Shown: one piece after another, positions 1-64,000 of the stretch
How positions within the stretch are numbered: position 1 is the stretch's first letter
Layout of the letters: each line of letters starts with the position of its first letter
Assembly: GCF_022045235.1 (NCBI RefSeq)
Contig: NW_027266266.1
Location: 5,017,848 to 5,081,847 of the forward strand
DNA: 64,000 bases
Direction: 5' to 3'
Source of the DNA: Haliotis cracherodii
Taxonomy: Eukaryota
Notes under the pieces: model-generated
Seen by the model: only the letters and a program-made list of their open reading frames with translations
Databases searched by the model: none
What the model was told of the DNA's origin: nothing
Made by a program: the position numbers and the translations under genes

Positions 1-885
1 AAAAGAATAATACCTTGGCAAAACCAAAATGACACTGACAATCGTGGAAATTTAGTTTTATATAAATAAACATATTCAAGCTGCAGCCCTTGTTAAGAAA
101 AGTTTGAATCAGGAAATAACAGATTGAAGTACCTCAATGTCAGCCTTCCACATCCTCTTGTCATAGGAGATGGAGGCGTTGAACTTCTCCATGATCGGGT
201 CTGTTGCCCCAGTGAACCGGCCACCCCACAGCTTACTCCCCTAGTGGGTCAAACAATGAGAGGATATAAACGAATGACATAACAACTCGTGTGGTCTGAC
301 GTTGATTAATGAATAATTTGCATACTCGTATATGCAGGGGGCCGACGTATGGTTCTCAGTAGGAAGTGACAACTTGGAGACGATGGCTTGCAGTATATAC
401 AGTTTTACTTTATACATGTAGATATATACATACAAAAGACACTATGTGCCAGGTCAGCACATAGTGGTTGTGGTTGTTGTCTAGGTGCCCCAGAGCACCC
501 AGCCTAACCCTAGCTAGGCTAAGGGTAAGACCTTTTTTTTTTCCTTCAATCTCATTGGACCAAAGGCTTATATAGCCAAGATCACCTGACATTTAGTAAG
601 TAATAAATATAAATGTAAACAGTAAATCATCAGTGACATACTTGCACATCTCGTTCAGGATGGCAGACGGTCGATGTACACAAAAATGGGGATTAACAAA
701 TTAGGATCAGCATCTTATAAATAACAGCAATTAAGTGTTTCAAGGCATATAGATGTCATGGCTCCAGGGTAATGAGCCTTTGCAATCAAATGTTCTTCAC
801 ACAATGGGTGTCATAAATCAGTCGCTATAATAGACCACATGCAACCACAATTATCCAGAGTATGTATCTCCATTCTGATCAATAG

Positions 886-1182
886 TCTGGAGACCCGTGA
901 AGACCCGGGGTAGAAAAGGTCTTCGGCAACCCATGCTTGCCGTAAAAGGTGACTATGCTTGTCATAAGAGGCGACTACGGGATTGAGTGGTCAGGATCGC
1001 TAACTTGGTTGATGCATGTCACGTATACCGATTACGTGGAACGATGTTCATGGTGTCATCACTGGATTGTCTGGTCCAGACTCAATTATTTACAGACTGC
1101 CATCATATAGCTGGAATATTGCTGAGTGAGGTGTTTAACAATAAACCAACCAACCAATACCCTGGACCCATACACCAACATA
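886..1182 (+). mobile_element. SINE family C (about 290 bp, (CAA)n/(CAAA)n tail)
   Basis: ccgtgaagacccggggtagaaaaggtcttcggcaacccatgcttgccgtaaaaggtgactatgcttgtcataagaggcgactacgggattgagtggtcagg...catatagctggaatattgctgagtgaggtgtttaacaataaaccaaccaacc. Confidence 0.8.
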
Positions 1183-1665
1183 GCTTCATTTTGGAACAGA
1201 CGTTAACAGCTCCATCGCCACTGTTGCTTGTTGCTTAATGGGAAGGACGTGTGGCCGAAGAATCTCATCCGATTACCCAGAAACTGTACTAGGTCTGTTC
1301 TACCAGTGTAGGAGATGGCAGCCCACATCATCACAGTGTTGCCACTAAATCTGTCCACTTCCTGTAGGCAGTTTGTACATAATGTTCCCCACGTTTATAT
1401 ATCCCAACAAGTGATGTTGCACGTGCATGTCATGTTGGTGTGTTTCAGTGCCAGGCTCTCACTTGGTTGTGTTTTGTGATTTTTCCATCTTTTCATCAAA
1501 TTTCTGTTGTACCTCATTCTTTCCACACAAATCAATCCCAATCCAATCCAAGTGACCAATTCATTGTTGGTATCATGTTTATATGGACACACTCTGTAAG
1601 ATATTTATGATTCTACTATTTGCTCGGGTTTATTTTGCAGAGTACAATATGCTTTAAATAAAATT

Positions 1666-2005
1666 ATGTGTACAACCTATTGCTGTCTACCTCCTATTGC
1701 AGTCTACCATCTACTACTGTCAACCACCTACTGCAGTCTACCACCTACTGCAGTCTATGACCTATTTGCAGTCTACCACCTACTGCAGTCTATGACCTAT
1801 TTGCAGTTTACCATCTACTGCAGTCTACGACCTACAGCAGTCTACCATCTACTGCAGTCTACCATCTACTGCAGTCTACCATCAATTGCAGTCTACCATC
1901 TATTGCTGTCTACCACTTACTGCAGTCTACCATCTACTGCAACCTACCACCTACTGCAGTCTACCATCTATTGCAGTCTACCATCTACTGCTGTCTACCA
2001 CCTTT
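1666..2005. repeat. Tandem repeat, about 18-bp unit (CTACTGCAGTCTACCAT) x about 19
   Basis: Direct visual periodicity. It creates the artefactual ORFs 1666..2022 and 1886..2110. Confidence 0.9.
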
Positions 2006-2352
2006 GCATTCAGTTATACTGATGATATTCAAAAACACAAAAAGAATTCTTTTATTTTACAGAGATCCTTCCGCATGACAGTAAACATTCAGCCGTGCTT
2101 GCCATGGTAATGCCACCAGCTGTTACATGGTGTTTTTCAGGAAATCAACATTCATTCTCTGAACACTTCATCATGTTTATTTATTCTATAAAAATAATAA
2201 TAAAAGTAACATACCAAGTACATGTGACCTTAAACTAATCACCATCAATAAGACTACAATTAATAATATATCAAAACATTTCACATATACAACCAAATGA
2301 GTCAATGTGATTATATTGTCATCTCCACCACAGCAGCCTGCTGGGTAAGTGT

Positions 2353-2868
2353 CCATCTTCCTGAGGCAAGGGAGTTAACTGACAGTAAAAGTCCAGTTTC
2401 CACCCTTACCAAACTAGGCTGGAATTTCTGGGCTCGATCATAGCGCCACCAGTGGCTATTTAGAGTTATATCCCATCTATACCCTTCCTCCTATTGACCA
2501 ATCAGATTCCGCATCACACATCACTTGCATGTGCTTCAAATAATATGGCGGCGCCCAGTGAAGACAATATCTATACTGTAATATAACTGGTCTTACTTCT
2601 TGAAGACCATTAAATTATGTGAGCACCTTGATTAAAAACATGAAAAGATATGGAAAATATCTGTTGATGCTAAGTTGATGGAACACATGCTGGGCAAATC
2701 CTGCAATCGATCGAAATCTGCAAGGCAGTTTACCAACAGGATGTCGACTGGACTATGCATAGACTAATTAGTTCCGCCAGAAAATAACTCCATAATTCCA
2801 GCCTAGTTAGGCAAGGGTGAAAACTGGACTTTTATAGGCAGTTAACTCCCTACCCTCAGGAAGATCGG
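2353..2868. mobile_element. MITE family E (about 520-550 bp, long TIR CCTCGGCAAGGGAGTTAACTGAC...TTTCCACCCTTGCCGAACTAGGCTGGAA)
   Basis: Left end is cctgaggcaagggagttaactgacagtaaaagtccagtttccacccttaccaaactaggctggaatt. Right end is ccagcctagttaggcaagggtgaaaactggacttttataggcagttaactccctaccctcagg. The two ends are perfect inverted complements over about 60 bp. Confidence 0.8.
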
Positions 2869-3939
2869 TAAGTGTCATACTGCTGATAAATCTCCCAACA
2901 GCATACATTGAATGTTGTAGTGCTCAGTATCACGAGGGGAACATGTGGTTTTAAGTGTCCTGTGTTAGCATTGTTTTACACCACAAATGTTTGTAAAAGA
3001 ATTAAAACAAATTGAAAAATGATAGAAAACAGCTGTTCATTTGGGCTAAGTTAACTTGTCCTGAGTCACGTGACTTTCATGGACTCATATTAAATCAATG
3101 TACAGCTTTTTGGCTTCGAAGCGTGAATAAGGGGAATAAGGGATTCTTCCACTCAAATTTTTTTATTTCGCTCCCTGGTGGGATGCATTGTATTTTGTCA
3201 CGATCATATGAACCAATCAGATCTCAACATTTTGACATGGACGGATGATAAGATGGCATATCACTGCTACCTGATGCTGCCACAACACTGTCACTCCTTG
3301 AAATCAAACTTGTATCTTCAGTGGCCACCCAATCCTCAAAACAGATCATCCTACGTGATCACAGTTCCAGCTTCATTGAAATAACAACCTAAAATAACCT
3401 TAAAACTGTGAAAATCTCTGTAATGGATTTATGCAAAGTGTGCACACAGCTTTTTACATTTTTACCTCCATAAATGGAAAATAGTAAGAAGAAGTCAATT
3501 TTTAGTAAGAAATCAACAATAAGAACTTAACAGACTGCTTATGCCACCATGTCAACCTTGTGACAGGTGTCATCATCCATTTAAATGAGTCTCAACCAGA
3601 CAATCCACTGATTGACATCAGCATTGATGTAAGCAATTGGGATGGGATGACATGCATCAACCAAGTCAGCGAGTCTGCTAAAGCATGGGTTGCCAAAGAT
3701 CAATTCTAACCCGGATCTTCACGGGTTCAACCATATTAACCACACGATACACTATCAGTCTACTCATTGGATCACATAATACACACCTCCCCCGCTCCTT
3801 CATGCTTCGAGTCCGCCATCTTGGATGTACCTCAGTATCTGGAAAATACAACACATCGTAAACCAAAGATAAGGTATTCATTCAAGGACTGAAACAATGA
3901 CCGGCAAGAATTAGTGCATCGTGGTATGAGTAATATATT

Positions 3940-4225
3940 TTATTGTCATGATTGGTTGGTTGGTTGATTTGTTGTTAAAAATGCTGCACTCAGCAATATT
4001 CCAGCTATATGACGGCGGTCTGTACATAATCGAGTCTGGACCAGACAATACAGTGATTGATATCATGAGCATCGATCCACGCAATTGGGATCGATGACAT
4101 GTATCAACCAAGTCAGCGAGCCTGACCACCTGATCCCCATAGTCGCCTTTTACGACAAGCATAGTCGTCTTTTACAGCAAGTATGGGTTGCTGAAGACCT
4201 ATTCTACCCCGGAATCTTCACGGGT
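3940..4225 (-). mobile_element. SINE family C
   Basis: ggttggttggttgatttgttgttaaaaatgctgcactcagcaatattccagctatatgacggcggtctgtacataatcgagtctggaccagacaat...gggttgctgaagacctattctaccccggaatcttcacgggtc. Confidence 0.85.
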
Positions 4226-4394
4226 CTTATTGTCATGAAACAAAATGCTAAATCATAAACATAATACTAATAGAACAAGCTATAATATACCAGTCTTGTG
4301 AGTTAAACACAAAGAACATAATTCTCTGTTTATTACCGAAGAAGATGTCTTCACACAGAGACGAATTTTAGTGTTTACTTGCAAAGACAGCTGG

Positions 4395-4640
4395 TCGCAA
4401 CAGCAGAGGAGCGTCAATTTGTCTAATGACGTCAACAATCTTCAGCTATGATGTCGTTTCTAGTGTGATGTCATTCAGACCTCACGTCACAATAAAATTT
4501 GAATGACGTCAACAATGCCGTCTGAATGACGTGATATGACCGAAGAGCACATATGGTTTTTATGAACCCTGATATGTTTGCTATCGTAGGTAATAAGTAT
4601 TGATATGTGACGGAGTCATACTGTAAATCATGAAATAAAT
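4395..4640 (-). repeat. Dispersed repeat family F (TGACGTCA-rich), copy 1
   Basis: Reverse complement of 19655-19905. Carries aatgacgtcaac, atgatgtcgtt, gtgatgtcattc, cacgtcac, aatgacgtcaac and aatgacgtgat. Confidence 0.7.
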
Positions 4641-4664
4641 GTGAGCATGTAATTATCACTAATT

Positions 4665-5095
4665 ACAGTCAAGTCCCATTAATCTGACATGGTTGAAGAA
4701 GTATCAACATCCATGATAAAAATTCGGACAACTACATGATAGTTAACGATACAAACACATTGTAACAAAAAAATGAAAAATTAAATATTTATATTTTTAT
4801 GTTGCATTGTTAGCGGAATATGTTTTCTAATCATAATCATAATGAGATGGAGGTAATCTGAGCATGTAATTGATCCTGTTTTGTTTATTTAAAGTATTAT
4901 TTAAAGGATTAACGAGACAGATTAAAGAGTGATTTCAATAATTTGTTGCAAATTTGTTGTGTTGGAGTTGGAGTGCGAGACAATTGGAAAACGGGTCTAA
5001 ATAGCACTGACGTAATTGGTTCCCATTTTTAGTGTCGGGTAAAGCTGATTGTTGGATTAACGAGTGTTAGATTAACGAGACTTGTCTGCAACACA
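4665..5095. mobile_element. MITE family G (TIR CAGTCAAGTCCCATTAATC)
   Basis: Left end is acagtcaagtcccattaatctgacatgg. Right end is ggattaacgagacttgtctgc, the inverted complement. The internal gagcatgtaattgatcctgttttg...ggtctaaatagcactgacgtaattggttcc is shared with 40996-41485. Confidence 0.65.
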
Positions 5096-5504
5096 AAAAA
5101 TGCAAGTGTCCCATGCTCTCAATCCTAAAGTAACACATTTTCATCTGAACTTATTGCAGTATAGTGTCATGTCCGGTTCACTGCACAAAGGCATAAACAA
5201 TGACATATATAACAAATATGAAACGTCAACGCCAGAGAATAATCAGTTTTGACTATCGGCTAAAACAGATTCCACTAGACGAGAAAGGCAAAATTGTGGT
5301 GAAAATCATAAGAATGGATAACTGAAAATATCTAACACAAGGTTTTATTGTGAAAAGGGTAAGCATGTCCTGCTCTACCAGTAGCTCACAGTAAACAATG
5401 TAATTGAGCTTTACATTTAGTCTTCTTCTCACCAGGTACTGACTGTCATGTATGGTTAAGTTGATCAAGCAGTCAACCTGGTTGAATTATCTGCTCACTC
5501 ATAT

Positions 5505-5655
5505 AATGAGTGAGTATGGTTTTACGTCGCTTTTAGCAATATTCCAGCAATATCACGGCGGGGGACACCAGAAATGGGCTTCACACAATGTCCCCATGTC
5601 GGGAATCATGCCCAGGTCTTCGGCATGACCGCTTGAACCACAAGACTACCCGACC
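5505..5655 (-). mobile_element. SINE family A (tRNA-derived, GGTAGCCTAGTGGTTAAAGCG... head and (ACTC)n tail)
   Basis: gagtgagtatggttttacgtcgcttttagcaatattccagcaatatcacggcggggg...cccaggtcttcggcatgacc. Same consensus as 37607-37800 in reverse. Confidence 0.75.
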
Positions 5656-5944
5656 ACCCACCCACCCATATAATGAACATGACCAGAACAGTAACAGCTG
5701 TCGTGGTGAATACACCACACTGCTCATTGACAACCACTAAGAACAGTTGGAACCTGTACAATCTGAGTTAGTGTCCCAACCCATCTCATTTGAATATGCA
5801 TTATATGAAATTTCCTGCTTTTGATTTCATGGACGTTAGATCACATATAAGTTAAGTTAAGTTTGTGAACATGGAAAATAATCAGTCGAACTGCTTTCAA
5901 TCCACACTAAATCGTGGTAATCTTAGTCTACAGTCTTGACGTCT

Positions 5945-6210
5945 TAGTTTATTATAGGTCTTCAGCAAACCATGCTTACTGTAAATAGCGACTATGCTTG
6001 TCGTAAGAGGCGACTGACGGGATCGTGTGGTCAGGCTCGCTGACTTGGTTGATGCATGTCATCCTATCCCAACTGCGTGGATCGATGCTCATGATATCAA
6101 TCACTGGACCATCTGGTCCAGACTCGATTATTTACAGACTGCCTTCATATAGCTGGAATATTGCTGAGTGTGGCGTTAAACAACAAACAAACAAACAAAA
6201 CAAATTTACA
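5945..6210 (+). mobile_element. SINE family C
   Basis: ggtcttcagcaaaccatgcttactgtaaatagcgactatgcttgtcgtaagaggcgactgacgggatcgtgtggtcaggctcgctgacttggttgatgcatgtc...gctgagtgtggcgttaaacaacaaacaaacaaacaaaac. Confidence 0.85.
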
Positions 6211-6794
6211 GTTCAAAGGTAGTGCTACTCGCACTAATTGCAGGTCACATTTTAGGCTGGGGGTCAACATTGGCATACATTCGGTGACAGGTTAACTTTC
6301 ATTATATACAGTGTTGTGGAGGGGTTTATCTAGGATTCCAAACTTCGGCTTTTAGCAGGCAAATTGGGAAAATATTTCGTAAATTCAGGGTCATTTTAAC
6401 ATTGCGTTCATTATAACACCCATTCCTCTTTACTGGTCCTGTTGGCACTGCAACACAAGTCACCTCCACAATGCTATAAAAGGAGCTGCAACCATGTTAA
6501 CTTGAATTGGGGTGTTCTAAAATGTCAGGAACATTTGCTGCAGTCCTGGGGCTGTATGTGATCATCTGAACAGGTCTAGGTAATTCACTCTCAGTGCATT
6601 TCTTCTTAATTATTTTATTGGGCAAGTTTGATATTTAGTCCTGGGATTTTTCAGTTGGATTCCAAACTATCTACCCTTTGCAGGGAAATTGGGCAAAAAT
6701 TGTTAATCTGTTCAAAATGGGGTTTATTTTCTTATTTTCAAATTGTATTCAATACAATAATGCAAATTAATCCTCTTCCTCTTTTATGGGGGCT

Positions 6795-7010
6795 GCCTCC
6801 GTGGTCTAGTGGTAGAGCATCCACCCGGAGAGCAGAAGGTCCTGGGTTCGATCCCTGGCCGCGTCATACCAAAAGACTTTAAAAGATGGTACTTGTTGTT
6901 ACCCTGTCTGGCGCTCGGCGTTAAGGGGCTAAAGCAAGGACTGGTCGGCTCGGAGTCGGAGGGGTATTCATGTTAAACTGTGGCATGGTATCTCTGTGGG
7001 CTGAATAGGA
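6795..7010 (+). mobile_element. SINE family D (tRNA-like head GCCTCCGTGGTCTAGTGGTAGAGC...GGTTCGATCCC, about 250-300 bp)
   Basis: The head looks like a degenerate tRNA, and the anticodon stem does not pair. The same about 250-bp sequence recurs reverse-complemented at 56440-56705 and 59040-59290. Confidence 0.7.
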
Positions 7011-8717
7011 ATTACAAAATGGGCATCCAGTGAGTTATTAGTGCTGGAATCAAGAGTTCTACCCACTTGTGACAAGCTTGTTGACACCTCTGCATACCAA
7101 TCAGTGAACTGTTGTTGGTTCAATTATTTTATTGACTTTCAACTTCCGGTCAGCATGTGTGATTTTTTTAAGGAAAACACTGTTTATTGTTTTTACGGAA
7201 GTGCTCCACTCAGCGCTAATAAGCGGTGCTATTTGCTGTTTGATTGGATTAAGGTAAGGGTATGTATCATTCTACTGGGGATGGGGTGGGGGAGTCACAT
7301 TGATATTGAGTCACATTTTTGGCTGGGGGTCATCAGTTGTATTAATTTGGAGACGCATTGATTTCCAGATTTACCGTACCTTACAAATACAAACTTGGGC
7401 AACTTTTTCTCAGATTAAAAAAGCTCGTAGCAATCAGCTGGATAAACGGATACCACATTAATAAAAAGTAGGAATGGGTATTGGATGTTTAAAGTGTATC
7501 AAAATATTTTACAATGCACAATCAGAAGCAATTTGAATCATCAATGCAGGAAATGAAGTTCAAAAATGTAACAAAACAAGATGCTGGAACAGGATAACGA
7601 TTATTCATTTAATAAATACGCAAGGATGCACTCACGAAGTGATGACTTGGTCTTACCCCACTGCCACAGAAGAACTCCAGAATGCGAACTTGCATTTTTG
7701 AATTACAGAAGCATTTCGAAGGTACATGTATTTGGCAAGTGAATAACATTAAACACAACAAATATCACAATTTGAATTCACCCAGTATACCGAGCACTAA
7801 AACATGATATTGTGATACGTATAATGAAAGAATATACCTCAATTTACCGATATACCGGTAATACCACGCACCCTTAATGAAAAGATAAATCAACCTAGAC
7901 TGTGATAAAACATTTCCCAAACAACAACCTTGGACATAGCTGTGCAACAGAACAAAGCCGACACTTACAGAATATCTGCAGCCTCCGTACCAGCGTCCCT
8001 GCTGCCTAATGTGATGTCAGGCAAGTGACAAATTTCGTTCCATATGTGGAGAGTCAACACGTTTGATTGAAAATCAATGGCTGATATTGGCTGTGCCTGT
8101 GTGATGTGACTGTACACGAGCATGTTATAAAGGATAAATCAACTAACAGCTCTGCCTCTGTCAAATAAATCAAGACATTGCCAACCGGAACTAATCAATT
8201 ATGATTTTATTAATAAGTAGGACTGACACCATATGCACTAACATGAACGCCAGTTGTCTCCCTTTGACTATATGGCCCCACATTTTATTGCCCTGTTTGA
8301 ACCTGCACTGACATAAACATCTACAGCATGGTTTGAAAATAACTTGTCCAAGGCTTGTAAAATTTTAGGACTAGTGACATTACTTTATGGACAACTACTT
8401 ATCATCAGGTATATAGCAAGTCTGGAGCAGTTTTGTTAACATGCAATTTCCAGTGTTAACATGTTCAGGATAATGTGTTCATTAGGAAAACTGGCACCCT
8501 TTCCATAGAGGTGCATTTTCTGCTCAAAATACGAACATCACTGAACCTTCAGGCTTAAGATAAGAACCTTCAGGATTAAGGAACATATTTCATTGAAAAG
8601 AAAAATTAAAGTCATAAAAAATATTAAAAAGAAGCCAAGAGATTTTCTTCATTTCCTCATACTGAAAGAATCTAGACTTACCAAATATAACAGACTTGCA
8701 TGGGCTGTACTGCATTT

Positions 8718-9069
8718 ACCGTATTCGACGTAAAAAGCGCCCCGCTCTAATAAGCTCCAACGGCGATATTTGCTAATATATTGACTAGTGAACAATCCCA
8801 ATCAGCACCCCTTCCTATTGATCAATGTACACAAGACTTATTTATTTGTGTATAATATACACTTGTGTGTTATATGCGCTTTAATTATGGGCAATTAAAT
8901 TCTGGAAAAATATATCTGTCGTATGTCAACATTTCCGGCTGTCAGCATAAACCACAAAATTTACGATCTTTCAGCTCGTTTTTTTTTCACCAAAATAATT
9001 TTCTAATAAGACCCCCCTATTTCTAATTTTGAGAGCACCCTGGGCGCTTATTACGTCGAATACGGTATT
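8718..9069. mobile_element. MITE-like element, about 350 bp, with about 27-bp TIRs (ACCGTATTCGACGTAAAAAGCGCCC)
   Basis: Left end is accgtattcgacgtaaaaagcgccccgctctaataagctcc. Right end is ttctaataagacccccc...gagagcaccctgggcgcttattacgtcgaatacggtat. Confidence 0.6.
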
Positions 9070-10429
9070 TGTTTCAGGCTCTCATAAAGATTACTTGCAG
9101 ACTGGTTGAAAGGTTGGTCAAGGACGTTTAATAAAACGACTACATTAAATATAATACAAGCTGTTGTGTATATTGATGTAGTCATAAACTTAGCGTATTA
9201 CAGTACTCAAGTACTTTCGCAAATATAAAAAATGGTGCCATGGCACTGTAGCTCACCTGAATATGTAGTCAGCACTTTAGAAAACAAAGACACACAAAAA
9301 CAAAAGTTGATGTCAACACTGATATTTAAATATTGTCTGCATAAATTTTAAAAACTAATACTAAAATCTACCGTGTATGACCGTAGAATAAGAATATGTT
9401 GACATCTAATCGTGAAACTACAACAAATATTACTTTTAACGAGTCAAAGTACGGCAGTTATTAGATATGTATCCATTCTCTGTCAACTAATGTTCGTTTA
9501 AGGGTGTCAATAGCAGTAATATGATCGTGGTTGCTGTAAATAATGGTGAGTTGGTGCTGTCACGGAATGTGATAAAGCGGAACGGGGCAAACCGAAGCTG
9601 TAAGTATCGGAGGGACACAGGATTTCGCCAAAACTAATGTTAATTTAACTGAATGAAATTTTGATTAAAATTGATAAAATACATTTCGAGATAACAAACA
9701 TGAGTAAAGATATACAATGAACACTTTTTATTACCGATGGTGTAACAACAGGATTAACTTGCATAATATAATATGTATTTGTTGATATTCTATTTCCGAT
9801 GATGATGAGACATAGTTTCAGGTTGGAGGTCAGGCTTATCTACCGCACATAACATTTCGAAACAGATTTCAAGGACCAAGTTAATACCTCGGCTTATCTA
9901 TGAGATCGGCTTATCTACGGTCATATACGGTAATGAATTGAACATGATATGACGTCATCACAAGGAGAAACATGTCTGCCATTGACCGCTCCCTCAGTTT
10001 CCAACTTTCAGTGCAGAAGAAATTTACAGAGTAAATATGTATTTTGAGAGAATTTAAGAGCAGGGTCAAAAGAAGGTAAAATATTAAAATATGGCCACAA
10101 AAAATAACTTATCCCACAAATAGCAGAATAGATACCAAATTTCAATACATTTTTACAAACAATGACTCAGTTATGGCCATAAATAGCTTTCAATATGGCT
10201 GCCGTGTGTGAGTTCAAACGACATCTCATGTGAAAATCAGTTTGAAATTATAACACACTTACAGGAACAATCTTGGCAGCTAATGGAAACACCTCAGTGG
10301 AAACAATTCATGTTTTCAAAAAGCCCAAGAAGGCAAAACTATCTCCCCAACACATCTACCGGCCAACTGATCATGTATTTGTCGACAAAATCTGTGCACA
10401 TATTTAGGTGAAAACAACAGTGATCAAGA

Positions 10430-10592
10430 GGAGTGAGTGAGTGAGTATGATTTACGCTGCTTTTAGCAATATTCCAGCAATATCACAGCGGAGGACACCA
10501 GAAATGGGCTTCACACATTGTACCCATGTCGGGAATCGAACCCGGGTCTTCAGCATGACGAGCGAATGCTTTAACCACTAGGGTGATCGAGA
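10430..10592 (-). mobile_element. SINE family A
   Basis: gagtgagtgagtgagtatgatttacgctgcttttagcaatattccagc...gggaatcgaacccgggtcttcagcatgacgagcgaatgctttaaccactaggg. Confidence 0.8.
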
Positions 10593-10614
10593 GGAGGTAA
10601 CATCAAACACAACA

Positions 10615-11075
10615 GTTTTGAAAAGTGCAACAGTCCTTACCACAGCTCCAGATAACTGTTTGAGCTATTGAGATTTTACTCTAGGCTTTCTATTTTAATT
10701 AGGTTATTACATTTTTCATTTGGTGACCAACATTTTTTTCACTCATATATTCATCACTCTGTTGGTTTTTTTTCCAAAATTAGTGAACATTTTAAGATTT
10801 AAAAAAAAGGAAATAATGTTTCAGATGTATATAACTGTTCTAAATATATAGGCTTGACTCGGAATGTAAATTAGCCCGTAATTGTGTTTCGGAAATTAGC
10901 TACTTTGTACGTATGCTGAAAAAGCTTCATTGGGTATTTCCATGTGCTGTTTTTTTATATTTGAGTTTTTCATTTAATGCATGCGTTTCTGTACACAAGT
11001 TGATTGAAAGTAATTTGGTTTTCAATATTTTTGGGGGGTATTTTACGCAAATATGATGCTTATCTGTAGCTCTGC
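10615..11075 (+). repeat. Dispersed repeat family I (about 450 bp), copy 1
   Basis: gctccagataactgtttgagctattgagattttactc...ttaagatttaaaaaaaaggaaataatgtttcagatgtatataactgttctaaatatataggcttgactcggaatgtaaattagcccgtaattgtgtttcggaaatt...ttttggggggtattttacgcaaat. About 85% identical to 55563-56000. Confidence 0.7.
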
Positions 11076-12744
11076 CTTACCATTGCAACATTTAGGCAGA
11101 CGTCAAACTTCCATAGTTACGATATATAAAATTGGATTGTTTTCATCTGAATTTTTTAAAGCTTCTGACAGGAAATTTTGGGCAAAAAATCTGAACCCTC
11201 CCACAAAAGGTCTTGCCTTCTATGAATAACACAGATAAATCGTCTTCAAGTGAACGTTGATAACATGTTTTGAAAGTGCATGAAATCCACATATATAATG
11301 TATACAGTTATTTATCTAGACCTGCTCAGAGGTCGATTATCCTTGCAAACAGCTGTAGCCGATGTTACTAAAAACTCCAAATGGGATTAAATTTCCTATT
11401 TCATGTTAATAAAGTCATAACTATAAATGTGATGGCTAGGTCCGGGTGACTCATGTCACTGATAACATGCATGAAATCCCCCGCCAATATGACATGTCCG
11501 GTTGTGTGCAATGCATTAGCTCCTGTGAACTATGTTCACTGGGCCTTTTTGTAAATGGCATAATTGCAGCACTAAAAAAAGTTATTACTGGTGTTGTTTT
11601 GCCATCTGCAGTTTATGATCCGTGTCCATGAAACTTTTGGAGGAACATACACACAAGCAATGCAGAACTTACCAACAAGAAAGGAAATGTATTCAATACT
11701 GCGAGATGACACTATGCGCGAAGTTTAGTGAAGAAATATGGTACATTTTTCAGGGTCTGCTCCGGAAACGAGGACTACCACCATTTTCAGTCTAATTCAA
11801 AGTTGTTGCCATGAAAACTCAAAAAATGATTTTTCTAAAAATCCCATCCTATCAAAAGGCACCAGTTCACCACTAGACCTATCTATGTGCCACGTTTGGT
11901 TAAGAAATATGGTACGGTTTTCAACATCTGCTCTGGAAACGAAATGTGACAGACGGAAGGATGGAAGGACGGCACCCATTCCCATATCCCCCTTCCACTT
12001 CATAGCGGGGGATAAAAAGGACCATCAAACATGAAGAGGCCATTATGTTTGAATAAACATTATTGCACATTAATTAGTATTAACAGTTCCCTGACAAATA
12101 GTCTAAGAGGTATATGTGTGTAATCATTGTTATCGTTGCTTACTTGTTGACATGACCGATAGCTTGGCTGCGGGAATGTTTTATGACAGAAATGCAGTGC
12201 TCCAGATAAGCTGCGTATATGCGTAAAATACGCATCAGAAATGCAGAAACACGCAGTAAAATAAAATCCAAGCGTATCAAATACGCAACGAACATTACAG
12301 ATACGCTACAAAAATAAAACTTGTGCGTATCATCAAAATATTGTGAAGTAACCCTGCGTATTCGATTAGCAAATCAGCAACTTATTTTGAAATTATAAAC
12401 GGACATTCCGTCAAGCTTGCCAATCTCCACGATGACAGTTACATCATGATCATTTGCCATCACACTTTCTTGTGGAAGTATCATCTTATAAAGATCTCGA
12501 ACCCACACGACACCAGTTTGCAGGGACTAGATGAATAATGTTTTGAAATATTTAACTTAAATACCCACATGTGAAAAAACTAGTGGGTAACAGAAATTTG
12601 AATACCCAGATAGAATTACTGATACCCAATGATTATAAAATGCATGGGTAAAATACCCACAACACCAAAAGCTAATCTGGACCTCTGGAGATGGGGTCAC
12701 TCTTGGGAAGTAGCCCACTCCCACACACTTGACAAGAAGTCCAG

Positions 12745-12992
12745 TAGACCCCATTGGCATGTTATTTGTTTGTTTGTTTGTTTTTTTGTTTAACTCGCAC
12801 TCAGCAATATTCCAGCTATATGACGGCGGCCTGTAAATAATCGAGTCTGGACCAGACAATCCAGTCATTGATACCATGAGCAACGATCAAGGCAATTGAG
12901 ATACGATGACATGCATCAACCAAGTCAGTGAGCCTGACAACCCGATTCCGTAAGTTGCTGAAGAGCTATTCTACCCAAGGTCTTCATGGGTC
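12745..12992 (-). mobile_element. SINE family C
   Basis: tgtttgtttgtttgtttttttgtttaactcgcactcagcaatattccagctatatgacggcggcctgtaaataatcgagtctggaccagacaatccagtcattgataccatgagcaacgatc. Confidence 0.8.
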
Positions 12993-13082
12993 CGAACACA
13001 TTTCTTGTGTTTCCTGCCGTGATATTGCTGGAATATTGCTAAAAGCAGCATAAAACCTTACCCATCCACTCACTCACTCACT
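12975..13082 (+). mobile_element. SINE family A, 3' partial
   Basis: ccgtgatattgctggaatattgctaaaagcagcataaaacc...cactcactcactcac. Confidence 0.6.
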
Positions 13083-14124
13083 TATGGGTCTGATTGGCAT
13101 GTACCTGGGATACTACAGTAGTAGGGGCACTATTGGGGCTATTTTCACTATTGCAATAGTACCCCACATTATAGCAATAGTACTGCAATAGCAGCAAACA
13201 AACTTAAATGCTTGATAAATATTATATCAATAAACTTAATAGAAATGAATAAAGTATTTCTGACAATCTCAAAGATGGCCATTCTCCTTCCTGTCCCTAC
13301 ACAAACCAAAGGGGAGGTAACTCTAATATGAAGTCGGTGTAGTCCATGCTAACCAACACAGACTCAGGTTCAATATTCACATAATGTATGTATTATTTAT
13401 AACTAATTGCAACTATTACAGCTATTGATAATTATGCATTTTATCGATGACACTATTGGTATTTTTAAATTCCTATTGATATAGTACGATCATAAGGCAA
13501 ACAATTGCCGTATATATTGTGGGAAATGCTGTTTATAAACTGCAGATATACCGTAAACCACAGGATAACGATTGGTGCCGTAACACATGTTATGTTTTTT
13601 GTTCAATTACACTGCTCATATCCATCACGACAAACGTATTTCGTTATCGTCCAGAGATCTAGAATAGCTCAGAACTAGAACATCTATAATTTCTGTGTTG
13701 GACTGTGTTGGATAAATTGTGGACATTCCGCGGTATCATTTTATGAAGATGTGAAGATGACATGGCAGGTAGGTTTTGAAACCAAAGATGTACGCGTGTG
13801 TTGAAAAGTCTTGGAATCGTTTGATAAATATTTATTACCATTAAAACTTATGTCCTTGTTGTCAAATGGTCGACGTGGGTGGGTGTTTACATGACGTTAC
13901 CCGTTTACACAATAACCAATGAAAAATGTGTGTTATCATGACGTCATATTGACTTGTCAGATCACTCATATAAGCTCCGCCCACTAGAGTGCGGTAGTTC
14001 CTACCGCAGATGCCCCTATAAACCCCATTTCACCTCACCTAGCTCACCCTCAACCAGCCTCACATAATGTACATGTGTATGAACTTAAGTATTGGGTAGT
14101 CATGCTTTTGTTGCTTTTGGATAT

Positions 14125-14540
14125 TCACATGCACATGTAGCGGTCATTAAATGTCCGAGTACCGTGATGGAATTCGAACCACAGACCTTCTGATCCGAGG
14201 TCAGACGCCTTGTCCACATGACCAAAGATGTTAACCCCGTCAGCAAGCTGACAAGGTAAAGATGTCATCTGTAGGATGACTCCACACCCTGCTACATTCT
14301 CCCCTGTCAACAGAAGGCACGTCCCGGGCCGCATATTAGGGTACTGAGACTTATTTTGCTGAAATTTGATATGAACGTGCTCAGCCCGACGTTGGGCGCC
14401 AATGTAGCGGCCATAAAATTTCCGAGTCCCACGATGGGATTAGAACCATGGACCTTCTGACCCGAGGTCGGACACCTTGTCCACATGACCAAAGTGGTTA
14501 GGATGTCATCTGTAGGGTGACTCCACGCCCTGCTACACAC
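14125..14540. repeat. Tandem duplication of an about 190-bp tRNA-like unit (2 copies)
   Basis: atgtagcggtcattaaatgtccgagtaccgtgatggaattcgaaccacagaccttctgatccgaggtcagacgccttgtccacatgaccaaag... is repeated as atgtagcggccataaaatttccgagtcccacgatgggattagaaccatggaccttctgacccgaggtcggacaccttgtccacatgaccaaag.... The reverse complement has a tRNA-like T-arm (GGTTCGAATTCC). Confidence 0.75.
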
Positions 14541-16036
14541 AGTATGTACAATTAATAACCATGAGCTGTTGTTACCTAATCCTCATTTTCAGCAGCTGCT
14601 GTTGTATAAGTCATAACTGGAATTATATTACCCGGTACTCTATGTTGATAATGAATACATATCAGACAGCTGGGAAATACAAGAATATGATGGCAGTCAT
14701 AGAGATTATTACACGAATCGAGTATGTGTGTCATACTAATTATATGAAACGAGCGTAAGAATTCTTGTATTTCACACACAATGCCATCTGGATGACATGA
14801 ACAATACAATGGTGTGAGTGAAATGATATTTGCACCAGCGAACATAGGATTTTTATTAACCATGTGGGTAATAAATAGAAGATATTATGTGTATGGTGAA
14901 ATATCATGTTTCTCATGACAGGGGAGAGGCAGTGGGGTAGCCTAGTGGTAGCTAGTGGTGGAAAAACTTTTCCACTTTATCAACTCGAGTTGATAGATCT
15001 ATATTTGATATCAAAAGAAATTTGGGTGAGATCCTCGATAAAATAGTACTTAAAAGATCCGATTTGAATGAAATTGTCTGAAACAATACTACGGGGGCGA
15101 TTTTGTGATTTTAGTAATCATGCACTTAACTTTTTAGAAGATACATCACATCAGTATTTATCATATCCAATGACCTGACTAACCTCTATCACCTCTAGCC
15201 GAGAGTCTGAGTCAAGACAAGCTCCCACAGCCCCTCTGATCTCCATCGACTGTGGTCCTCGGGGACATCCAGCTCCAAGTTGATGAATAGAAAAATACGG
15301 TACTCACCTTTGTGAATCTCTCGGGTCTGCAAACTCCTTCGTAGGAAAGATCAGCAACAGTCAGTGTTGATTAGCGTCAACTCGAGATACAGTCTTCCCG
15401 ACCCGACTACCCCGACGGCGAGTAGATTCTACGTAAACAACGGTAAAGTCGTTAGGCACCTACACTTGGACAGCTGTGGTGTGCAGTTACTTGTCAATTG
15501 CCGTCGATGACACTGCCTCAAAACCTGTCTTGATAGATATGCCAATGACAACGTGCACTTTTAAACTCGATACTTAACCAAACTGCAGTCTGAAGTTTGC
15601 AAACTCACTCGCGTACGGCCTTGACATAGGCCCTTGAATCGTAACCCGGAAGTAAATAAGCGCGAATAAATCTAGACTTGCTTCGCGTCCTAAATAGGTA
15701 TCCTCCTTGACAGTCTGCTCTATTTCTGCATGTGCTAACTGTTGTTCTGTGTAGTGTAACTGATACAAGTGTTGAAGCTGAATGGTAGTCATTTGGGTCA
15801 TATTCTAAACGTGTTCTTTTCTCTCAACAGTTTAAGTAATCTCATATCATCGAATCTCAGTGTATTTGGCTAACATCTATTTAAATTAATGTGATTTTAT
15901 CTTTTTCTCACTTCTGATAAAAAAAAAATAAGATCAAAAGTTATTTTTTCATTCCAATCTTAAATATTCAAATATTCTTTCGTAACATAATAATGATAAT
16001 TCGTTATTCAGAATTAAAAAGGCCCCGTGGCCCAGA

Positions 16037-16325
16037 GTGAGTGAGTGAGTGAGTGAGTTGGGTTCAACGCCACTTTTAACAGTATTCCAGTTGTATCGCG
16101 TTGTGTCAGCTTAATGTGGGAGGAAAGTCCGAAGTGATGCAGGTCTCAGACATTTACCACTTCGGTGAAACCCACGAGCACGGGTATGGTGCTGACAAAC
16201 CTAGAAACATAATCGGGCCGAACCGGGAATCGAACCCACAATCATAGGTTTCTGTCGTGCCCAAGGGACGCAACTCTGCACAGCCAATCGCGGCGCCTTA
16301 GACGACTGGGACACCCGTACCCCCT
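16037..16325 (-). mobile_element. SINE family B (tRNA-derived, GGCCCAGTCGTCTAAGGCGCC... head and (CACT)n tail)
   Basis: gagtgagtgagtgagttgggttcaacgccacttttaacagtattccagttgtatcgcg...gaaacccacgagcacgggtatggtgctgacaaacctagaaacataatcgggccgaaccgggaatcgaacccacaatcataggtttctg...gacgactgggacacccgtaccccc. Confidence 0.85.
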
Positions 16326-16904
16326 GTGGCCCAGAGTACAACACTTAAGACAGATGCACATATATATTATGTGTGGACAACATACATGTAATTAACAATT
16401 AGCTGAATTAGTATTCACCAAAGTAAAGTATATCCAACGACGATGTCCTTTGTATATTTTTTTCACTACTCTCTCTATAAACGGACATATGAACAATTGA
16501 TATCCATATTAAAAAATATTTAAGTTTGAATGTTCTCAAGGTAACTGATCATGAGGAATAATGCCGTCACCGTCACGTTGTTCCTGAATCTATAAACTGC
16601 ACGACATCATCAACAAATGACAATATCTTGACATCAATATATTCATTGACCAAAAACGTCCACGAATGTAATTCTTTTGTAAAATCTTTCTTAATAAAAA
16701 TTATGAAAGAAATATTCTTTCGTAACATGATGTTTATAGGTTCTATTGTACAGGGAGTCTGTAAAAGATGTAGAGTTGCGTCCCTTAGCTGTGCCAGCTC
16801 TGTCATCTTCAAGTTTGTCATCCTCCTCAACACACGCTAGACTTGATTTAAGGTTTAATGTAATATTTCACAAAATGAGGTTTATGGGTTTAGTTCAATT
16901 CAGC

Positions 16905-17130
16905 TTGGGACGTTGGTTGGTTTGTTGTTTTACGCCGCACTAAGCAATATTCCAGCTATATGACGGCAGTCTGTAAATAATCGAGTCTGGACCAGACTAT
17001 CCAGTGACTGATATAATGAGCATCGATCCACGCCGTCGGGGTACGATTACACGCAATCAACCAAGTTACCGAGCTCGACTACCCGATCCATTTAGTAGCT
17101 TCGTACAACTAGCATAGGTTGCTGTGCACC
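16905..17130 (-). mobile_element. SINE family C, 3' truncated
   Basis: ggttggtttgttgttttacgccgcactaagcaatattccagctatatgacggcagtctgtaaataatcgagtctggaccagactatccagtgactgatataatgagcatcgatccacgcc. Confidence 0.75.
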
Positions 17131-17708
17131 AACTAAGCCCGATTCGAGTAACATGTCAATTTCGATATTAGCGGTCGCTGATACACAGCTACAAACCCCT
17201 CATTTAGTAACGTCTGGCGTTGACTCTGCAACGTTTTTCAAAAAAATATTCTGGCCCAGACTCGATTATTGCTGTCAAATAGATGCAATATTGATGAGTG
17301 TGCCGTTAAATAACAGAGAAAGATCCATAAATGTATGACCAACTGTCAAACAAACACAAATGTACGTAACAGAATGACATCATTAAGTTACCCTCAAATA
17401 ATATTATATTTTACGTACGCTTCTGTTCCTTTAGGTAGGCCAAATGTATTTTTAACAATCACCATTCCATCTTTCTCTCAGGTGTACTATCGTGTTCAAA
17501 CTGAGAATGTAACCTCGTGCCCAGTATCACACACAAAGTGTAATGCCTCAATTGTGATAATTTAGTTGGGAAATGTTTCGAGGTTCTGACAGCCTCGATT
17601 ATCCAGTATTATATCTCCAATCTGTTATGATACCTACATGAAAAACTGGATAATCGAATTTGAAGTTCTGAGTGCATGCAGTGGTGTTTGAATCCCTAGT
17701 CCAATGTA

Positions 17709-17940
17709 TCAGTGAGTGAGTGAGTTGTGCTTAACGCCGCTTTTAACAGTATTCCAGGCCAGTTATATCACGGCGTGTCAGCTTAATGTAGCAGGAAAGC
17801 CCGAAGTGATCCAGGTCTTAGACGTTTACCACTTCGGTGAAACCCACGAGCACGGGTATGGTGCTGACAAACCTAGAAATATAATCGGGGCGAACCGGAT
17901 TCGAGCCCTCAATCATAGGTCTCTGGCGTGTCCATCCCAT
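17709..17940 (-). mobile_element. SINE family B
   Basis: gtgagtgagtgagttgtgcttaacgccgcttttaacagtattccagg...ccacttcggtgaaacccacgagcacgggtatggtgctgacaaacctagaaatataatcggggcgaaccggattcgagccctcaatcataggtctctggcgtg. Confidence 0.8.
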
Positions 17941-19568
17941 GTAAAAATGTACTCATTAGAGACAACAAAACCTGCTAGTATACATTTAACTTAAATTTAA
18001 ACAATTTGCAGATATTCGCATATGTTTACAATACAGACAAATATTACGGAAACAAATCCGTACATTGAAACTGAGTAAAATTGAAAATAATAAAATGGTC
18101 TTGATATTAAACGTCGATCGGGTACCCCAAATACCCGTGTAATACTTCAACTGACGTATGAGAAATCCCGATCTGCGATTGTCCTATTATCCTATTTCGC
18201 TAGGATCAAACATAACCGTTTTTATTACCCACGTGGTGAAGATACGGGTGGTAAGATACTAATTCCGTACGTCACACGTGTGTCGTACAAGGTTGAGGTC
18301 GTGAAATGAAGCCACTTGAAACTATCTGGACACATATGTAGACTTACGTTGGATGCCCCGGCTGTGTCATCAGTGTTCCCATTCGAAGCTTATTTTGTGA
18401 CATTGCTTCTGAATGAGCATACACGACTGCACGGCCAGATCACTCAAAGTGAACAGATCCGATACAACTCATTCGAAAAAAGTGTACCTGACATCGTTTT
18501 TATTTTTGCCCAAACATCCCAAATGTGAACGTAATATTCCCTATTGACCTCTCCCGTAAAACGCTGCGAGTAGATCACGGTTGTCTTTTCTTATTCCGAG
18601 TGTGACCTTGGCCTTCGTTCCAAGCTGTCACTGACGTGTAAGCAGACTTGAGTTTGTTCATTTTCACGTCTTCAGTGTAGGGTCATAAGTTAACATAAAC
18701 GTATTCGGCGAGCACTCGGATTTCCCTCTTCCAAAATGGTACAGACAGGATATTAATTCCGATGATAGATCAAGGAAACCGAACTATTTTGATTGCACAG
18801 CCGGGAACCCGTCGATGCGAAAGACCGAGATTCAGATCGCTTTCGCTCGGTCAGATACCATAAATAGTCCACTCGTTTCGTAAAAATGATATCTAACGAG
18901 AATGAGTGTAGTATTTTTTATTTATTACTTGCCCGTGAAGAGATCACCCGTTTAATAAACATACAGCTTTATTACACATTGTGTAATACCAAAACGCGTG
19001 CTTATGTACTCTCGGAACACGTTTCACGAACAAATATTGAAAGCTCTCAACATCCCTTGGCGTATTCAACGACATTGTGTGTGGAGATGATAGATTACTG
19101 GGAGGAGCTTATGTACACTCGATGACCCCAGCAACCTTGTTGCTAGGCTGACGTCACATGGCATTGTTTCACCGATGGATCTTGCAACAAAATTCAAGAA
19201 ATTACGTCATCGGGTATTGTGACGTCATTGTAAACTTTGAGCAGCAAGGCCCCGTTCCACAAGGCGATCGTACTCTAGCGCAACGACAGTCGTTAGTCTA
19301 AGTTAAATTATGTGAGGTGTGATAGCCTTAGCACTACGATAATTTTGTGGGACGAACGCCTGAAATCTAAAGGTGGACCATTGTATGATATTAAATTCAT
19401 ACGTTTCAACTTTTGACGTGTTTGAAGTGTTATTCTGTTAAACTCAATTGGATTATGTCATGCATGGATCGTGTAGGTGTCAGCCTATTTACACTCAACA
19501 GTATAATTCTAAAAACATTATAAATGACAAGTAATAAATAAAATACTAAACTCGCTCTCGTGTAAAAC

Positions 19569-19660
19569 CAATTTTATGAAACTTGTGAATAGTTGTGGTA
19601 TCTGACTCGCTTTCGCTCGTCAGATACCGGAACTATTCACTCGTTTCATAAAATTGGTAT
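19569..19660. repeat. About 39-bp imperfect inverted repeat (hairpin) with a 13-nt loop, directly upstream of family F copy 2
   Basis: Left arm is ccaattttatgaaacttgtgaatagttgtggtatctgac. Loop is tcgctttcgctcg. Right arm is gtcagataccggaactattcactcgtttcataaaattgg. A related half (gatcgctttcgctcggtcagatacc) is at 18820-18860. Confidence 0.7.
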
Positions 19661-19910
19661 TACACGGGAGCTCGTTTAGTATTCTATATTTATTACCCAC
19701 GAGGGCAAACATATCAGGGTTCATAAAAACCATATGTGCCCTTGGGTCATATCACGTCATGAGACAACAGTGTATTATTTCTGTCATCCGGACGGCATTG
19801 TTGACGTCATTCGAAAATTATTGTGACGTAAGTTCGGAATGACGTCACACTAGAACGACGTCATAGCTGAAGATTGCTGACGTCATGCGACAAATTGACG
19901 TTCCGCTGCT
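19655..19910 (+). repeat. Dispersed repeat family F (TGACGTCA-rich), copy 2
   Basis: ttattacccacgagggcaaacatatcagggttcataaaaaccatatgtgccc... followed by ttgacgtcat, gtgacgtaag, aatgacgtcacac, aacgacgtcatag, gctgacgtcatg and attgacgttcc within about 110 bp. Confidence 0.7.
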
Positions 19911-19974
19911 GTTACGACTTGCTGTACTTGCTGTTCGGTGTTGGTGATACAATGGTGTGCTCAACGTACCACAT

Positions 19975-20228
19975 GACCCGGGAAGAACCGGGATAGAATA
20001 GGTCTTCAGCAACCCATGCTTGTCGTAAAAGGCGACTATGCTTGTCCTAAGAGGCGACTAACAGGATCGGGTGGTCAGGCTCGCTGACTTTGTTGATGCA
20101 TGTCATCGATCCCGATTTTGTCGGTCGATGCTCATGATATTAATCACTGGATTGTCTGGTCCAGACTCGATTATGTAGCTGGAATATATCTGAGTGCGTA
20201 CAACAAACCAACCAACCAAATCAACGTA
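19975..20228 (+). mobile_element. SINE family C
   Basis: cccgggaagaaccgggatagaataggtcttcagcaacccatgcttgtcgtaaaaggcgactatgcttgtcctaagaggcgactaacaggatcgggtggtcaggctcgctgactttgttgatgcatgtc...caaccaaccaaatc. Confidence 0.8.
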
Positions 20229-20404
20229 CCATATATTATATAGAGGACATTATATGACACTGCTGTCTCGTGACGTGATATGACCCTAGAGCGCATATGA
20301 TTTTTATGAACCTCGATATGTTTTCCCTCGTAGGTAGTAAAACATAGTATGGTCACACCACTTTAGTTGGTATTTTCTTACCAGAAACAATCTAAAATTC
20401 ATAC

Positions 20405-20545
20405 AATTGAGTGAGTATGGTTTTACGCCGCTGTTAGCAGTAGTCCAGCAACATCTCGGCGGGAGTGCCAGAAATTGGGTTCACACATTGTATCCAGGCT
20501 GGAAAGCCGAGGCTAGAGAGGTCTGAAGCTACCCTATCGACCTAA
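20405..20545 (-). mobile_element. SINE family A, diverged copy
   Basis: gagtgagtatggttttacgccgctgttagcagtagtccagcaacatctcggcgggagtgccagaaattgggttcacacattg. Confidence 0.5.
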
Positions 20546-20999
20546 TACAAACAAGGGCTAAAAAAGTAGCTCTGATCAAATAAATTCATAGTAATGTAGA
20601 TGATAAGGCCTACTAGTATATGATTAACAAATTATGATAACTGTGCATTAGGGTCACAGAATGTCCCTCTCTAATGGGGAATGGAAATGACGCGACATGT
20701 CATCTGTAAATGCGATCTGTGAGTTTGTTTGTATATTGTAGTTTCACTAACACGCAGGGCCGGTCGTCTCCATAACACTGTACAAATATGTGGTATTTCG
20801 GCATACCACACGGACCAACATCACACGGACCAGTGTCAATAATGGTGGCCTACATGAATATCTCCACCTGATGATTGACAAGGTGTCAATGAATCAACGA
20901 ACATAATGCCATATCGCATTTTTCTCAACAATTGAAGTACTGTGACGTCATATGGCTTCAACTGACTTCAAATTCAAACGTGCGAATGTGAGTAATATA

Positions 21000-21215
21000 C
21001 TAGTTTATTACCCATAGGGTTAGAAATAACCGAGGTAATAAAAATCGTATGTGCACTAGTGCAAATATCACTTCACGCGCCCCGGTGTATTGTCATCAAT
21101 CAGGACGGCATTGTTGAAGTCACTCGAATTTCCTTGTGACGTAAGGTCGTAATGACGTCACACTAGCAACGACGTCATAGCTGATGATTGTTGACGTCAT
21201 TCGACAATTGTGGTT
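21000..21215 (+). repeat. Dispersed repeat family F, copy 3
   Basis: tttattacccatagggttagaaataaccgaggtaataaaaatcgtatgtgcac... followed by gtgacgtaagg, aatgacgtcacac, aacgacgtcatag and ttgacgtcattcg. Confidence 0.65.
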
Positions 21216-24200
21216 TTCAAAGACGGTGGTCATGATCGGTGCATTTTTCTAAAGCAGAGCTGAACAGGATTAAGAAATAATGGGTGATAAAGAAATTATT
21301 ATTATTATTATTGGGTTTCAAACCAAAAAGTCACAGACACGATATGTCAACCATTATTAATTTTACTTTAAACAACCAAATCAACATGTTATCATGGTAG
21401 ATTATCTTTTTTACAATATGGGGGGAAAATCCGAAGTGGTGCAGGTCTTTGAAGTTTACGGCTGTCGTGAAACCTCAAGCACGGGTATGGCGTATATATA
21501 ATCAATCATGCATATAATCGTATTTCAATTGCGTAGACCAATGCTCATGATGTCAGTGACTGGAACGTCTGGAATATTGCCGAGTGCGGCGTTAAACAAG
21601 AAGCAAACTAACAAACAAAATAATCATAATCAGAGCGATGCTAGTTGATGGTATTTTTTTTAGTTAGCTCCAATTTGAATCGATTTTTAGTTAAATTACG
21701 GCGTGTAAGTTTCATGTGGGAGGAAGTCCCCTCGTGATGCGGCTCTTAGACTTTAACTACTGTGGTGAAACCAATGTAGCAATGTGTTGAATATAGTTTG
21801 AGGAGTGGTATAATTATGTATAGGAAACAAGGTCGTCTTAAAATCAAGATTGTCGCCATTTGAACGTTGCCTATAGCCTCATTGACAGTCTTGCATGTGG
21901 TTTCACTAAAAATTTCACCATAACAGAACTGTTTTGGTGTTTTTTTTAAAAATGGCTTAAAATTAGATTATGGCACCCGTTTTTGTCAAATTATACATCC
22001 CCACCGCATTTAAACGCGCACAAATATCACACACATTTTTATGAGTCTACAACCTGCTCCTGTGGATGCCATTATGAGGATCCTCCACATTACTTCTTTT
22101 CATGTCGTAACTACTGCAATCTTCGTAACAATAAGTACTACTACATAAAAGGATATGACTTGATTCAGTATTATTCAGAAATGCTGCAACATCTACTGAT
22201 ACAAACCTTGCTATTGTAAAATCTGTTTATTTATTAAGCATATGTGCATGGTTGTACCGGTTAGGTTATGTACTGATATATGTATGTGTGTATTTATGTG
22301 TACTTGTATATTCACATCATGACATTTACAATAGTAGGTACAGTTAATCTAAACTTATTTTTATGTGCAGTAACTCTAAATAGTTGTTAAATGTCCTTTG
22401 TAGGGAGAGGTGTTTACATAGGCTTTGTATGTTCACCGACCCCATTCCTTTTTCTTGAAAATAAATATTGTTTAAATCACATTTGGACAGACAGTTTTTA
22501 AAAAACCGTTCACGAATCAGCCGACTAAAAAATGAAATGTGAAAAAAATAATGATTTTCTTATTCAGCCGACCAGGAATAAGTAAAAATAATTTATTTAC
22601 TGTCGCTTCTCAATATAAATGAAGTATTTGACATATTATGATTAAAACCTGTTGAAAAGCTATCTCAAAAACTTCAAAACACACCGAGTTGTGACGAAAA
22701 AAGCATGATGAACCCTATTGCTGCCTGGTTCCAAATAGTTCAACCCGTGGTGATTCAGGGTGCTTATATTTGAAATCTAAAGAACTGACCTCAAAGACGA
22801 TTTAATGGTCATAATATGTAACCTGGCTGACATCGTACCGTCACACACCAGTGGTGTGGAACGTTGTTAATGCTATCAACCTCTAGTCGGATTCGAACGC
22901 CGTTGCCTGCGGCGTAAAACAACGGTAAGTCCCATACTTTACCTTCTTTATCGACAATGTCAGAACGACCAGAATATAACCAACTCGGTAACCCCCAAGA
23001 ATAAACAGATTCTAATAAAGCGCTATATTTACTATATCGTAAACATATGTGTTTTACAATGCAGTAGGTTTTATAAAGAATGTTCATATTAATCAGTTTA
23101 ACTAATATTCGATCACTAAAACAAGTCCCAACAAGCCGTATTTACTTCAATCTCGAGGTTAACCACGCATGGAATGTAAAAGCGGAAGTGATGTCACAGC
23201 TAATTTTAGATAATATTCAGGCTCCTGTGATTTGATTGGTTGATCAACCTCGCCGGTCTTGCACCACACATCACAATACACAAGGTAGGTGCCGGACCGT
23301 AGGTCCAATTTTGCTGAATATTCGATATTAATAGTATTCGTACTTTCGTTTCACTGCATGATATCGGTTCTGTAAGTACCCCAAGTCACGTGCCACTTGA
23401 TAAGAGGTGATGACAGTTCTGGATAAACATGTAACATTATCAAAACCTACCCGGATACTTAATTCTATCAAGCGGGTCAACACGTCTTCCTCCTTTGTTC
23501 TACCCGTTTGTTATGATCAAAACATGTTAATTCGGGTACACGATACGCACAGTACTACATTCAAAGGCCACATTTGATACAATATGAAACCGTAATTAAT
23601 CTTGTGTGAATCCACTTGATTGCTGATTACTATAAAGAAGGCAAGTTACCGTCGATTAAACGCTCCTAGTGGACACGCCCACTTTGAACATGCTTGTATC
23701 GTGAGAACAGTTCATCAGACATTTCAAGTGTGAACCAACATTAGCCAGATCGAAACCTCCAAATGACCAGTTGCTTGAAAAAGATGTCTGTCACTAAAGC
23801 ATGTGAAAACGCAAATAAACTTCCGTGTTTAGAGAGTTTGTTAAGCGGGGCGTGACGAATAGATCGACCCTTGATCGCCTCTAGTCAGTAGAAGTAAATG
23901 TAGGTTGTTGCTAGGCATTGCTTGGCCTCTCGATCGATTTAGACTGTCAGTTTGGACCATATGCAATTATCCATGCATAACATCATCAATTGTGAATGCA
24001 TCTTTCATATCACGTGCACTGCGTCATGGGTTGCGCGAAGATCACTGAATCACAATTTAATGTGTATTTATTATTTAGACATAACTTTTCACTGTAGAAT
24101 AGACTGTAGGAGATGGTAGTTTGCCTTTTCTCGCAAAAATGTGTTTCTTTTTCCTTATTTCCCGAAACAATGGGAACACGTATTACAACTAACCCTCCAA

Positions 24201-24854
24201 AGGAAATGCTTATTTCATTATTTCATGATATGTGATTTTCTTTCCTTGGGATAAGTTTACCCCAGAATGGTAATTTGTATTTAACTATTTCCAGTATTTT
24301 GTTCATTAGTAGAAACGGGTTGCATGCAATAGCCCATGAGCTTTTAATGCTTTGAATTCGTTTACATGCTATAACTTGTGGACGAGGATTAGTGTTATGA
24401 CAAAGCGCCTCAAGGACAACTTATACCAGGAAATACCTTTTAACAATAGAGGTGAACTGTAATGTGTGCCATGTTTGCCCGTAATGGTATATGGTATTCC
24501 CCAGCGTTTATTTCCGAAAGGTGTCGTGTGTAACAGGACGTTCAATACTGACGTACCGTAAATACAAACAACTATATGATTACAATGAAGCTTTGGAGAT
24601 TGCAACAGACGGCCTTGAGGTTATCCGCATTGATATTAGTTGTATGGAATACACTACGCATGCGCCGACTCGTAGAAACATGAAGTAAACATTGTGAAAT
24701 ACTGTACTAAGTGGTGGTTGAAATCGCTGACGCGGCTGATATTGGGCGTTGTCAGGTACATACAATGTGATATCCTCTCTCTGCGGTTCAGTGGATACGG
24801 GTCCCATATCTTGTCACCTGCGTCATTTCTTGACTCATACTGCTAGCGCAGCTA

Positions 24855-25029
24855 AATAGACGTCATATAAACCCCGGACTTCTCGTTCCAGCGCAGCCAG
24901 AAGTGAGTTAGTCGTGAAGGAGGGAGAATCTTCTTAACTGCGTGTGAGCTAAAGCATGTGAAAGTTCGTCTGTTCACATCTTTTCTTTTTCTTGTTGCAG
25001 TTAACGGCAGGGACAAGTTATTATATTAG
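24855..25029 (+). promoter_or_regulatory. MVP: Putative MVP core promoter and non-coding first exon: GACGTCA half-CRE plus TATAAA at about 24858-24871, donor GTAAGT at about 25030
   Basis: agacgtcatataaacc lies about 1.2 kb upstream of the ATG-containing exon. That exon begins with a good acceptor (tgtatgttcag, about 26006), which implies an upstream 5'UTR exon. The stretch cttgttgcagTTAACGGCAGGGACAAGTTATTATATTAG|gtaagt is a plausible 5'UTR exon end. Confidence 0.25.
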
Positions 25030-25659
25030 GTAAGTGTGTTTTCGTAATTTTTATGATGTAACCATCTGGTATTGTAACACTTGATTCTAACAGTGAGTGA
25101 GTGAATTTTGTTCAACAGCACTACTAATGGACACTATTCCAGATATATCACGTCGAGGATGTACAGGGATGTATTAACCTTGGACATAGTTGTCATCCTG
25201 TAGCCTACAGCGTGTGGTTATGCTAATTAGATATATGCTAAGCGCACCAGAACACGGTAACTAACAGTATAAGCTTGTCTTCATGTAATTTGTCGAAATG
25301 AATTCGAAAAACATTATCCCAGGTTTCTCTAGAATATATTTGGATTAATGATTTTATTGATTTTATCACATACTTATTTTAAAGTTTCCATTGGTAGTTG
25401 AGATATAAACATGATGTCAATGGAATTATGTGGCATAACAAAATCGTTAAGTGTGCAATACATAAGTGTTTTTGATATATCAACTCACTCAAAATGGCAG
25501 GTTCATGTGCTCAATATGACATGTTAATTTCATTTGATCAATTAACAGCTTCATTTTCTCAATTAGATCTCTTTCATATATTTTAAGAAATTAATATCAT
25601 ATGTGTTCAAGAACAAGTGTAGACCGTGAGTTCAATCCAATTGTCCACATTCTCTTTGA

Positions 25660-25945
25660 TCTTTGAGGGGGCACGGGGAGCCCAGTCGTCTAAGGCGCCG
25701 CGATTCGCTGTGCAGAGTTGCGTCCCTTGGGCACGCCAGAAACCTATGATTGTTGGTTCGAATCGAATCGCCCCGATTATGTTTCTAGGTTTGTCAGCAT
25801 CATACCCGTGCTCGTGGGTTTCACCGAAGTGGTAAACGTCTGAGACCTGCATTGCTTCAGGCTTTCCTCCCACATTAAGCTGACACTGTAATACTGTTAA
25901 AAGCGGCGTTAAACCCAACTCACTCACTCACTCACTCACTTTGAT
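25660..25945 (+). mobile_element. SINE family B, about 60 bp upstream of the MVP start-codon exon acceptor
   Basis: gggggcacggggagcccagtcgtctaaggcgccgcgattcgctgtgcagagttgcgtcccttgggcacgccagaaacctatgattgttggttcgaatcg...ctgttaaaagcggcgttaaacccaactcactcactcactcactcac. Confidence 0.85.
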
Positions 25946-26033
25946 CTTTGATCTTTGATCTGATCTATGCTTGCAGTATGTGTAAGCTGTATGTGTTGTA
26001 TGTTCAGCTGAGGTTACCCAATAGACACACACG

Positions 26034-26173
26034 ATGTCTGCACCACGAAGATCTGTGGAGGAGTCCTTGTACAGGATCCCTCCCTACTACTATATCCACT
26101 GCTTGGACCAGAACACCAACGTCACACGGCTGGAGATTGGGCCAAAGACGTACATCAGACAGGACAATGAGAG
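26034..26173 (+). CDS. MVP: Major vault protein exon 1 (ATG at 26034; [47 protein letters not shown])
   Basis: Translation matches the human MVP N-terminus ([33 protein letters not shown]). Donor is AG|GTGAGA, ending in phase 2. An acceptor-like tgtatgttcag lies 27 nt upstream of the ATG. Confidence 0.9.
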
Positions 26174-26394
26174 GTGAGATTAAGTACTAGTTTTGGAGTA
26201 TATAAACAGAAAAGAGATTAGACTTTGGCTTCAAGCATATTACATGTATGATGGAGGACATTGACAGGAGACAAGGGTTGAGAAAGGTGAAGCAGGAAAT
26301 GAATTATCTGAGATACAGGGAAAAAATATAAAAGAATACAAATATTTTCAGTGTTGAATAAGAACTCTTGAAACAAAAGCAGTCTCAAAATGTT

Positions 26395-27055
26395 TAACAC
26401 AAAAGAATAACAGAACAAAAGAATAATAGAACAAAAGAATAATAGAACAAATGAATAATAGAACCAATGAATAATAGAACAAAAGAATAATAGAACAAAA
26501 GAATAATAGAACAAAAGAATAATAGAACTAATGAATAATAGAACAAAAGAATAATAGAACAAAAGAATAATAGAACAAAAGAATAATAGAACCAATGAAT
26601 AATAGAACAAAAGAATAATAGAACAAAAGAATAATAGAACAAAAGAATAATAGAACCAATGAATAATAGAACAAAAGAATAATAGAACAAAAGAATAATA
26701 GAACCAATGAATAATAGAACAAAAGAATAATAGAACCAATGAATAATAGAACAAAAGAATAATAGAACAAAAGAATAATAGAACCAATGAATAATAGAAC
26801 AAAAGAATAATAGAACAAAAGAATAATAGAACCAATGAATAATAGAACAAAAGAATAATAGAACAAAAGAATAATAGAACAAAAGAATAATAGAACAAAA
26901 GAATAATAGAACCAATGAATAATAGAACAAAAGAATAATAGAACCAATGAATAATAGAACAAAAGAATAATAGAACAAAAGAATAATAGAACAAAAGAAT
27001 AATAGAACCAATGAATAATAGAACAAAAGAATAATAGAACAAAAGAATAACAGAA
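26395..27055. repeat. Minisatellite in MVP intron 1: 16-bp unit AATAATAGAACAAAAG, with variant ...GAACCAATG, x about 41
   Basis: Direct periodicity. It generates the long artefactual minus-strand ORFs 26218..27140. Confidence 0.95.
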
Positions 27056-27385
27056 CTACAGAAACATGAAAGAATCGGGTGTTCTTCAACTTCTTTAGCA
27101 TTCCATGATAACTAAGAAACAGATATTGGCAAAAGAGCATATTATAGAAAACTGTTAGTAACTTATTTTATTTTTTGTGAAATCATAGAAAAGCTGAATT
27201 ATACAAAATAATAAAGTTGGTACATCTTCAGTTGGTGATGGTTCCTATTTCAAGATAGAAAATGGCTGGAAAGTCAAAGAGGAGGAGACTTATGTGAGAA
27301 GTTAACACCTTCATATTTTGCGAAGTGAAAATATAAGAGTTAAAATAAGTATTGGGCCACACTTTACTCTAAATGCACATTCCAG

Positions 27386-27581
27386 GGTTGTCCTCGGCCC
27401 CGAGAAGATGCTGGTGGTGCCCCCTCGCCACTACTGCGTCGTTGAGAACCCCGTCGTCCGCAACAAGGACGACCACATCGTGTGTAATGAGAGTGGTCAG
27501 GCCAAGCTGTTCCACGCTGATCAGGAGATCCGCCTGGCTCAGGACCCCTTTCCTCTGTACCCTGGGGAGGTGCTCAAACAG
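27386..27581 (+). CDS. MVP: MVP exon 2 ([65 protein letters not shown])
   Basis: Acceptor is tccag|G. Frame is anchored by ORF 27318..27764. Matches human MVTVPPRHYCTVANPV...[23 protein letters not shown]. Donor is CAG|GTGGGA. Confidence 0.93.
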
Positions 27582-28010
27582 GTGGGAATAAATACTTATC
27601 TCACACACCAGAACACCCCGAGTCAGAGACCAGGGTTGCGTTCACTTTCAAGACTTATTGTCTCCCCCTGCTTTTTTATAATATGGAAGAATGTTCTGTC
27701 AAAAGTTGATATTCCAACTTCAGACTGGTCTAAACGGAGGATATGTTGTATTATGAAAAAGTAAAGAATTGTTTTACTCTTGGAGAAAGCTAAGTAATTG
27801 AACCGATCTATTTTGTTGTTAAATTATGAAGTATACTTCCTGACTTTTGATAGGAATGTTTGTATCCTTTCGTGATATTCAAAGATGATTCTCATATGTC
27901 AATTGTTTATCTAAATAGAAAAATATCTGAATATTCCTATCAAGAGTTGTGTCGTATACATATATTTCATGGAATGTACTATTAATATGATAATAACATT
28001 TGTATTGCAG

Positions 28011-28134
28011 CCTGTCACTCCACTGAAAGTAGTACCTGCCAACTCGGCGCTTCGTCTCCGGTCAATCCTGGACTTTGAGGATGAGACTGGGGAGAAGAGG
28101 ACTGCAGGGGACGAGTGGTTGTTTGAGGGACCAG
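28011..28134 (+). CDS. MVP: MVP exon 3 ([42 protein letters not shown])
   Basis: Acceptor is ttgcag|CCT. Frame is anchored by ORF 27969..28181. Matches human [41 protein letters not shown]. Donor is CCAG|GTATGT, ending in phase 1. Confidence 0.93.
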
Positions 28135-28267
28135 GTATGTACAGTCGTGGGCTGCTTTCTTCAGGAAGTCAGATTACCTGATGCTGATGCTGACCTCTGT
28201 TCGAGCCTTAAAGAAGTGATATGAAAAACAATGATGCTTTTGGGACATGAAATCAAATTTGTTTGTA

Positions 28268-28478
28268 ATTTAACGCAGCTGTCAGCAATATTCAAGCTAC
28301 ATGTGTATATGGAGGTAGTCTGTTGATAATCGAGTCTGGACCAAACAATAACAACACGAGCATCGATCTACACCATTGGGATACAAGAGGTTGTAATCAA
28401 TCAAGTCACTGAGTCTGACTACCTGATCCAGTTGGTCACCTTGTACGAACAGCATAGGTTTGCTGGGGAACTATTTTC
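28268..28478 (-). mobile_element. SINE family C (in MVP intron 3)
   Basis: acgcagctgtcagcaatattcaagctacatgtgtatatggaggtagtctgttgataatcgagtctggaccaaacaataacaacacgagcatcgatctacaccattgggatacaag...gcataggtttgctgggg. Confidence 0.7.
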
Positions 28479-29982
28479 TTACTGGAATCCTATGTCGTTA
28501 CGAGATTGCTAACTTGAGCCCTGGCAAAGAGCTAATTTGCCTGGAATACCTGCTTTGTTTGGAGACAGGGTTAATACTGATACCAAGTTTGGAATGCTGA
28601 TGAAGCAATTATGAATTCCATGTATGTGTGATTGCTCAGTATGGTGGTCTTATTTAGGAAGATTCCATACTTTAACATAGACTTGCAATCGGTGGGATTT
28701 CTGTAGTCAACATGACAAGATCCAGGCAGCCAAATAAAATTGCTTGAGAAATTCACGATTGATTTAAGTTCAGTTTAAGAAAATATTACAACTTTGATAA
28801 AATAAATTACATTACATTAATTACTTAAACTGTTTTTATTTACCATATTTAGAATAGAAGAAACAGTAATATACTTTGAACAGACTAATAGCATATGTAC
28901 TAATATGGTCATGTGTATGGCAGCAGAGTTGTGTCTAAAGTAGACATTGAATCAGTTTCTTAAAATAGCTTTTGATGAATGCTGCACTGAATGGTGAAAG
29001 GGGAGGTAATAAGGCAGCTAGCCAAAATGTCCTGTTGGCAGGTGATCATCCAAAGCATGATGAAACTCTTGGAAATCGGTACGGATCTGACTAAGGTTTA
29101 TTTTTGTACAGTAACCTAAACTATTGCATCTCTCAACAGTGTTAACAGTCTGTTAGGTATATAATACATATTTAACAACACAAAGTGTTGTATATTACTG
29201 GTATATCTCAATTGGCCCTAATAAAGAACAAATATATTTAATAATGTACAACATATTGATAAAAATGATGTTGGGGACAATCCATAAAATATTACACATT
29301 TTGGTTAATCTGTTTTTAATACGATTTTTATGTGTTTTATTGTATAACAATGGTAACATTGTTAATTCTGCCATATGTTATGGAGTTTTATTCATTTATT
29401 AGATTATTGTAAACCTCTTCAGGGAAAATAACCTTGAATTTCTTCAGGAAAAATAGCCTTGAACAAGTTGATTGCTTTTGCATGGAAATACTTCTTTGTT
29501 CTATTGAATTTAAATTTGGTCAAAATTAATAACATGTAGTCAATTTTGTTTGTTGTATGATAAGGAACAATTTAATGGATATTTATTGATATTATTTGAT
29601 GTGACATTATGTTAAGCTCGGGAAAATCATTGAAGGAGTTAATGTATTAGATCTTGATCAGAGATGAGTGATATACAGGATCACATCAAATACATGAAAC
29701 TCAAGTTTTGTTCTTACACAAATCTTTCACGAGATGTTTTGATCTATTCACATATACTACTCAAAAGAAGTTAAGGATCACCCGATTCTTTCATAATGGT
29801 AAAGTTAATCTGTCATGAGAAATTAGCTATAGTAATATGAAAGAATCAGGTGATCCTTAACTACTTTTGAGTAGTATATTATTTACATTTTTCATCAAGG
29901 TTGATAGTCAGAGTTACTGTTTATCAAATCTAGTTTGTGGAAACTAAATTGTAAATCTAATTTCCCCTATGTAACTGTCCAG

Positions 29983-30209
29983 GCACATACATCCCCCGTA
30001 AGGAGGTAGTAGTGGAGGAGACGATCCGGGCCACCGTCATCAAGCCTAACCAAGCTATCCGGCTGAGGGCTCGCAAAGAGTGCCTGGACCGTGACGGCAG
30101 TGCGCGGGTCACAGGGGAGGAATGGCTGGTCAAGAAGACTGGAGCATACCTGCCTGGAGCCTACGAGGAAGTTGTCGATGTTGTCAATGCTTATGTTCTC
30201 ACCGAGAAG
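29983..30209 (+). CDS. MVP: MVP exon 4 ([76 protein letters not shown])
   Basis: Acceptor is tgtccag|GC. Frame is anchored by ORF 30012..30284. Near-identical motif order to human [49 protein letters not shown]...ILTEK. Donor is AAG|GTCAGT. Confidence 0.93.
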
Positions 30210-30439
30210 GTCAGTTTTCTGCATTGTTTTGTTTATATATGCTACTTAAAAGAGTTGAAGAACACCCATTTTTCTTTCACGTGAGAGTAGTCTGTCATGG
30301 CTGGCGGGTATTGCAACACACTGCATTGTGTGTGTTCTTGAATTTCTTTTGAGTAGTATATATGAATCCAAATAACACTTTATCCTAATTCATTTCCCTG
30401 TGGGGATTACGGGTTACAATATGGCGCCAGCTACCTGTG

Positions 30440-30592
30440 CTGGTTTGAAAGAGGCAGTCAAATGGGTCGGAGGGTCAGACTCGGTGACTTGGTCGCGTGT
30501 CATCAAACTCCGATGGCGTGTATCGTTGTTCAAAATATCCATGGATTATCGGGACCAGACTCAATTATTTACACCCAACATGAGGCTGAAAT
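30440..30592 (+). mobile_element. SINE family C fragment (in MVP intron 4)
   Basis: tgtgctggtttgaaagaggcagtcaaatgggtcggagggtcagactcggtgacttggtcgcgtgtcatcaaactccgatggcgtgtatcgttgttcaaaatatccatggattatcgggaccagactcaattatttaca. Confidence 0.6.
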
Positions 30593-30947
30593 AGGCTCAG
30601 TTTGGAGTTATTGAGTGCATTTTCTTCAATGAAAAATCCTGGGGACAATAACAAATACAAGTTGAGTTATTTGTAGAGAGTTATCGGTAGAGAGGAGTGT
30701 CAGTGTTAGGCTATTTCAGACAAGATTGAACTTACATCATCAGAAATGCTTTGTCATATGAAAGAAATCTGAGTTAATGAGGCCTACTGTGTATAATTTG
30801 TGTATTCAATGGGTTAAACTAAAGGATTTTTCCTTTTTGGTGAAAGATACTGATTTTGCCACAATGTTAAAATGATTAAAATTTGCATGTCAAAGTGAAT
30901 GATTGCTGTATCATTGAACAGTTCGGTGATTACTCAACAATGTCTGG

Positions 30948-31117
30948 GTGTTCGGGTAGCCTAGTGGTTAAAGCGTTCACTCGTCATGCCGAAGACATGG
31001 GTTCGATTCCCGACATGGGTAAATTGTGTGAAGCCCATTTCTGGTGTCCCCCGCCGTGATGATGCTGGAATAAATACCATACTCGCTCACTCACTCATTC
31101 ACTCACTTTACAATGTC
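30948..31117 (+). mobile_element. SINE family A (in MVP intron 4)
   Basis: gggtagcctagtggttaaagcgttcactcgtcatgccgaagacatgggttcgattcccgacatgggtaaattgtgtgaagcccatttctggtgtcccccgccgtgatgatgctgg...ctcactcactcattcactcac. Confidence 0.8.
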
Positions 31118-31171
31118 TAGACTTCAAGTGTGAAACATTTTCACTATATATCATATTTACTTCTTTTGCAG

Positions 31172-31297
31172 AAAGCACTTCACATGCGTTCACTGAAGAC
31201 TTTCAAGGATGACTTCAGCATTGTGAGAAAGAATGGAGAGGAATGGTTGATCACAATGACGGACACCGAGACCCACATCCCGGGGGTGTACGAGGAG
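31172..31297 (+). CDS. MVP: MVP exon 5 (KALHMRSLKTFKDDFSIVRKNGEEWLITMTDTETHIPGVYEE)
   Basis: Acceptor is ttttgcag|AAA. Frame is anchored by ORF 31130..31549. Matches human [42 protein letters not shown]. Donor is GAG|GTGAGT. Confidence 0.92.
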
Positions 31298-31488
31298 GTG
31301 AGTACAAGCGTACCCAAACACACAGTACACTCAATTTTTCTCACTAAACATTTACATTCAAATATAAAAGTGATAAATAGGTTTTTAAAAAACTGGTTCA
31401 TTCTGTACAGAAAATTTCAAAGGATTCAAAATATATTGGTTGGTTGGTATTTAGAGCTACAATTATTTGTAGTATGTTCTTATGGGTC

Positions 31489-31792
31489 TGGGGGACATGG
31501 ATGGCCCAGTCGTCTAAGGCGCCACTATTCGCTGTGCAGAGTTGCATAGTTGCGTCCCTTGGGCATGCCAGAAACCTATGATCTTGGGTTCGAATCCTGG
31601 TTCGCCTCGATTATGTTTCTAGGCATGTCAGCACCATGCCCGTACTCGTGGGTTTCACCAAGGTGGTGAACGTCTGAGACCTGCATCACTTCAGGCTTTC
31701 CTCCCACATTAAACTGACACGCCGTGATATAACTGGAATACAGTTAAAAGTGGCACTCACTCACTCACTCACTCACTGACTGTCTATCCTAT
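31489..31792 (+). mobile_element. SINE family B (in MVP intron 5)
   Basis: gggggacatggatggcccagtcgtctaaggcgccactattcgctgtgcagagttgcatagttgcgtcccttgggcatgccagaaacctatgatcttgggttcgaatcctgg...ggcactcactcactcactcactcac. Confidence 0.85.
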
Positions 31793-31978
31793 GCCTGTAT
31801 CTGTAGGACCGCCTCTGGGGAGACATCAGCTCAGAGATCAGTAAAACGTTCTGAGATGTTTTATTGCAAATAAAATTGATTCATGAAACTGTTTTCCTAT
31901 TAAATTGTTTATCACTGTTTTGTGCAGTAAATTAATTAACAATGTGTACATGCTATTATCAGTATGTTTGTGTTTCAG

Positions 31979-32089
31979 GTTGTGGGAGTAGTGAACATCA
32001 CCACTCTAACTAACCGTCAGTACTGTGTGATTCTCGACCCCGCCGACGAGAGCGGCAGACCACAGCTGGGGAGGAAGAAGCTTATCAAG
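31979..32089 (+). CDS. MVP: MVP exon 6 ([37 protein letters not shown])
   Basis: Acceptor is tgtttcag|GTT. The exon is 37 codons and runs phase 0 to phase 0. Matches human [37 protein letters not shown]. Donor is AAG|GTAATA. Position is not anchored by an ORF-track entry, so it may be off by 1 nt. Confidence 0.88.
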
Positions 32090-32094
32090 GTAAT

Positions 32095-33425
32095 ACACGT
32101 TCCGTAACGTAACTCACTCCGTACCATCACACATCATCACATCACTCACATACACCATTACACATCACCATAACATCACTCACACCACCATCACACATCA
32201 CCGTAACATGACTAACACCACATCACATGTCATCACATCACTCACACAACATCACACATCACCGTAACATCTCTCACACCCTCCATCACACATCACCGTA
32301 ACATCACTCACACCACATCACACATCACCGTAACATCTCTCACACCCTCCATCACACATCACCGTAACATCACTCACACCACCATCACACATCACCGTAA
32401 CATCACTCACACCCACCATCACACATCACCGTAACATCACTCACACCCACCATCACACATCACCGTAACATCTCTCACACCCACCATCACACATCACCGT
32501 AACATCGCTCACACCCACCATCACACATCACCGTAACATCACTCACACCCACCATCACACATCACCGTAACATCACTCACACCACCATCACACATCACCG
32601 TAACATCACTCACACCCACCATCACACATCACCGTAACATCTCTCACACCCACCATCACACATCACCGTAACATCGCTCACATCCACCATCACACATCAC
32701 CGTAACATCACTCACACCCACCATCACACATCACCGTAACATCACTCACACCCACCATCACACATCACCGTAACATCTCTCACACCCACCATCACACATC
32801 ACCGTAACATCACTCACACCACCATCACACATCACCGTAACATCACTCACACCCACCATCACACATCACCGTAACATCACTCACACCCACCATCACACAT
32901 CACCGTAACATCACTCACACCCACCATCACACATCACCGTAACATCACTCACACCACCATCACACATCACCGTAACATCACTCACACCCACCATCACACA
33001 TCACCGTAACATCACTCACACCCACCATCACACATCACCGTAACATCACTCACACCCACCATCACACATCACCGTAACATCACTCACACCACCATCACAC
33101 AACACCATAACATCGCTCACACCCATCACAGAACACCATAACATCACTCACACCCATCACAGAACACCATAACTTACCTCACATCCACCATCACACAGCA
33201 CCATAACATCGCTCACACCAACCATCACACATCATCACATCACTCACACCACCATCACACATCATCACATCACTCACACCCTCCATCACACATCACCGTA
33301 ACATCACTCACACCACCATCACACATCATCACATCACTCACACCCTCCATCACACATCACCGTAACATCACTCACACCACCATCACACATCATCACATCA
33401 CTCACACCCTCCATCACACATAATC
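32095..33425. repeat. Minisatellite in MVP intron 6: about 41-bp unit (CATCACACATCACCGTAACATCACTCACACCCAC) x about 32, beginning about 10 nt after the exon-6 donor
   Basis: Direct periodicity over 1.3 kb. Each unit contains CCGTAACA, which echoes the exon-6 donor context aagGTAATAcacgttccGTAACGTAAC. Confidence 0.95.
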
Positions 33426-33619
33426 AAGGTAACACGTTCCTTTTAATCACACACAATCAAGCTGTGCCTCATCAGTCTGGTAAAGGCATTATGATAATTT
33501 TAAAGAAATTTTCCATTTCAAACTTTAATGCACATTATTAATTTTCTTCATTATACAACTGACAATTAGACTGTAATTTACATAATCAGCATGTTTAAAA
33601 TTTGTTTGTTTTCCTTCAG

Positions 33620-33745
33620 GGAGAGAAGTCCTTCTTCTTGTTGCCGGGTGAGCGGCTTGAGAAGGGAATTCAGAATGTGTACATCCTGGGAGAAGACGAG
33701 GGTCTCATCCTCAGGGCTAACGAGTGCTTCAAGGACAAGGATGGC
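33620..33745 (+). CDS. MVP: MVP exon 7 ([42 protein letters not shown])
   Basis: Acceptor is ttccttcag|GGA. Frame is anchored by ORF 33602..33910. Matches human [37 protein letters not shown]. Donor is GGC|GTGAGT. Confidence 0.92.
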
Positions 33746-34487
33746 GTGAGTGAAACTATTATCTACACATCTGATAACATAGGAGAACCATGTTTCCTGC
33801 ATGGAACTCGCAACACAAAGTTTTATTTCTTGCATCACATTGGTAACATATTGAAAACATTGGTACCAGATTACCATGGTAACCTATTTTCCTGTGAGGA
33901 TGCATCTTAATTTCAAAATTGTCTTCATACTTTATTTGATTTTATCGGCTTGATCTGGGAACAACATTCTGAAGTGTCACTGTAGTATTTAATGTACAGC
34001 AGTCTGAGACATTTGACTTTTAAAGACTATCGATAGTCGCAGGACTAGTGCAAACATGCTTCACTTGTCACTGGTTCAGATTTATCGCCCATAAATGTTT
34101 CTAGTTATTCAGGACTGACATCATTTTATTAAGTTTTCCTCGGCACTATTTCAGGGACAACAGTACTCCAACTCTGTCATCTCGGCAATTCATTTAGCCC
34201 ATGTTATCACCAGATGCCAATAAGCACTGAACACCACTCAAACCGGTCAAGATGATAGTCCATGATAAATTTTGAATCCGTGAAGAAAAAGCCATCCAAA
34301 TTTCAACACTTCCAAAGGTGCAGAGTTGTTTCCCTTTAGCAGTGCCTGGCAAGCAGACAAGTATGATTTTCTAGTGTGGATTCAGCAACCTTTTGTATGC
34401 TCTTGCTAATAATATTCATTACAATATTTTCGTCAGGTGCACATGGTCCAAGATGGGAAAACAGATTAATGTTATTGTTTTGTGTAG

Positions 34488-34637
34488 GGAGATGAGCGTA
34501 ACCCTGGAGATCGATGGATGATCCGTGGACCCACCGAGTATGTTCCCCCCGTGGAGGTGGAGGTGGTGATGAAACGTCAGGCCATCCCACTGGACGAGAA
34601 TGAGGGGATATATGTCCGAGACATCAAGAATGGCAAG
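34488..34637 (+). CDS. MVP: MVP exon 8 ([50 protein letters not shown])
   Basis: Acceptor is ttgtgtag|GGA. Matches human [45 protein letters not shown]. Donor is AAG|GTATAT. Position cross-checked against the start of antisense ORF 34336..34590. Confidence 0.92.
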
Positions 34638-35139
34638 GTATATAGAAATGAATGTATTCAAGTTTGAAACAAACATGAAAAGAAATACTGGATTTCAGGG
34701 CAGAATGTATCCCTCAGGTAAATGAGGACCAATGGTAACCATGTATAGTCTTGATTGATGTGTCATTACACTCAGTACCGGCCCAATGACCTGAGGCTTC
34801 TTAAGAGGCTGGATTACCTCCCTTAGCCATATCAGGATCAGCTGGTCAAAGAACGCAATGACATATTATGCTTTTTTGGTTTTTAAGCACGATATATATG
34901 CTAATTTGTTGCAAGTGGTCAAGTTCTTCAGTGTGTAAGAGTTTGGATGGTCCTCCCAAATTACTGTCATTTTGGAATGTAACAAATTCTATCGAAGCGG
35001 CGTTATGCACCTAGTACTATAACTCACTCATAGGTGACAATAATTGAGCTCTTTTTGTCCAAGCAAGACAAGAACAGGATACAGAGGAATGTTGAAAAAT
35101 TTCTTCATCTTTGATATTAGATATATCGTGAAGATCTGG

Positions 35140-35345
35140 GTTAAAATAGGTCTTCAGCAACCCATGCTTGTCATGAGAGGCGACAAGCAGGATCGGATGG
35201 TGACTCGGTAGATGCATCTCATCATGTTCTATTTGCGTAGATCAATGCTCATGTTGTCAAGCACTGGATTGCTTGTCCAGATTTGATCATCTACACACTA
35301 TCATCATATAGCTGGAATATTGCTGAGTGTGGCATTAACCTACAG
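35140..35345 (+). mobile_element. SINE family C (in MVP intron 8)
   Basis: gggttaaaataggtcttcagcaacccatgcttgtcatgagaggcgacaagcaggatcggatggtgactcggtagatgcatctcatc...catatagctggaatattgctgagtgtggcattaacc. Confidence 0.75.
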
Positions 35346-35412
35346 AAAAAGAAATGAAAAAAAGTTATATCCTGAACCAAACTTGACCCCTCTCTGTTAT
35401 ATTTGATCTCAG

Positions 35413-35648
35413 GTGCGTGCCATCACTGGGGAGACCTACATGTTGAACCAGGATGAGGAACTGTGGGAGAAGACACTTGCCCCTATTGTAGAGAATCTCC
35501 TCGCGATTGGTAAGGACCCTCTCGCTGACCGTAGTGACCGGGGACGTGACGTCGCAGCTAAGCCACGTGACAAGACACGTGTCGTCACCTTTAGAGTCCC
35601 CCACAATGCAGCAGTCCAGATCTATGACTACAAGGACAAGAAGGCCAG
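35413..35648 (+). CDS. MVP: MVP exon 9 ([79 protein letters not shown])
   Basis: Acceptor is gatctcag|GTG. Frame is anchored by ORF 35413..35700. Matches human [40 protein letters not shown]...[24 protein letters not shown]. Donor is AG|GTTGGT, ending in phase 2. Confidence 0.93.
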
Positions 35649-36103
35649 GTTGGTCACTCTTCACATCCTCATTGTCAGGCAAAGCTGTTGGATTTTCTGA
35701 ATCTGAGACTCGGTCAGATGAGAAACGCAAGGATCAGAGACTCAATATCCTGAGATCTTTTTTCATAAAATTACTGTGGCCGTTCTCTGATCCAGGTGAC
35801 AACATGATAGCTTAACCAATTGACAAAAGTCATAAATATTGCAAATTGATTAATTTTGGTTTCAGTTCACTTGACTGAAGTGTCCTTTATCTGAAACAGT
35901 ATTTATTATTTTTATCCTACCAAACAGTCTTTTGATTAGACTACCGATATATAATGTTGATATTCATGTATGCTGAAGAAGAACTTCTTGATCATGTTAT
36001 CAAGGCTTGTATGTAAATTTTGATAAAATGTGTTGAATTGAATTTAAAGGAAAGTTTTGTTGACATCTTGAACTGTTTAAGATTTAGTCACGTTGTGTTT
36101 CAG

Positions 36104-36301
36104 GGTTGTGTTTGGACCTGAGCTGGTGATGTTGGGCCCTGACGAACAATTCACACAGCTCAGTCTGTCTGGAGGCAAGCCCAAGAAACCCAACGTCATC
36201 AAGAGTTTGTGCTTGCTTCTCGGACCAGACTTCTGTACTGATATCATCGTCGTGGAAACCGCTGACCACGCCCGTCTGTCACTGCAGCTATCATACAACT
36301 G
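36104..36301 (+). CDS. MVP: MVP exon 10 ([67 protein letters not shown])
   Basis: Acceptor is gtgtttcag|G. Frame is anchored by ORF 36093..36305. Matches human [66 protein letters not shown]. Donor is TG|GTAAGT. Confidence 0.94.
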
Positions 36302-36697
36302 GTAAGTTTGAACATCTCATACTAATGCATGTGGAGGATAGCACCTGTTTAGTGATAGTTGGTTTAAACAAGGTTCATATTTTCATGATACTGATTTCAA
36401 GTATTTATTCATTATGGCATCTGAATTCAGCACTTTTGTTGACTGTAGTTATATACAGTGAAGCATTCATCAGTGATTTATCCAGGAATCCCCTGGGAGG
36501 CAACTTGAGAAAAAGTCATTTTGTTCAAAATTGAATTTTGACAGAATAACTATGGTACTATAAAAGAATCAACTGATTCTTAGCTTCTTTTGAGCAGTAT
36601 ACGGTAATGGCTTTTTGTTTTTTTGAAAATTATGTTAGACCATGAAAGTTGTGTCAGTTCTTATCGACTGTGTCTAATATCTTGTGTACTTGTGTAG

Positions 36698-36839
36698 GCA
36701 TTTTGAAGTGCTGGAGAAGTCGGAAGGAGAGGCGGCTAAACTGTTCAGTGTCCCAGACTTCACAGGAGATGCTTGTAAGGCCATTGCTTCCCGGGTCCGA
36801 GGGGCAGTCGCCCAGGTCCAGTTCGATGATTTCCACAAA
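36698..36839 (+). CDS. MVP: MVP exon 11 ([48 protein letters not shown])
   Basis: Acceptor is tgtgtag|G. Frame is anchored by ORF 36684..36887. Matches human [48 protein letters not shown]. Donor is AAA|GTGAGT. Confidence 0.94.
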
Positions 36840-36865
36840 GTGAGTAACTGTTGTTATTTTCCACC

Positions 36866-37400
36866 CCAATCGAGATATGTGATATAGTGGTTTTACTCTC
36901 CTAGTAGTTATATATAGATATGTGATATAGAGGTTATACTCTTCTAGTAGTTATATATAGATATGTGATATAGTGGTTTTACTCTCCTTGTAGTTATATG
37001 TAGATATGTGATATAGAGGTTATATACTCTCCTTGTAGTTATATATAGATATGTGATATAGAGGTTATACTCTTCTAGTAGTTATATATATATATATGTG
37101 ATATAGTGGTTCTACTCTCCTAGTAGTTATATATAGATATGTGATATAGAGGTTATACTCTTCTAGTAGTTATATATAGATATGTGATATAGTGGTTTTA
37201 CTCTCCTTGTAGTTATATGTAGATATGTGATATAGAGGTTATATACTCTCCTTGTAGTTATATATAGATATGTGATATAGAGGTTATACTCTCCTAGTAG
37301 TTATATGTAGATATGTGATATAGAGGTTATATACTGTCCTTGTAGTTATATATAGATATGTGATATAGAGGTAATACTCTCCTTGTAGTTTTTATATATA
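36866..37400. repeat. Tandem repeat in MVP intron 11: about 43-bp unit (ATATGTGATATAGAGGTTATACTCTTCTAGTAGTTATATATAG) x about 12
   Basis: Direct periodicity, beginning about 27 nt after the exon-11 donor. Confidence 0.9.
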
Positions 37401-37606
37401 TATAGATATATCCACATTTATTACAACCCTTTGTAAGCAACATCCCCATGCTCGTGGATGTAAAAGATCTCAAGTCCTGTATCATTTTTGACACTGTACA
37501 CTTTTTTTGTTATAACCATTGTTCATTACAAGAATATGTACAACTTATACACAACAAATGGCTGGGACAAAAAAGCAGTTCGTTATATACGCAAGTTCGT
37601 TATAAG

Positions 37607-37800
37607 CGGGGCGGTCGGGTAGCCTAGTGGTTAAAGCGTTCGCTCATCACGCTAAAGACCCAGGTTCGATTCCCGACATGGGTACAATGTGTGAAGCCCA
37701 TTTCTGGTGTCCCCCGCCGTGATATTGCTGGAATATTGCTAAAAGCGGCGTGAAACCATACTCACTCACTCACTCACTCACTCACTCACTCACTCACTCA
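37607..37800 (+). mobile_element. SINE family A, full-length reference copy (in MVP intron 11)
   Basis: gggtagcctagtggttaaagcgttcgctcatcacgctaaagacccaggttcgattcccgacatgggtacaatgtgtgaagcccatttctggtgtcccccgccgtgatattgctggaatattgctaaaagcggcgtgaaaccat(actc)n. Confidence 0.85.
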
Positions 37801-37944
37801 CTCGTTATAAGCGTGTTCGTTATGAAAATAGTTTACTGTATTGTTAAAAGCAATGTTAAATGTATCTAACTCACTCCGTTGATGTGATCAAAAGAATGTA
37901 CTTTTCTAATTGTGGTGGGAGATATTAAAGACATGCATCAATTT

Positions 37945-38030
37945 GGGACACCCCATGGGTACTCCTGGCAGGGATAGTTCCACGTACTCCATGGGTACTC
38001 CTGGCAGGGATAGTTCCACGTACTCCATGC
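37945..38030. repeat. 39-bp direct duplication (CCATGGGTACTCCTGGCAGGGATAGTTCCACGTACT x2)
   Basis: Exact tandem duplication. Source of ORF 37910..38092. Confidence 0.85.
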
Positions 38031-38200
38031 TTGTCACAAGAGCAAACTCTCAACCACGGGGTTTGCCTGACTGGCAGCCATCTCAGAGTTGAGTTATGCA
38101 TCCTTGAGTTATCTATGAAATGAAATATGAATTCATTTCTATTTTTATTTATTTTAATTATATGTTACTTATTAATATCATCAACCACCATATTTTCCAG

Positions 38201-38412
38201 AACTCTGCCAAGATCATCCGTGCATCTGTGTTTGGTATTGACGACAAGAGCAAGGTGAAGGAGAAGTTCACCTTCCCCCAGAACAACCTTCACATCACCA
38301 GCATTGACATCCAGTCTGTGGAGCCCGTCGACCAGCGCACACGGGATTCTCTCATGAAGTCCGTGCAGCTGGCCATTGAAATCACCACCAACTCCCAGGA
38401 AGCTGCTGCCAG
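38201..38412 (+). CDS. MVP: MVP exon 12 ([71 protein letters not shown])
   Basis: Acceptor is tattttccag|AAC. Frame is anchored by ORF 38120..38416. Matches human NSARIIRTAVFGF...[47 protein letters not shown]. Donor is AG|GTAACC. Confidence 0.94.
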
Positions 38413-38469
38413 GTAACCATGGCAACGATGATTCATAACACTTCCTTATCCAATCAACAGACTTCTGAT

Positions 38470-38695
38470 TCTCACTCGTGTGGGGCGACTATGCTTGTCG
38501 TAAAAGGCGACTAACGGGATCGGGTGGTCAGGCGTGCTGACTTGGTTGATGCATGTCATCGTATCCCAATTGCGAGGTTCGATGCTCATGATGTCAATCA
38601 CTGGATTTTCTGGTCCAGACTTGATTATTTTCAGACTGCCGTCATGTTGCTGGAATATTGCTGAGTGGGACGTTAAACAACAAACAAACAAAACA
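38470..38695 (+). mobile_element. SINE family C (in MVP intron 12)
   Basis: gtggggcgactatgcttgtcgtaaaaggcgactaacgggatcgggtggtcaggcgtgctgacttggttgatgcatgtcatcgtatcccaattgcgagg...gctgagtgggacgttaaacaacaaacaaacaaaac. Confidence 0.85.
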
Positions 38696-38823
38696 TTCAT
38701 CCAATGGATAAAGTTACTTTCCATGTTTCAACTTTTATGTGACAATAATGTTTACAGCTGACTTTATTTATCCTTCTCCAACATTGGACAGTCGTTTATA
38801 CGTATATTACATTGTCTTCACAG

Positions 38824-39067
38824 ACATGAGGCTGAGCGTCTGGAGCAGGAGGCCAAGGGTCGCCTGGAGCGTCAGAAGATCAGTGATGAGGCCGAGGCTG
38901 AGAGGTCCCGCAAGGAGTTGCTGGAGCTGCAGGCCAACAGCGCTGCTGTGGAGAGCACCGGGCAGGCCAAGGCAGAGGCTCAGTCCCGGGCTGAGGCCGC
39001 CAAGATCGAGGGAGAGGCTGCTGTAGAGCAGGCTAAGCTGAAGGCACAAGCCATGAAGATTGAAGCT
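38824..39067 (+). CDS. MVP: MVP exon 13 ([81 protein letters not shown])
   Basis: Acceptor is cttcacag|A. Frame is anchored by ORF 38918..39349. Matches human [83 protein letters not shown]. Donor is GCT|GTAAGT. Confidence 0.94.
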
Positions 39068-39341
39068 GTAAGTTTGCGGAGTTATTTCGTTGCAGTGCTT
39101 CTTATGCCAAAGGGTTTCAAGAAATTCTCCATTTCTGAGAGAATTTCATTATCGGTCTCCATGCCGTTTGTTCCTGTAATCTGGTCAGTCAGTTTACTGG
39201 TTGGGTCACTTGTCACTTGTTTGAATATTTTAATTAGTCTGAAGTCCTGCATTGCCCTTGTAACATTATTGAAGGAAATGATTCTTACATTTGTACATTC
39301 TTTTGGGGCTATATATAGGCTGTTTCTTCTTCTAGGGTTGG

Positions 39342-39465
39342 TGGGGTAGCCTAAAGCTTTTGCTTGTCATGCCAAAGACCCAAGTTCGGTTCCCCACATG
39401 GGTACAATGTGTGAAGCCCATTTCTGGTCTCCCCTGCCGTGATGTAAAACCATACGAACTCTTCT
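39342..39465 (+). mobile_element. SINE family A, 5' part (in MVP intron 13)
   Basis: ggtggggtagcctaaagcttttgcttgtcatgccaaagacccaagttcggttccccacatgggtacaatgtgtgaagcccatttctggtctcccctgccgtgatg. Confidence 0.65.
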
Positions 39466-39501
39466 TCTTCTACTTCTATTGACATTTTATTTTGATTACA
39501 G

Positions 39502-39846
39502 GAGTCCGAGCTGGAGCGTCTCACCCAGGCACGTGATGCTGAATTGAGGTACGTCAAGGAACAGAATGATCTTGAACTTGATAAATCCCGCGAGGTCTCT
39601 TCCATTGAGACCCAGAAGTTCAAGGAAATGGTCAGTGCAGTGGGGGCAGACACTCTGCGCACGATGGCTTCCGCTGGGCCGGAGTTGCAGGTGAAGCTGC
39701 TGCAGTCTCTGGGACTCAAGTCCACACTGATCACTGATGGCAGCAGCCCCATCAACCTGTTCAACACCGCCAACGGCCTCATCGGTGGAATGGTGCCGTA
39801 CAAGAAGCGCAAGACTGGAGAGAGTGATGAAGAAGATGAAGCATAA
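39502..39846 (+). CDS. MVP: MVP exon 14, terminal ([114 protein letters not shown])
   Basis: Acceptor is ttgattacag|GAG. Frame is anchored by ORF 39544..39846, which ends in TAA at 39844-39846. Matches human ...[56 protein letters not shown]. Confidence 0.94.
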
Positions 39847-40139
39847 AGAGAGCATTTTGATTGGTTAGGTGTAACAGAAACGAAATGATTGGTCGAATGA
39901 TGTTGGCGCTGACATTTGTATTTTCTTGTGTTTTCCATTGTTTGAGTATCAGTGTGATGTCATTAAGAATGTCAGTGTTGCTGTGTGGAGCCTGTATCAA
40001 TGACATGACCCACAGTAGGACCATAGACTTGATTGGAATTCAGTATGGAATATAATCATTTACCGACTGACCTATCATTTCTAACAGACCAAGTCAAGCT
40101 ATTGTTTATTTTGTTGAAAAACATGCATATGCTCAATGA

Positions 40140-40312
40140 AAAAGACTATCATGACGCACAGTACCTGTCACATGTTCAACGAAATAGACTATCATGACAC
40201 ACAGTTCCTGTCACGTGTTCAACGAAATAGACTATCATGACACACAGTACCTGTCACGTGTTCAGCGAAATAGACTATCACAACACAAGTTCCTGTCACG
40301 TGTTCAGCGGAA
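40140..40312. repeat. 43-bp tandem repeat x4 in the MVP 3'UTR or flank (GTTCAACGAAATAGACTATCATGACACACAGTACCTGTCACGT)
   Basis: Direct periodicity about 300 bp downstream of the MVP stop. Confidence 0.85.
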
Positions 40313-40755
40313 TACTGTCAAGCCATGATTACACTCTCATGAGTGATTTCCTATGTTAAGTGCTGTGTCATTGTCAAAATTGTTTCATTTTGTGACAGAA
40401 AGTGTTTACATTGACATTTTTGTGTTGAGAATTCTTTCAATTTCGTTCTGTTTGCACCCATCGCAGACAATAAGCAAACAAACTGTGATACAACATGTAA
40501 ATGTGCCTGTATGAGAGTGTGAAGGGGAGAAGACTGCTTAACATTTTTCACAAGATTGCAATATGATGTAGATTTGATTTTGTTGAGTAGAACCAGCATA
40601 ATATAGTATCATGTTTTGTTCATGTATGTGTATCAAGTACCACAGGTTTGTTAGGTCTATGCTATTGTGGTGTCTCCACGAGAAACTGTACAGTACAACT
40701 CTTTGTATGATACATACTGTGTGGTTTATTTACACAAAGTATTGTTACTTAACGA

Positions 40756-40761
40756 AATAAA
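40756..40761 (+). other. MVP: Candidate MVP polyadenylation signal AATAAA, about 0.9 kb past the stop codon
   Basis: First canonical aataaa after the stop, in aacgaaataaagcatc, followed by a T/GT-rich stretch. Confidence 0.35.
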
Positions 40762-40995
40762 GCATCACATCATTGATATTTGTCTTATGTTATATGGTTA
40801 ACGAATGGATGGAATAGAATCATATCACACTGAAAATGTTGTCTAAACGTGAAGAACAAATGGTAGATTTGACTTTGGCAGGTCTCATATCAATGACACG
40901 TCAATGTATCATCTGGATCTCAAAACAAAAATGGCATGCTTCATAATCTCTTGTTACCTTACAGAATAAGAGCCAATGCACTGTAGCTTACCTAG

Positions 40996-41485
40996 ATACA
41001 GTCAAGTCCCGTTAATCCGACATGGCTGGTTGCAAATGATTATGTCGGATAAATGAGTATGAAATAAGTAGTACCAACGTTCGTCGGTCATAGTTTGCGA
41101 AAGGTTTTTCTGATGTCACCTGTAATGGAATGTCCTCGGCGATAGCGAGAACGTGTATCTGATTTTAATGAGATTGATGTAATCTAAGCATGTGATTAAT
41201 CCTGTTTGCTATATGTAAAGCATTAAATGTTTATTGTTAAGCAAAGTTTAAATCAAAACACGGGTGGTGTACTAGTGGGCAGATGACCACGGAGTATGCT
41301 GATCACTGTGTTGGATTAACGAGTCTGATTAATGAGTGATTTCGGTAATTCGTTGCAAATTAAGTGTGTCGGGGTCGGGGTGTGAGACTTCGGATTAATG
41401 GGTCTAAATAGCACTGATTTAATCGGTTCCGATCGTAAGTGTCGGATTTACAAGACTTGACTTTATGAAGTCTGTAGGGAAACCA
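40996..41485. mobile_element. MITE family G, copy 2, carrying a nested MITE-H fragment (in the MVP 3' flank)
   Basis: Left end is acagtcaagtcccgttaatccgacatgg. Contains gattaatcctgtttgc...gggtctaaatagcactgatttaatcggttcc. Right end is cggatttacaagacttgac. Confidence 0.6.
41090..41176. mobile_element. MITE family H, 3' fragment nested inside MITE family G copy 2
   Basis: gtttgcgaaaggtttttctgatgtcacctgtaatggaatgtcctcggcgatagcgagaacgtgtatctgattttaatgagattg. Confidence 0.65.
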
Positions 41486-41514
41486 TCAGTCAGGTCTTGA
41501 AAGTGAACCATCTG

Positions 41515-41815
41515 CAACCCTGGTCTCTGACTCTGGTTGTTGTTGTTGGTTTGTTGTTTAACGCCGCACTCAGCAATATTCCAGCTATATGACAGCGGTC
41601 TGTAAATAATTGAGTCTGGACCAGACAATCCAGTGATTGACACCCTGAGCATCGATCTACGCAATTGGGATACGATGACATGCATCAACCAAGTCGGCGA
41701 GCCGGACCACCCGATCCCGTTGGTCGCCTACTTCAACAAGCATAGTCGCCTTTTACGACAAGCATGGGTTGCTGAAGACCTTTCCTAGCCCTGGCCTTTA
41801 CGGGTCGTCGGGCAT
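41515..41815 (-). mobile_element. SINE family C
   Basis: ggttgttgttgttggtttgttgtttaacgccgcactcagcaatattccagctatatgacagcggtctgtaaataattgagtctggaccagacaatccagtgattgacaccctgagcatcgatctacgcaattgggatacgatgacatgcatcaaccaagtcggcgagccggaccacccgatcccgttggtcgcc...ccctggcctttacgggtcg. Confidence 0.85.
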
Positions 41816-41824
41816 GGTTATTTG

Positions 41825-41962
41825 GTAGATGGTAGTCATCGTACCTCAACAGCAAGCACAAGTCCCCTTAACATCAATCACTGGACTGTCTGGTCTAGAC
41901 ATGATATTGACAGGCTGCTGTAATATTGCTGCAATATTACGGAGTGTGGCGTTAAACAACAA
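41825..41962 (+). mobile_element. SINE family C fragment, inverted relative to the neighbouring copy
   Basis: tcactggactgtctggtctagacatgatattgacaggctgctgtaatattgctgcaatattacggagtgtggcgttaaacaacaaacacgcc. Confidence 0.65.
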
Positions 41963-42892
41963 ACACGCCTACACCTTAGAGAAACAAAATAATACTATGT
42001 CATGTGATGAACACAAGTTTAGTTTATTGTGACAATTACAAAACATACATTCATAACTCGCATCAATATAATACTTCATCACTGCAAAGTCAGCCTTGTA
42101 CAGAAACATACAATGGTTTTTGTCTTTCACAGCAAACACAAGCTAAGTATAACAATCAATACTTGTAAAAATTATTGGTATGTAGAAATACAGTGAAACC
42201 TTTAATGTGGTCTTATAAAAAATTGATATTTTACCAAAATTAGCTGTTTTAGATATTGACCATATAAAGAGCGACTTTGAACAGTTTTCATGAACAAAAC
42301 TGCTATTCTTCAATTTTTCACTGGAACTTAAGGAACTGCTACATCTATGCAAGATCTGAGTTGAGAATGTTTCACTATATTTCACCTGGTAATACTACAA
42401 AGTTTACTTATTGCTCATAACAACCATTAGCTGTCAATAATTACAATAATCTCGTCTTCTGACTAGTAGTACCAGCCTGCTGTAAGCTCACCCCTGGAAT
42501 ACACATACATATTATATAATTTGCAGATTCGAACTAAGTCTTGTAGACGGATGGTGACTGCACTGGTGCTGAAGGTGCTAATATCCTGTTGGTATGGCAG
42601 ATACCGAGCCTTGTTAAGTGGTATTCCTGATGCCAGATGTCATGTTTATCTGCTAAGCGGATGCAATATTTCAAAGTTGAAATTCATTTTCCATTTTTTT
42701 TTTCAAAGAATGATAAATCAATAAATATTTCACCCTAAGCTTATGAGCATGCATATTGTAGTGCAATATGTGTGAAAATCTACTTGTACCAGCTGTGGAC
42801 ACTGATATGACTCTAGAGTTCTTACATTAGATGCCAAGACACATTCAGTGGTATCCCGGATGCCTAGAGGGTAGGGATCGGCACCCTCTGCG

Positions 42893-43442
42893 CATCTTCC
42901 CGAGGCAAGAGAGTTAACTGACTTTAAAAGTCCAGTTTCCACCCTTGCCGAACTAGGCTGGAAGTCCTGGGCTCGATCGTAGCGCCACCAGTGGCTATTA
43001 CGAGTTATGTCCGTTCTATGCCTCTCCTATTGACCAATCAGATTCAACCTCTCGTATCACATGCATTTGCTTCAAACAAAAAGGTGGCGCCCAATCAAGA
43101 CGATCTGATTGATAATCAAGATCTATATTGTGATAAAACGAGTCTTACATCGCGAAGTGCATCAAATCACGTGAGCACCTTGATTAAAAGCATGAAAAGA
43201 TTTAGAAAATATCCGTTGACAACGAGTTAGCGGTGCAAATGCTTTGCAAATCCTGCAGTCGACCGAAATCTGCATGACACTTTATGAACCGGATTTCGAT
43301 TTTGGTGCGCGATTTGATTCGACTATGCATAGACTCATTAGTCCAGCCAAAATGTAACTCCATAATACCAGCCTAGTTCGGCAAGGGTGGAAACTGGACT
43401 TTTATAGTCAGTTTACTCACTTGCCTCGGGAAGATGCCCTCT
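42893..43442. mobile_element. MITE family E
   Basis: Left end is cttcccgaggcaagagagttaactgactttaaaagtccagtttccacccttgccgaactaggctggaag. Right end is ccagcctagttcggcaagggtggaaactggacttttatagtcagtttactcacttgcctcgggaag. Confidence 0.85.
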
Positions 43443-44053
43443 GCGAGGTTGATGTCTGTTTTCGTCATATGAAGAGAAGGGCACAATAACCTGGGGACTA
43501 ATCTACGGGCGTTTGGGGTCAGCGTGACATTGTCCAACAGCACACCAGGGCTGCATTCCACAAGCCAACTGTGCTGCTATGACTGTTATCAGTCTTTATC
43601 AAACTGTTGGACTTACAACAGTCACAGTGATATGATTGCTTTGAGAAAGGGCCCCTTGGCTGGGCTATTGTGTAGTGTTTCAACTTTGTGTGGTACAAGG
43701 ATGTGAGCATCAACGTGATCATCAACTTGATCATCAAAATGACTCAATGACTCTTTAGTCTAGCAACACATATTTCATGACATGCCACTTGAGGACGAGT
43801 CTGTTGAAGACACTGTCCAAGACTTCAACCATATTATACAAATTGTCCATACTCTCATCATTTCACGTGGACACAGCAGTTTTTTAATATTCGACATGAT
43901 CATATGACAAATCATAGGTTTATTCAGCAAGTTTATACACACAAAACATGGAGACAATCCCTTTTCTGACGCATGTTTAGATAACACAAAACATGGGAGA
44001 TAATCCCTTTCCTGACACGTTAAGATAACACAAAAAATCAGCTCAATCAAAAC

Positions 44054-44500
44054 CAATCTCATCAAAATCAGATCTTACTTCCCACTACCACTAAACAAAG
44101 ATCTGAGGACATCCCATAACGACCTTTTCTCCAACCAGTGAGAGTGTCGTTCACCAGATCAGGAACGTGACGGAAAATTTAACATGGGGTATTCCAAATG
44201 ACAGTTGCGGAAATTACCACTGACTCCACACAATCTAGGCCCATCTTTCAGCCATTCCAGACTGTTCAGACAGATCAGTTTTGAAATTATTAATCGTTTC
44301 AAAGAGCAGTTGCCAGTTTGAAACTAGTGCCATAAACCACGAGAAAGCAGCCTTCTTATTGGCTAATGTCGGCTTCTTGTGAGTCATTCAACTGGTTGGT
44401 CAAATTCACGAAATGTCAGTCTGAAGTGACACGAAATGTGATGTCCTCAGATCTTTGTTTAGCAGTAGCAAGAACTAAGATCTTATTTTGATGACATTGA
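44054..44500. mobile_element. MITE family H (TIR CAATCTCATCAAAATCAGATCTTA...AAACAAAGATCTGAGGACATC)
   Basis: Left end is caatctcatcaaaatcagatcttacttcccactaccactaaacaaagatctgaggacatccca. Right end is gatgtcctcagatctttgtttagcagtagcaagaactaagatcttattttgatgacattg. Confidence 0.8.
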
Positions 44501-44834
44501 CAGTGATGACATTTGATGACACATCCAGACAGACAAACAGACAGAGAGAGACTCACACACAGACATGGTCAAATGAATGCACACACACACAGCCTACAGC
44601 TGTGATTAGGACACTATTACCAGGCACCATGACATTTCAATATTGGAACAACTGTCCCAATAGCTTGATATATACCTCTACTGTCATACATAGTAGGTAG
44701 CTTTAAATTATTTGAAAGGATAACAGAGCTCATCCAAGTAATAGATTCAAGCAGATTACATCGGAGGGTGTCAGAGCTAAGGGAGGTAACACTGATTATA
44801 AGACATAAAATTAAGACCATTTTCTGAATGGATG

Positions 44835-45400
44835 CCAATCTCATTAAATTCACATCTTACTTCTAGCTGCTGCTAAACAAAGATCTTAGGACATCCCATT
44901 ATGGGTCACCTCAGAATGGCCTTTCATCACACCAATCAAAGCAATGGTTACCAGTTAGGGAAAGTGACAGTTGGAATTACGTTATAATTGTGCAACCTTG
45001 AAAGGGTTAACATGGGTTACGGGCTGTACTAGTGATTCTGTCAAAAATCATCGTTTATTTCTCACTACAATAAGCTAAACATTTCAAATGGACGAGATTT
45101 TCCACTCTGTGGGAAGTACTGCCACATAACATCAGCTCTCTATTAGACATTCCAGAATTTGTTTTTGTTTAGTTTTCAAATTATAAAATCGAGAACTTTG
45201 TCGAATTATTTTTCAAAGCGTAGTGTGGTGTGGAAGTGTGAATGCTCGAGAAAGCTGCTTTCTGCTTGGTTAATGTCCACTTCTTGTCAGTCATTTCATT
45301 GGCCGGTTAAAGTTTGCGAAAGGTTGTTCTGACGTGAACTGACATGAGATGTGCTCAGATCTTTGTTTAGCGGTAGCGAGAACATAGATCGGATCTTAAA
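44835..45400. mobile_element. MITE family H
   Basis: Left end is caatctcattaaattcacatcttacttctagctgctgctaaacaaagatcttaggacatccca. Right end is gatgtgctcagatctttgtttagcggtagcgagaacatagatcggatcttaaaaag. The internal gaaagctgctttctgcttggttaatgtc module is shared with the other copies. Confidence 0.75.
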
Positions 45401-45404
45401 AAGT

Positions 45405-45675
45405 GAGTGAGTGAGTGAGTGAGTTTGGTTTAACGTCGCTTTTAACAGTATTACAGTTATATCACAGCCTGTCAGCTTAATGTGGGAGGTCTCGGATGTT
45501 TACCACTTTGGTGAAACCCACGAGCACGGGTATGGTGCTGACAAACCTTGAAAAATAATCAGGGTGAACTGGGATTTGAACCCACAATAATAGCCTTCTG
45601 GCATGCCCAAAGGATGCAACTCTGCACAGCGAATCGCAGCGCCTTAGACAACTGGGCCACCCGTGCCCCTGATCT
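45405..45675 (-). mobile_element. SINE family B
   Basis: gagtgagtgagtgagtttggtttaacgtcgcttttaacagtattacagttatatcacagcctgtcagcttaatgtgggaggtctcgg...gcgccttagacaactgggccacccgtgcccc. Confidence 0.8.
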
Positions 45676-46166
45676 TAATGAGGATGAATGGATACCAACA
45701 TGTATTTTCAACGTATTGAGTGTAAATTAAGGGTTTTATATCTCATCCTGTATTACTCCTTAATGCTTCTACTGCTATTTTCTTGACCTCGGAGAAGGAG
45801 CTGTGAGAGGTCCTGGCTACAGAAAAAGGTTGTACCTTTAAAATACATCTAATCACACAATCTTTTCATTTTATTACATCTGTCAAGAGCATTTATAGTG
45901 TGAGGCAGCATCAATGTTCACTGCTGGTAACTTGTCATCCATGTTTAGCCTGCGGTCCATGGACATGCACCGCTAGTGTGATCAGTCGTTACCATGTGCA
46001 CAGGAGGTAGGAGCACAAGGGTCAGAATGTCAAATTGCTGAAAATGCAATCTAATAAAATTCAAATCTTTTACTCCGAAACCACTCCATTCTGCGTATTA
46101 TATCGCAGTAAAAGATGAGATTGGCTGTAAATGATGCATTGTTTCTATTTGTGAAGCATGGCCATT

Positions 46167-46450
46167 GAGTGAGTGAGTGAGTTGGGTTTAACGCGGCTTT
46201 TAACAGTATTACAGTTATATCGCGGCGTGTCAGCTTAATGTGGGAGGAAAGCCTGAAGTGATGCAGGTCTCAGACGTTTACCACTTCAGTGAAACCCACG
46301 AGCACGGGTATGGTTCTGACAAACCTAGAAACATAATTTGGGCGAACCGGGATTCGAACCCACAATCATAGGTTTCTGGCGTGCCCAAGGGACGCAACTC
46401 TGCATAGCAAATCGCGTTGCCTTAGACGACTGGGCCACCCATGCCCCCAT
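46167..46450 (-). mobile_element. SINE family B
   Basis: gagtgagtgagtgagttgggtttaacgcggcttttaacagtattacagttatatcgcggcgtgtcagcttaatgtgggaggaaagcctgaagtgatgcagg...gacgactgggccacccatgccccc. Confidence 0.85.
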
Positions 46451-46919
46451 GGCCATTGAGAAGTATTCACCAAATTCATGGATTGAAGGCTAATGAATAT
46501 GCTGTGTGTTGCTTCAAATGCCCTTCTTGCTTTGATATTGACATGTTCTGCCAAGTTTACTTACAATGACTGATTCCACATATATAAGGCCTGCTCAGAG
46601 ATCCACAGTAAGTGACAGTAAAAATTCCCAATACCTCAGAATTTACAAAAAATAAGAATATTTTTAAAAAAATCAAATTTTGAACAATATCCCAATTTTG
46701 TCCCAATTTGCCTGCCAGAGGCACTAAGTTTGGAATCCAATGCTTCAAGATATACAATGTTTTTTCTGTAAGTGAGGAGGACCTGAACTTTTTGAAATAA
46801 TTTCATAGAACATTTTTTTCATTACAACTGACCATGTTACCAACTCAAACAAAAACTTATGTTGTTGCAAAATTACATTTTGCAGCATTTCCTGGATCGT
46901 AGTTTTTCTGATCCCCCCC

Positions 46920-46937
46920 ACCCACACAGACACACAG

Positions 46938-47010
<73 letters not shown>

Positions 47011-47020
47011 CACACACAGG

Positions 47021-47054
<34 letters not shown>

Positions 47055-47055
47055 A
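46920..47055. repeat. (CA)n microsatellite interrupted by GG (CACACAGG CACACA...)
   Basis: Dinucleotide run. Source of the CVCVCV and THTHTH ORFs 46745..47101. Confidence 0.95.
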
Positions 47056-47689
47056 TCAGATTCTGGTGACTTATGGCCATTGTATAAAGTCCATCATGTA
47101 ACTACTGTACAAGCTGAAACAAACAATTTGAGACGCGCAACAAAAATATAGTTTAAAAACATGAAACTAATCTAAGAAAATACATGATTAGGAAAATACA
47201 TTGTGTACAAATGGGATTGAATAATACAAGTGTGCTATTATGCTCGTTGCAATGCTATATTTCTGACAACATTCTATGAATAAATACTGGTAACATAAGC
47301 TGAAGCCAATCTGACAGCACACGGTAACTGAAGTTGTGGACAGTCGTGTAAAATCCTCAAACAAGATCACACCTTTTTTTCACTGTTCTTGATAAGGCGC
47401 CATTTATCATATCATCCAAACCTGGCTTCCACAGCAGATACCACCTGGGATATATTGGGACAACGAATTGCATCACAATGCTTTGCAGACCATTGGGGAA
47501 GTCATCAGGCACATGACATCACCGATCTCTTTGTTATTGAGGATGGTTAGCAGTGCTTTTTATACTCAAGACACTGGTTATTACTATTTACAAAATAAAA
47601 CTGGGTGGACGAATGATCTGAATGATAAATACAATCTCACCCTTGTGTCTTTGGATGTCAAATATTTCAACACTCTGGATGAAATGCTT

Positions 47690-47948
47690 ATATTATATAT
47701 ATCAACACTTGTGGATGAAAGTTTGATATCAAATATATCAACACTCGTGAATGAAAGTTTGATATCAAATATATCAACATTCATGGATGAAAGTTTGATA
47801 TGAAAAATATCAACACTTGTGGATGAAAGTTTGATATGAAATATATCAACACTCGTGGATGAAAGTTTGATATGAAATATATCAACACTCGTGGATGAAA
47901 GTTTGATATGAAATATATCAACACTCGTGGATGAAAGTTTCATATCAA
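47690..47948. repeat. 36-bp tandem repeat x7 (ATATCAACACTCGTGGATGAAAGTTTGATATGAAAT)
   Basis: Direct periodicity. Source of ORFs 47468..47803 and 47584..47961. Confidence 0.9.
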
Positions 47949-48187
47949 ATATCCTCGGCAACCCTTGGAGTCTTAAATTTTATCCCCATATGTTGATATA
48001 TTTGATATCAGAAGACACTCGAGTGAGATGCTCTACGTATCAAAGTGGGTAGGTTATACACATGCACAAACATGACAAAGAGACTTTAACTTTTAAAATT
48101 TCAATATCTGCGCCATAGTTAGAACTGTACTGAACAAGCCATTCATATCTTTTCTTAAGAAATGAGAACTCACGTAAACTAAAAGTT

Positions 48188-48682
48188 TCAATCTCATTAA
48201 AATCAGATCTTAGTTCTCGTTATCCCTCAACAAAGATCTGAGGACATCCCATTATGGGACACGTCAGAGCGACCTTTCATCCGACCAATCAAAGCGTCCC
48301 ATGCCAGATCAAGAAAGTGACAGTCGGTTCCATCAAAAGTATCGTCTATGACTCGCTTCCATGGAATAAACATGTGAACGTAGGAGGCATTGCACAGTAC
48401 ATGGGAAGCACTGCCATACAATCGCAACCATTAGATCTTCTGGAATGTTCGTTAGTTCATTTTTCAAAATTTTAATCTAGAACTGTGTCAACATATCTTT
48501 CAAGCCTAGTGCCTTCAAGCTCGAGAAAGCTGCTTTCTAATTGGCTGATGTCACTTTCTTGATAGTCATTTCAGTGGTGTCAAAGTTCGCGAAAGGTCGT
48601 TCTAATGTGACCTGTAATAGGATGTCCTCAGATCTTTGTTTAGCAGCAGCGAGAACTTGGATCTGATTTTAATGAGATTGTA
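48188..48682. mobile_element. MITE family H
   Basis: Left end is caatctcattaaaatcagatcttagttctcgttatccctcaacaaagatctgaggacatccca. Right end is gatgtcctcagatctttgtttagcagcagcgagaacttggatctgattttaatgagattg. Confidence 0.8.
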
Positions 48683-51404
48683 AAAGTTTCAGCTGTATAA
48701 GGTTTAATAAAGTACAGTCATTCAGTCTTCCCAACTTCACAACAGACTGCTCTCCTTCTATCATTTTATTATTCATATAATTCATAACTAGTATTCATAC
48801 GTATAAAACAAATTTCCTGTCAAAGGTTTCCCGATATATACAAACATTTATGTGCGAGCAGCTTTATTTACAAGAACGTCGTTATCCAAGTGTTTACATC
48901 TTCTCTATGTTTCAGGTGGCCAGTATGACCCTCATAATCTAAAATATCGTCCACAAAATATTTCAAACAACAAAATCTTTCCAATAGCACCATAGAGTCT
49001 TTCAACAGATCAAGCAAGAGAAGATTGTCACAAAGTATAACAAGTCAGCCAAAATAATTGTTTGAACATACCAGGCTGACCTCAAAGAAATACATCACCA
49101 ACGCCACCATCGTAGTTTATCGAAAGTTTAGCTGATACATACTCTGATTCAAAAGCTCTTTCACAACAACCATTTTCAAAAGTATATATTGAACACACAG
49201 CTCATTAACATAATTAATTTGGTCTTAAAACTGAACACGAATCGAAACCTACTTCAAACACATTGGTCCTTCTAATTTTTAAAGCACAAGCAAGACTTTT
49301 GCATAATTCTTAAACAAATAGGTTTTCTTAAAAATTGAAATGCTTTTAATAGCACATAATAGCATCCACAGCAAGAAAGATAATGATTATATCAAAATAT
49401 TTTGGGAAACACATGAATTTGGATTTCAAATATACATTACAACACGGTACATCCTATAGTCATATTTGAGCAACTGGGTTAATACGAGCAGATATCTTAA
49501 TACTTAAAACCATGGCATGTTCATAAAATGCCAGGTCATGCAATAAACGGACAAAGTAAACTGAACAAAATCCATAAAACAAAAATATCACATAAACATT
49601 AATATAATTCACAATAACTTGTGGCCACTTGTGGCCAGCACCACCACTAAAATCAACAGAACAATAATGTGTGATGGGTGGAACTTGAAAACTAAATAAA
49701 GTTCATATCAAACCCTCCTATCTATCTGCATGAAAAGAATACATCATCAGAATAAATGTATAGCTTCTAAGTGCGAAGGAATAGTTTCAAATGCAACATA
49801 AATGCATAAACTATCGTCGTAACAACGGTTCTCATTGGAAACACCACAGAGCTGCTATTGAAACCGACAGCATCGGCAACCAGACATATTCGGTCGCTTC
49901 TGTGAATTCCGCATTTCACCGACTACAACAACACTTACTGTCGCCACAGCGAGTGAAACATGGATGACAGCAGCAGAGAAGAGACATGGGGAAGTGTTTT
50001 AATCAAGACTTGTTTACAGAGAATGTAACTTTTATCAAGAACTTCATGTGCATTGAATGTAAATAATAATTCCCCCTATACAGATTACTCATTTTCAGCA
50101 AAAATCTATTTTTTATTCATTATTAATGTAAAGCTTATCAGTCATTGGCTAGAAAAATTACTTCACGCATAATTTACTTCACTGTTTACGTCTTAGAGCT
50201 AGATCTAGTATTTGCCCAACAACTGTTTTTATAACATGGTTAATAAAACATTCCGTCAATCAATGTCAACAGTAAGGAATTAGTCTGTGTCTCATTGGCA
50301 CCTAAACAATAATATTAATGCCATGAATTTTATACTTTACAGTCAAGACTTCAGAGTCAGATGAACCAAAAGAAATTACTTAGCTTGTCCCTTATTTGTT
50401 TATCGCTGCCATTTCTCGAATGCTGTTTTTCTGGAAACAATTTCGTTAATTAACTACAGTCAGCTTTTGACGGATTCAGCCAAAGTTATTCCGATGAACT
50501 TGACCTAATTTCCCCACAGCAGCTGTGCACATTTTCCGCATCCAACCTCTGTCAAATTCGATACCGTTTCTTTTCATTTGAAAAATAAATGCATTTGTTT
50601 CCAAAAGAGAAGCAATGCTACCAATACGCCATTTTTTAAACCCATTCAACACTTTTTTTTCAATAGATAGGAGGGCCTGCATATATAGCATGTACATATT
50701 TTAGTTACGATATTAAAGTCTTTTACAATTATATGATTTTTATCAATGCTGAAATTCAGAAAATAGGATAATCATATAATTATGCAGTTCTTCATGCAAG
50801 TCTCCAAAGAAAAAGAATTTGGTTTGGTTAGTTCTCTACTTAGGAGATTACTCTTTTTAGTTGGTTTGTTTTGTCTTTACAATGCCGGTGGTCAACAAAC
50901 TATAAAATATAAATTGTCTTCAAATGAACCTGAATTTCCTAAATTTATGCCCATCAACAGCATTCACAAGAAGCCATGTGAATGTCAACCTTTTCATGCC
51001 CAAACAACTATGCAGACTGATATGTCATATCAAAGGGACATAACTTTTACCAGTCAACACGGCTTCAAACTCTTATGGTAAACATTATGCTATGTATTTT
51101 GTATTTCACAATAAATCCATTTTTCAACAATTTGTGTAATATTTCTTATTTCATAATACAATTCGAGTCACAGGTTTGAAAATATTATTTTAGAAAAGAT
51201 GTTTCAATTTTTTTTCATTGCTACTTTTAATGTCAGCAAATCCGTAAACCAGCAAAGAAAAATTAATTGCCTCAGCAGCAATATTTAACCTGTGAAATTA
51301 TCCTCAATATCCATGTCAACATCATCAGAAAGTATAAGCTATGTTAGCATGGTTGGGCTTTGGTCAATACTGTTTAGCAGTGGGACAGTATAGCTGGGGA
51401 TGGA

Positions 51405-51690
51405 GTGAGTGAGTGAGTGAATGAGTGAGTTGGGTTTAATGCTGCTTTGAATAATATTTCATTGTTATTTGTCACTGCATGTCACCTTGATGTGGAAGAA
51501 ATCCTGCACTAATGCAGTTTTCAGATGTTTACCACATTGATGAAACCCACAAGCATGTGTATGCTTCTGATAAACCTACAAACGTAATCCCTGCTAATCT
51601 AGGAGTCGAACCCTTGCATAAGGGACGTAACTCTGCACAGTTAAATTGCGGCACCGTAGACAACTGGCTGCCTGAGTCCCTCGCTGTGAT
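51405..51690 (-). mobile_element. SINE family B, old and diverged copy
   Basis: gagtgagtgagtgagtgaatgagtgagttgggtttaatgctgctttgaataatatttcattg...ccacattgatgaaacccacaagcatgtgtatgcttctgataaacctacaaacgtaatccctgctaatctaggagtcgaaccc. Confidence 0.6.
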
Positions 51691-52379
51691 AGGAAGGTTT
51701 GGGGAGAGGATGTCGAAGGCGTCAATACAGGACATGAGTTCATCCCTGCAATATTTCAAAATCCCAATCTTGCTTGGTATGCCATATGGGTTATATCACA
51801 AGTAATATTTTCCTGTAACCATGGAAACCTGAATTATTAGAATAGTTTCAAACAAAGATGATAAGATAATAAAGGATATGTCTTCCACCGCACTTGTCTA
51901 AAAATGTGTGTTTGTTTATTACCGCCTATGTTGGAGATCAGTGTTAAAACAGTGCATCATTTCTTCACGCTTAGAATTTCCTATGTACACTACTTAGTTC
52001 TCACTCATAAATAGAATATATATAACATTACAATCTGCCATCAAGGTGTCATTGAAAACACTAACAAATAGATCTCAGTGTACATCATTGTATCATCTAA
52101 CACAGAAAAGGATATATGCACTAACAATTTGAATACAGAAACAATTTATTTACAAGAGATCTCATGCCCGTACTAGAGATGAGGCAGGTTTGTAACTCGC
52201 ATTCTGATTGGTTAGTTAGACTGAACAGAGGAGCAATCAAATTATGAACATCAAGGGCGGGTAATTGGAGATCCCGATAACGGATCCCGCGGATAGTGTA
52301 GGTTCAAAGAAAGGCAAACCCTGGAGATATAGAGGATGAGGATTGTGTTTATTGGGTGGCTGTACTGAAACATTCTGGG

Positions 52380-52865
52380 CATCTCTAGTAACACCCCATC
52401 TCTAGTAATAGCCCATCTATAGTAACAGCCCATCTCTAGTAACACCCCCATCTATAGTAACAGCCCATCTCTAGTAACACCCCCATCTATAGTAACTCCC
52501 CATCTCTAGTAACAGCCCATCTCTAGTAACAGCCCATATCTAGTAACACCCCCAAAACTAGTAACACCCCCATCTCTAGTAACATCCCCATCTCTAGTAA
52601 CACCCCCATCTCTAGTAACAGCCCATCTCTAGTAACACCCCCATCTCTAGTAACAGCCCATCTATAGTAACAGCCCATCTCTATTAACACCCCCATCTAT
52701 AGTAACAGCCCATCTCTAGTAACACCCCCATCTATAGTAACTCCCCATCTCTAGTAACAGCCCATCTCTAGTAACAGCCCATCTCTAGTAACACCCCCAT
52801 CTATAGTAACACCCCAATCTCTAGTAACACCCCCATCTCTAGTAACACCCCCATCTTGTTGTGTA
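52380..52865. repeat. 17-bp tandem repeat x about 28 (CCCCATCTCTAGTAACA, with AGCCCATCT variants)
   Basis: Direct periodicity. Confidence 0.9.
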
Positions 52866-52965
52866 AACATGTAGCAATCTAACAATAAGTTTTACAAAAT
52901 TCCTGTTTCCTCTTAAAAAAAGGAATATGGTCTTACAAAGCATTGATAACTTAGGTCCTGCAAGG

Positions 52966-53137
52966 CATCAATGTGAGTGAGTGAGTGAGTTTGATTTTAT
53001 GCCGCTTTTAGCAATATTCTGGCGGGGGACACCAGAAATGGGCTTCACACATTGTACCCATGTTGAGAATCGAACCCGGATCTCGGCGTGACGAGCAAAC
53101 GCTTTAACCACTAGGCTACCCGACCGCCCCCATCAAT
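52966..53137 (-). mobile_element. SINE family A
   Basis: gtgagtgagtgagtttgattttatgccgcttttagcaatattctggcgggggacaccagaaatgggcttcacacattgtacccatgttgagaatcgaacccggatctcggcgtgacgagcaaacgctttaaccactaggctacccgaccgcc. Confidence 0.8.
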
Positions 53138-53194
53138 GTGAGTATCTAGGTTTTCAGATAACAAGGTGTAATCTCAGACCCCGCATTATCCTTG

Positions 53195-53640
53195 AGTAAG
53201 CATTGATTAACAGTATTTCAGTTATATCAGGCCAGCTTAATGTGGGAGGAAAGCTTGACCCATGAGTGAGTGAGTTGGGTTTAACGCCGCTTTTAACTGT
53301 ATTCCAGTTATATCGCGGCGTGTCAGCTTAATGTGAGAGGAAAGCCGGAAGTGATGCAGGTCTCAGACGTTTACCACTTCGGTGAAACCCAAGAGCACGG
53401 GTATGGTGCTGACAAACCTAGAAACATAATCGGGCGAACCGGGATTCCAATCCACAATAATAGGTCTCTCATGTGCCCAAGGGACGCAACTCTGCACAGC
53501 GAATCGCGGCGCCTCAGATGACTCGGCCACCCGTGCCCCCTTGAATAATGGGTCGGTGCTGACAAACCATAATCAGGACATATCTGGGATCTAAACTCAC
53601 AATCGTCGGGTTCAGGCACAGCTCTGCAGAGTGAATTGTG
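53195..53640 (-). mobile_element. SINE family B cluster: a full copy at about 53268-53535 flanked by partial copies
   Basis: gagtgagtgagttgggtttaacgccgcttttaactgtattccagttatatcgcggcgtgtcagcttaatgtgagaggaaagccggaagtgatgcagg...gatgactcggccacccgtgccccc. The head fragment repeats at 53540-53640. Confidence 0.8.
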
Positions 53641-54083
53641 GGGCCTTGGATGCCTTAATCGTCTTCAAGATGTGAAGATTATGATTGCACAGAGTTGACG
53701 AGAATGGACATGATGGATAGCACATGTTTGACAAGGGTTGCATGTGTCTTTGCTCTCATAAACAAAATAAATAAATACTCAAAATATTGACGCAGCAATA
53801 CTTTCATCATGTCAACGAGTAGAATTATGAAAAAACAAATGTCTGTTTTTCATCTCCCGATGAAGCATTTCACACACACATTCTAAAATCCTTAAATGCC
53901 ATGCATTTTCATTACTACTTCACAAAAAAATATCCTTTGATAACTCAATTCACACAAATAGCTTGCTTATAAATGTAATGAAAGAAAATATTTGTCATAC
54001 ATTATAAAAATAGTTGATGAAGGTTGACAAGAGATGACTGGCTGATGATGAGGGTTGTGCTGTGACCGGAACCGCGACGAGGG

Positions 54084-54262
54084 CTATGACCGGAACGTGT
54101 GAACAACGCGCACCACGTACTGTCGGCACATGGGGCACTCGGCGAGGCGCTTGCCGCAGGATGTGCACGTGATCATGTGACCACACTCCAGTAGAACACA
54201 GTCTATAGTATTGTCCATGCATATCTTACACAGGTCCTGCTCAGAACTGGTGGTTATCCCTG
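54084..54262 (-). CDS. RNF34-like terminal RING exon ((A)[58 protein letters not shown])
   Basis: Reverse-strand translation gives a C3HC4 RING finger that is near-identical to the human RNF34 C-terminus ([50 protein letters not shown]). The stop codon TAG is at 54084-54086. The acceptor is tttccag|CA. Position cross-checked against the overlapping out-of-frame ORF 53995..54222(-). Confidence 0.85.
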
Positions 54263-54339
54263 CTGGAAAGGAAGAAGTAACTGTGACAAAAAGTGAAAGG
54301 AATGTCTTTTACCGGGACTTGTTCTAAAATGGCAAAGAC

Positions 54340-54702
54340 ATCTTTCCGAGGAAAGGGAGTTAACTGACTATTTAAGTCCAGTTTCCACCCTCGCTAACTA
54401 GTCTGGAATTTCTTGGCTCAATCGCAGCGCCAAAAGTGGCTATTACTATTTATGTCCCTTCTATATCCCTCCTATTGATCAATCAGATTCCACCTTATAT
54501 CACTTGCACTTGCCTAAAACAAAATGGCATCACCCAGTGAAGATTATCTCATCGATAATCAAGATCTATATTGTAAAAAAAAGGTCTTACTTATGCACAG
54601 ACTTGTTAGCCCAGCCAAAATATAACTCCATAATTCCAGCCTAGTTCGGCAAGGATGGAAACTGGACTTTTATAGTCAGTTAAATCCCTTGCCCCAGGAA
54701 GA
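54340..54702. mobile_element. MITE family E, shorter copy with an internal deletion
   Basis: Left end is tttccgaggaaagggagttaactgactatttaagtccagtttccaccctcgctaactagtctggaatt. Right end is ccagcctagttcggcaaggatggaaactggacttttatagtcagttaaatcccttgccccagg. Confidence 0.75.
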
Positions 54703-55562
54703 TGGTCCAAAGAGTGAATGACACTTAATCCTAACATGATTAACATGATGAGCTGTAAGCTCACTGATACCTTTTGCCAGCTGAGTAGGCTGGTTATCCT
54801 CAGATTCTCTGGGGTTTTCCTTTTGCTTTTATGGAATTACAAAAAAATGAAACTGTAAAACTGTAAAGTCGCTAGTTGACCACTTGAAAGACATGTATGA
54901 AAATGCTATTGGTTCACGATGTAAGTAAACCCTTCACTGATTGAACTTAAGTCGTCATGGAAACCAGAAAAAAATCAAATATTTTATTTTAGGAATATTT
55001 TTTTTTTCTAGTGGCATGGGATAATAAGGTATTTGCTGTTTTTTGTCTGTTTTTTTTGGGGGGGGGAGGGGGGGATTTTATAACAAATTGACATTTAACT
55101 AATACGCGGATGTAATGTTGAATGTTCTTATCAAATGCATGTTCTATACTCAGAGGTTATCATGTGGCAGTTAAGATATCTTACCCCATATCAAATCCAA
55201 GACCCCCATATCAGCTGTCTTGGGTTGATAAGAGATATGATATGGAAACTGCCATATAATGATCTTTTTATCATATATCATAACATCAAATGGTAAAGTG
55301 TTACTGTTTGAAAGGGAATGCAATACAATTTCATCCTGTTTGGAAAACATTGTCTCGTAAAGCAAGCTGAGCAGACACACAGGTAAGGGACATCACTCTA
55401 ATTTCTTACCACCCAGGCTGATATCAATTCCCCGTCCAAAATGCTTGACACGTTTTATCAGATACGGATCAGGTTATTACACCCCCTATGATATGACTAT
55501 CTCCATGTTGGCTCTATTGCACATGCCAAGAGCATCATATCACTGAAAGGTATGTGATAAAA

Positions 55563-56000
55563 TATATTACATATACTACCAGAGCTCCAGATAACCTTTT
55601 GAGCAATTGAGTTTATACTCAAGGGATATGATTTTAATTGGGTTATTACATTTTTCATTGGGAAATTCATCACTCTATTGAGTTTTCCCCAAGTTAGTGA
55701 CCATTTTAAGATTTAAAAAAAAATGAAATATTGTTTCAGATGTACCCCGGGTATATAACTGTTCTAAATATATAGGCTTAACTGAAAGTAAATTAGCTCG
55801 TAACTGTGTTTCGGAAATTTGCACGCACGCTGAAAAAGCTTCATTGGGTATTTACGCGTGGCGTTTTTATACATTTGAGTTTTTTATTTAACGCATGCGC
55901 TTCTGTATGCAAGTTAACTAAAATTTGTTGGTTTTTTTTTTTTTTTTTGGGGGGGGGGGGATTTTATGCAAATACACTGCTTATCTGTAGCTTATCTGTA
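55563..56000 (+). repeat. Dispersed repeat family I, copy 2, with a T17 G12 homopolymer junction
   Basis: Shares the consensus of 10615-11075. Contains tttttttttttttttttggggggggggggattttatgcaaatac. Confidence 0.7.
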
Positions 56001-56439
56001 CAACTCAAAAGAACTTGAAGAAAACCAAATGTTTTCATGTTACTATAGTTAATCAGTCATACCATGAAAGACCACTTAGTCATATAAAAAAAAATGGGGT
56101 GTTTTTAAAAAAAAATTTAGTAGGACATATTAGAAGTCGAACATGTCATATTTAAGAGCCGTATTCAATGGGAGGAGTTATTGGGTCAATACATCATGAC
56201 ACATATCAACTAGATGAAATAATGTCGGAACAAGGCTTAAACTGACCAGAGGATGGCCATCTTGACAGACAGCCATTCGATCAATGACCAAAGAACACTA
56301 TTTATACTTACTTAATTTATCTGCATTCTCTCTCATCTTTTCAGCTGCAAATTGAGGAAAGAAATGTAAGAAAGGACTAAACAATGACCCAAACCCAGCT
56401 CTCTAACAGGTCAGGCAAAATTGGGCTTAATGTTTTGTC

Positions 56440-56705
56440 ATAAATAGCAACGTACATGCACGTTTGAGTGGGTTTGCGGCTGCTTGTACTAGTCCGGACT
56501 GATGCCGATTTATAGTGCTAGCCTGGGTACTGAGACCATGCCGCAGTTTAACATACCCCACTCAGACACAGTATACGCCAGACAGGGTAACAACAAGTAC
56601 CATCTTTTAACATCTTTTGGTATGACGTGGCCGGTGATCGAACCGCGGCCCTTCTGCTCTCAGGACGGACGCTCTACCAGTAGACCACGGCGGTGCTCTA
56701 GGACA
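56440..56705 (-). mobile_element. SINE family D
   Basis: Reverse complement of 6795-7010: ...gccagacagggtaacaacaagtaccatcttttaacatcttttggtatgacgtggccggtgatcgaaccgcggcccttctgctctcaggacggacgctctaccagtagaccacggcggtgctc. Confidence 0.7.
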
Positions 56706-56799
56706 GGAATAGTTACACTTTTCTGCAAGTGTTCTATGGTCACAGTATGGAAAATTCAGAAGTGTTTCTTCTCCAACATTACTTCTGTGACATGAAGTA

Positions 56800-56957
56800 T
56801 GTTCATAACATTCTAATATTGCAATGAGCCAGCAATGTCACATTTGGGGACACTAGAACTGGAATTCATGTATTGTACACACGTGGGGAGTTGAACCCAG
56901 CACTGTGGCGTTACAAGCCATGCTTTCATCATTAAGCTACCCCAGTGCCCCTTTTTT
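56800..56957 (-). mobile_element. SINE family A-like, diverged
   Basis: agcaatgtcacatttggggacactagaactggaattcatgtattgtacacacgtggggagttgaacccagcactgtggcgttacaagccatgctttcatcattaagctacccc. Confidence 0.5.
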
Positions 56958-57179
56958 TTGCCTGTAGCAAGGGCTACAATATTACTCCCGTCAATGTATC
57001 AGTGTGCATTCATCCTCAGCTCCCCGGGGAGTATACAACCCAAGCTGCCTGTGAGGCACTATAAAATAAAAAATAACATTACCATGTAATTCTACTGGGT
57101 ACCCGTTCACTGATGGCTGAACGGAGGTATCTTGTGAACCAAGTCAACTGAGGAGACATCATACGCTTGATGTAAATTC

Positions 57180-57800
57180 AGGCTACTGGTCTCCTGTCTA
57201 GAAGCTACTGGTCTCCTGTCTAGAAGCTACTGGTCTCCTGTCTAGAAGCTACTGGTCTCCTGTCTAGAAGCTACTGGTCTCCTGTTAAGTAGCTACTGGT
57301 CTCCTGTCTAGAAGCTACTGGTCTCCTGTCTAGTAGCTACTGGTCTCCTGTCTAGAAGCTACTGGTCTCCTGTCTAGTAGCTACTGGTCTCCTGTCTACA
57401 AGCTACTGGTCTCCTGTCTAGAAGCTACTGGTCTCCTGTTAAGTAGCTACTGGTCTCTTGTCTAGAAGCTACTGGTCTCCTGTCTAGAAGCTACTGGTCT
57501 CCTGTCTAGTAGCTACTGGTCTCCTGTCTACAAGCTACTGGTCTCCTGTCTACAAGCTACTGGTCTCCTGTCTAGAAACTACTGGTCTCCTGTTAAGTAG
57601 CTACTGGTCTCTTGTCTAGAAGCTACTAGTCTCCTGTTAAGTAGCTACTGGTCTCCTGTCTAGAAGTTACTGGTCTCCTGTCTAGAAGCTATTGGTCTCT
57701 TGTCTAGAAGCTACTGGTCTCTTGTCTAGAAGCTACTGGTCTCCTGTCTAGTAGCTACTTGTCTGCTGTCTCCTAGCTACTTATCTCCTGTCTCGAAACT
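57180..57800. repeat. 22-bp tandem repeat x about 28 (CTACTGGTCTCCTGTCTAGAAG) in the RNF34-like intron
   Basis: Direct periodicity, ending about 110 bp from the exon at 57911-58112. Confidence 0.95.
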
Positions 57801-57910
57801 ACTTGGCTATATTTGGACATATAATGATATGATGTGCGCCAAAGCAGGCAGGTTGTATTTGGACAGAATATACCGCATGTCGCGTTGAATAATTCCTCAA
57901 TATTGTTTAC

Positions 57911-58112
57911 CTTTGTCTTTGTTGGACTGTTCTTCATTCCACAGCCGCTTCACTCTATCAGTGAGTTCCGTCTTTTCACAGCACCCCTTGTAATCGACAA
58001 AGTTGTTTGCAAGGACCTCTTTCAGTTGCCTGACCGTCAGTGTGTCGACTTCCCCCACAGTGGCAATATTTTCAAGCCTCATACGCGGGACTCGGTCTAA
58101 CGTTGGTGACTC
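57911..58112 (-). CDS. RNF34-like pre-RING exon ([67 protein letters not shown])
   Basis: Frame is anchored by ORF 57897..58136(-). Acceptor is ggtattgcag|GAG and donor is AAAG|GTAAAC, ending in phase 1. This fits the 2-nt phase of the downstream RING exon. Matches human RNF34 [43 protein letters not shown]. Confidence 0.8.
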
Positions 58113-58239
58113 CTGCAATACCCATGTGTGAGACATTCACAGTTATGTTTCAACCTAATATTTCAGATGTGTTCAACAGGACAAGAAAATGTCTACTACA
58201 GAACAAATGTCTCTCATTATATCAATAAATTATATTTTT

Positions 58240-58500
58240 TATTGTATGTTGTTTAACGTCACATTCAGCAATATTCCAGCCACATGACGGTGGTCTGTAA
58301 ATAATCGAGTCTGAACCAGACAATTCGTTGACTGACATCATGAGCATTGATCTACGCAATTGGGATCAATAACATGCATCAACTAAGTCAGCGACCCTGA
58401 CCACTTGATCCTGTTAGTCGCATCTTACAAGCATAGTCGCCTATTATGGCAAGAATGGGTTGCTGAAGACCTATTCTAACACGATCTTCATGGGTCCAAT
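58240..58500 (-). mobile_element. SINE family C (in RNF34-like intron)
   Basis: tgttgtttaacgtcacattcagcaatattccagccacatgacggtggtctgtaaataatcgagtctgaaccagacaattcgttgactgacatcatgagcattgatctacgcaattgggatcaataacatgcatc...gggttgctgaagacctattctaacacgatcttcatgggtcc. Confidence 0.85.
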
Positions 58501-58644
58501 AAATTTTCATGTTTATGAATATACATAATCTTTTAATAAATATATGTGACCTAGATATGCCACAGTGGAAAAACCTTTCTGAACACAACCACCAGTGTCA
58601 AAGCTCCTGAATGAAGGAAAAAACAACAACAATTATTTGACTTT

Positions 58645-58862
58645 GTTTGTTTCCTGTTGAACACCACACTCAGCAATATTCCAGCAATTTGATTGCAGCC
58701 TGTAAATAATCGAGTCTGGACCAGGCAGTCCAGTGATTGATATTGTGAGCAATGATCCAAGCCATTAGGATATGATGACACGCCATCACCGAGTCTGACC
58801 ACCCAATTCATTTAGCGGCCTCTTACGACCAGCAGAGGTTGCTGTGGACAAATTCTAAACCA
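58645..58862 (-). mobile_element. SINE family C
   Basis: gtttcctgttgaacaccacactcagcaatattccagcaatttgattgcagcctgtaaataatcgagtctggaccaggcagtccagtgattgatattgtgagcaatgatccaagcc. Confidence 0.8.
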
Positions 58863-59039
58863 GGATCCCAATTGGAAATTATTCAAGTAAATATTACGCT
58901 GTGTGTTACCCAAAGGCTATATCAAAGTTGATTGTGACGCCATTTCATTATTAGAGCTAAACTGTGTCATGTGGGTCTTACCAAAGGCAAAGAGGTGAGG
59001 TGAAATTGGGTTTAACGTCATGTCCAAGATTATTGCACT

Positions 59040-59290
59040 TATATAGCGACTTGCATGTACGTGTGTGTGCGTGTGGCTGCTTGTACTAGTCCGGACTGAT
59101 GCTGATTTATAGTGCAGTATACTGACTCCGAGCCAACCAGTCCTTGTTTTAGCCCCTTAATGCCGAGCGCCAGACAGGGTTACAACCAGTAACATCAACA
59201 ACGTCTTTTGGTTTGACACGTTTAGGGATTCAACCCCGCCCCTTCCGCTCTCCGGGCGCACGCTCTACCACTCGACCACGGAGGTGGTCC
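59040..59290 (-). mobile_element. SINE family D
   Basis: gctgcttgtactagtccggactgatgctgatttatagtgcag...gccagacagggttacaaccagtaacatcaacaacgtcttttggtttgacacgtttagggattcaaccccgccccttccgctctccgggcgcacgctctaccactcgaccacggaggtggtcc. Confidence 0.7.
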
Positions 59291-59641
59291 AAAAGCACAG
59301 AGGCATATGCAGGGGTTAACCTTGACTTACAAAACTGGGGTCCAGGGACCTACAATAATTAATTTCAAGAGTCCTTACAGGAAATATGAGGGTCCTGTAA
59401 ATTAATGAAAAAGTGGTACTACTTCAGAATTTATTGAGAGTTCGTGATGACTGTTCTGCAGTCACATCAGTTGAGAACTTCATCTCAGTTGTTTGCATGT
59501 GGGCATTATCAGCACACAAGATCAGCACTGGCTGGATACTTATAAGTGGTCCTAAAGCTTTCACTTTTATCCTTCGGGCCTCGAGGCTTCAATGTTTGAA
59601 TCACCACTGATCAGTGCTGATGGTAGGAGTAGCCTGAGTAC

Positions 59642-59728
59642 CTGCATGGGTTCCTCTGGAGACGGGACACTGTCTCTCGGTGTGTCTGTAGGGGGCACAT
59701 CGGGGACACTGTCTTCTCTCATCCGCTC
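59642..59728 (-). CDS. RNF34-like candidate linker exon (ERMREDSVPDVPPTDTPRDSVPSPEEPMQ)
   Basis: Acceptor is ttatttacag|GAG and donor is CAG|GTACTC. The exon is 87 nt, phase 0 to phase 0, with a Ser/Pro/Asp/Glu-rich composition like the RNF34 linker. Frame is anchored by ORF 59567..59776(-). No strong homology, so this is tentative. Confidence 0.4.
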
Positions 59729-59759
59729 CTGTAAATAAACTCTGATGCAGACAAATTCA

Positions 59760-60150
59760 TCTTTGAAAGTAGACAAACAGATTTACAGCTCTCTCAAGTC
59801 CTGCCTACCTGAGTTGATTGAAAAAAACATCATCTTCAACTCTATTCAATCCAAGCAAGTCTTACCACCAACTGCTGTACCAGTCTCTCTAGCTCCACCT
59901 CTCTGAGTTGATTGACATTTATACATCCCTCCCACTCTACTCAACACAAGCAAGTCTTACCACCAACTGCTGCACCAGTCTCTCAAGCTCCACCTCTCAG
60001 AGTTGATTGACATTTATACATCCCTCCTACTCTACTCAACACAAGCAAGTCTTACTACCAACTGCTGCACCAGTCTCTCAAGCTCCACCTCTCAGAGTTG
60101 ATTGACATTTATACATCCCTCCTACTCTACTCAACACAAGCAAGTCTTAC
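59760..60150. repeat. About 95-bp tandem repeat x4-5 that duplicates the 3' end and donor site of the RNF34-like FYVE exon
   Basis: The unit ...TCAACACAAGCAAGTCTTACCACCAACTGCTGCACCAGTCTCTCAAGCTCCACCTCTCAGAGTTGATTGACATTTATACATCCCTCCTACTCTAC occurs at about 59851, 59937 and 60032, with a degenerate copy at about 59760. The copy at 60127 runs straight into the real exon (60151..). Confidence 0.85.
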
Positions 60151-60444
60151 CACCAACTGCTGCACCAGTCTCTCGTGCTCGGCCTCTGAGTTTGAAACAG
60201 ATCCTCGGCTGTAGTGGCGTATCACAAGGTCAATGAGGTCATGTTTTTCACGGCACATATTGGTTGGAATGTTGTGGCTGTCAAGGAAACATCTCATGTC
60301 CTTGACCTTCCACTCTTGCAAGATTTGGCGGCTAAAGTTCCCAGAGACAATAATTCGGCACTTTTGACATTGTCTATCACGTTTATTTGCCTCTTTTGGC
60401 AGACAAGTTGAGCAAAATTGGCGTTTACAATCTCTGCACATTTT
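60151..60444 (-). CDS. RNF34/RFFL (CARP)-like E3 ligase, FYVE-like zinc-finger exon (KMCRDCKRQFCSTCLPKEANKRDRQCQKCRIIVSGNFSRQILQEWKVKDMRCFLDSHNIPTNMCREKHDLIDLVIRHYSRGSVSNSEAEHERLVQQLV)
   Basis: Frame is anchored by ORF 60127..60465(-). The acceptor tttcttctcttccag|AAA has a strong polypyrimidine tract and the donor is GTG|GTAAGA. Matches human RNF34 ...HVCCDCKKDFCSVCS...CSTC...[38 protein letters not shown] in motif order and spacing. Confidence 0.8.
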
Positions 60445-60679
60445 CTGGAAGAGAAGAAATGTCAATTACTGTACAATGTTTATGGACTCTTAAATATTGG
60501 TTGTACCTATTGATACCATTACATTAAACTATAGACCTGATTAACAGAGCAGAACGAATGCTCCCTCGATTTCAACATTAGTCATGTCATTTAATGTATG
60601 AACCATAATTTGATGAACATGTTGGAGACTTAATTTCCTTCTTATATCAAATGATAATTTTAAGGTTAATCCATGTTTA

Positions 60680-60960
60680 TCCTGTATCGTTGTGTTTTGT
60701 TTGTTTGTTGTTTAACGCCGCACTCAGCAATATTCAAGCTATATGACGGCTGTCTGTAAATAATTGAGTCTGGACCAGATAATCCAGTGATTGACATCAT
60801 GAGCATCGATCCACACAATTGGGATACGATGACATGCATCAACTAAGTCGGTGAGTCTGACCACCCGATCCCGTTAGTCGCCCCTTACTACAAGCATTGT
60901 TGGGGCAAGCATGGGTTGCGGAAGACCTATTCTACCCCGGATCTTCACGGGTCTGTATCA
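60680..60960 (-). mobile_element. SINE family C
   Basis: gtgttttgtttgtttgttgtttaacgccgcactcagcaatattcaagctatatgacggctgtctgtaaataattgagtctggaccagataatccagtgattgacatcatgagcatcgatccacacaattgggatacgatgacatgcatc...gggttgcggaagacctattctaccccggatcttcacgggtc. Confidence 0.85.
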
Positions 60961-60992
60961 TTGTGGATGGAAACTAGTGTCATGTTTGTTTG

Positions 60993-61160
60993 AGTGAGTG
61001 AGTGAGTATGGTTTTACGCCGCTTTTAGCAATATTCCAGCAATAGCATGGCGCGGGACACCAGAAATGTGCTTCACACATTGTACCCATGTCGGGAATCG
61101 AACCCGGGTCTTCGGCGTGACGGGTGAACACTTTAACCACTAGGCTACCCGACCGCCCAA
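60993..61160 (-). mobile_element. SINE family A
   Basis: gagtgagtgagtgagtatggttttacgccgcttttagcaatattccagcaatagcatggcgcgggacaccagaaatgtgcttcacacattgtacccatgtcgggaatcgaacccgggtcttcggcgtgacgggtgaacactttaaccactaggctacccgaccgcc. Confidence 0.85.
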
Positions 61161-61589
61161 CATCATGTTTGTCTGAACATGCCTTTAATCATGTTAATAA
61201 ACAACTTACTTCTTACTGACTCAAGAATTACTTAAGATTATTATTGGTAATCGATATTGATGTAGGAATGATAACAGCTTTTCACTGTCAAGTCTTGATA
61301 TTGGTATACACAATGTCGACAATGACAACATTTCTACAAAAACATTTCTTATTTCAACTGCATTTTTCACACAATTATCTGACATAAGATGTCCCACTGG
61401 GTTAGAAGCTGACTAGTGAGGATCACATCATCATGAAAGACTGGGTTCAATAATAACAATAATAACAATAATAATAACAATAATAACAACAAAAATAATC
61501 ATCATAATAATGCACCAGATTCCATTTAACTAAGTGAATGCTCGAAACACAAAACCATTAGCACCCCAATCAATGGATTGGTGCGCTCT

Positions 61590-62690
61590 TTTCTCTTTCT
61601 CAGCTCTCTGGAAGCATACAACCAAACTGCCTGAGAGTCACATTACCATCTCATCCTACCGGGTACCCATTCACTGCTGACTGTGTGGAGCATACAACCA
61701 AGCTGCCTGTGAGTCACATTACCATCTCATCCTACCGGGTACCCATTCACTGCTGACTGTGTGAAGCATACAACCAAGCTGCCTGTGAGTCACATTACCA
61801 TCTCATCCTACCGGGTACCCATTCACTGCTGACTGTGTGGAGCATACAACCAAGCTGCCTGTGAGTCACATTACCATCTCATCCTACCGGGTACCCATTC
61901 ACTGCTGACTGTGTGGACCATACAACCAAGCTGCCTATGAGTCACATTGCCATCTCATCCTACCGGGTACCCATTCACTGCTGACTGTGTGGACCATACA
62001 ACCAAGCTGCCTGTGAGTCACATTACCATCTCATCCTACCGGGTACCCATTCGCTGCTGACTGTGTGGAGCATACAACCAAGCTGCCTGTGAGTCACATT
62101 ACCATCTCATCCTACCGGGTACCCATTCACTGCTGACTGTGTGGAGCATACAACCAAGCTGCCTGTGAGTCACATTACCATCTCATCCTACCGGGTACCC
62201 ATTCACTGCTGACTGTGTGGAGCATACAACCAAGCTGCCTGTGAGTCACATTACCATCTCATCCTACCGGGTACCCATTCACTGCTGACTGTGTGGACCA
62301 TACAACCAAGCTGCCTGTGAGTCACATTACCATCTCATCCTACCGGGTACCCATTCACTGCTGACTGTGTGGAGCATACAACCAAACTGCCTGTGAGTCA
62401 CATTACCATCTCATCCTACCGGGTACCCATTCACTGCTGACTGTGTGAAGCATACAACCAAGCTGCCTATGAGTCACATTGCCATCTCATCCTACCGGGT
62501 ACCCATTCACTGCTGACTGTGTGGAGCATACAACCAAGCTGCCTATGAGTCACATTACCATCTCATCCTACCGGGTACCCAATCACTGCTGACTGTGTGG
62601 AGCATACAACCAAGCTGCCTATGAGTCACATTGCCATCTCATCCTACCGGGTACCCATTCACTGCTGACTGTGTGTCATCATGCCAAGAC
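61590..62690. repeat. 76-bp satellite x about 14 (CATACAACCAAGCTGCCTGTGAGTCACATTACCATCTCATCCTACCGGGTACCCATTCACTGCTGACTGTGTGGAG)
   Basis: Direct periodicity. A single-copy diverged relative lies at 57040-57125 (caacccaagctgcctgtgaggcac...ctactgggtacccgttcactgatggctgaacgg). Confidence 0.95.
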
Positions 62691-62907
62691 ATGGCTCTTG
62701 ATATCAACCACTGGCTTTGATTTGATTATTTCCATGCCACTGTGATACAGATAATGGTTACCAATGTTGCTTTGAAACAAGAGAAGGGATTGATCACTTT
62801 ATCTTCCTGCAAAGGGGAGACCTGATATTTTGTTCAAGATGGATATCTTTTTTGTTCTCAGGTTTTTTATCTTTTCCATTATTGTCATGATGTTAGCTCT
62901 GAATCCT

Positions 62908-63068
62908 CAGGTGGGGTAGCCTAGTGGTTAAGGGTTCCCCTGTCCGGCCAAAGACTCAGGTTTGATTACCCACATGGGTTCAATGTGTGAAGCCCATTTC
63001 TGGTGTCCCCTGCCATGATATTGCTGGAATATTGCTAACAACGGCGTTAAACAATACTCACTGAATCC
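62908..63068 (+). mobile_element. SINE family A
   Basis: ggtggggtagcctagtggttaagggttcccctgtccggccaaagactcaggtttgattacccacatgggttcaatgtgtgaagcccatttctggtgtcccctgccatgatattgctggaatattgctaacaacggcgttaaacaatactcactg. Confidence 0.8.
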
Positions 63069-64000
63069 TCAAACTCTTAATAATCAAATCGATTTAATTC
63101 TCCATGGATTCTCTACCTTAAATCATACATTTATCTGAGTTTATGTTACTTCACTTTAATTAACTGAAAGTCACAGCATCAGGCACGAATGTCAGAAGTT
63201 AAAGGCTGATATCAACTGCCTTCACCAGTTTTATCACGTGAAACACCAATACTGACCAGTGTTCATTATCAAGGGGGTACAAGGGTCCTTGGAATTGCTT
63301 TCTAATACAGCAGAACACGGATATAACAAACTACAAGGGACCAGAGAAATCAGTTCATTATATCCCTTGTTCGTTATACACGTTTTCGCTCGGAAACGTC
63401 CGCCATCTTGGATAAGACAAAACACAATACACGTAATTGCAGAGTTACACGTGAAATCTTCATGGCCTAATTTCACTGCAAGTTCGTCAGCTTTGGTCTT
63501 TCTTTGTTTTTATGCCAGCATCAACAGCATTAACAATTCTCAATTTCATGTCTGAACTGATAGCTTTCCTCTTATTATTGCCCGCCATGACAGCATATGC
63601 AAGTGTACTAACACTTGGACACAATCTCGTAAAATGTATATGTTTAATGTTTGTTTAACAGACAAGATTACATGTACAGGTAAGATTAACACAATGCAAT
63701 TTAACAAGAATGGTCCGTCACCGCTGATCGTATTGATTCGCCACCATTGTGTTAATTCGCCACTGATTGCGTACAGCCAATTGTCAGTGACACTTGACAC
63801 TGAGTGAGATTTCTCAGTTCGCTATACACGTCACTAATTAGTGATAGATGGGCTTGTCGGTGATCAGATATCAGTTCGCTGTATCCATTCGTTCGCTGGA
63901 GAGAGTTCGTTATATACGTAAATTTTCTATGATATATTACAGGAAATAAATCGGGGATTTTTTAACAGTTCATTGTATCCGTTTGTTCGCTATCCGTTTG

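What the first reader, a model, noticed from the sequence alone, without database searches (positions are those of the whole stretch)
19135..21215. Dispersed repeat family carrying dense clusters of TGACGTCA (CRE/ATF-type) palindromes
At 19801-19910 six TGACGTCA, TGACGTAA or CGACGTCA motifs occur in about 110 bp. Three are perfect 8-bp palindromes (ttGACGTCAt, aaTGACGTCAca, gcTGACGTCAtg). The same module recurs in reverse orientation at 4395-4520 and again at 21110-21200. Isolated TGACGTCA sites are also at about 19141, 19231 and 20944. Such elements would spread ready-made bZIP (CREB/ATF) binding-site clusters around the genome. Alternatively the palindromes reflect a transposase or nicking recognition site. 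Family-F copies at 19655 and 4395 (reverse) each lie next to a SINE-C copy, which suggests a composite unit.
Basis: partly seen in the sequence, partly recalled or inferred. Interest (0 to 1): 0.5.

Follow-up and report, generated by a model that had tools for sequence, protein, structure and literature searches.

The report
Mobile-element family carrying CRE-like site arrays
A short, old, non-coding mobile-element family in this animal genome carries a built-in array of six cAMP-response-element-like (TGACGTCA-type) sites, a real but already-known kind of thing: repeats that spread ready-made transcription-factor sites.

Summary
TGACGTCA occurs 12 times in the window against about 1.1 expected. 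Six CRE-like cores lie within 102 bp at 19802-19903, and no simulation gave more than 4 in 120 bp.

The array is an ancestral part of a dispersed repeat family. I found five copies of its terminus:
- c1, 19689-20341, with 90-nt inverted ends
- c2, 4378-4597, on the minus strand
- c3, 21004-21212, in the same orientation as c1, not reversed
- c4, 14766-14875, which has the terminus only

The three "isolated" sites at 19149, 19220 and 20943 sit in weak relics of the same array.

The "composite with SINE-C" idea fails. The two SINEs have different target-site duplications at different positions, so they are separate later insertions.

Site survival follows the local CpG regime. c1 and c3 lie in a CpG-rich 15-26 kb domain and keep 19 of 20 consensus CpGs. 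c2 lies in CpG-depleted DNA and keeps 5 of 10.

Best reading: a MITE-like non-autonomous element whose internal array is a portable bZIP (CREB/ATF) regulatory module. Binding sites for the element's own transposase, or a neutral duplication, remain live rivals. No copies were found outside the window and no autonomous partner was found.

This is a new member of a known kind, of modest interest.

The parts
19689..19778 (+). c1 left terminal repeat. It begins TTTATTACCCACGAGGG and contains the half-CRE TCACGTCA at 19752.
   Evidence: I1: 90-nt arms, 86% complementary to 20252-20341; the same terminus is present in c2, c3 and c4; flanks beyond it are unrelated between copies, so this is a true boundary.
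19786..19931 (+). c1 array of six CRE-like sites at 19802, 19824, 19840, 19856, 19878 and 19896, with centre-to-centre spacing of 16-22 bp. Local CpG observed/expected is 1.94.
   Evidence: All 10 consensus CpGs are retained.
19932..19974 (+). c1 internal tail, not shared with c2 or c3. It continues at 20235-20251 after the SINE.
19975..20220 (+). SINE-C inserted into c1. Its target-site duplications are 19961-19974 and 20221-20234 (TCAACGTACCAYAT).
   Evidence: (D18).
20252..20341 (-). c1 right terminal repeat, an inverted copy of family positions 1-89.
   Evidence: I1; 87% over 85 nt; E = 1.3e-24.
4378..4597 (-). c2: terminus plus array. Sites: TGACGTCA 4504, TGACGTGA 4482, TGACATCA 4466, CGACATCA 4449, TGACGTCA 4427, TGACGCTC 4409. 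It has a 27-nt deletion in the terminal repeat and no right end was found.
   Evidence: Five of 10 consensus CpGs are lost, three of them as CpG to CpA.
3952..4226 (-). SINE-C downstream of c2, with its own duplications TCATGACAATAA at 4227-4238 and 3940-3951.
21004..21212 (+). c3, a copy of the second subfamily: terminus plus array. Sites: TGAAGTCA 21115, TGACGTAA 21137, TGACGTCA 21153, CGACGTCA 21170, TGACGTCA 21192. It is cut off after the fifth site.
   Evidence: (D1, D2, D5).
14766..14875 (-). c4: terminal fragment of the c3-type subfamily. Homology ends at GGCATTGT, just before the array would begin.
   Evidence: E = 2.9e-20.
19134..19240 (.). Probable degraded array relic holding the "isolated" TGACGTCA sites at 19149 and 19220.
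   Evidence: I6 and I7: 23 nt, 83% complementary to the third/fourth-site region of c3 and c1; z about 3. The evidence is weak.
20878..21000 (-). Probable inverted, degraded array relic abutting c3. It holds TGACGTCA at 20943 and shares c3's variant TTGAAGTCA.
   Evidence: local alignment to c3 positions 81-208, z = 5.0, reached by 0 of 200 shuffles., I23.

Best explanation
**What it is.** This is an old, non-coding mobile-element family in an animal genome. One complete-looking copy, c1, is about 390 bp once a later SINE insertion is removed. It has 90-nt imperfect terminal inverted repeats starting TTAYTACCYACGAGGG and is flanked by TA. It therefore looks like a MITE, a deletion derivative of a cut-and-paste DNA transposon. 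The other copies are one-ended fragments.

**The array.** Just inside the left terminal repeat, the family's ancestor already carried about 110 bp holding six CRE-type sites 16-22 bp apart: three or four perfect TGACGTCA sites plus TGACGTAA, CGACGTCA and TGACGTTC.

**How I think it works (inferred, not shown).** The array is a cis-regulatory module read by host bZIP dimers of the CREB/ATF type. It was originally the promoter or enhancer next to the end of the parent element. Non-autonomous copies carry it along, so each insertion drops a dense CRE cluster into new DNA.

**Which copies could still work.** Every site has a central CpG, and CREB binding is blocked by CpG methylation. Only copies in unmethylated DNA would stay intact and usable. 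Here that means c1 and c3, in the CpG-rich 15-26 kb domain upstream of the major vault protein gene. Copies in methylated DNA, such as c2, decay by deamination.
For: **Shown.**
- Motif excess and clustering are far beyond chance.
- Five family termini share a sharp boundary, and the flanks beyond it are unrelated.
- c1 has 90-nt inverted arms at 86-87% identity.
- The array is present, in register, in all three copies long enough to include it. The copies are only 77-79% identical to each other, so the array is ancestral.
- Motif positions differ from the consensus at 4 of 120 positions, against 17 of 201 in the spacers.
- The repeated element is the 8-bp palindrome itself. The fourth and sixth sites share only the core with the others.
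- The array lies at one end only, which is where a transposon's own promoter would lie.
- Local CpG observed/expected is 1.9, 1.6 and 1.3 in the three arrays, against 0.62 for the whole window.
- CpG retention is 10/10 and 9/10 in the CpG-rich domain, and 5/10 in the depleted domain.

**Precedents.**
- Harbinger-derived MITEs hold 49% of all TGACGTCA sites in peach (PMC5950925).
- A CRE in mouse IAP LTRs is bound by CREB1 only when unmethylated and gives about half of LTR activity (PMC9729108).
Against: - There is no binding, expression or accessibility data.
- Only three array-bearing copies are available. The motif-versus-spacer difference is not significant on its own.
- c1 and c3 keep their CpGs in a domain where all CpGs are kept, so the data do not demonstrate selection on the sites.
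- The first and fifth sites share an 18-nt stretch (ATTGTTGACGTCATTCGA). The third site carries TGACGTCATTCCGA in inverted orientation. This points to internal duplication, or to a longer asymmetric recognition site of the kind transposases use.
- Only c1 has two ends. Three of four left ends lack a partner.
- The target-site duplication is no better than TA, or TTA/TAA with one mismatch.
- No transposase is linked to the family.
- No copy was found outside the window.
Confidence: 0.45

Rival explanations
1. The array is a set of subterminal binding sites for the element's own transposase or an accessory DNA-binding protein, as in Ac/Ds, En/Spm or Harbinger elements. On this reading the match to the host CRE consensus is incidental.
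For: - The position is right: immediately inside a terminal inverted repeat, with a related half-site (ATCACGTCAYGAGACA) inside both terminal repeats of c1.
- An extended, asymmetric motif is shared by the first and fifth sites over 18 nt, by the third site in inverted orientation, and partly by the terminal-repeat site (D9).
- Mixed orientations and irregular spacing of 16-22 bp are typical of subterminal repeats (established knowledge of Ac and En/Spm).
Against: - The array is at one end only in the single two-ended copy.
- The fourth and sixth sites share nothing beyond the 8-bp core.
- The core is a perfect 8-bp palindrome identical to the canonical bZIP site. That is unusual for known transposase sites.
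- In the c3/c4 subfamily the terminal-repeat half-site is not conserved (CACTTCAC, CATTTCAC).
- No transposase has been identified.
Confidence: 0.25
2. The array has no sequence-specific function. It is a leftover of internal duplication of a roughly 38-bp unit in the ancestor. It looks well preserved only in copies that lie in unmethylated DNA.
For: - The first-plus-second site unit resembles the fifth-plus-sixth site unit, giving a 77-bp direct repeat.
- CpG retention tracks the domain and not the motif. c2 lost 5 of 10 CpGs, including two motif cores.
- The motif-versus-spacer difference is small, at 3.3% against 8.5% with n = 3.
Against: - The third and fourth sites have unrelated flanks yet keep the core.
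- Six cores plus one in the terminal repeat all match the same canonical site.
- A CpG-centred palindrome repeated seven times in an ancestor from a CpG-depleted genome is not expected without some constraint in the master copy.
Confidence: 0.2
3. Structural rival: the family is not a terminal-inverted-repeat transposon. It is a retroposon whose copies share the 3' end (...GGGTAATAAA on the opposite strand) and are truncated at variable 5' points. On this reading c1's "right terminal repeat" is a second, independent short copy.
For: - All five termini are the same end. Their lengths are about 90, 110, 209, at least 220 and at least 243 nt.
- No right ends were found for c2, c3 or c4.
- c1's right arm carries ancestral states shared with the c3/c4 subfamily and not with c1's left arm.
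- Extra fragmentary relics in both orientations lie near c1 and c3.
Against: - No target-site duplications flank the individual fragments.
- There is no A-rich or microsatellite tail, whereas the window's SINEs end in (AACC)n or (ACTC)n.
- There is no reverse-transcriptase signal next to c2 on either strand.
- By my rough estimate, two outward-facing copies 60 bp apart would arise by chance with a probability of only a few per cent.
Confidence: 0.25
4. One reading: family F and SINE-C move together as one unit.
For: A SINE-C in the same relative orientation lies 286 bp inside c1, about 360 bp from the c2 terminus, and about 300 bp beyond c3.
Against: - The two full-length SINEs have different duplications (14 bp TCAACGTACCAYAT against 12 bp TCATGACAATAA). 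They are at different positions and sit in sequence that the two copies do not share.
- The piece near c3 is a partial SINE 300 bp away.
- The window holds about 18 SINE-C copies.
Confidence: 0.02

Closest known systems
Harbinger-derived MITEs of peach and Prunus mume that carry TGACGTCA (bZIP60 motif); Morata et al. 2018, PMC5950925
   Same: Both are short non-autonomous elements with inverted ends whose copies carry the very same 8-bp palindrome. In both cases the elements account for a large share of that motif: 49% in peach, and 7 certain plus 3 probable of 12 in this window. The proposed consequence is also the same, that bZIP sites are spread near genes.
   Different: - That case is in plants and this one is in an animal.
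- Those elements are assigned to PIF/Harbinger and have a known autonomous partner. Here the superfamily is unresolved: TA, or TTA/TAA with a mismatch.
- Here there is a dense array of six sites in about 100 bp. The paper, as read here, reports motif counts per genome, not such arrays.
- Binding was not shown there either.
CRE in mouse IAP LTRs, bound by CREB1 only when unmethylated; Kaluscha et al. 2022, PMC9729108. That paper also points to CRE motifs in HERVK, HTLV-1 and HIV LTRs.
   Same: In both, a mobile element uses the canonical TGACGTCA as part of its own promoter. The central CpG makes activity methylation-sensitive. This matches the pattern here of intact sites in CpG-rich DNA and decayed sites in CpG-depleted DNA.
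   Different: - That is an LTR retrotransposon and this is not.
- There it is one CRE per LTR, against six or seven here.
- Function is demonstrated experimentally there and only inferred here.
Subterminal repeat arrays of cut-and-paste transposons, such as the Ac/Ds AAACGG hexamers and the En/Spm 12-bp TNPA sites (own knowledge, not checked here)
   Same: Both have multiple short motifs in both orientations, irregularly spaced, directly inside the terminal inverted repeats.
   Different: - Those arrays are present at both ends and are asymmetric motifs specific to the element's protein.
- Here the array is at one end, and the core is a perfect palindrome identical to a host transcription-factor site.
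Viral terminal promoters with several ATF/CREB sites, such as the adenovirus E4 promoter next to the ITR and the HTLV-1 21-bp repeats (own knowledge; HTLV-1 is mentioned in PMC9729108)
   Same: Both have several CRE or ATF sites clustered next to the terminal repeat of a mobile or viral genome, driving its genes through host bZIP factors.
   Different: Those are viruses with coding capacity. This element shows no coding capacity and no viral features.

Membership tests
MITE / non-autonomous TIR DNA transposon | Terminal inverted repeats at both ends | tested here: inconclusive
   c1 has 90-nt arms at 86-87% identity. c2, c3 and c4 have only one end, and no partner was found by Smith-Waterman alignment or nhmmer.
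MITE / non-autonomous TIR DNA transposon | Target-site duplication of fixed length flanking the element | tested here: inconclusive
   c1 is flanked by TA on both sides, or by TTA/TAA with one mismatch. No 4-9 bp duplication is present (reading). TA carries too little information to decide.
MITE / non-autonomous TIR DNA transposon | Short, non-coding and multi-copy, with a sharp common boundary | tested here: met
   c1 is about 390 bp without the SINE and has no ORF. Five termini share the boundary TTTATTACC, and the flanks are unrelated (z below 1 for family-flank pairs).
MITE / non-autonomous TIR DNA transposon | Related autonomous element encoding a transposase with the same ends | tested here: not met
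   - There are no Pfam hits on either strand of 1-4600, next to c2.
- The only candidate is a roughly 50-aa Tc1-like relic at 1358-1237, 3.2 kb away.
- The rest of the genome is not available.
Tc1/mariner superfamily | TA target-site duplication and a DD(E/D) transposase | tested here: inconclusive
   TA flanks all five termini when read inward (T-TA-YTACC). The terminal repeat start does not resemble known Tc1, mariner or pogo ends (own knowledge). No linked transposase was found.
PIF/Harbinger superfamily | 3-bp TWA target-site duplication | tested here: inconclusive
   c1 has TTA on the left and TAA on the right. Both are TWA but they are not identical. There is only one two-ended copy.
Non-LTR retroposon (SINE or truncated LINE) | Common 3' end with variable 5' truncation | tested here: met
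   Five copies of about 90 to at least 243 nt are all anchored at the same end.
Non-LTR retroposon (SINE or truncated LINE) | 3' A-rich or microsatellite tail, and variable-length duplications around each copy | tested here: not met
   Copies end at ...GGTAATAA(A) with no tail. No duplications were found around c3, c4 or c1's right arm (reading).
CRE / ATF-CREB binding-site cluster | Match to the palindromic consensus TGACGTCA or the half-site TGACG/CGTCA | tested here: met
   c1 has three perfect sites and three one- or two-mismatch sites, plus a half-site in the terminal repeat. The family consensus has three perfect sites, plus TGACGTAA and CGACGTCA.
CRE / ATF-CREB binding-site cluster | Occupancy by bZIP factors and cAMP- or ATF-dependent activity | not testable with these tools
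   This needs ChIP or DAP-seq, ATAC-seq or reporter assays in the source organism.
   The insertion points differ, and each SINE has its own different duplication.

The most novel reading that the evidence does not exclude
The family has seeded many unmethylated intergenic regions of this animal's genome with six-site CRE arrays. On this reading these arrays act as cAMP/ATF-responsive enhancers, so a transposon burst wired new genes into the CREB network. Here the candidates would be the major vault protein gene on one side and the argininosuccinate lyase gene on the other side of the 15-26 kb domain. A stranger variant is that the element's own mobilising protein recognises the host CRE palindrome, which would couple transposition to bZIP-site occupancy.
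Probability: 0.1. Interest if true: 0.6.

Novelty: new member of a known kind. Interest (0 to 1): 0.3.

Why it matters
If the arrays are bound, this would be an animal counterpart of the plant MITE case, with a transposon family distributing dense, methylation-sensitive CREB/ATF site clusters. It would give a concrete, testable source of lineage-specific cAMP-responsive enhancers. It would also give a natural experiment on how CpG-centred sites survive in unmethylated DNA compared with methylated DNA. If the arrays are not bound, this is one more decaying repeat family. Its main practical use would then be in annotation, because it explains 7 to 10 of the 12 TGACGTCA sites in this window.

Tried and rejected
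**Searches for copies outside the window.**
1. One metagenome scan and one viral scan with GACGGCATTGTTGANGTCA gave 120 or more hits and 8 hits. BLAST of the whole element against all 128 loci found only chance matches of 26 nt or less.
2. Two more specific patterns found nothing in genome contigs or viral contigs.
3. A six-frame translation of the family consensus against the 5.8-billion-protein set gave no hit at E of 10 or below.

**Identifying the organism.**

4. Major vault protein exon peptides reached at most 79% identity. The best related locus (L129) shares only major vault protein exons and no repeats. The taxon remains undetermined.
5. A literature search for SINE sequence strings found nothing useful.

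**Looking for a coding partner.**

6. Pfam on all six frames of 1-4600 found no transposase or reverse transcriptase.
7. A Tc1-like relic at 1358-1237 is too short and too far away to link to c2.

**Looking for missing ends and longer elements.**

8. Right ends for c2, c3 and c4 were not found.
9. I suspected by eye that the family extends outward into the neighbouring hairpin element. Flank-versus-flank alignments are at shuffle level, so I rejected this.

**Structure and RNA.**

10. A conserved RNA or DNA fold of the terminal repeat was rejected. Only c1 folds better than shuffles (z = -3.2) and the other copies do not.
11. The array's DNA hairpin gives z = -2.0 and was not pursued.
12. Rfam gave nothing at gathering score. 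Only sub-threshold miRNA-hairpin matches fell on the neighbouring hairpin element.

**Other structural kinds.**

13. Helitron, LTR and piggyBac/Kolobok (TTAA) readings were rejected on terminal sequence and flanks.
Full report
**Context**

The window is animal nuclear DNA.
- It carries the N-terminal coding exon of argininosuccinate lyase (ASL) on the minus strand at about 250-140. This matches residues 6-40 of human ASL at E = 1e-13.
- It carries exons of the major vault protein (MVP) gene on the plus strand from about 26 kb to 40 kb.
- CpG is depleted overall, with observed/expected 0.62 and TpG/CpA at 1.31. The depletion is mosaic. The 15-26 kb stretch has CpG observed/expected of 0.8-1.4, and most of the rest is at 0.2-0.7. 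This is the usual invertebrate pattern of methylated gene bodies and unmethylated intergenic DNA, which I infer and did not measure.
- The organism could not be identified. The closest MVP fragments reach 79% identity.

Yes.
- TGACGTCA occurs 12 times against 1.12 expected from shuffles, and 0 of 100 shuffles reach 12. Markov models of orders 1-3 give 1.0-1.5.
- At 19802-19903 there are six sites in 102 bp: TGACGTCA, TGACGTAA, TGACGTCA, CGACGTCA, TGACGTCA and TGACGTTC. A seventh site, TCACGTCA, lies at 19752.
- Six GACGT/ACGTC cores within 120 bp were never reached in 300 Markov simulations, where the maximum was 4.
- The same module lies at 4409-4511 on the minus strand and at 21115-21199 on the plus strand.
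- The 21.1 kb copy is in the same orientation as the 19.8 kb copy.
- The "isolated" sites are at 19149, 19220 and 20943.

**Anatomy of the family**

BLAST and a profile search of the window find five copies of one terminus.

| Copy | Coordinates | Strand |
|---|---|---|
| c1 left | 19689-19974 | + |
| c1 right | 20341-20252 | - |
| c2 | 4597-4378 | - |
| c3 | 21004-21212 | + |
| c4 | 14875-14766 | - |

- All five begin TTTAYTACC. Beyond that point the flanks are unrelated to each other, at shuffle level. This is therefore a true element boundary.
- c1 is the only two-ended copy. Its 90-nt arms are 86-87% complementary (I1).
- Between the arms lie the array, a 43-nt tail, a SINE-C with its own 14-bp duplication (19961-19974 and 20221-20234), and 17 nt more. 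Without the SINE the element is about 390 bp.
- It is flanked by TA on both sides, or by TTA and TAA, which differ at one base. No longer duplication is present.
- There are two subfamilies: c1 with c2, and c3 with c4. They are 72-79% identical to each other.
- c2, c3 and c4 have no detectable second end.
- c4 stops at GGCATTGT, just before the array would begin.

**Is the array part of the element?**

Yes, within the limits of three copies.
- c1, c2 and c3 are only 77-79% identical overall but carry the sites in register.
- The consensus is TGACGTCA, 22 nt on TGACGTAA, 16 nt on TGACGTCA, 17 nt on CGACGTCA, 22 nt on TGACGTCA, and about 18 nt on TGACGTTC.
- Motif positions differ from the consensus at 4 of 120 positions, against 17 of 201 spacer positions. 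This is suggestive but not significant.
- The losses are TGACATCA and CGACATCA in c2, both CpG to CpA, along with TGACGTGA in c2 and TGAAGTCA in c3.

**The three "isolated" sites**

They are probably older fragments of the same array.
- 19134-19156 is 83% complementary to the third/fourth-site stretch of c3, including c3's subfamily-specific CTAGCAAC.
- 19215-19237 is 83% complementary to the third-site stretch of c1 (I6 and I7).
- 20878-21000 aligns in inverted orientation to c3 positions 81-208, at z = 5.0 with 0 of 200 shuffles reaching the score. It shares c3's private variant TTGAAGTCA.
- In the 15-26 kb domain, outside the clear copies, 3 TGACGTCA are seen against 0.22-0.32 expected. Elsewhere it is 2 against 0.7.
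- So 7 certain and 3 probable of the 12 sites come from this family.

**The SINE "composite"**

This reading does not hold.
- The SINE in c1 (19975-20220) is flanked by TCAACGTACCAYAT.
- The SINE after c2 (4226-3952) is flanked by TCATGACAATAA, at 4227-4238 and 3940-3951.
- It lies about 360 bp from the terminus, in sequence that c1 lacks.
- The piece near c3 is a partial SINE 300 bp away.
- These are separate retroposition events.
- That SINEs landed next to three copies is mildly unexpected. It could reflect open chromatin or a target preference, but with n = 3 I do not build on it.

**CpG context**

- The arrays are very CpG-rich, with observed/expected of 1.94, 1.59 and 1.26.
- c1 and c3 sit in the CpG-rich 15-26 kb domain and keep 10/10 and 9/10 consensus CpGs.
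- c2 sits in depleted DNA, where the neighbourhood is at 0.55-0.63, and keeps 5/10.
- Site survival is therefore explained by where the copy landed. It does not by itself show selection on the sites.
- It also means that only c1 and c3 could still be bound by a methylation-sensitive factor.

**What it most likely is and does**

*Structure.* I read it as a MITE-like non-autonomous DNA element, at about 0.5-0.6. The main rival, at about 0.25, is a retroposon sharing one end.
- For the retroposon reading: all five termini are the same end, and the copies have graded lengths.
- Against it: there is no tail, no duplications around single fragments, no reverse-transcriptase signal, and c1 has an outward-facing inverted pair.

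*Function.* The repeated unit is the canonical 8-bp bZIP palindrome. It occurs six or seven times, at one end only, just inside the terminal repeat, which is where a transposon's own promoter lies. I therefore favour a host-read CRE array that non-autonomous copies carry along, at about 0.45.

Precedents exist for both halves of this idea.
- Harbinger MITEs hold half of all TGACGTCA sites in peach (PMC5950925).
- The IAP LTR uses a CRE that CREB1 binds only when unmethylated (PMC9729108).

*The transposase-site rival,* at about 0.25, is supported by two things.
- An extended asymmetric similarity: the first and fifth sites share ATTGTTGACGTCATTCGA, and the third site carries TGACGTCATTCCGA in inverted orientation.
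- A related half-site inside both terminal repeats.

*The neutral-duplication rival,* at about 0.2, is supported by the 77-bp internal repeat and by the CpG-domain effect.

Nothing available here can separate these readings.

**What led nowhere**

- Public-collection scans gave only chance hits or none.
- A six-frame translation of the consensus found no protein.
- The related MVP locus shares exons only.
It lies on the same strand as c2 but 3.2 kb away, and nothing connects the two.
- Folds of the terminal repeat are not conserved between copies.
- Rfam has nothing at threshold.

**Verdict**

It is a transposable-element family with a built-in array of CRE-like sites. That is a new member of a known kind, since mobile elements carrying clusters of transcription-factor sites are already described, including this very motif. 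The composite-unit idea is wrong. The mechanism is inferred, not shown. Interest is modest unless genome-wide and chromatin data show that the arrays are used.

Noticed in passing
window 19528-19698 (half copy at 18837-18931): A hairpin (foldback-type) mini-element with arms of about 75 nt, 82-87% complementary, around a 12-nt loop. Its right end overlaps the first ~10 nt (ATTTATTAC) of family copy c1. It gives only sub-threshold Rfam matches to MITE-like miRNA precursors (best 50.8 bits against a gathering score of 119). A related 26-nt piece lies inside c4 at 14728-14753.
   Followed up: partly
window 15001-26000 against the rest: There is a sharp CpG mosaic. CpG observed/expected is 0.8-1.4 across 15-26 kb and mostly 0.2-0.7 on both sides. 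This suggests an unmethylated intergenic domain between methylated gene bodies, with the major vault protein gene to the right. Smaller CpG-rich kilobases lie at 4-5, 9-10, 32-33 (a tandem array), 41-42 and 63-64 kb.
   Followed up: partly
window 13870-14030 (+): A promoter-like stretch with TGACGTTA at 13893, CCAAT at about 13916, TGACGTCA at 13939, CCGCCC at about 13978 and CTATAAA at about 14016, all within 150 bp. It is preceded at 13832 by TTTATTACC, the family's terminal motif. I found no gene or repeat assignment for it.
   Followed up: no
window 1358-1237 (-): A short relic of a Tc1-like transposase (VDRFSGNTVMMWAAISYTGRTDLVQFLGN ... DEILRPHVLPI). Pfam is silent on it. It lies on the same strand as c2 but 3.2 kb away, so any link is unproven.
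   Followed up: partly
window ~250-140 (-): The N-terminal coding exon of argininosuccinate lyase ([34 protein letters not shown]), matching residues 6-40 of human ASL at E = 1e-13. The gene runs off the left end of the window. The CpG-depleted 0.3-15 kb upstream of this exon may be a 5' intron or another gene.
   Followed up: partly
window 9950: A lone TGACGTCA in a locally CpG-rich kilobase (observed/expected 1.03). It shows no similarity to the family or to any other repeat in the window.
   Followed up: partly
window 26399-27056, 32102-33421, 36873-37410, 47660-47952, 52380-52856, 57182-57803, 59839-60174, 61613-62675: Large tandem arrays with periods of 16, 34, 43, 36, 17/35, 22, 95 and 76 bp lie inside or near the major vault protein gene region. 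The 76-mer array accounts for the window's most over-represented 8-bp palindrome, GGGTACCC.
   Followed up: no
window 14672-14766 (-), inside c4: A segment of about 95 nt bounded by the 13-nt inverted repeats GAAATACAAGAAT / ATTCTTGTATTTC sits exactly where c4's homology to the family ends. It is possibly a small element inserted into c4.
   Followed up: no

What the first reader, a model, noticed from the sequence alone, without database searches (positions are those of the whole stretch)
26034..39846. Complete major vault protein gene resolved into 14 coding exons
Every exon translates to a segment collinear with human MVP (about 858 aa). The match runs from IPPYHYIHVLDQN at the N-terminus through FGPELVSLGPEEQF and LCLLLGPDF to the coiled-coil ...[23 protein letters not shown]. 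The C-terminus is acidic/basic ([14 protein letters not shown]), unlike the human Pro/Gln-rich tail. Splice phases are internally consistent: total CDS 2577 nt, all junctions GT-AG. This gives a full exon-intron model of a vault-particle gene in what is probably a non-vertebrate metazoan, with introns carrying SINEs and minisatellites.
Basis: partly seen in the sequence, partly recalled or inferred. Interest (0 to 1): 0.5.

Follow-up and report, generated by a model that had tools for sequence, protein, structure and literature searches.

The report
Abalone major vault protein gene
This stretch holds an intact, ordinary 14-coding-exon gene for the major vault protein of an abalone (Haliotis), and its product is identical to a protein already annotated in the public black abalone genome.

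Summary
Window 26034-39846 (+) holds 14 coding exons joined by 13 GT-AG introns. The CDS is 2577 nt including the TAA stop and encodes 858 aa.

The product carries all Pfam vault-repeat and shoulder domains. It aligns end to end with rat MVP solved structures at 66% identity.

It is residue-for-residue identical to RefSeq XP_071093773.1, "major vault protein-like [Haliotis cracherodii]". The window is therefore black abalone DNA, or a near-identical relative, and the gene model is already public.

- All 13 intron positions and phases are shared with limpet, mussel, brachiopod or acorn-worm MVP genes.
- Against the H. rufescens orthologue there are 42 synonymous and 2 non-synonymous codon changes, so the gene is under purifying selection.
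- The basic-then-acidic C-terminal tail is typical of lophotrochozoan MVPs, not a peculiarity of this gene.
- The introns do carry minisatellites (introns 1, 6, 11) and tRNA-derived SINEs (introns 3, 4, 5, 8, 11, 12, 13). One of these (intron 11) and one 93 nt upstream of the ATG are insertions absent from H. rufescens.

Verdict: a real, well-resolved but already known gene. Interest is low.

The parts
26034..26173 (+). MVP coding exon 1 (ATG at 26034; ends in phase 2)
   Evidence: There is an in-frame TAG at 26022-26024 upstream. Possible acceptors (TTGCAG, GTTCAG) lie 30-60 nt upstream of the ATG, which suggests a separate non-coding 5' exon (inference).
27386..27581 (+). MVP coding exon 2 (196 nt)
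   Evidence: Exon size is conserved in Lottia, Mytilus and Lingula.
28011..28134 (+). MVP coding exon 3 (124 nt)
29983..30209 (+). MVP coding exon 4 (227 nt)
31172..31297 (+). MVP coding exon 5 (126 nt)
31979..32089 (+). MVP coding exon 6 (111 nt)
33620..33745 (+). MVP coding exon 7 (126 nt)
   Evidence: Its 3' junction lies in the only variable, indel-prone loop.
34488..34637 (+). MVP coding exon 8 (150 nt)
35413..35648 (+). MVP coding exon 9 (236 nt)
36104..36301 (+). MVP coding exon 10 (198 nt; start of shoulder domain)
36698..36839 (+). MVP coding exon 11 (142 nt)
38201..38412 (+). MVP coding exon 12 (212 nt; end of shoulder, start of cap-helix)
38824..39067 (+). MVP coding exon 13 (244 nt; cap-helix coiled coil)
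39502..39846 (+). MVP coding exon 14 (345 nt including TAA stop; cap-helix end, cap-ring, basic/acidic tail)
26399..27056 (.). Minisatellite in intron 1: 16-mer ACAAAAGAATAATAGA x 41
   Evidence: Intron 1 is 1212 nt here and 591 nt in H. rufescens.
32102..33421 (.). Minisatellite in intron 6: C-rich 34-mer x 40
   Evidence: The 32001-34000 composition window that contains it has GC skew -0.62. Intron 6 is 1530 nt here and 870 nt in H. rufescens.
36873..37410 (.). Minisatellite in intron 11: 43-mer x 12
25667..25941 (+). SINE family B copy, 93 nt upstream of the ATG. It has an (ACTC)n tail and a TTTGATCTTTGA target-site duplication, and is absent in H. rufescens.
28258..28457 (-). Old SINE family A copy in intron 3 (69% identical to the intron 12 copy)
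30946..31107 (+). SINE family C copy in intron 4 (tRNA-like head)
   Evidence: (Rfam tRNA 25.2 bits at 30950-31021, below the 29-bit cut-off, full model length)
31491..31781 (+). SINE family B copy in intron 5
35164..35354 (+). SINE family A copy in intron 8
37603..37803 (+). SINE family C copy in intron 11. It has a tRNA-like head, an (ACTC)n tail and a GTTATAAGCG target-site duplication, and is absent in H. rufescens.
38484..38695 (+). SINE family A copy in intron 12 ((CAAA)n tail)
39352..39443 (+). Partial SINE family C copy in intron 13

Best explanation
[quoted passage not shown] The species is Haliotis cracherodii or a near-identical relative. Thirteen canonical GT-AG introns are spliced out to give a 2574-nt ORF plus a TAA stop, encoding an 858-aa protein. 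By homology with rat and human MVP, the N-terminal repeat domains, shoulder domain, long cap-helix and cap-ring let 78 copies self-assemble into the hollow vault particle. The short C-terminal tail (KKRK...SDEEDEA) would sit at the outer caps. Shown here: the exon model, the domain content, collinearity with solved MVP structures, identity to the RefSeq protein, conserved intron positions and purifying selection. Inferred from family knowledge: particle assembly and cellular role. The introns have accumulated lineage-specific minisatellite expansions and tRNA-derived SINE insertions that leave the coding sequence untouched.
For: The 14-exon GT-AG model with no in-frame stops was derived independently and re-derived by an exact spliced aligner. 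Pfam hits are Vault (1.2e-68, 4 stretches), Vault_2 (2 stretches), Vault_3, Vault_4 and MVP_shoulder (1.6e-53), all far above their cut-offs. PDB rat and human MVP chains hit at E = 0; query residues 7-839 align to the rat chain with 552/833 = 66% identity and only 16 gap positions. The model equals P0001 = XP_071093773.1/774/775, "major vault protein-like [Haliotis cracherodii]". H. rufescens differs at 2 residues and H. asinina at 29. Twelve of 13 junctions fall in indel-free conserved blocks of a 120-sequence alignment. All 13 intron positions and phases are shared with at least two of Lottia, Mytilus, Lingula and Saccoglossus. The CDS against H. rufescens shows 44 nt differences, 37 at third codon positions, 42 synonymous and 2 non-synonymous codons. 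Flanking and intronic DNA is only about 90-95% identical. Literature: MVP architecture is R1-R9, shoulder, cap-helix and cap-ring; the particle is a 78-mer; the human gene has 15 exons (PMC7916137). MVP is widespread in metazoa including bivalves (PMC3762200).
Against: NCBI gene models normally draw on RNA-seq, but I could not inspect that evidence. Junction 7 lies in a variable loop where an alternative acceptor (34496) is also in frame; the RefSeq protein matches the 34487 choice. No vault RNA or other vault component lies in the window, so nothing here bears on the rest of the particle.
Confidence: 0.97

Rival explanations
1. The locus is a recently inactivated or redundant MVP paralogue or pseudogene that merely still looks intact.
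For: Nothing positive.
Against: The ORF is complete and all splice sites are canonical. Synonymous to non-synonymous codon changes against H. rufescens are 42:2, with 37 of 44 differences at third positions. The exon structure is identical in H. rufescens. NCBI annotates it as a protein-coding gene with three transcript accessions.
Confidence: 0.02
2. The gene is real, but the true mature mRNA differs from this model, for example through another acceptor at intron 7, extra micro-exons, or alternative first or last coding exons.
For: Junction 7 sits in a variable loop with a second in-frame AG at 34496. Three RefSeq accessions exist for the same protein, which implies transcript variants. These probably differ in UTRs.
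Against: The model reproduces the RefSeq protein exactly. The length and every junction align without indels to 119 homologues, except in the variable loop. The same intron positions occur in four other phyla.
Confidence: 0.05

Closest known systems
RefSeq XP_071093773.1 / XP_071093774.1 / XP_071093775.1, major vault protein-like [Haliotis cracherodii]
   Same: Identical 858-aa sequence. This is the same gene.
   Different: Nothing at the protein level. The RefSeq transcripts probably add UTR exons that I could not see.
Haliotis rufescens MVP-like (XP_046353824.2; locus L001, JALGQA010000021.1)
   Same: Same 14 exons with identical sizes and phases. There are 2 aa differences and the CDS is 98.3% identical.
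   Different: Introns 1, 6 and 11 are 320-660 nt shorter because the minisatellite arrays are smaller. The SINE insertions at window 25667-25941 and 37603-37803 are absent.
Rat and human major vault protein (PDB 4V60, 4HL8, 2QZV, 7PKR and others)
   Same: Collinear over residues 7-839 at 66% identity to rat. The domain order is the same: repeats, shoulder, cap-helix, cap-ring. The human gene also has about the same exon number, 15 exons (PMC7916137).
   Different: The R7-R8 and shoulder loops are shorter (16 gap positions). The C-terminal tail is basic then acidic ([14 protein letters not shown]), whereas in my recalled human sequence it is longer and Pro/Gly/Gln-rich.
Other lophotrochozoan MVPs (Lottia gigantea, Mytilus trossulus, Lingula anatina)
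   Same: 82-83% identity with similar lengths (858-862 aa). They share intron positions and have the same type of basic-cluster plus acidic C-terminal tail.
   Different: Individual intron losses: Lottia lacks intron 6, Mytilus lacks introns 3 and 10, and Lingula lacks intron 5. Lingula and Saccoglossus have an extra intron in the last exon.

Membership tests
Major vault protein (MVP) | N-terminal array of vault repeat domains (Pfam Vault, Vault_2, Vault_3, Vault_4) | tested here: met
   PF01505 at 1.2e-68 (4 stretches), PF17794 at 5.2e-35 (2 stretches), PF17795 at 6.4e-37 and PF17796 at 4.2e-20, all above the curated cut-offs.
Major vault protein (MVP) | Shoulder domain following the repeats | tested here: met
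   PF11978 MVP_shoulder at 1.6e-53, residues 519-636, covering the full profile 1-118/118.
Major vault protein (MVP) | C-terminal cap-helix and cap-ring collinear with solved MVP structures | tested here: met
   residues 7-839 align to rat MVP 3-850 (4hl8_A) at E = 0. Identity is 66%. Residues 741-839 also match the isolated C-terminal chain 9z5n_B (1.2e-30).
Major vault protein (MVP) | Orthology: same gene structure as MVP genes of other animals | tested here: met
   all 13 introns share position and phase with MVP genes of Lottia, Mytilus, Lingula or Saccoglossus.
Major vault protein (MVP) | Self-assembly of 78 copies into a vault particle | not testable with these tools
   Inferred only from 66% identity to rat MVP, whose particle structure is solved. 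It would need expression and electron microscopy.
Major vault protein (MVP) | Association with vault RNA, TEP1 and PARP4 | not testable with these tools
   No Rfam family, including vault RNA, reaches its gathering score in the 64-kb window. The partner genes are expected elsewhere in the genome.
tRNA-derived SINEs (intronic repeats, families B and C) | tRNA-like head with internal pol III A and B boxes | tested here: inconclusive
   Rfam tRNA matches over the full model length (1-71/71) at 30950-31021 (25.2 bits) and 37613-37684 (23.2 bits), below the 29-bit cut-off. B-box-like GGTTCGATTCC and GGTTCGAATC are visible in the sequence. ARAGORN finds no tRNA.
tRNA-derived SINEs (intronic repeats, families B and C) | Short (<500 nt) dispersed multi-copy element with a simple-repeat tail and target-site duplications | tested here: met
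   One search gave 16-31 blastn hits (full and partial matches) per family in 64 kb, on both strands. One search shows (ACTC)n tails, 10-12-nt TSDs and empty orthologous sites in H. rufescens for two copies.

The most novel reading that the evidence does not exclude
The only mildly novel readings left open are two. (i) The conserved lophotrochozoan C-terminal tail has a basic KKRK/KRRR cluster resembling a nuclear localisation signal, followed by a Ser plus acidic run resembling a CK2 site. Displayed 39-fold on each vault cap, it could give invertebrate vaults a regulated targeting function that vertebrate vaults lack. (ii) The species-specific SINE inserted 93 nt upstream of the start codon could alter MVP regulation in black abalone. 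Neither reading is supported by anything beyond sequence pattern.
Probability: 0.1. Interest if true: 0.3.

Novelty: already known. Interest (0 to 1): 0.08.

Why it matters
It matters little beyond bookkeeping. The result shows the first-stage reader can reconstruct a 14-exon eukaryotic gene correctly from raw sequence, since its model is identical to NCBI's annotation. It also identifies the window as abalone (Haliotis) genomic DNA. MVP is a well-studied, widely conserved protein, and an intact orthologue in a mollusc is expected. The by-products are modest: ancient conservation of all 13 intron positions across four phyla, a clade-typical basic/acidic tail, and SINE insertions and minisatellite length changes since the split between H. 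cracherodii and H. rufescens. They may be useful to people working on abalone genomics or on repeat markers.

Tried and rejected
- **Exact-protein look-ups that found nothing.** P0001 (H. cracherodii) and P0115 (Acropora) are not on record in the contig collection. I therefore could not fetch the window's own annotated record or a cnidarian locus, and used H. rufescens, Lottia, Mytilus, Lingula and Saccoglossus instead.
- **First attempt at exon chains.** Deriving them from ungapped tblastn HSPs missed exons, because the internally repeated vault domains confuse greedy chaining. I replaced it with an exact depth-first spliced aligner.
- **Cluster member P0124.** I checked whether this 86-aa Logan contig product gave spliced-transcript evidence. 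It does not: it is exon 9 read through into the intron, that is, unspliced genomic sequence.
- **RNA searches.** Rfam at gathering thresholds and ARAGORN over the whole window found nothing: no vault RNA and no bona fide tRNA.
- **Flanking ORFs.** A Pfam scan of ten flanking ORFs matched only the two RNF34/RFFL-like exons. No gene was identified in the 26 kb upstream of MVP.
- **Antisense ORFs.** I considered and dismissed the long antisense ORFs over exon 14 (39351-39938 and 39496-39855, minus strand). They are artefacts of the stop-poor reverse complement of a Glu/Lys/Ala-rich coiled-coil region, and they overlap a coding exon that is under purifying selection on the + strand.
- **ORFs at 26218-27140 (minus strand).** I dismissed these "FYYSFVLLFF" ORFs as translation of the 16-mer minisatellite.
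- **Structure prediction and fold search** were not run. At 66% identity to solved structures they would add nothing.
Full report
**1. Checking the observation**

A tblastn probe with human MVP found 14 collinear + strand blocks from 26052 to 39786. Per-block identities were 46-76% and E-values reached 1e-30.

I enumerated every in-frame GT/GC donor and AG acceptor combination around each block. Joining the combinations that restore the MVP alignment gave this model:

| Exon | Coordinates |
|---|---|
| 1 | 26034-26173 |
| 2 | 27386-27581 |
| 3 | 28011-28134 |
| 4 | 29983-30209 |
| 5 | 31172-31297 |
| 6 | 31979-32089 |
| 7 | 33620-33745 |
| 8 | 34488-34637 |
| 9 | 35413-35648 |
| 10 | 36104-36301 |
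| 11 | 36698-36839 |
| 12 | 38201-38412 |
| 13 | 38824-39067 |
| 14 | 39502-39846 |

- The sum is 2577 nt including the TAA stop, encoding 858 aa.
- All 13 introns are GT-AG and range from 396 to 1848 nt.
- An in-frame TAG sits at 26022-26024, upstream of the ATG.

The window encodes [13 protein letters not shown] and [14 protein letters not shown]. The C-terminal strings are exact.

**2. What the gene is**

The 858-aa product hits every MVP-specific Pfam family far above its cut-off:

| Pfam family | E-value | Note |
|---|---|---|
| Vault | 1.2e-68 | 4 stretches |
| Vault_2 | 5.2e-35 | 2 stretches |
| Vault_3 | 6.4e-37 | |
| Vault_4 | 4.2e-20 | |
| MVP_shoulder | 1.6e-53 | residues 519-636, full profile |

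Against the PDB it matches rat and human MVP chains at E = 0. Residues 7-839 align to rat residues 3-850. From that printed alignment, identity is 552/833 = 66% with only 16 gap positions.

In the large protein collection the best hit, P0001, is 100% identical over 100% of the length. A string comparison shows the model and P0001 are the same sequence. The cluster look-up names P0001 as XP_071093773.1, XP_071093774.1 and XP_071093775.1, "major vault protein-like [Haliotis cracherodii]".

- The red abalone (H. rufescens) protein differs at 2 residues.
- The H. asinina protein differs at 29 residues.

The window is therefore black abalone genomic DNA, or DNA from an extremely close relative, and the gene is already annotated by NCBI.

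**3. Robustness of the exon model**

An exact depth-first spliced aligner was given only the RefSeq protein and the window. It recovered the same 14 exons.

In a MAFFT alignment with 119 homologues, 12 of 13 junctions lie in blocks with at most a handful of indels. Junction 7 is the exception. It lies in the known variable loop, where a second in-frame acceptor (34496) exists, but the RefSeq protein uses 34487.

The same aligner applied to genomic loci of other species gave these exon counts:

| Species | Locus | Coding exons |
|---|---|---|
| H. rufescens | L001 | 14, identical sizes |
| Lottia gigantea | L002 | 13 |
| Mytilus trossulus | L003 | 12 |
| Lingula anatina | L004 | 14 |
| Saccoglossus kowalevskii | L005 | 13 |

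Mapped onto the protein alignment, every one of the 13 abalone introns shares its position and phase with at least two of the four non-Haliotis species. Seven introns are present in all five species compared, counting the window. The other species differ by single intron losses. Lingula and Saccoglossus also share an extra intron in the last exon. The structure is therefore ancestral to bilaterians, not a peculiarity. The human gene has 15 exons (PMC7916137), a comparable number.

**4. Evidence that the gene is functional**

The CDS differs from the H. rufescens CDS at 44 of 2574 nt (98.3% identity). Thirty-seven of these differences are at third codon positions, and 42 changed codons are synonymous against 2 non-synonymous. 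Introns and flanks align at only about 90-95% identity. This is the signature of purifying selection on a working gene.

**5. How it most likely works**

This section is inference from family knowledge. MVP consists of nine repeat domains, a shoulder domain, a 155-residue cap-helix and a cap-ring. Seventy-eight copies assemble into the roughly 13-MDa vault shell, with N-termini inside at the waist and C-termini at the caps (PMC7916137).

The abalone protein retains all of these segments collinearly at 66% identity. The most likely function is therefore the same self-assembling shell. Assembly itself, and the partners vtRNA, TEP1 and PARP4, could not be tested here. No Rfam family reaches threshold anywhere in the window.

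**6. The C-terminal tail**

It is real and is typical of the clade. After the conserved NLFxxA motif, nearly all of the 40 closest homologues have the same layout: a hydrophobic stretch, then a K/R cluster, then a D/E run. These homologues are gastropods, bivalves, a brachiopod, nemerteans and annelids. Examples are Mytilus AKRSRRTDDEDDD and Pomacea SKRRRLSDDEDNDDV.

Across 118 of the top 120 hits that carry the motif, 56 have both the basic cluster and the acidic end. Deuterostome and cnidarian tails differ. The motif resembles a nuclear localisation signal plus a CK2 site, but that is pattern-matching only.

**7. Intron content**

Tandem Repeats Finder confirms three minisatellites:

| Intron | Coordinates | Unit and copies |
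|---|---|---|
| 1 | 26399-27056 | 16-mer x 41 |
| 6 | 32102-33421 | 34-mer x 40, strongly C-rich |
| 11 | 36873-37410 | 43-mer x 12 |

The 32001-34000 composition window that contains the intron 6 array has GC skew -0.62. These three introns are 320-660 nt longer than in H. rufescens, while most other introns differ by fewer than 25 nt.

Repeat finding and blastn define three dispersed families of about 200-275 nt, with 16-31 blastn hits (full and partial matches) each in the 64-kb window, on both strands.

- Copies lie in introns 3, 4, 5, 8, 11, 12 and 13, and one lies 93 nt upstream of the ATG.
- Families B and C have tRNA-like heads. Rfam tRNA matches the full model length at 25.2 and 23.2 bits, below the 29-bit cut-off, and B-box-like GGTTCGATTCC is visible in the sequence.
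- Families B and C carry (ACTC)n tails. Family A ends in (CAAA)n.
- Two copies, 25667-25941 and 37603-37803, are flanked by 10-12-nt target-site duplications. Both correspond to empty sites in H. rufescens, so they were inserted after the two abalone species split.

**8. Surroundings**

Downstream, on the minus strand, two ORFs are exons of an RNF34/RFFL-like E3 ligase gene:

- 60127-60465 hits PF23632 SAP_RNF34_RFFL at 1e-13.
- 57897-58136 hits PF22968 at 3.9e-20.

No gene was recognised in the 26 kb upstream of MVP. The H. rufescens locus likewise has no other called gene within 10 kb on either side.

**9. Verdict**

The observation and the interpretation are both correct. However, the gene belongs to a thoroughly known family, sits in an expected lineage, and is already present with this exact product in RefSeq. 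MVP has been reported repeatedly in molluscs, for example in mussel proteomes, and is considered ancestral in eukaryotes (PMC3762200).

- Novelty: already known.
- Interest: low (0.08).

Noticed in passing
window 25667-25941 and 37603-37803: Two tRNA-derived SINE copies with (ACTC)n tails and clear target-site duplications (TTTGATCTTTGA; GTTATAAGCG). The orthologous sites in Haliotis rufescens (L001 about 9918 and about 20355) are empty. The insertions therefore post-date the split between H. cracherodii and H. rufescens, and the family was recently active. The first copy sits only 93 nt upstream of the MVP start codon.
   Followed up: partly
window 57897-58136 (-) and 60127-60465 (-): Two exons of an RNF34/RFFL-like (rififylin/CARP) E3 ubiquitin ligase gene on the opposite strand, convergent with MVP. 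Pfam PF22968 hits at 3.9e-20 and PF23632 at 1e-13. The remaining exons, including the RING, were not located.
   Followed up: partly
window 26399-27056, 32102-33421, 36873-37410: The intronic minisatellites differ strongly in length between abalone species. Introns 1, 6 and 11 are 1212, 1530 and 1361 nt here against 591, 870 and 1038 nt in H. rufescens. They could serve as polymorphic markers. The 34-mer array is extremely strand-asymmetric: the 32001-34000 composition window that contains it has GC skew -0.62.
   Followed up: partly
window 61613-62675, 57182-57803, 52380-52856, 59839-60174, 47660-47952, 1671-2003: Further large tandem arrays outside MVP: 76-mer x 14 at 97% identity, 22-mer x 28, 17/35-mer x 27, 95-mer x 3.5, 36-mer x 8 and 17-mer x 19.5. 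Several probably lie within introns of the RNF34-like gene. The window is unusually rich in minisatellites.
   Followed up: no
C-termini of P0001-P0041 (homologues of the product of window 39502-39846): Lophotrochozoan MVPs share a short tail of the form hydrophobic, then a K/R cluster, then a D/E run, often containing Ser (NLS-like plus CK2-like). This pattern is not seen in the echinoderm or cnidarian tails listed. I did not look for any published description of it, and its function is unknown.
   Followed up: partly
L004 (Lingula) 8885-9118 and L005 (Saccoglossus) 12133-12502: Lingula and Saccoglossus share an additional phase-0 intron inside what is the last exon in molluscs (about model residue 808). 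The Lingula copy uses a GC donor. This suggests the ancestral bilaterian MVP gene had at least 14 introns and that molluscs lost this one.
   Followed up: no
window 25960-26033: Two good acceptor-like sites (TGCTTGCAG at about 25976 and TGTATGTTCAG at about 26005) lie just upstream of the ATG. Three RefSeq accessions share the same protein. Together these suggest one or more non-coding 5' exons further upstream, as in the human gene. This was not verifiable without transcripts.
   Followed up: no

What the first reader, a model, noticed from the sequence alone, without database searches (positions are those of the whole stretch)
54084..60444. Convergent RNF34/RFFL (CARP)-like RING E3 ligase gene on the minus strand, 3' portion
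Three exons match human RNF34 in order: a FYVE-like zinc finger plus SAP-like helix (CRDCKRQFCSTC...CQKC...KVKDMRCFLDSHNIPTNMCREKHDLIDLV), a pre-RING block ([36 protein letters not shown]), and a C-terminal RING ([50 protein letters not shown]). The phases fit: the 57911-58112 exon ends in phase 1 and the RING exon starts with 2 nt. The N-terminal exons must lie beyond 60444, possibly outside the window. MVP and this gene are tail to tail, with about 14 kb of repeat-rich DNA between their 3' ends.
Basis: partly seen in the sequence, partly recalled or inferred. Interest (0 to 1): 0.5.

Follow-up and report, generated by a model that had tools for sequence, protein, structure and literature searches.

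The report
Abalone RNF34/RFFL RING ubiquitin-ligase gene

Summary
The minus strand of 54084-60444 carries open exons with canonical AG/GT borders. They encode the second half of a FYVE-like zinc finger, a SAP-like helix, an acidic/proline linker, the RNF34L-like third domain and a C-terminal C3HC4 RING.

The spliced product is 264 aa. It is 100% identical to residues 42-305 of XP_071093776.1, [quoted passage not shown]. It differs at 4 residues from the H. rufescens orthologue.

- The gene has five coding exons in the window, not three. These are 60444-60151, 59728-59642, 58112-57911, a missed 33-nt micro-exon at 56344-56312 (AEKMRENADKLT, phase-preserving) and 54262-54084.
- Exon 1 (aa 1-41) is not in the window. 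By collinearity with H. rufescens it lies about 300-430 bp beyond base 64000.

The neighbour claim holds. MVP on the + strand ends at 39846, which is 14.2 kb from the RING stop. The gap holds tandem arrays and no ORF longer than 125 aa.

The gene is under purifying selection: 1.8% CDS divergence from H. rufescens against 5-10% in introns.

Nothing here is novel. The only curiosity is a 95-bp minisatellite that duplicates the exon-2 splice donor, with 3.5 copies here and 15.3 in H. rufescens.

The parts
60445..64000 (-). 3' part of intron 1 (the intron continues beyond the window end); contains a 76-bp x14 tandem array and SINE-like repeats
   Evidence: No match to aa 1-41 in the window. Window 63993 aligns to L001 10432, whereas H. 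rufescens exon 1 is at L001 10001-10123. Tandem repeats.
60151..60444 (-). Coding exon 2 (294 nt, phase 0 to 0): second half of the FYVE-like zinc finger (CRDC, CSTC, CQKC) plus the RNF34/RFFL SAP helix, aa 42-139 of the 305-aa protein
   Evidence: Acceptor ...ttccag|AAAATG and donor TTGGTG|gtaaga. Pfam SAP_RNF34_RFFL 52.8 bits. Alignment to PDB 1Y02 at E = 3.4e-13. 100% identity to P0001.
59839..60174 (.). 95-bp minisatellite, 3.5 copies. The first copy spans the 3' end of exon 2 and the real splice donor; three further copies in intron 2 each carry a donor-like GTAAGA
   Evidence: TRF. Alignment of copies. 15.3 copies at the same place in H. rufescens.
59642..59728 (-). Coding exon 3 (87 nt, phase 0 to 0): acidic/proline-rich linker ERMREDSVPDVPPTDTPRDSVPSPEEPMQ
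   Evidence: AG/GT borders. tblastn to P0001 aa 138-168.
57911..58112 (-). Coding exon 4 (202 nt, phase 0 to 1): RNF34L-like third (SAP/ARMET_C-like) domain, [23 protein letters not shown]...
   Evidence: AG/GT borders. Pfam PF22968 at 71.8 bits.
56312..56344 (-).
   Evidence: ttgcag|CTGAAAAG...AAATTAA|gtaagt. tblastn. Present in the H. cracherodii, H. rufescens, H. asinina and H. rubra proteins. 0 mismatches to H. rufescens.
54084..54262 (-). Coding exon 6 (179 nt including stop TAG at 54086-54084): C3HC4 RING finger at the extreme C-terminus
   Evidence: Acceptor ttccag|CAGGGA. Pfam zf-C3HC4_3 at 49.8 bits. All eight metal ligands invariant in 12 homologues.
52348..54083 (-). Putative 3' UTR up to the first AATAAA (52353-52348). 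Inferred only; includes a 17/35-bp tandem array at 52380-52856
   Evidence: Pattern scan. TRF. No transcript data available.

Best explanation
The region holds coding exons 2-6 of the single abalone pro-orthologue of vertebrate RNF34 (CARP1) and RFFL (CARP2/rififylin). The window is almost certainly from Haliotis cracherodii, and the gene is the one annotated there as XP_071093776.1. The protein is a membrane- or endosome-associated RING E3 ubiquitin ligase. The C-terminal C3HC4 RING recruits a ubiquitin-charged E2. The N-terminal FYVE-like eight-cysteine finger is followed by two SAP-like helical modules, with a disordered acidic/proline linker between them; together these position the enzyme and select substrates. 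What is shown here: gene structure, intact ORF, canonical splice sites, domain content, ligand conservation, orthology and purifying selection. What is inferred from the vertebrate family: ligase activity, endosomal location and the kind of substrate (caspase-8/10, p53, RIP1 and misfolded membrane proteins in vertebrates). Also inferred is that the conserved N-terminal MGAG... start, which is encoded outside the window, serves as a lipid anchor.
For: Five exons with AG/GT borders and consistent phases give a 264-aa open product. That product is 100% identical to residues 42-305 of XP_071093776.1 from H. cracherodii, with 4 aa differences from H. rufescens XP_048257052.1. Pfam RNF34L-like_3rd, SAP_RNF34_RFFL and zf-C3HC4_3 all pass their curated cut-offs. 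The finger and SAP part aligns to the solved CARP2/SAKURA FYVE-type domain 1Y02 at E = 3.4e-13, and the RING aligns to cIAP/XIAP RINGs at about 1e-10. Six finger cysteines and all eight RING ligands are invariant across 12 homologues from molluscs to mammals. The locus is collinear with the annotated H. rufescens gene at 90-95% identity. CDS divergence is 14/795 nt (9 synonymous, 5 non-synonymous), and all four amino-acid changes lie outside the FYVE-like finger, SAP helix and RING finger; introns diverge by 5-10%. Identity to a Xenopus RFFL (44%) and a rodent RNF34 (43%) is about equal, which fits a pro-orthologue. Family functions are taken from PMC8959631.
Against: No transcript evidence could be examined here, and the NCBI proteins are model predictions. 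The FYVE-like finger scores below Pfam's cut-offs: FYVE 23.7 bits against 27.8, and FYVE_CARP1-2 15.7 bits against 27. Exon 1, and with it the first CxxC pair and the start codon, is not in the window. No biochemical data exist for any molluscan member as far as I searched; I ran only one literature search.
Confidence: 0.95

Rival explanations
1. The reader's exact model, with the pre-RING exon spliced directly to the RING exon and the micro-exon skipped, is the real or a major mRNA isoform.
For: The 33-nt exon keeps the phase, so skipping it stays in frame and gives ...NKDKAGITTSS.... The aligned stretch between the third domain and the RING varies in length among homologues. Some relatives are annotated with several isoforms, e.g. 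H. asinina X1 and Gigantopelta X2.
Against: All four annotated Haliotis proteins include the micro-exon. It has strong splice sites (ttgcag| and |gtaagt). It has 0 mismatches to H. rufescens in an intron background of about 8% divergence.
Confidence: 0.15
2. The exons are a non-functional remnant (pseudogene), or the FYVE, pre-RING and RING pieces belong to different genes.
For: The start codon and exon 1 are not visible in the window. The introns are packed with repeats.
Against: The frame is open across all five exons with canonical splice sites. The exons are several times more conserved than the introns, and synonymous changes outnumber non-synonymous ones. The same collinear architecture occurs in single proteins of many phyla. 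An intact exon 1 is present in the collinear H. rufescens locus.
Confidence: 0.02

Closest known systems
XP_071093776.1, E3 ubiquitin-protein ligase RNF34-like [Haliotis cracherodii] (and XP_048257052.1 of H. rufescens)
   Same: Residues 42-305 are identical to the window's spliced product. The H. rufescens gene has the same exon structure and a collinear locus.
   Different: Nothing for H. cracherodii within the window. The H. rufescens protein differs at 4 residues. Its 95-bp minisatellite has 15.3 copies instead of 3.5. TRF on its gene does not report the 76-bp or 22-bp intronic arrays.
Vertebrate RNF34 (CARP1, hRFI, Momo) and RFFL (CARP2, rififylin, SAKURA, FRING)
   Same: The domain order is the same: FYVE-like finger, SAP helix, disordered linker, RNF34L-like third domain, C-terminal IAP-type C3HC4 RING. 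Overall identity is 43-44% and all zinc ligands are conserved.
   Different: There is one gene, roughly equidistant from both vertebrate paralogues. The linker is much shorter, giving 305 aa against 372 aa for the rodent RNF34 in the alignment. The N-terminus starts MGAGAV... and lacks the MWA(S/A)CC cysteine cluster seen in the vertebrate sequences. The finger is below the Pfam FYVE_CARP1-2 threshold. Caspase-8/10, p53 and RIP1 targeting is known only for the vertebrate proteins (PMC8959631).
IAP-family RINGs (XIAP, cIAP1/2) and MUL1, MYLIP
   Same: The C-terminal RING is of the same zf-C3HC4_3 subtype, with E about 1e-10 to solved XIAP and cIAP RINGs.
   Different: There are no BIR, CARD or other IAP domains. 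Similarity is limited to the last ~50 residues.

Membership tests
RNF34/RFFL (CARP) E3 ligases | C3HC4 RING (zf-C3HC4_3 subtype) at the extreme C-terminus with all eight metal ligands | tested here: met
   PF13920 at 49.8 bits against a cut-off of 27. C217, C220, C232, H234, C238, C241, C248 and C251 of the 264-aa product are invariant in 12 homologues.
RNF34/RFFL (CARP) E3 ligases | Family-specific SAP helix directly after the zinc finger (PF23632) | tested here: met
   52.8 bits against a cut-off of 27. Aligned to 1Y02 residues 37-110.
RNF34/RFFL (CARP) E3 ligases | RNF34L-like third domain before the RING (PF22968) | tested here: met
   71.8 bits against a cut-off of 27.
RNF34/RFFL (CARP) E3 ligases | N-terminal FYVE-like eight-cysteine finger | tested here: inconclusive
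   Six of the eight cysteines (CRDC, CSTC, CQKC) are in exon 2 and are invariant. The first pair (CESC) is in exon 1, outside the window, and is seen only in the identical H. cracherodii protein. phmmer to the solved CARP2 domain 1Y02 gives E = 3.4e-13. The Pfam models stay below cut-off: FYVE 23.7 against 27.8, FYVE_CARP1-2 15.7 against 27. The sequence reads FKRKKMCRDC at the position where, from my own knowledge, canonical FYVE domains have R(R/K)HHCR. That is consistent with a non-canonical, FYVE-like finger.
RNF34/RFFL (CARP) E3 ligases | All domains collinear in one polypeptide | tested here: met
   The exon order on one strand matches the full-length proteins of 11 species.
RNF34/RFFL (CARP) E3 ligases | E2-dependent ubiquitin-ligase activity; binding of caspase-8/10 or other known substrates; endosomal or membrane location | not testable with these tools
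   Known for the vertebrate proteins only (PMC8959631).
Expressed protein-coding gene | Spliced transcripts across the five junction pairs | not tested
   No RNA data are reachable. Indirect support comes from the NCBI model proteins, canonical splice sites, and exon conservation above intron conservation.

The most novel reading that the evidence does not exclude
The 95-bp minisatellite copies the end of exon 2 together with its 5' splice site. It places 3 decoy donors in intron 2 here and about 14 in H. rufescens. It might act as a copy-number-variable modulator of splicing: use of any decoy would add an in-frame stop (VRLACVE*) and yield a truncated, RING-less FYVE/SAP protein or an NMD target.
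Probability: 0.05. Interest if true: 0.3.

Novelty: already known. Interest (0 to 1): 0.07.

Why it matters
It matters little. The result confirms that a tool-free reading of raw sequence recovered a real, annotated gene, its strand, its phases and its neighbour. It also shows the typical failure of that approach, which is missing a 33-nt micro-exon. Biologically, it documents that abalones keep a single compact RNF34/RFFL pro-orthologue lying tail-to-tail with MVP. Nothing here opens a new question.

Tried and rejected
1. I searched the window for exon 1 (aa 1-41) by tblastn with word size 2 and E up to 1000. Only noise came back, so exon 1 lies outside the window.
2. A look-up of the H. cracherodii protein's contig was not on record. 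I used the H. rufescens locus instead.
3. I looked for tRNA genes and Rfam families in 39900-64000, in case the intronic and intergenic repeats hid RNA genes. There were none.
4. I looked for other protein-coding genes between MVP and the RING exon. No ORF exceeds 125 aa, and the longest ones are translations of tandem or simple repeats.
5. None is needed, because exons 3 and 4 join directly in the annotated product.
6. I considered a pseudogene or a chimera of separate genes and rejected both (see rivals).
7. Structure prediction, fold search and the large profile searches were not run, because sequence evidence was already decisive.
Full report
**Observation**

Reading the DNA and splicing it in silico gives these exons:

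- 60444-60151: 294 nt, acceptor ttccag|AAAATG, donor TTGGTG|gtaaga, phase 0 to 0.
- 59728-59642: 87 nt, tttacag|GAGCGG ... ATGCAG|gtactc, phase 0 to 0.
- 58112-57911: 202 nt, tattgcag|GAGTCA ... ACAAAG|gtaaac, ends in phase 1.
- 54262-54084: 179 nt, ttccag|CAGGGA, starts with two bases of a codon, stop TAG at 54086-54084.

The coordinates and phases given in the finding are correct.

**Identification**

A search of the spliced product returned 491 proteins with E <= 0.001. All named ones are RNF34, RNF34-like or rififylin (RFFL), from molluscs, annelids, brachiopods, nemerteans, hemichordates and vertebrates. The best hits were:

- H. cracherodii RNF34-like, E = 7.6e-162.
- H. asinina, 86% identity.
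- H. rubra, 86% identity.
- Gigantopelta aegis, 58% identity.

Pfam finds RNF34L-like_3rd (71.8 bits), SAP_RNF34_RFFL (52.8 bits) and zf-C3HC4_3 (49.8 bits), all above their curated cut-offs. Against solved structures, residues 2-76 align to the FYVE-type domain of CARP2/SAKURA (1Y02, E = 3.4e-13). The RING aligns to cIAP and XIAP RINGs at about 1e-10.

**Correction: a missed micro-exon**

My first model was only 96% identical to the H. cracherodii protein. The reason is that the protein carries EKMRENADKLT between ...NKDKA and GITTSS. tblastn places this peptide at 56345-56310. The DNA shows a 33-nt exon at 56344-56312 with ttgcag|CTGAAAAG...AAATTAA|gtaagt. It enters and leaves in phase 1.

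With this exon the 264-aa product is 100% identical to residues 42-305 of XP_071093776.1 from H. cracherodii. The H. rufescens orthologue XP_048257052.1 differs at four residues. The window is therefore almost certainly H. cracherodii DNA, and the gene is already annotated.

**Exon 1**

Residues 1-41 (MGAGAVGGQQHPGTVVNGQEILSKTMACESCATEFTIFKRK) have no match in the window. In the H. rufescens locus (L001) exon 1 is at 10001-10123 and exon 2 starts at 12746. Window base 63993 aligns to L001 10432 at 95% identity. By collinearity, exon 1 should lie about 300-430 bp beyond the window end.

**Evidence that the gene is functional**

The window and H. rufescens are collinear at about 90-95% identity across introns and the 3' flank. 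The 795 coding bases differ at only 14 positions, 9 synonymous and 5 non-synonymous. The four amino-acid changes lie outside the FYVE-like finger, SAP helix and RING finger: one in the acidic linker, two at the start of the third-domain exon, and one just upstream of the RING. The micro-exon has no change.

In an alignment of 12 homologues, six finger cysteines and all eight RING ligands are invariant. Identity to a Xenopus RFFL (44%) and a rodent RNF34 (43%) is about equal. Together with one protein per Haliotis species in the hit list, this fits a single pro-orthologue of the two vertebrate paralogues.

**Mechanism**

The following is inferred, not shown. By homology the protein is a RING E3. 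The RING binds the E2~ubiquitin conjugate. The FYVE-like finger, the SAP modules and the disordered linker provide localisation and substrate contact.

In vertebrates RNF34 and RFFL associate with caspases 8/10. They act on p53 and RIP1, and on misfolded CFTR in post-Golgi and endosomal compartments (PMC8959631). The abalone finger reads FKRKKMCRDC where canonical FYVE domains have R(R/K)HHCR (my own knowledge). It also scores below the Pfam FYVE and FYVE_CARP1-2 cut-offs. Both points are consistent with a FYVE-like rather than a canonical FYVE finger.

The conserved MGAG start of invertebrate members suggests an N-terminal lipid anchor. That is inference only, and the residues are outside the window.

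**Surroundings**

On the + strand, MVP exons are recognisable:

- Vault_2 at about 27.4 kb.
- Vault_3 and MVP_shoulder at about 36.1 kb.
- The last MVP ORF, 39496-39843, aligns to residues 756-850 of the 861-aa solved MVP chain at E = 2.7e-31.

The two genes are therefore tail to tail, with 14.2 kb between their stops. That interval has no ORF above 125 aa, several tandem arrays, a (CA)65 tract and dispersed repeats. It has no tRNA or Rfam match. The first AATAAA after the RING stop is 1730 nt downstream, so the 3' UTR may be long. This was not tested.

**Side observation**

TRF finds a 95-bp unit repeated 3.5 times at 59839-60174. The first copy spans the last ~24 bases of exon 2 by TRF coordinates, and sequence similarity reaches about 40 bases into the exon. 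It also includes the true donor. The next three copies, in intron 2, each keep ...CAGCAGTTGGT(G/A)|GTAAGAC.

The H. rufescens orthologue has 15.3 copies at the same position. Reading through the true donor meets a stop after seven codons, so the decoys would give truncated products if used. This is most likely a neutral minisatellite.

**Verdict**

The exon model is corrected to five coding exons in the window. The gene is already known and annotated, and interest is low.

Noticed in passing
window 59839-60174 (and L001 12998-14441): A 95-bp minisatellite whose unit is the 3' end of exon 2 plus the 5' splice site and the start of intron 2. There are 3.5 copies here and 15.3 in H. rufescens. 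Each extra copy is a decoy GTAAGA donor that would lead to a premature stop if used.
   Followed up: partly
window 61613-62675: A 76-bp unit repeated 14 times (97% matches) in intron 1. TRF on the H. rufescens gene (L001 10000-19400) reports no array with this period, so this looks like a lineage-specific expansion.
   Followed up: partly
window 57182-57803: A 22-bp unit repeated 28 times in the intron between exon 4 and the micro-exon. The collinear H. rufescens interval is about 700 bp shorter, and TRF finds no array there.
   Followed up: partly
window 58247-58436, 58655-58840, 60705-60953; also 953-1157, 3955-4164, 5992-6186, 12755-12958, 16909-17120, 38489-38683, 41551-41745: A dispersed repeat family of about 200 bp (SINE-like) with more than 10 copies in the window at 75-90% identity, three of them inside introns of this gene. 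It also occurs in several copies in the H. rufescens locus. A second family of about 165 bp is at 60988-61154, 52974-53125, 37613-37776, 5509-5655 and 10440-10582.
   Followed up: no
window ~32000-33500: A strongly strand-biased, C-rich low-complexity repeat (GC skew -0.62) inside an MVP intron. It translates as HHITHTTSHITVTSLTP-like units.
   Followed up: no
window 40133-40314, 46919-47048, 47660-47952, 52380-52856: Tandem arrays in the MVP-RNF34 intergenic DNA: 43 bp x4.3 just after the MVP stop, (CA)65, 36 bp x8.2, and a 17/35-bp array x27 that would lie inside the putative RNF34-like 3' UTR.
   Followed up: no
protein P0003 (H. rubra XP_046548995.1): The annotated H. rubra orthologue diverges after ...GHMITCTS into an unrelated 58-residue tail that lacks the last four RING ligands. 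This is probably a frameshift in the assembly or a mis-annotated last exon.
   Followed up: no

Follow-up and report, generated by a model that had tools for sequence, protein, structure and literature searches.

A 95-bp junction-spanning minisatellite that copies a 5′ splice site in an RNF34/RFFL-like gene of abalones

Introns and alternative splice sites that originated from tandem arrays are reportedly known in human genes from the work of Zhuo, Madden, Elela, and Chabot. Tandemly duplicated mutually exclusive exons are said to have been described by Kondrashov and Koonin and by Letunic, Copley, and Bork, and competition between duplicated identical 5′ splice sites was reportedly studied by Reed and Maniatis and by the Eperon laboratory. 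Tandem repeats are widely tied to splicing variation (PMC10078293), and it is well established that new splice sites and introns arise from tandem duplications that contain splice-site sequence (PMC3265369; PMC2891723); tolerance of the mis-spliced or unspliced products has been attributed to NMD (PMC2891723). In vitro, model pre-mRNAs with duplicated identical 5′ splice sites show strong competition between these sites (Hodson et al. 2012, PMC3413131).

The array described here, found in a 64-kb stretch of Haliotis cracherodii DNA (64,000 nt, hereafter the window), belongs to this known kind: it is a junction-spanning minisatellite, with unusual implications for splicing. Like the arrays known from human genes, it has a splice-site consensus in every minisatellite unit, lies in a transcribed gene, forms a ladder of sites, and is labile in copy number. 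In contrast to those arrays, it starts in a conserved coding exon, copies an ancient donor, and occupies an old intron; it is genus-wide and evolves together with the exon end, and any alternative use is seen only indirectly, from one RefSeq isoform in one species. With the cases of the Rogers model (PMC3265369; PMC2891723; potato RdRp, PMC4974935), it shares the gain of extra, functional-looking sites in one step through a tandem duplication that includes splice-site sequence. In those cases, a new intron is made from one unit flanked by duplicated AG/GT proto-splice sites, whereas in Haliotis an existing intron was lengthened.

The host gene, on the minus strand, encodes an RNF34/RFFL (CARP)-like E3 ubiquitin ligase. 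The H. cracherodii protein P0010 bears PF22968, PF23632, and PF13920 and has the FYVE-like finger, SAP domain, and C-terminal RING expected of RNF34/RFFL. Exon 2 codes for the C-terminal end of the FYVE-like finger and for the SAP_RNF34_RFFL domain (Pfam PF23632, E = 3e-14); it was named the “FYVE exon” in an earlier reading made from the sequence alone (hereafter the sequence-only reading), but it does not hold a whole FYVE domain. Downstream exons were located by tblastn and ORF inspection. All window exons that were searched are identical to H. cracherodii RefSeq XP_071093776.1, and at residues separating H. cracherodii from H. rufescens, they are of the cracherodii type. A search with the concatenated exons retrieved RNF34-like proteins of H. 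cracherodii, H. asinina, and H. rubra; the 95% identity to the H. cracherodii protein falls short of 100% only through a 13-residue exon absent from the query. The gene runs off the high-coordinate edge of the window: exon 1 (MGAGAVGG...FKRK) is outside 60445–64000, and more than 3.5 kb of the first intron is in the window, compared to ~1.9 kb for this intron in H. asinina. The H. rubra protein XP_046548995.1 (L013:19345–19602, QXJH01000704.1) loses the RING after ...GHMITCTS and has an unrelated end (336 aa versus 305 aa), which looks like a last-exon frameshift or an assembly error rather than biology.

The features of the locus are listed below in window positions; a slash marks an exon-intron boundary.

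60151–60444, minus: exon 2, 294 nt, 98 codons, followed by a phase-0 intron (from translation; acceptor ttccag/AAAATG)
60151–60195, minus: exon-side part of the first unit (copies aligned in register)
60145–60150, minus: authentic 5′ splice site GTG/GTAAGA (four Haliotis RefSeq proteins join ...HERLVQQLV/ERMRED...)
60127–60129, minus: first in-frame stop, TAG, retained in transcripts spliced solely from a downstream donor copy (read-through VRLACVE, then stop)
60056–60150, minus: repeat unit 1, donor to donor: authentic donor, 62-nt spacer, and 33-nt exon-like segment
60088–60056, minus: exon-like segment of unit 1, VELERLVQQLV, with AG at 60090–60089 just before it
59961–60055, minus: repeat unit 2: cryptic donor GTA/GTAAGA (A at −1) through exon-like segment 59993–59961 (AG at 59995–59994)
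59866–59960, minus: repeat unit 3: cryptic donor GTG/GTAAGA, 9-mer the same as the authentic one, through exon-like segment 59898–59866 (AG at 59900–59899)
59771–59865, minus: repeat unit 4: cryptic donor GTG/GTAAGA, 137 nt from the acceptor, and diverged spacer
~59821–59771, minus: degenerate exon-like part of unit 4, donor lost (orthologous block in H. asinina and H. rubra)
59729–59770, minus: unique 3′ tail of the intron, acceptor ...tttatttacAG
59642–59728, minus: exon 3, 87 nt, ERMREDSVPDVPPTDTPRDSVPSPEEPMQ (matches H. cracherodii protein P0010)
57911–58112, minus: exon 4 (ESPTLDRVPRMRLENIATVGEVDTLTVRQLKEVLANNFVDYKGCCEK...)
56312–56344, minus: exon 5 (AEKMRENADKLT, small)
54084–54262, minus: last exon, coding part to the stop codon, with the RING finger zf-C3HC4_3

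The 95-nt unit consists of ~45 nt of the exon 2 end, the GTAAGA donor, and ~50 nt of the following intron. On the minus strand of the 59500–60700 region, the exon end ...CAGCAGTTGGTG is followed by GTAAGACTTGC..., and exon end plus donor recur each 95 nt. TRF reported an array at 59839–60174 with a period of 95, 3.5 copies, 96% matches, 0% indels, and a score of 616. Repeat search yielded three 167-nt copies at an exact spacing of 95 nt (identity 91 to 100%) and a fourth copy of the exon-like part, ~70% identical, at 59773–59821. The 27-mer GTAAGACTTGCTTGTGTTGAGTAGAGT matches exactly three times (donor G at 60150, 60055, and 59960) and once with three mismatches (59865); there is no other match in the 64-kb window, with 0.00 expected (100 shuffles). 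Besides the authentic donor at 60150, the intron therefore contains three extra intact donors, at 60055, 59960, and 59865, and a degenerate fifth copy without a donor ends at ~59771. The intron is 422 nt long (60150–59729) and is composed of 380 nt of repeat units and a 42-nt unique tail with the acceptor.

When the copies are aligned in register, substitutions private to each of them can be seen. The authentic copy and copy 1 are the same from 24 nt upstream to at least 45 nt downstream of the donor, except for a G-to-A change at donor position −1. The last 24 nt of the exon-side part (60151–60195) are the same as in copy 2, and the 5′ part is ~70% similar to the intronic copies; farther upstream, the exon copy (ctcagaggccgagcac) differs from the intronic ones (ctctgagaggtggagctt). 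Copies 1 and 2 are 98 to 99% identical to each other, and the fourth copy retains GTAAGACTTGCTTG next to a strongly diverged spacer. The donor 9-mer is GTG/GTAAGA at the authentic site, 59960, and 59865 and GTA/GTAAGA at 60055. Thus, the ~95-bp unit of exon end, GTAAGA, and downstream intron, the divergence of the exon side of the copies, and the ladder of extra donors spaced ~95 nt downstream of the authentic one, all proposed in the sequence-only reading, are borne out, with three near-identical extra donors. Its statement that each copy keeps a donor holds for these three GTAAGA sites, the last of them with its diverged spacer, but not for the degenerate fifth copy. The head-to-tail arrangement of units within the 10- to 100-bp range (period 95, with a degenerate copy at the edge) is that of a minisatellite, and a splice-site consensus is present in each unit: GTAAG is found in 4/4 units in the window and in 18/18 in the two other abalone species analyzed below, and the 9-mers agree with CAGGTAAGT at five to seven of nine positions.

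The surrounding region is very rich in minisatellites. Fifteen TRF arrays with a score of at least 80 make up ~9.7% of the 64-kb window, and three are in introns of this gene. One, at 61613–62675 in the intron upstream of exon 2, has 14 copies of a 76-nt unit (97% matches, TRF score 2007). Another, a 22-nt repeat of 28 copies (90% matches) at 57182–57803, leaves the junction out, starting ~108 nt beyond the donor of exon 4 (57911). Elsewhere, a 34-nt repeat of ~40 copies at 32102–33421, with higher-order periods of 135 and 169 nt, coincides with extreme GC skew (−0.62 in 32001–34000) and is C/A-rich on the plus strand; other arrays are located, for example, at 1671–2003, 26399–27056, 36873–37410, 47660–47952, and 52380–52856. 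Possible dispersed repeats were also noted in introns of the gene and in its flanks: similar pseudo-ORFs (...LSGPDSIIYR...NIAECGVKQ...) on the minus strand at 60842–60669, 58764–58636, and 58365–58225 and a possible second family at ~61165–60997, 56951–56821, and 53135–53001, each with several matches in the H. asinina and H. rubra loci. An array of this type is therefore ordinary here; what is unusual is that a coding exon end and a working donor form part of this one and have long been retained in it.

We also considered orthologous loci outside Haliotis. In seven such loci from public assemblies, which by their nearest named relatives are caenogastropod-like, heterobranch-like, and others, a phase-0 intron sits right after ...LVxxL[VA], with a GT donor after the homologous codon (L001, L002, L005, L006, L007, L010, and L011). 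Annotated proteins of Batillaria and Gigantopelta run on from the homologous residue (...GELA/... and ...ENLA/...), consistent with the same junction. Since the intron position is kept in orthologous loci without the array, the array expanded an existing intron, and birth of the intron by duplication is ruled out.

One of these loci, the caenogastropod-like L001, has an array of its own at the same junction. At positions 480–906 (Logan contig SRR30870367_442021), it contains at least seven extra copies of its own exon end and GTGAGC donor, running to the end of the contig. The copies read cttggtYRgagagctagYt/GTGAGC and are spaced by 42 to 58 nt; a 30-mer test detected six of them, compared to 0.005 expected. 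L001 is 80% identical to Batillaria over this exon, and L011, which is closer to Batillaria, has no copy in the 115 nt of intron that its contig covers. By eye, the Haliotis and L001 units show no similarity past the homologous coding part. Judged from this comparison, the L001 array looks like an independent event.

The same junction was analyzed in H. asinina (GCA_037392515.2, CM074526.1) and H. rubra (GCA_003918875.1, QXJH01000704.1). In H. asinina, the intron is 516 nt long and has five intact donors, at offsets 0, 95, 192, 287, and 382. In H. rubra, a 1272-nt intron contains 13 intact donors at 95-nt spacing except for one 93-nt interval. The number of extra donor copies is thus 3 in the window, 4 in H. 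asinina, and 12 in H. rubra, and the number of intact donor-bearing units (4, 5, and 13) differs between related species, as is characteristic of minisatellites and as the sequence-only reading had anticipated. Ten other donor junctions of the gene were tested in the three species, and none had a copy of its exon end and donor. The distance from the last intact donor to the acceptor is nearly constant (137 nt in the window and 134 nt in each of the two other species). The block from that donor to the acceptor has a mean column identity of 85% and includes the terminal copy, whose donor is missing in the same fashion in each species. The shared terminal block implies that the exon copy, at least one further copy, and the decayed copy were already present in the common ancestor. 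Coding dS separates the window from H. asinina and H. rubra by 0.32 to 0.37, and these two from each other by 0.17. From these comparisons, the array is old, genus-wide, and shared by the three Haliotis species, and only its interior copies are young. Duplication of exon end, donor, and intron, as proposed earlier, stands, but its supposed recent and local character does not, given the array and decayed copy in three species at dS of 0.17 to 0.37.

Units are more similar within than between arrays: unit identity is 0.86 to 0.93 within species and 0.78 to 0.79 between the window and the other species, with H. asinina versus H. rubra being less clear-cut (0.87 between and 0.89 within H. asinina). 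Together with the decayed edge copy, this is the pattern of a homogenized array. Species-specific states, including synonymous ones, are common to the true exon end and its own intronic copies. Array-wide, and with the true exon end included, the window has A at donor position +6, where H. asinina and H. rubra have T. A Leu codon is CTG in 13/13 H. rubra units and TTG elsewhere, except for one H. asinina unit, and a Val codon is GTG in window units 0 to 2 and GTA elsewhere. Concerted evolution, or else re-expansion from the junction on repeated occasions, is indicated by this pattern; unequal exchange or conversion would be the likely mechanism.

These observations suggest the following history. 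A segment spanning the exon-intron junction would have been tandemly duplicated, presumably by slippage or unequal exchange, before the split of H. cracherodii, H. rubra, and H. asinina. The resulting 95-bp minisatellite starts within exon 2, ~45 nt before its 3′ end, and takes up nearly the whole phase-0 intron. Unequal exchange or gene conversion may then have expanded, contracted, and homogenized the interior copies, leading to the present 4, 5, and 13 intact donors, and 3 to 12 extra units would have lengthened the intron from an estimated 130 to 140 nt to 422 to 1272 nt. The same processes are likely to act on the true exon end, so that its synonymous sites change along with the intronic copies.

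Divergence of the spacer is close to neutral, with no sign of constraint. Between species, it differs at 9/44, 7/44, and 4/44 positions, compared to 0.17, 0.25, and 0.13 at four-fold sites (binomial P = 0.81, 0.10, and 0.31). Selection on the spacer was considered since this intron, unlike other introns, aligns end to end; however, its per-site divergence equals that of four-fold sites, and the apparent conservation reflects a lack of indels rather than constraint. The donors are more uniform: GTAAG is present in 19/19 intronic copies in the three species, with G at −1 in 17/19. Among these 19 copies, minority cells are rarer in the donor 9-mer than in the spacer (2/171 versus 42/855, Fisher p = 0.02, the cells not being independent).

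Donor use in the window species is read from RefSeq protein models only. In the annotated proteins of four Haliotis species, the first, intron-distal donor is joined to exon 3. Every extension to a later donor reads into the intron as VRLACVE and stops at the TAG at 60129–60127, 22 nt into the intron; extensions by 95 and 190 nt also shift the frame. Since the TAG is retained and the frame is shifted, simple use of a later donor gives no full-length ligase, and the exon extension that the sequence-only reading had raised would not yield a functional protein. A transcript made from a later donor alone would be expected to undergo NMD or to yield a RING-less protein. Exon definition, with a 294-nt exon located between long introns, would favor the first donor. 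The model pre-mRNAs described above are similar in that a single acceptor is contested by donors with identical 9-mers and flanks (upstream over at least 24 nt, downstream over 45 nt); in contrast to them, Haliotis presents a natural locus with 4 to 13 sites 95 nt apart, and the productive site is the intron-distal one. The downstream copies would be largely neutral passengers and potential decoy donors. Most likely, the array is a tolerated passenger whose extra donors are avoided, with the first favored by exon definition, or whose products are removed by NMD. Taken as a whole, the locus is probably best explained as an old 95-bp junction-spanning minisatellite, with the annotated productive mRNA using the first donor and the copies being largely neutral passengers.

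Several other candidates were considered and set aside. RNA structure hiding the downstream donors is ruled out, as the 531-nt pre-mRNA segment folds no better than shuffled sequences (z = +0.82). Rfam has no match at E ≤ 1 in the 59000–61000 region. A gene on the other strand was rejected, as only chance ORFs of 44 to 53 aa are present there. The donors are not recursive splice sites: they are preceded by ttggtg or ttggta rather than AG, and the intron is only 422 nt long. A metagenome scan for the unit core returned 0 matches.

One alternative is that the copies are functional alternative exon ends, each a 33-nt in-frame mini-exon (AG/.../GTAAG) that replaces or adds to the last 11 codons of exon 2, as a counterpart, for part of an exon, of mutually exclusive tandem exons. 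In its favor is H. asinina RefSeq isoform X2 (XP_067668268.1), which is 305 aa long, like X1, and differs from it only by V129A and H131C. In the H. asinina array (L012:5262–5811, CM074526.1), only intronic copies 3 and 4 code for the peptide AECERLVQQLV; X2 results if the last 33 nt of exon 2 are swapped for the homologous 33 nt of one of these copies. X2 is reproduced exactly by splicing from an internal donor, GAG/GTTGAG, 33 nt before the exon end, to 33 nt of copy 3 or 4 after caagaAG/, followed by use of that copy's GTG/GTAAGT donor. This is the only annotated use of a copy, and it differs from the alternative donor choice envisaged in the sequence-only reading, being the replacement of the last 11 codons by a mini-exon. 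Also in agreement with functional exon ends, 18/19 intronic copies have an AG 33 nt before the donor, and 18/19 have an open 33-nt frame; both features are, however, inherited from the exon's own GAG codon and reflect the youth of the copies. In the window, the position matching the X2 internal donor reads GAG/GCC, without GT, and in H. rubra, too, it is GC; in the window, the copies would code for VELERLVQQLV. No pyrimidine tract precedes the acceptors. In H. rubra, 9 of the 12 copies code for the same peptide as the exon and so provide no diversity, and another is interrupted by a stop; in H. asinina, one copy has slipped out of register. Only one protein each is annotated in H. cracherodii, H. 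rufescens, and H. rubra, and the neutral evolution of the spacer also speaks against function.

X2 resembles a product of mutually exclusive exons in that copies keep length and frame, and 33 nt of one copy replaces the homologous 33 nt with the 305-aa length unchanged. In contrast to such exons, only the last 33 to 45 nt of the 294-nt exon are copied, a convincing 3′ splice site is missing from the copies, and upstream they could pair only with a weak internal donor that is confined to H. asinina. Mutually exclusive duplicates of a whole exon were thus rejected, the sequence upstream of the AG being purine-rich (ctctgagAG in the window and caagaAG in H. asinina). X2 could equally correspond to an exon 2 allele converted by a copy, with reads placed on the copy by a spliced aligner; such an allele would read ...TCAGAGGCGGAATGTGAG.... 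Both new splice sites of X2 are weak, and the evidence is suggestive only of either a mini-exon splice or an allele or alignment artefact. Overall, we regard functional alternative exon ends as unlikely. The broader view is likewise doubtful: that the array is a fast-evolving reservoir of substitute exon ends and donors, acting at the RNA level through X2-like 33-nt mini-exons and at the DNA level through conversion of the true exon end, with the spliceosome reliably picking the intron-distal of up to 13 donors against the in vitro proximity rule. Were it true, the independent L001 array would point to a recurrent, possibly selected architecture at the RNF34-like exon.

Alternatively, the copies could be selected decoy donors that divert a set share of transcripts to products with premature stops subject to NMD, or recruit extra U1 snRNP, thereby tuning expression of the RNF34-like gene, with copy number setting the level. 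The uniformity of the intronic donors (GTAAG in all 19, G at −1 in 17, and a 9-mer nominally less variable than the spacer) is as expected of selected decoys, and so are the premature stop in every extension, the strong competition of identical tandem donors in vitro (PMC3413131), and the persistence of the array across the genus. However, homogenization out of the first copy, which is itself under selection, accounts for the intact donors of the other copies with no need for selection on these, and the donor-versus-spacer statistic counts related copies as independent. The three-fold range of copy number between species fits a tuned dose poorly, and the seven other mollusc or invertebrate orthologous loci are counted as lacking the array, L001 having its own, different one. 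Selected decoys thus appear quite improbable. The suggestion that the ladder is an assembly artefact of expanded or collapsed reads, or a private and very recent slippage in one genome, can be dismissed with near certainty: copies 1 and 2 are of the 98 to 99% identical kind that assemblers can miscount, but every copy has private substitutions, the same unit is found at the same junction in the independent H. asinina and H. rubra assemblies, and the decayed terminal copies of the three species are orthologous.

The old junction-spanning minisatellite with largely neutral copies, which we favor, has several implications. Spliced aligners can mix up alleles and isoforms at such loci, which calls for caution in annotation. 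For splicing, the abalone locus is a natural experiment on 5′ splice-site choice, with 4 to 13 donors that have identical 9-mers and flanks, a short intron, and one acceptor. A functional protein results only from the intron-distal donor; every other choice leaves a premature stop as its mark. What the annotated abalone mRNAs call for is thus the opposite of the in vitro proximity rule, which makes the locus a useful natural test case. For abalone evolution, a coding exon end and its donor evolve in concert with noncoding copies over a dS of ~0.3 to 0.4. Intronic repeats could thereby rewrite the end of an exon, and V129/H131 versus A129/C131 in H. asinina is a candidate for such a change.
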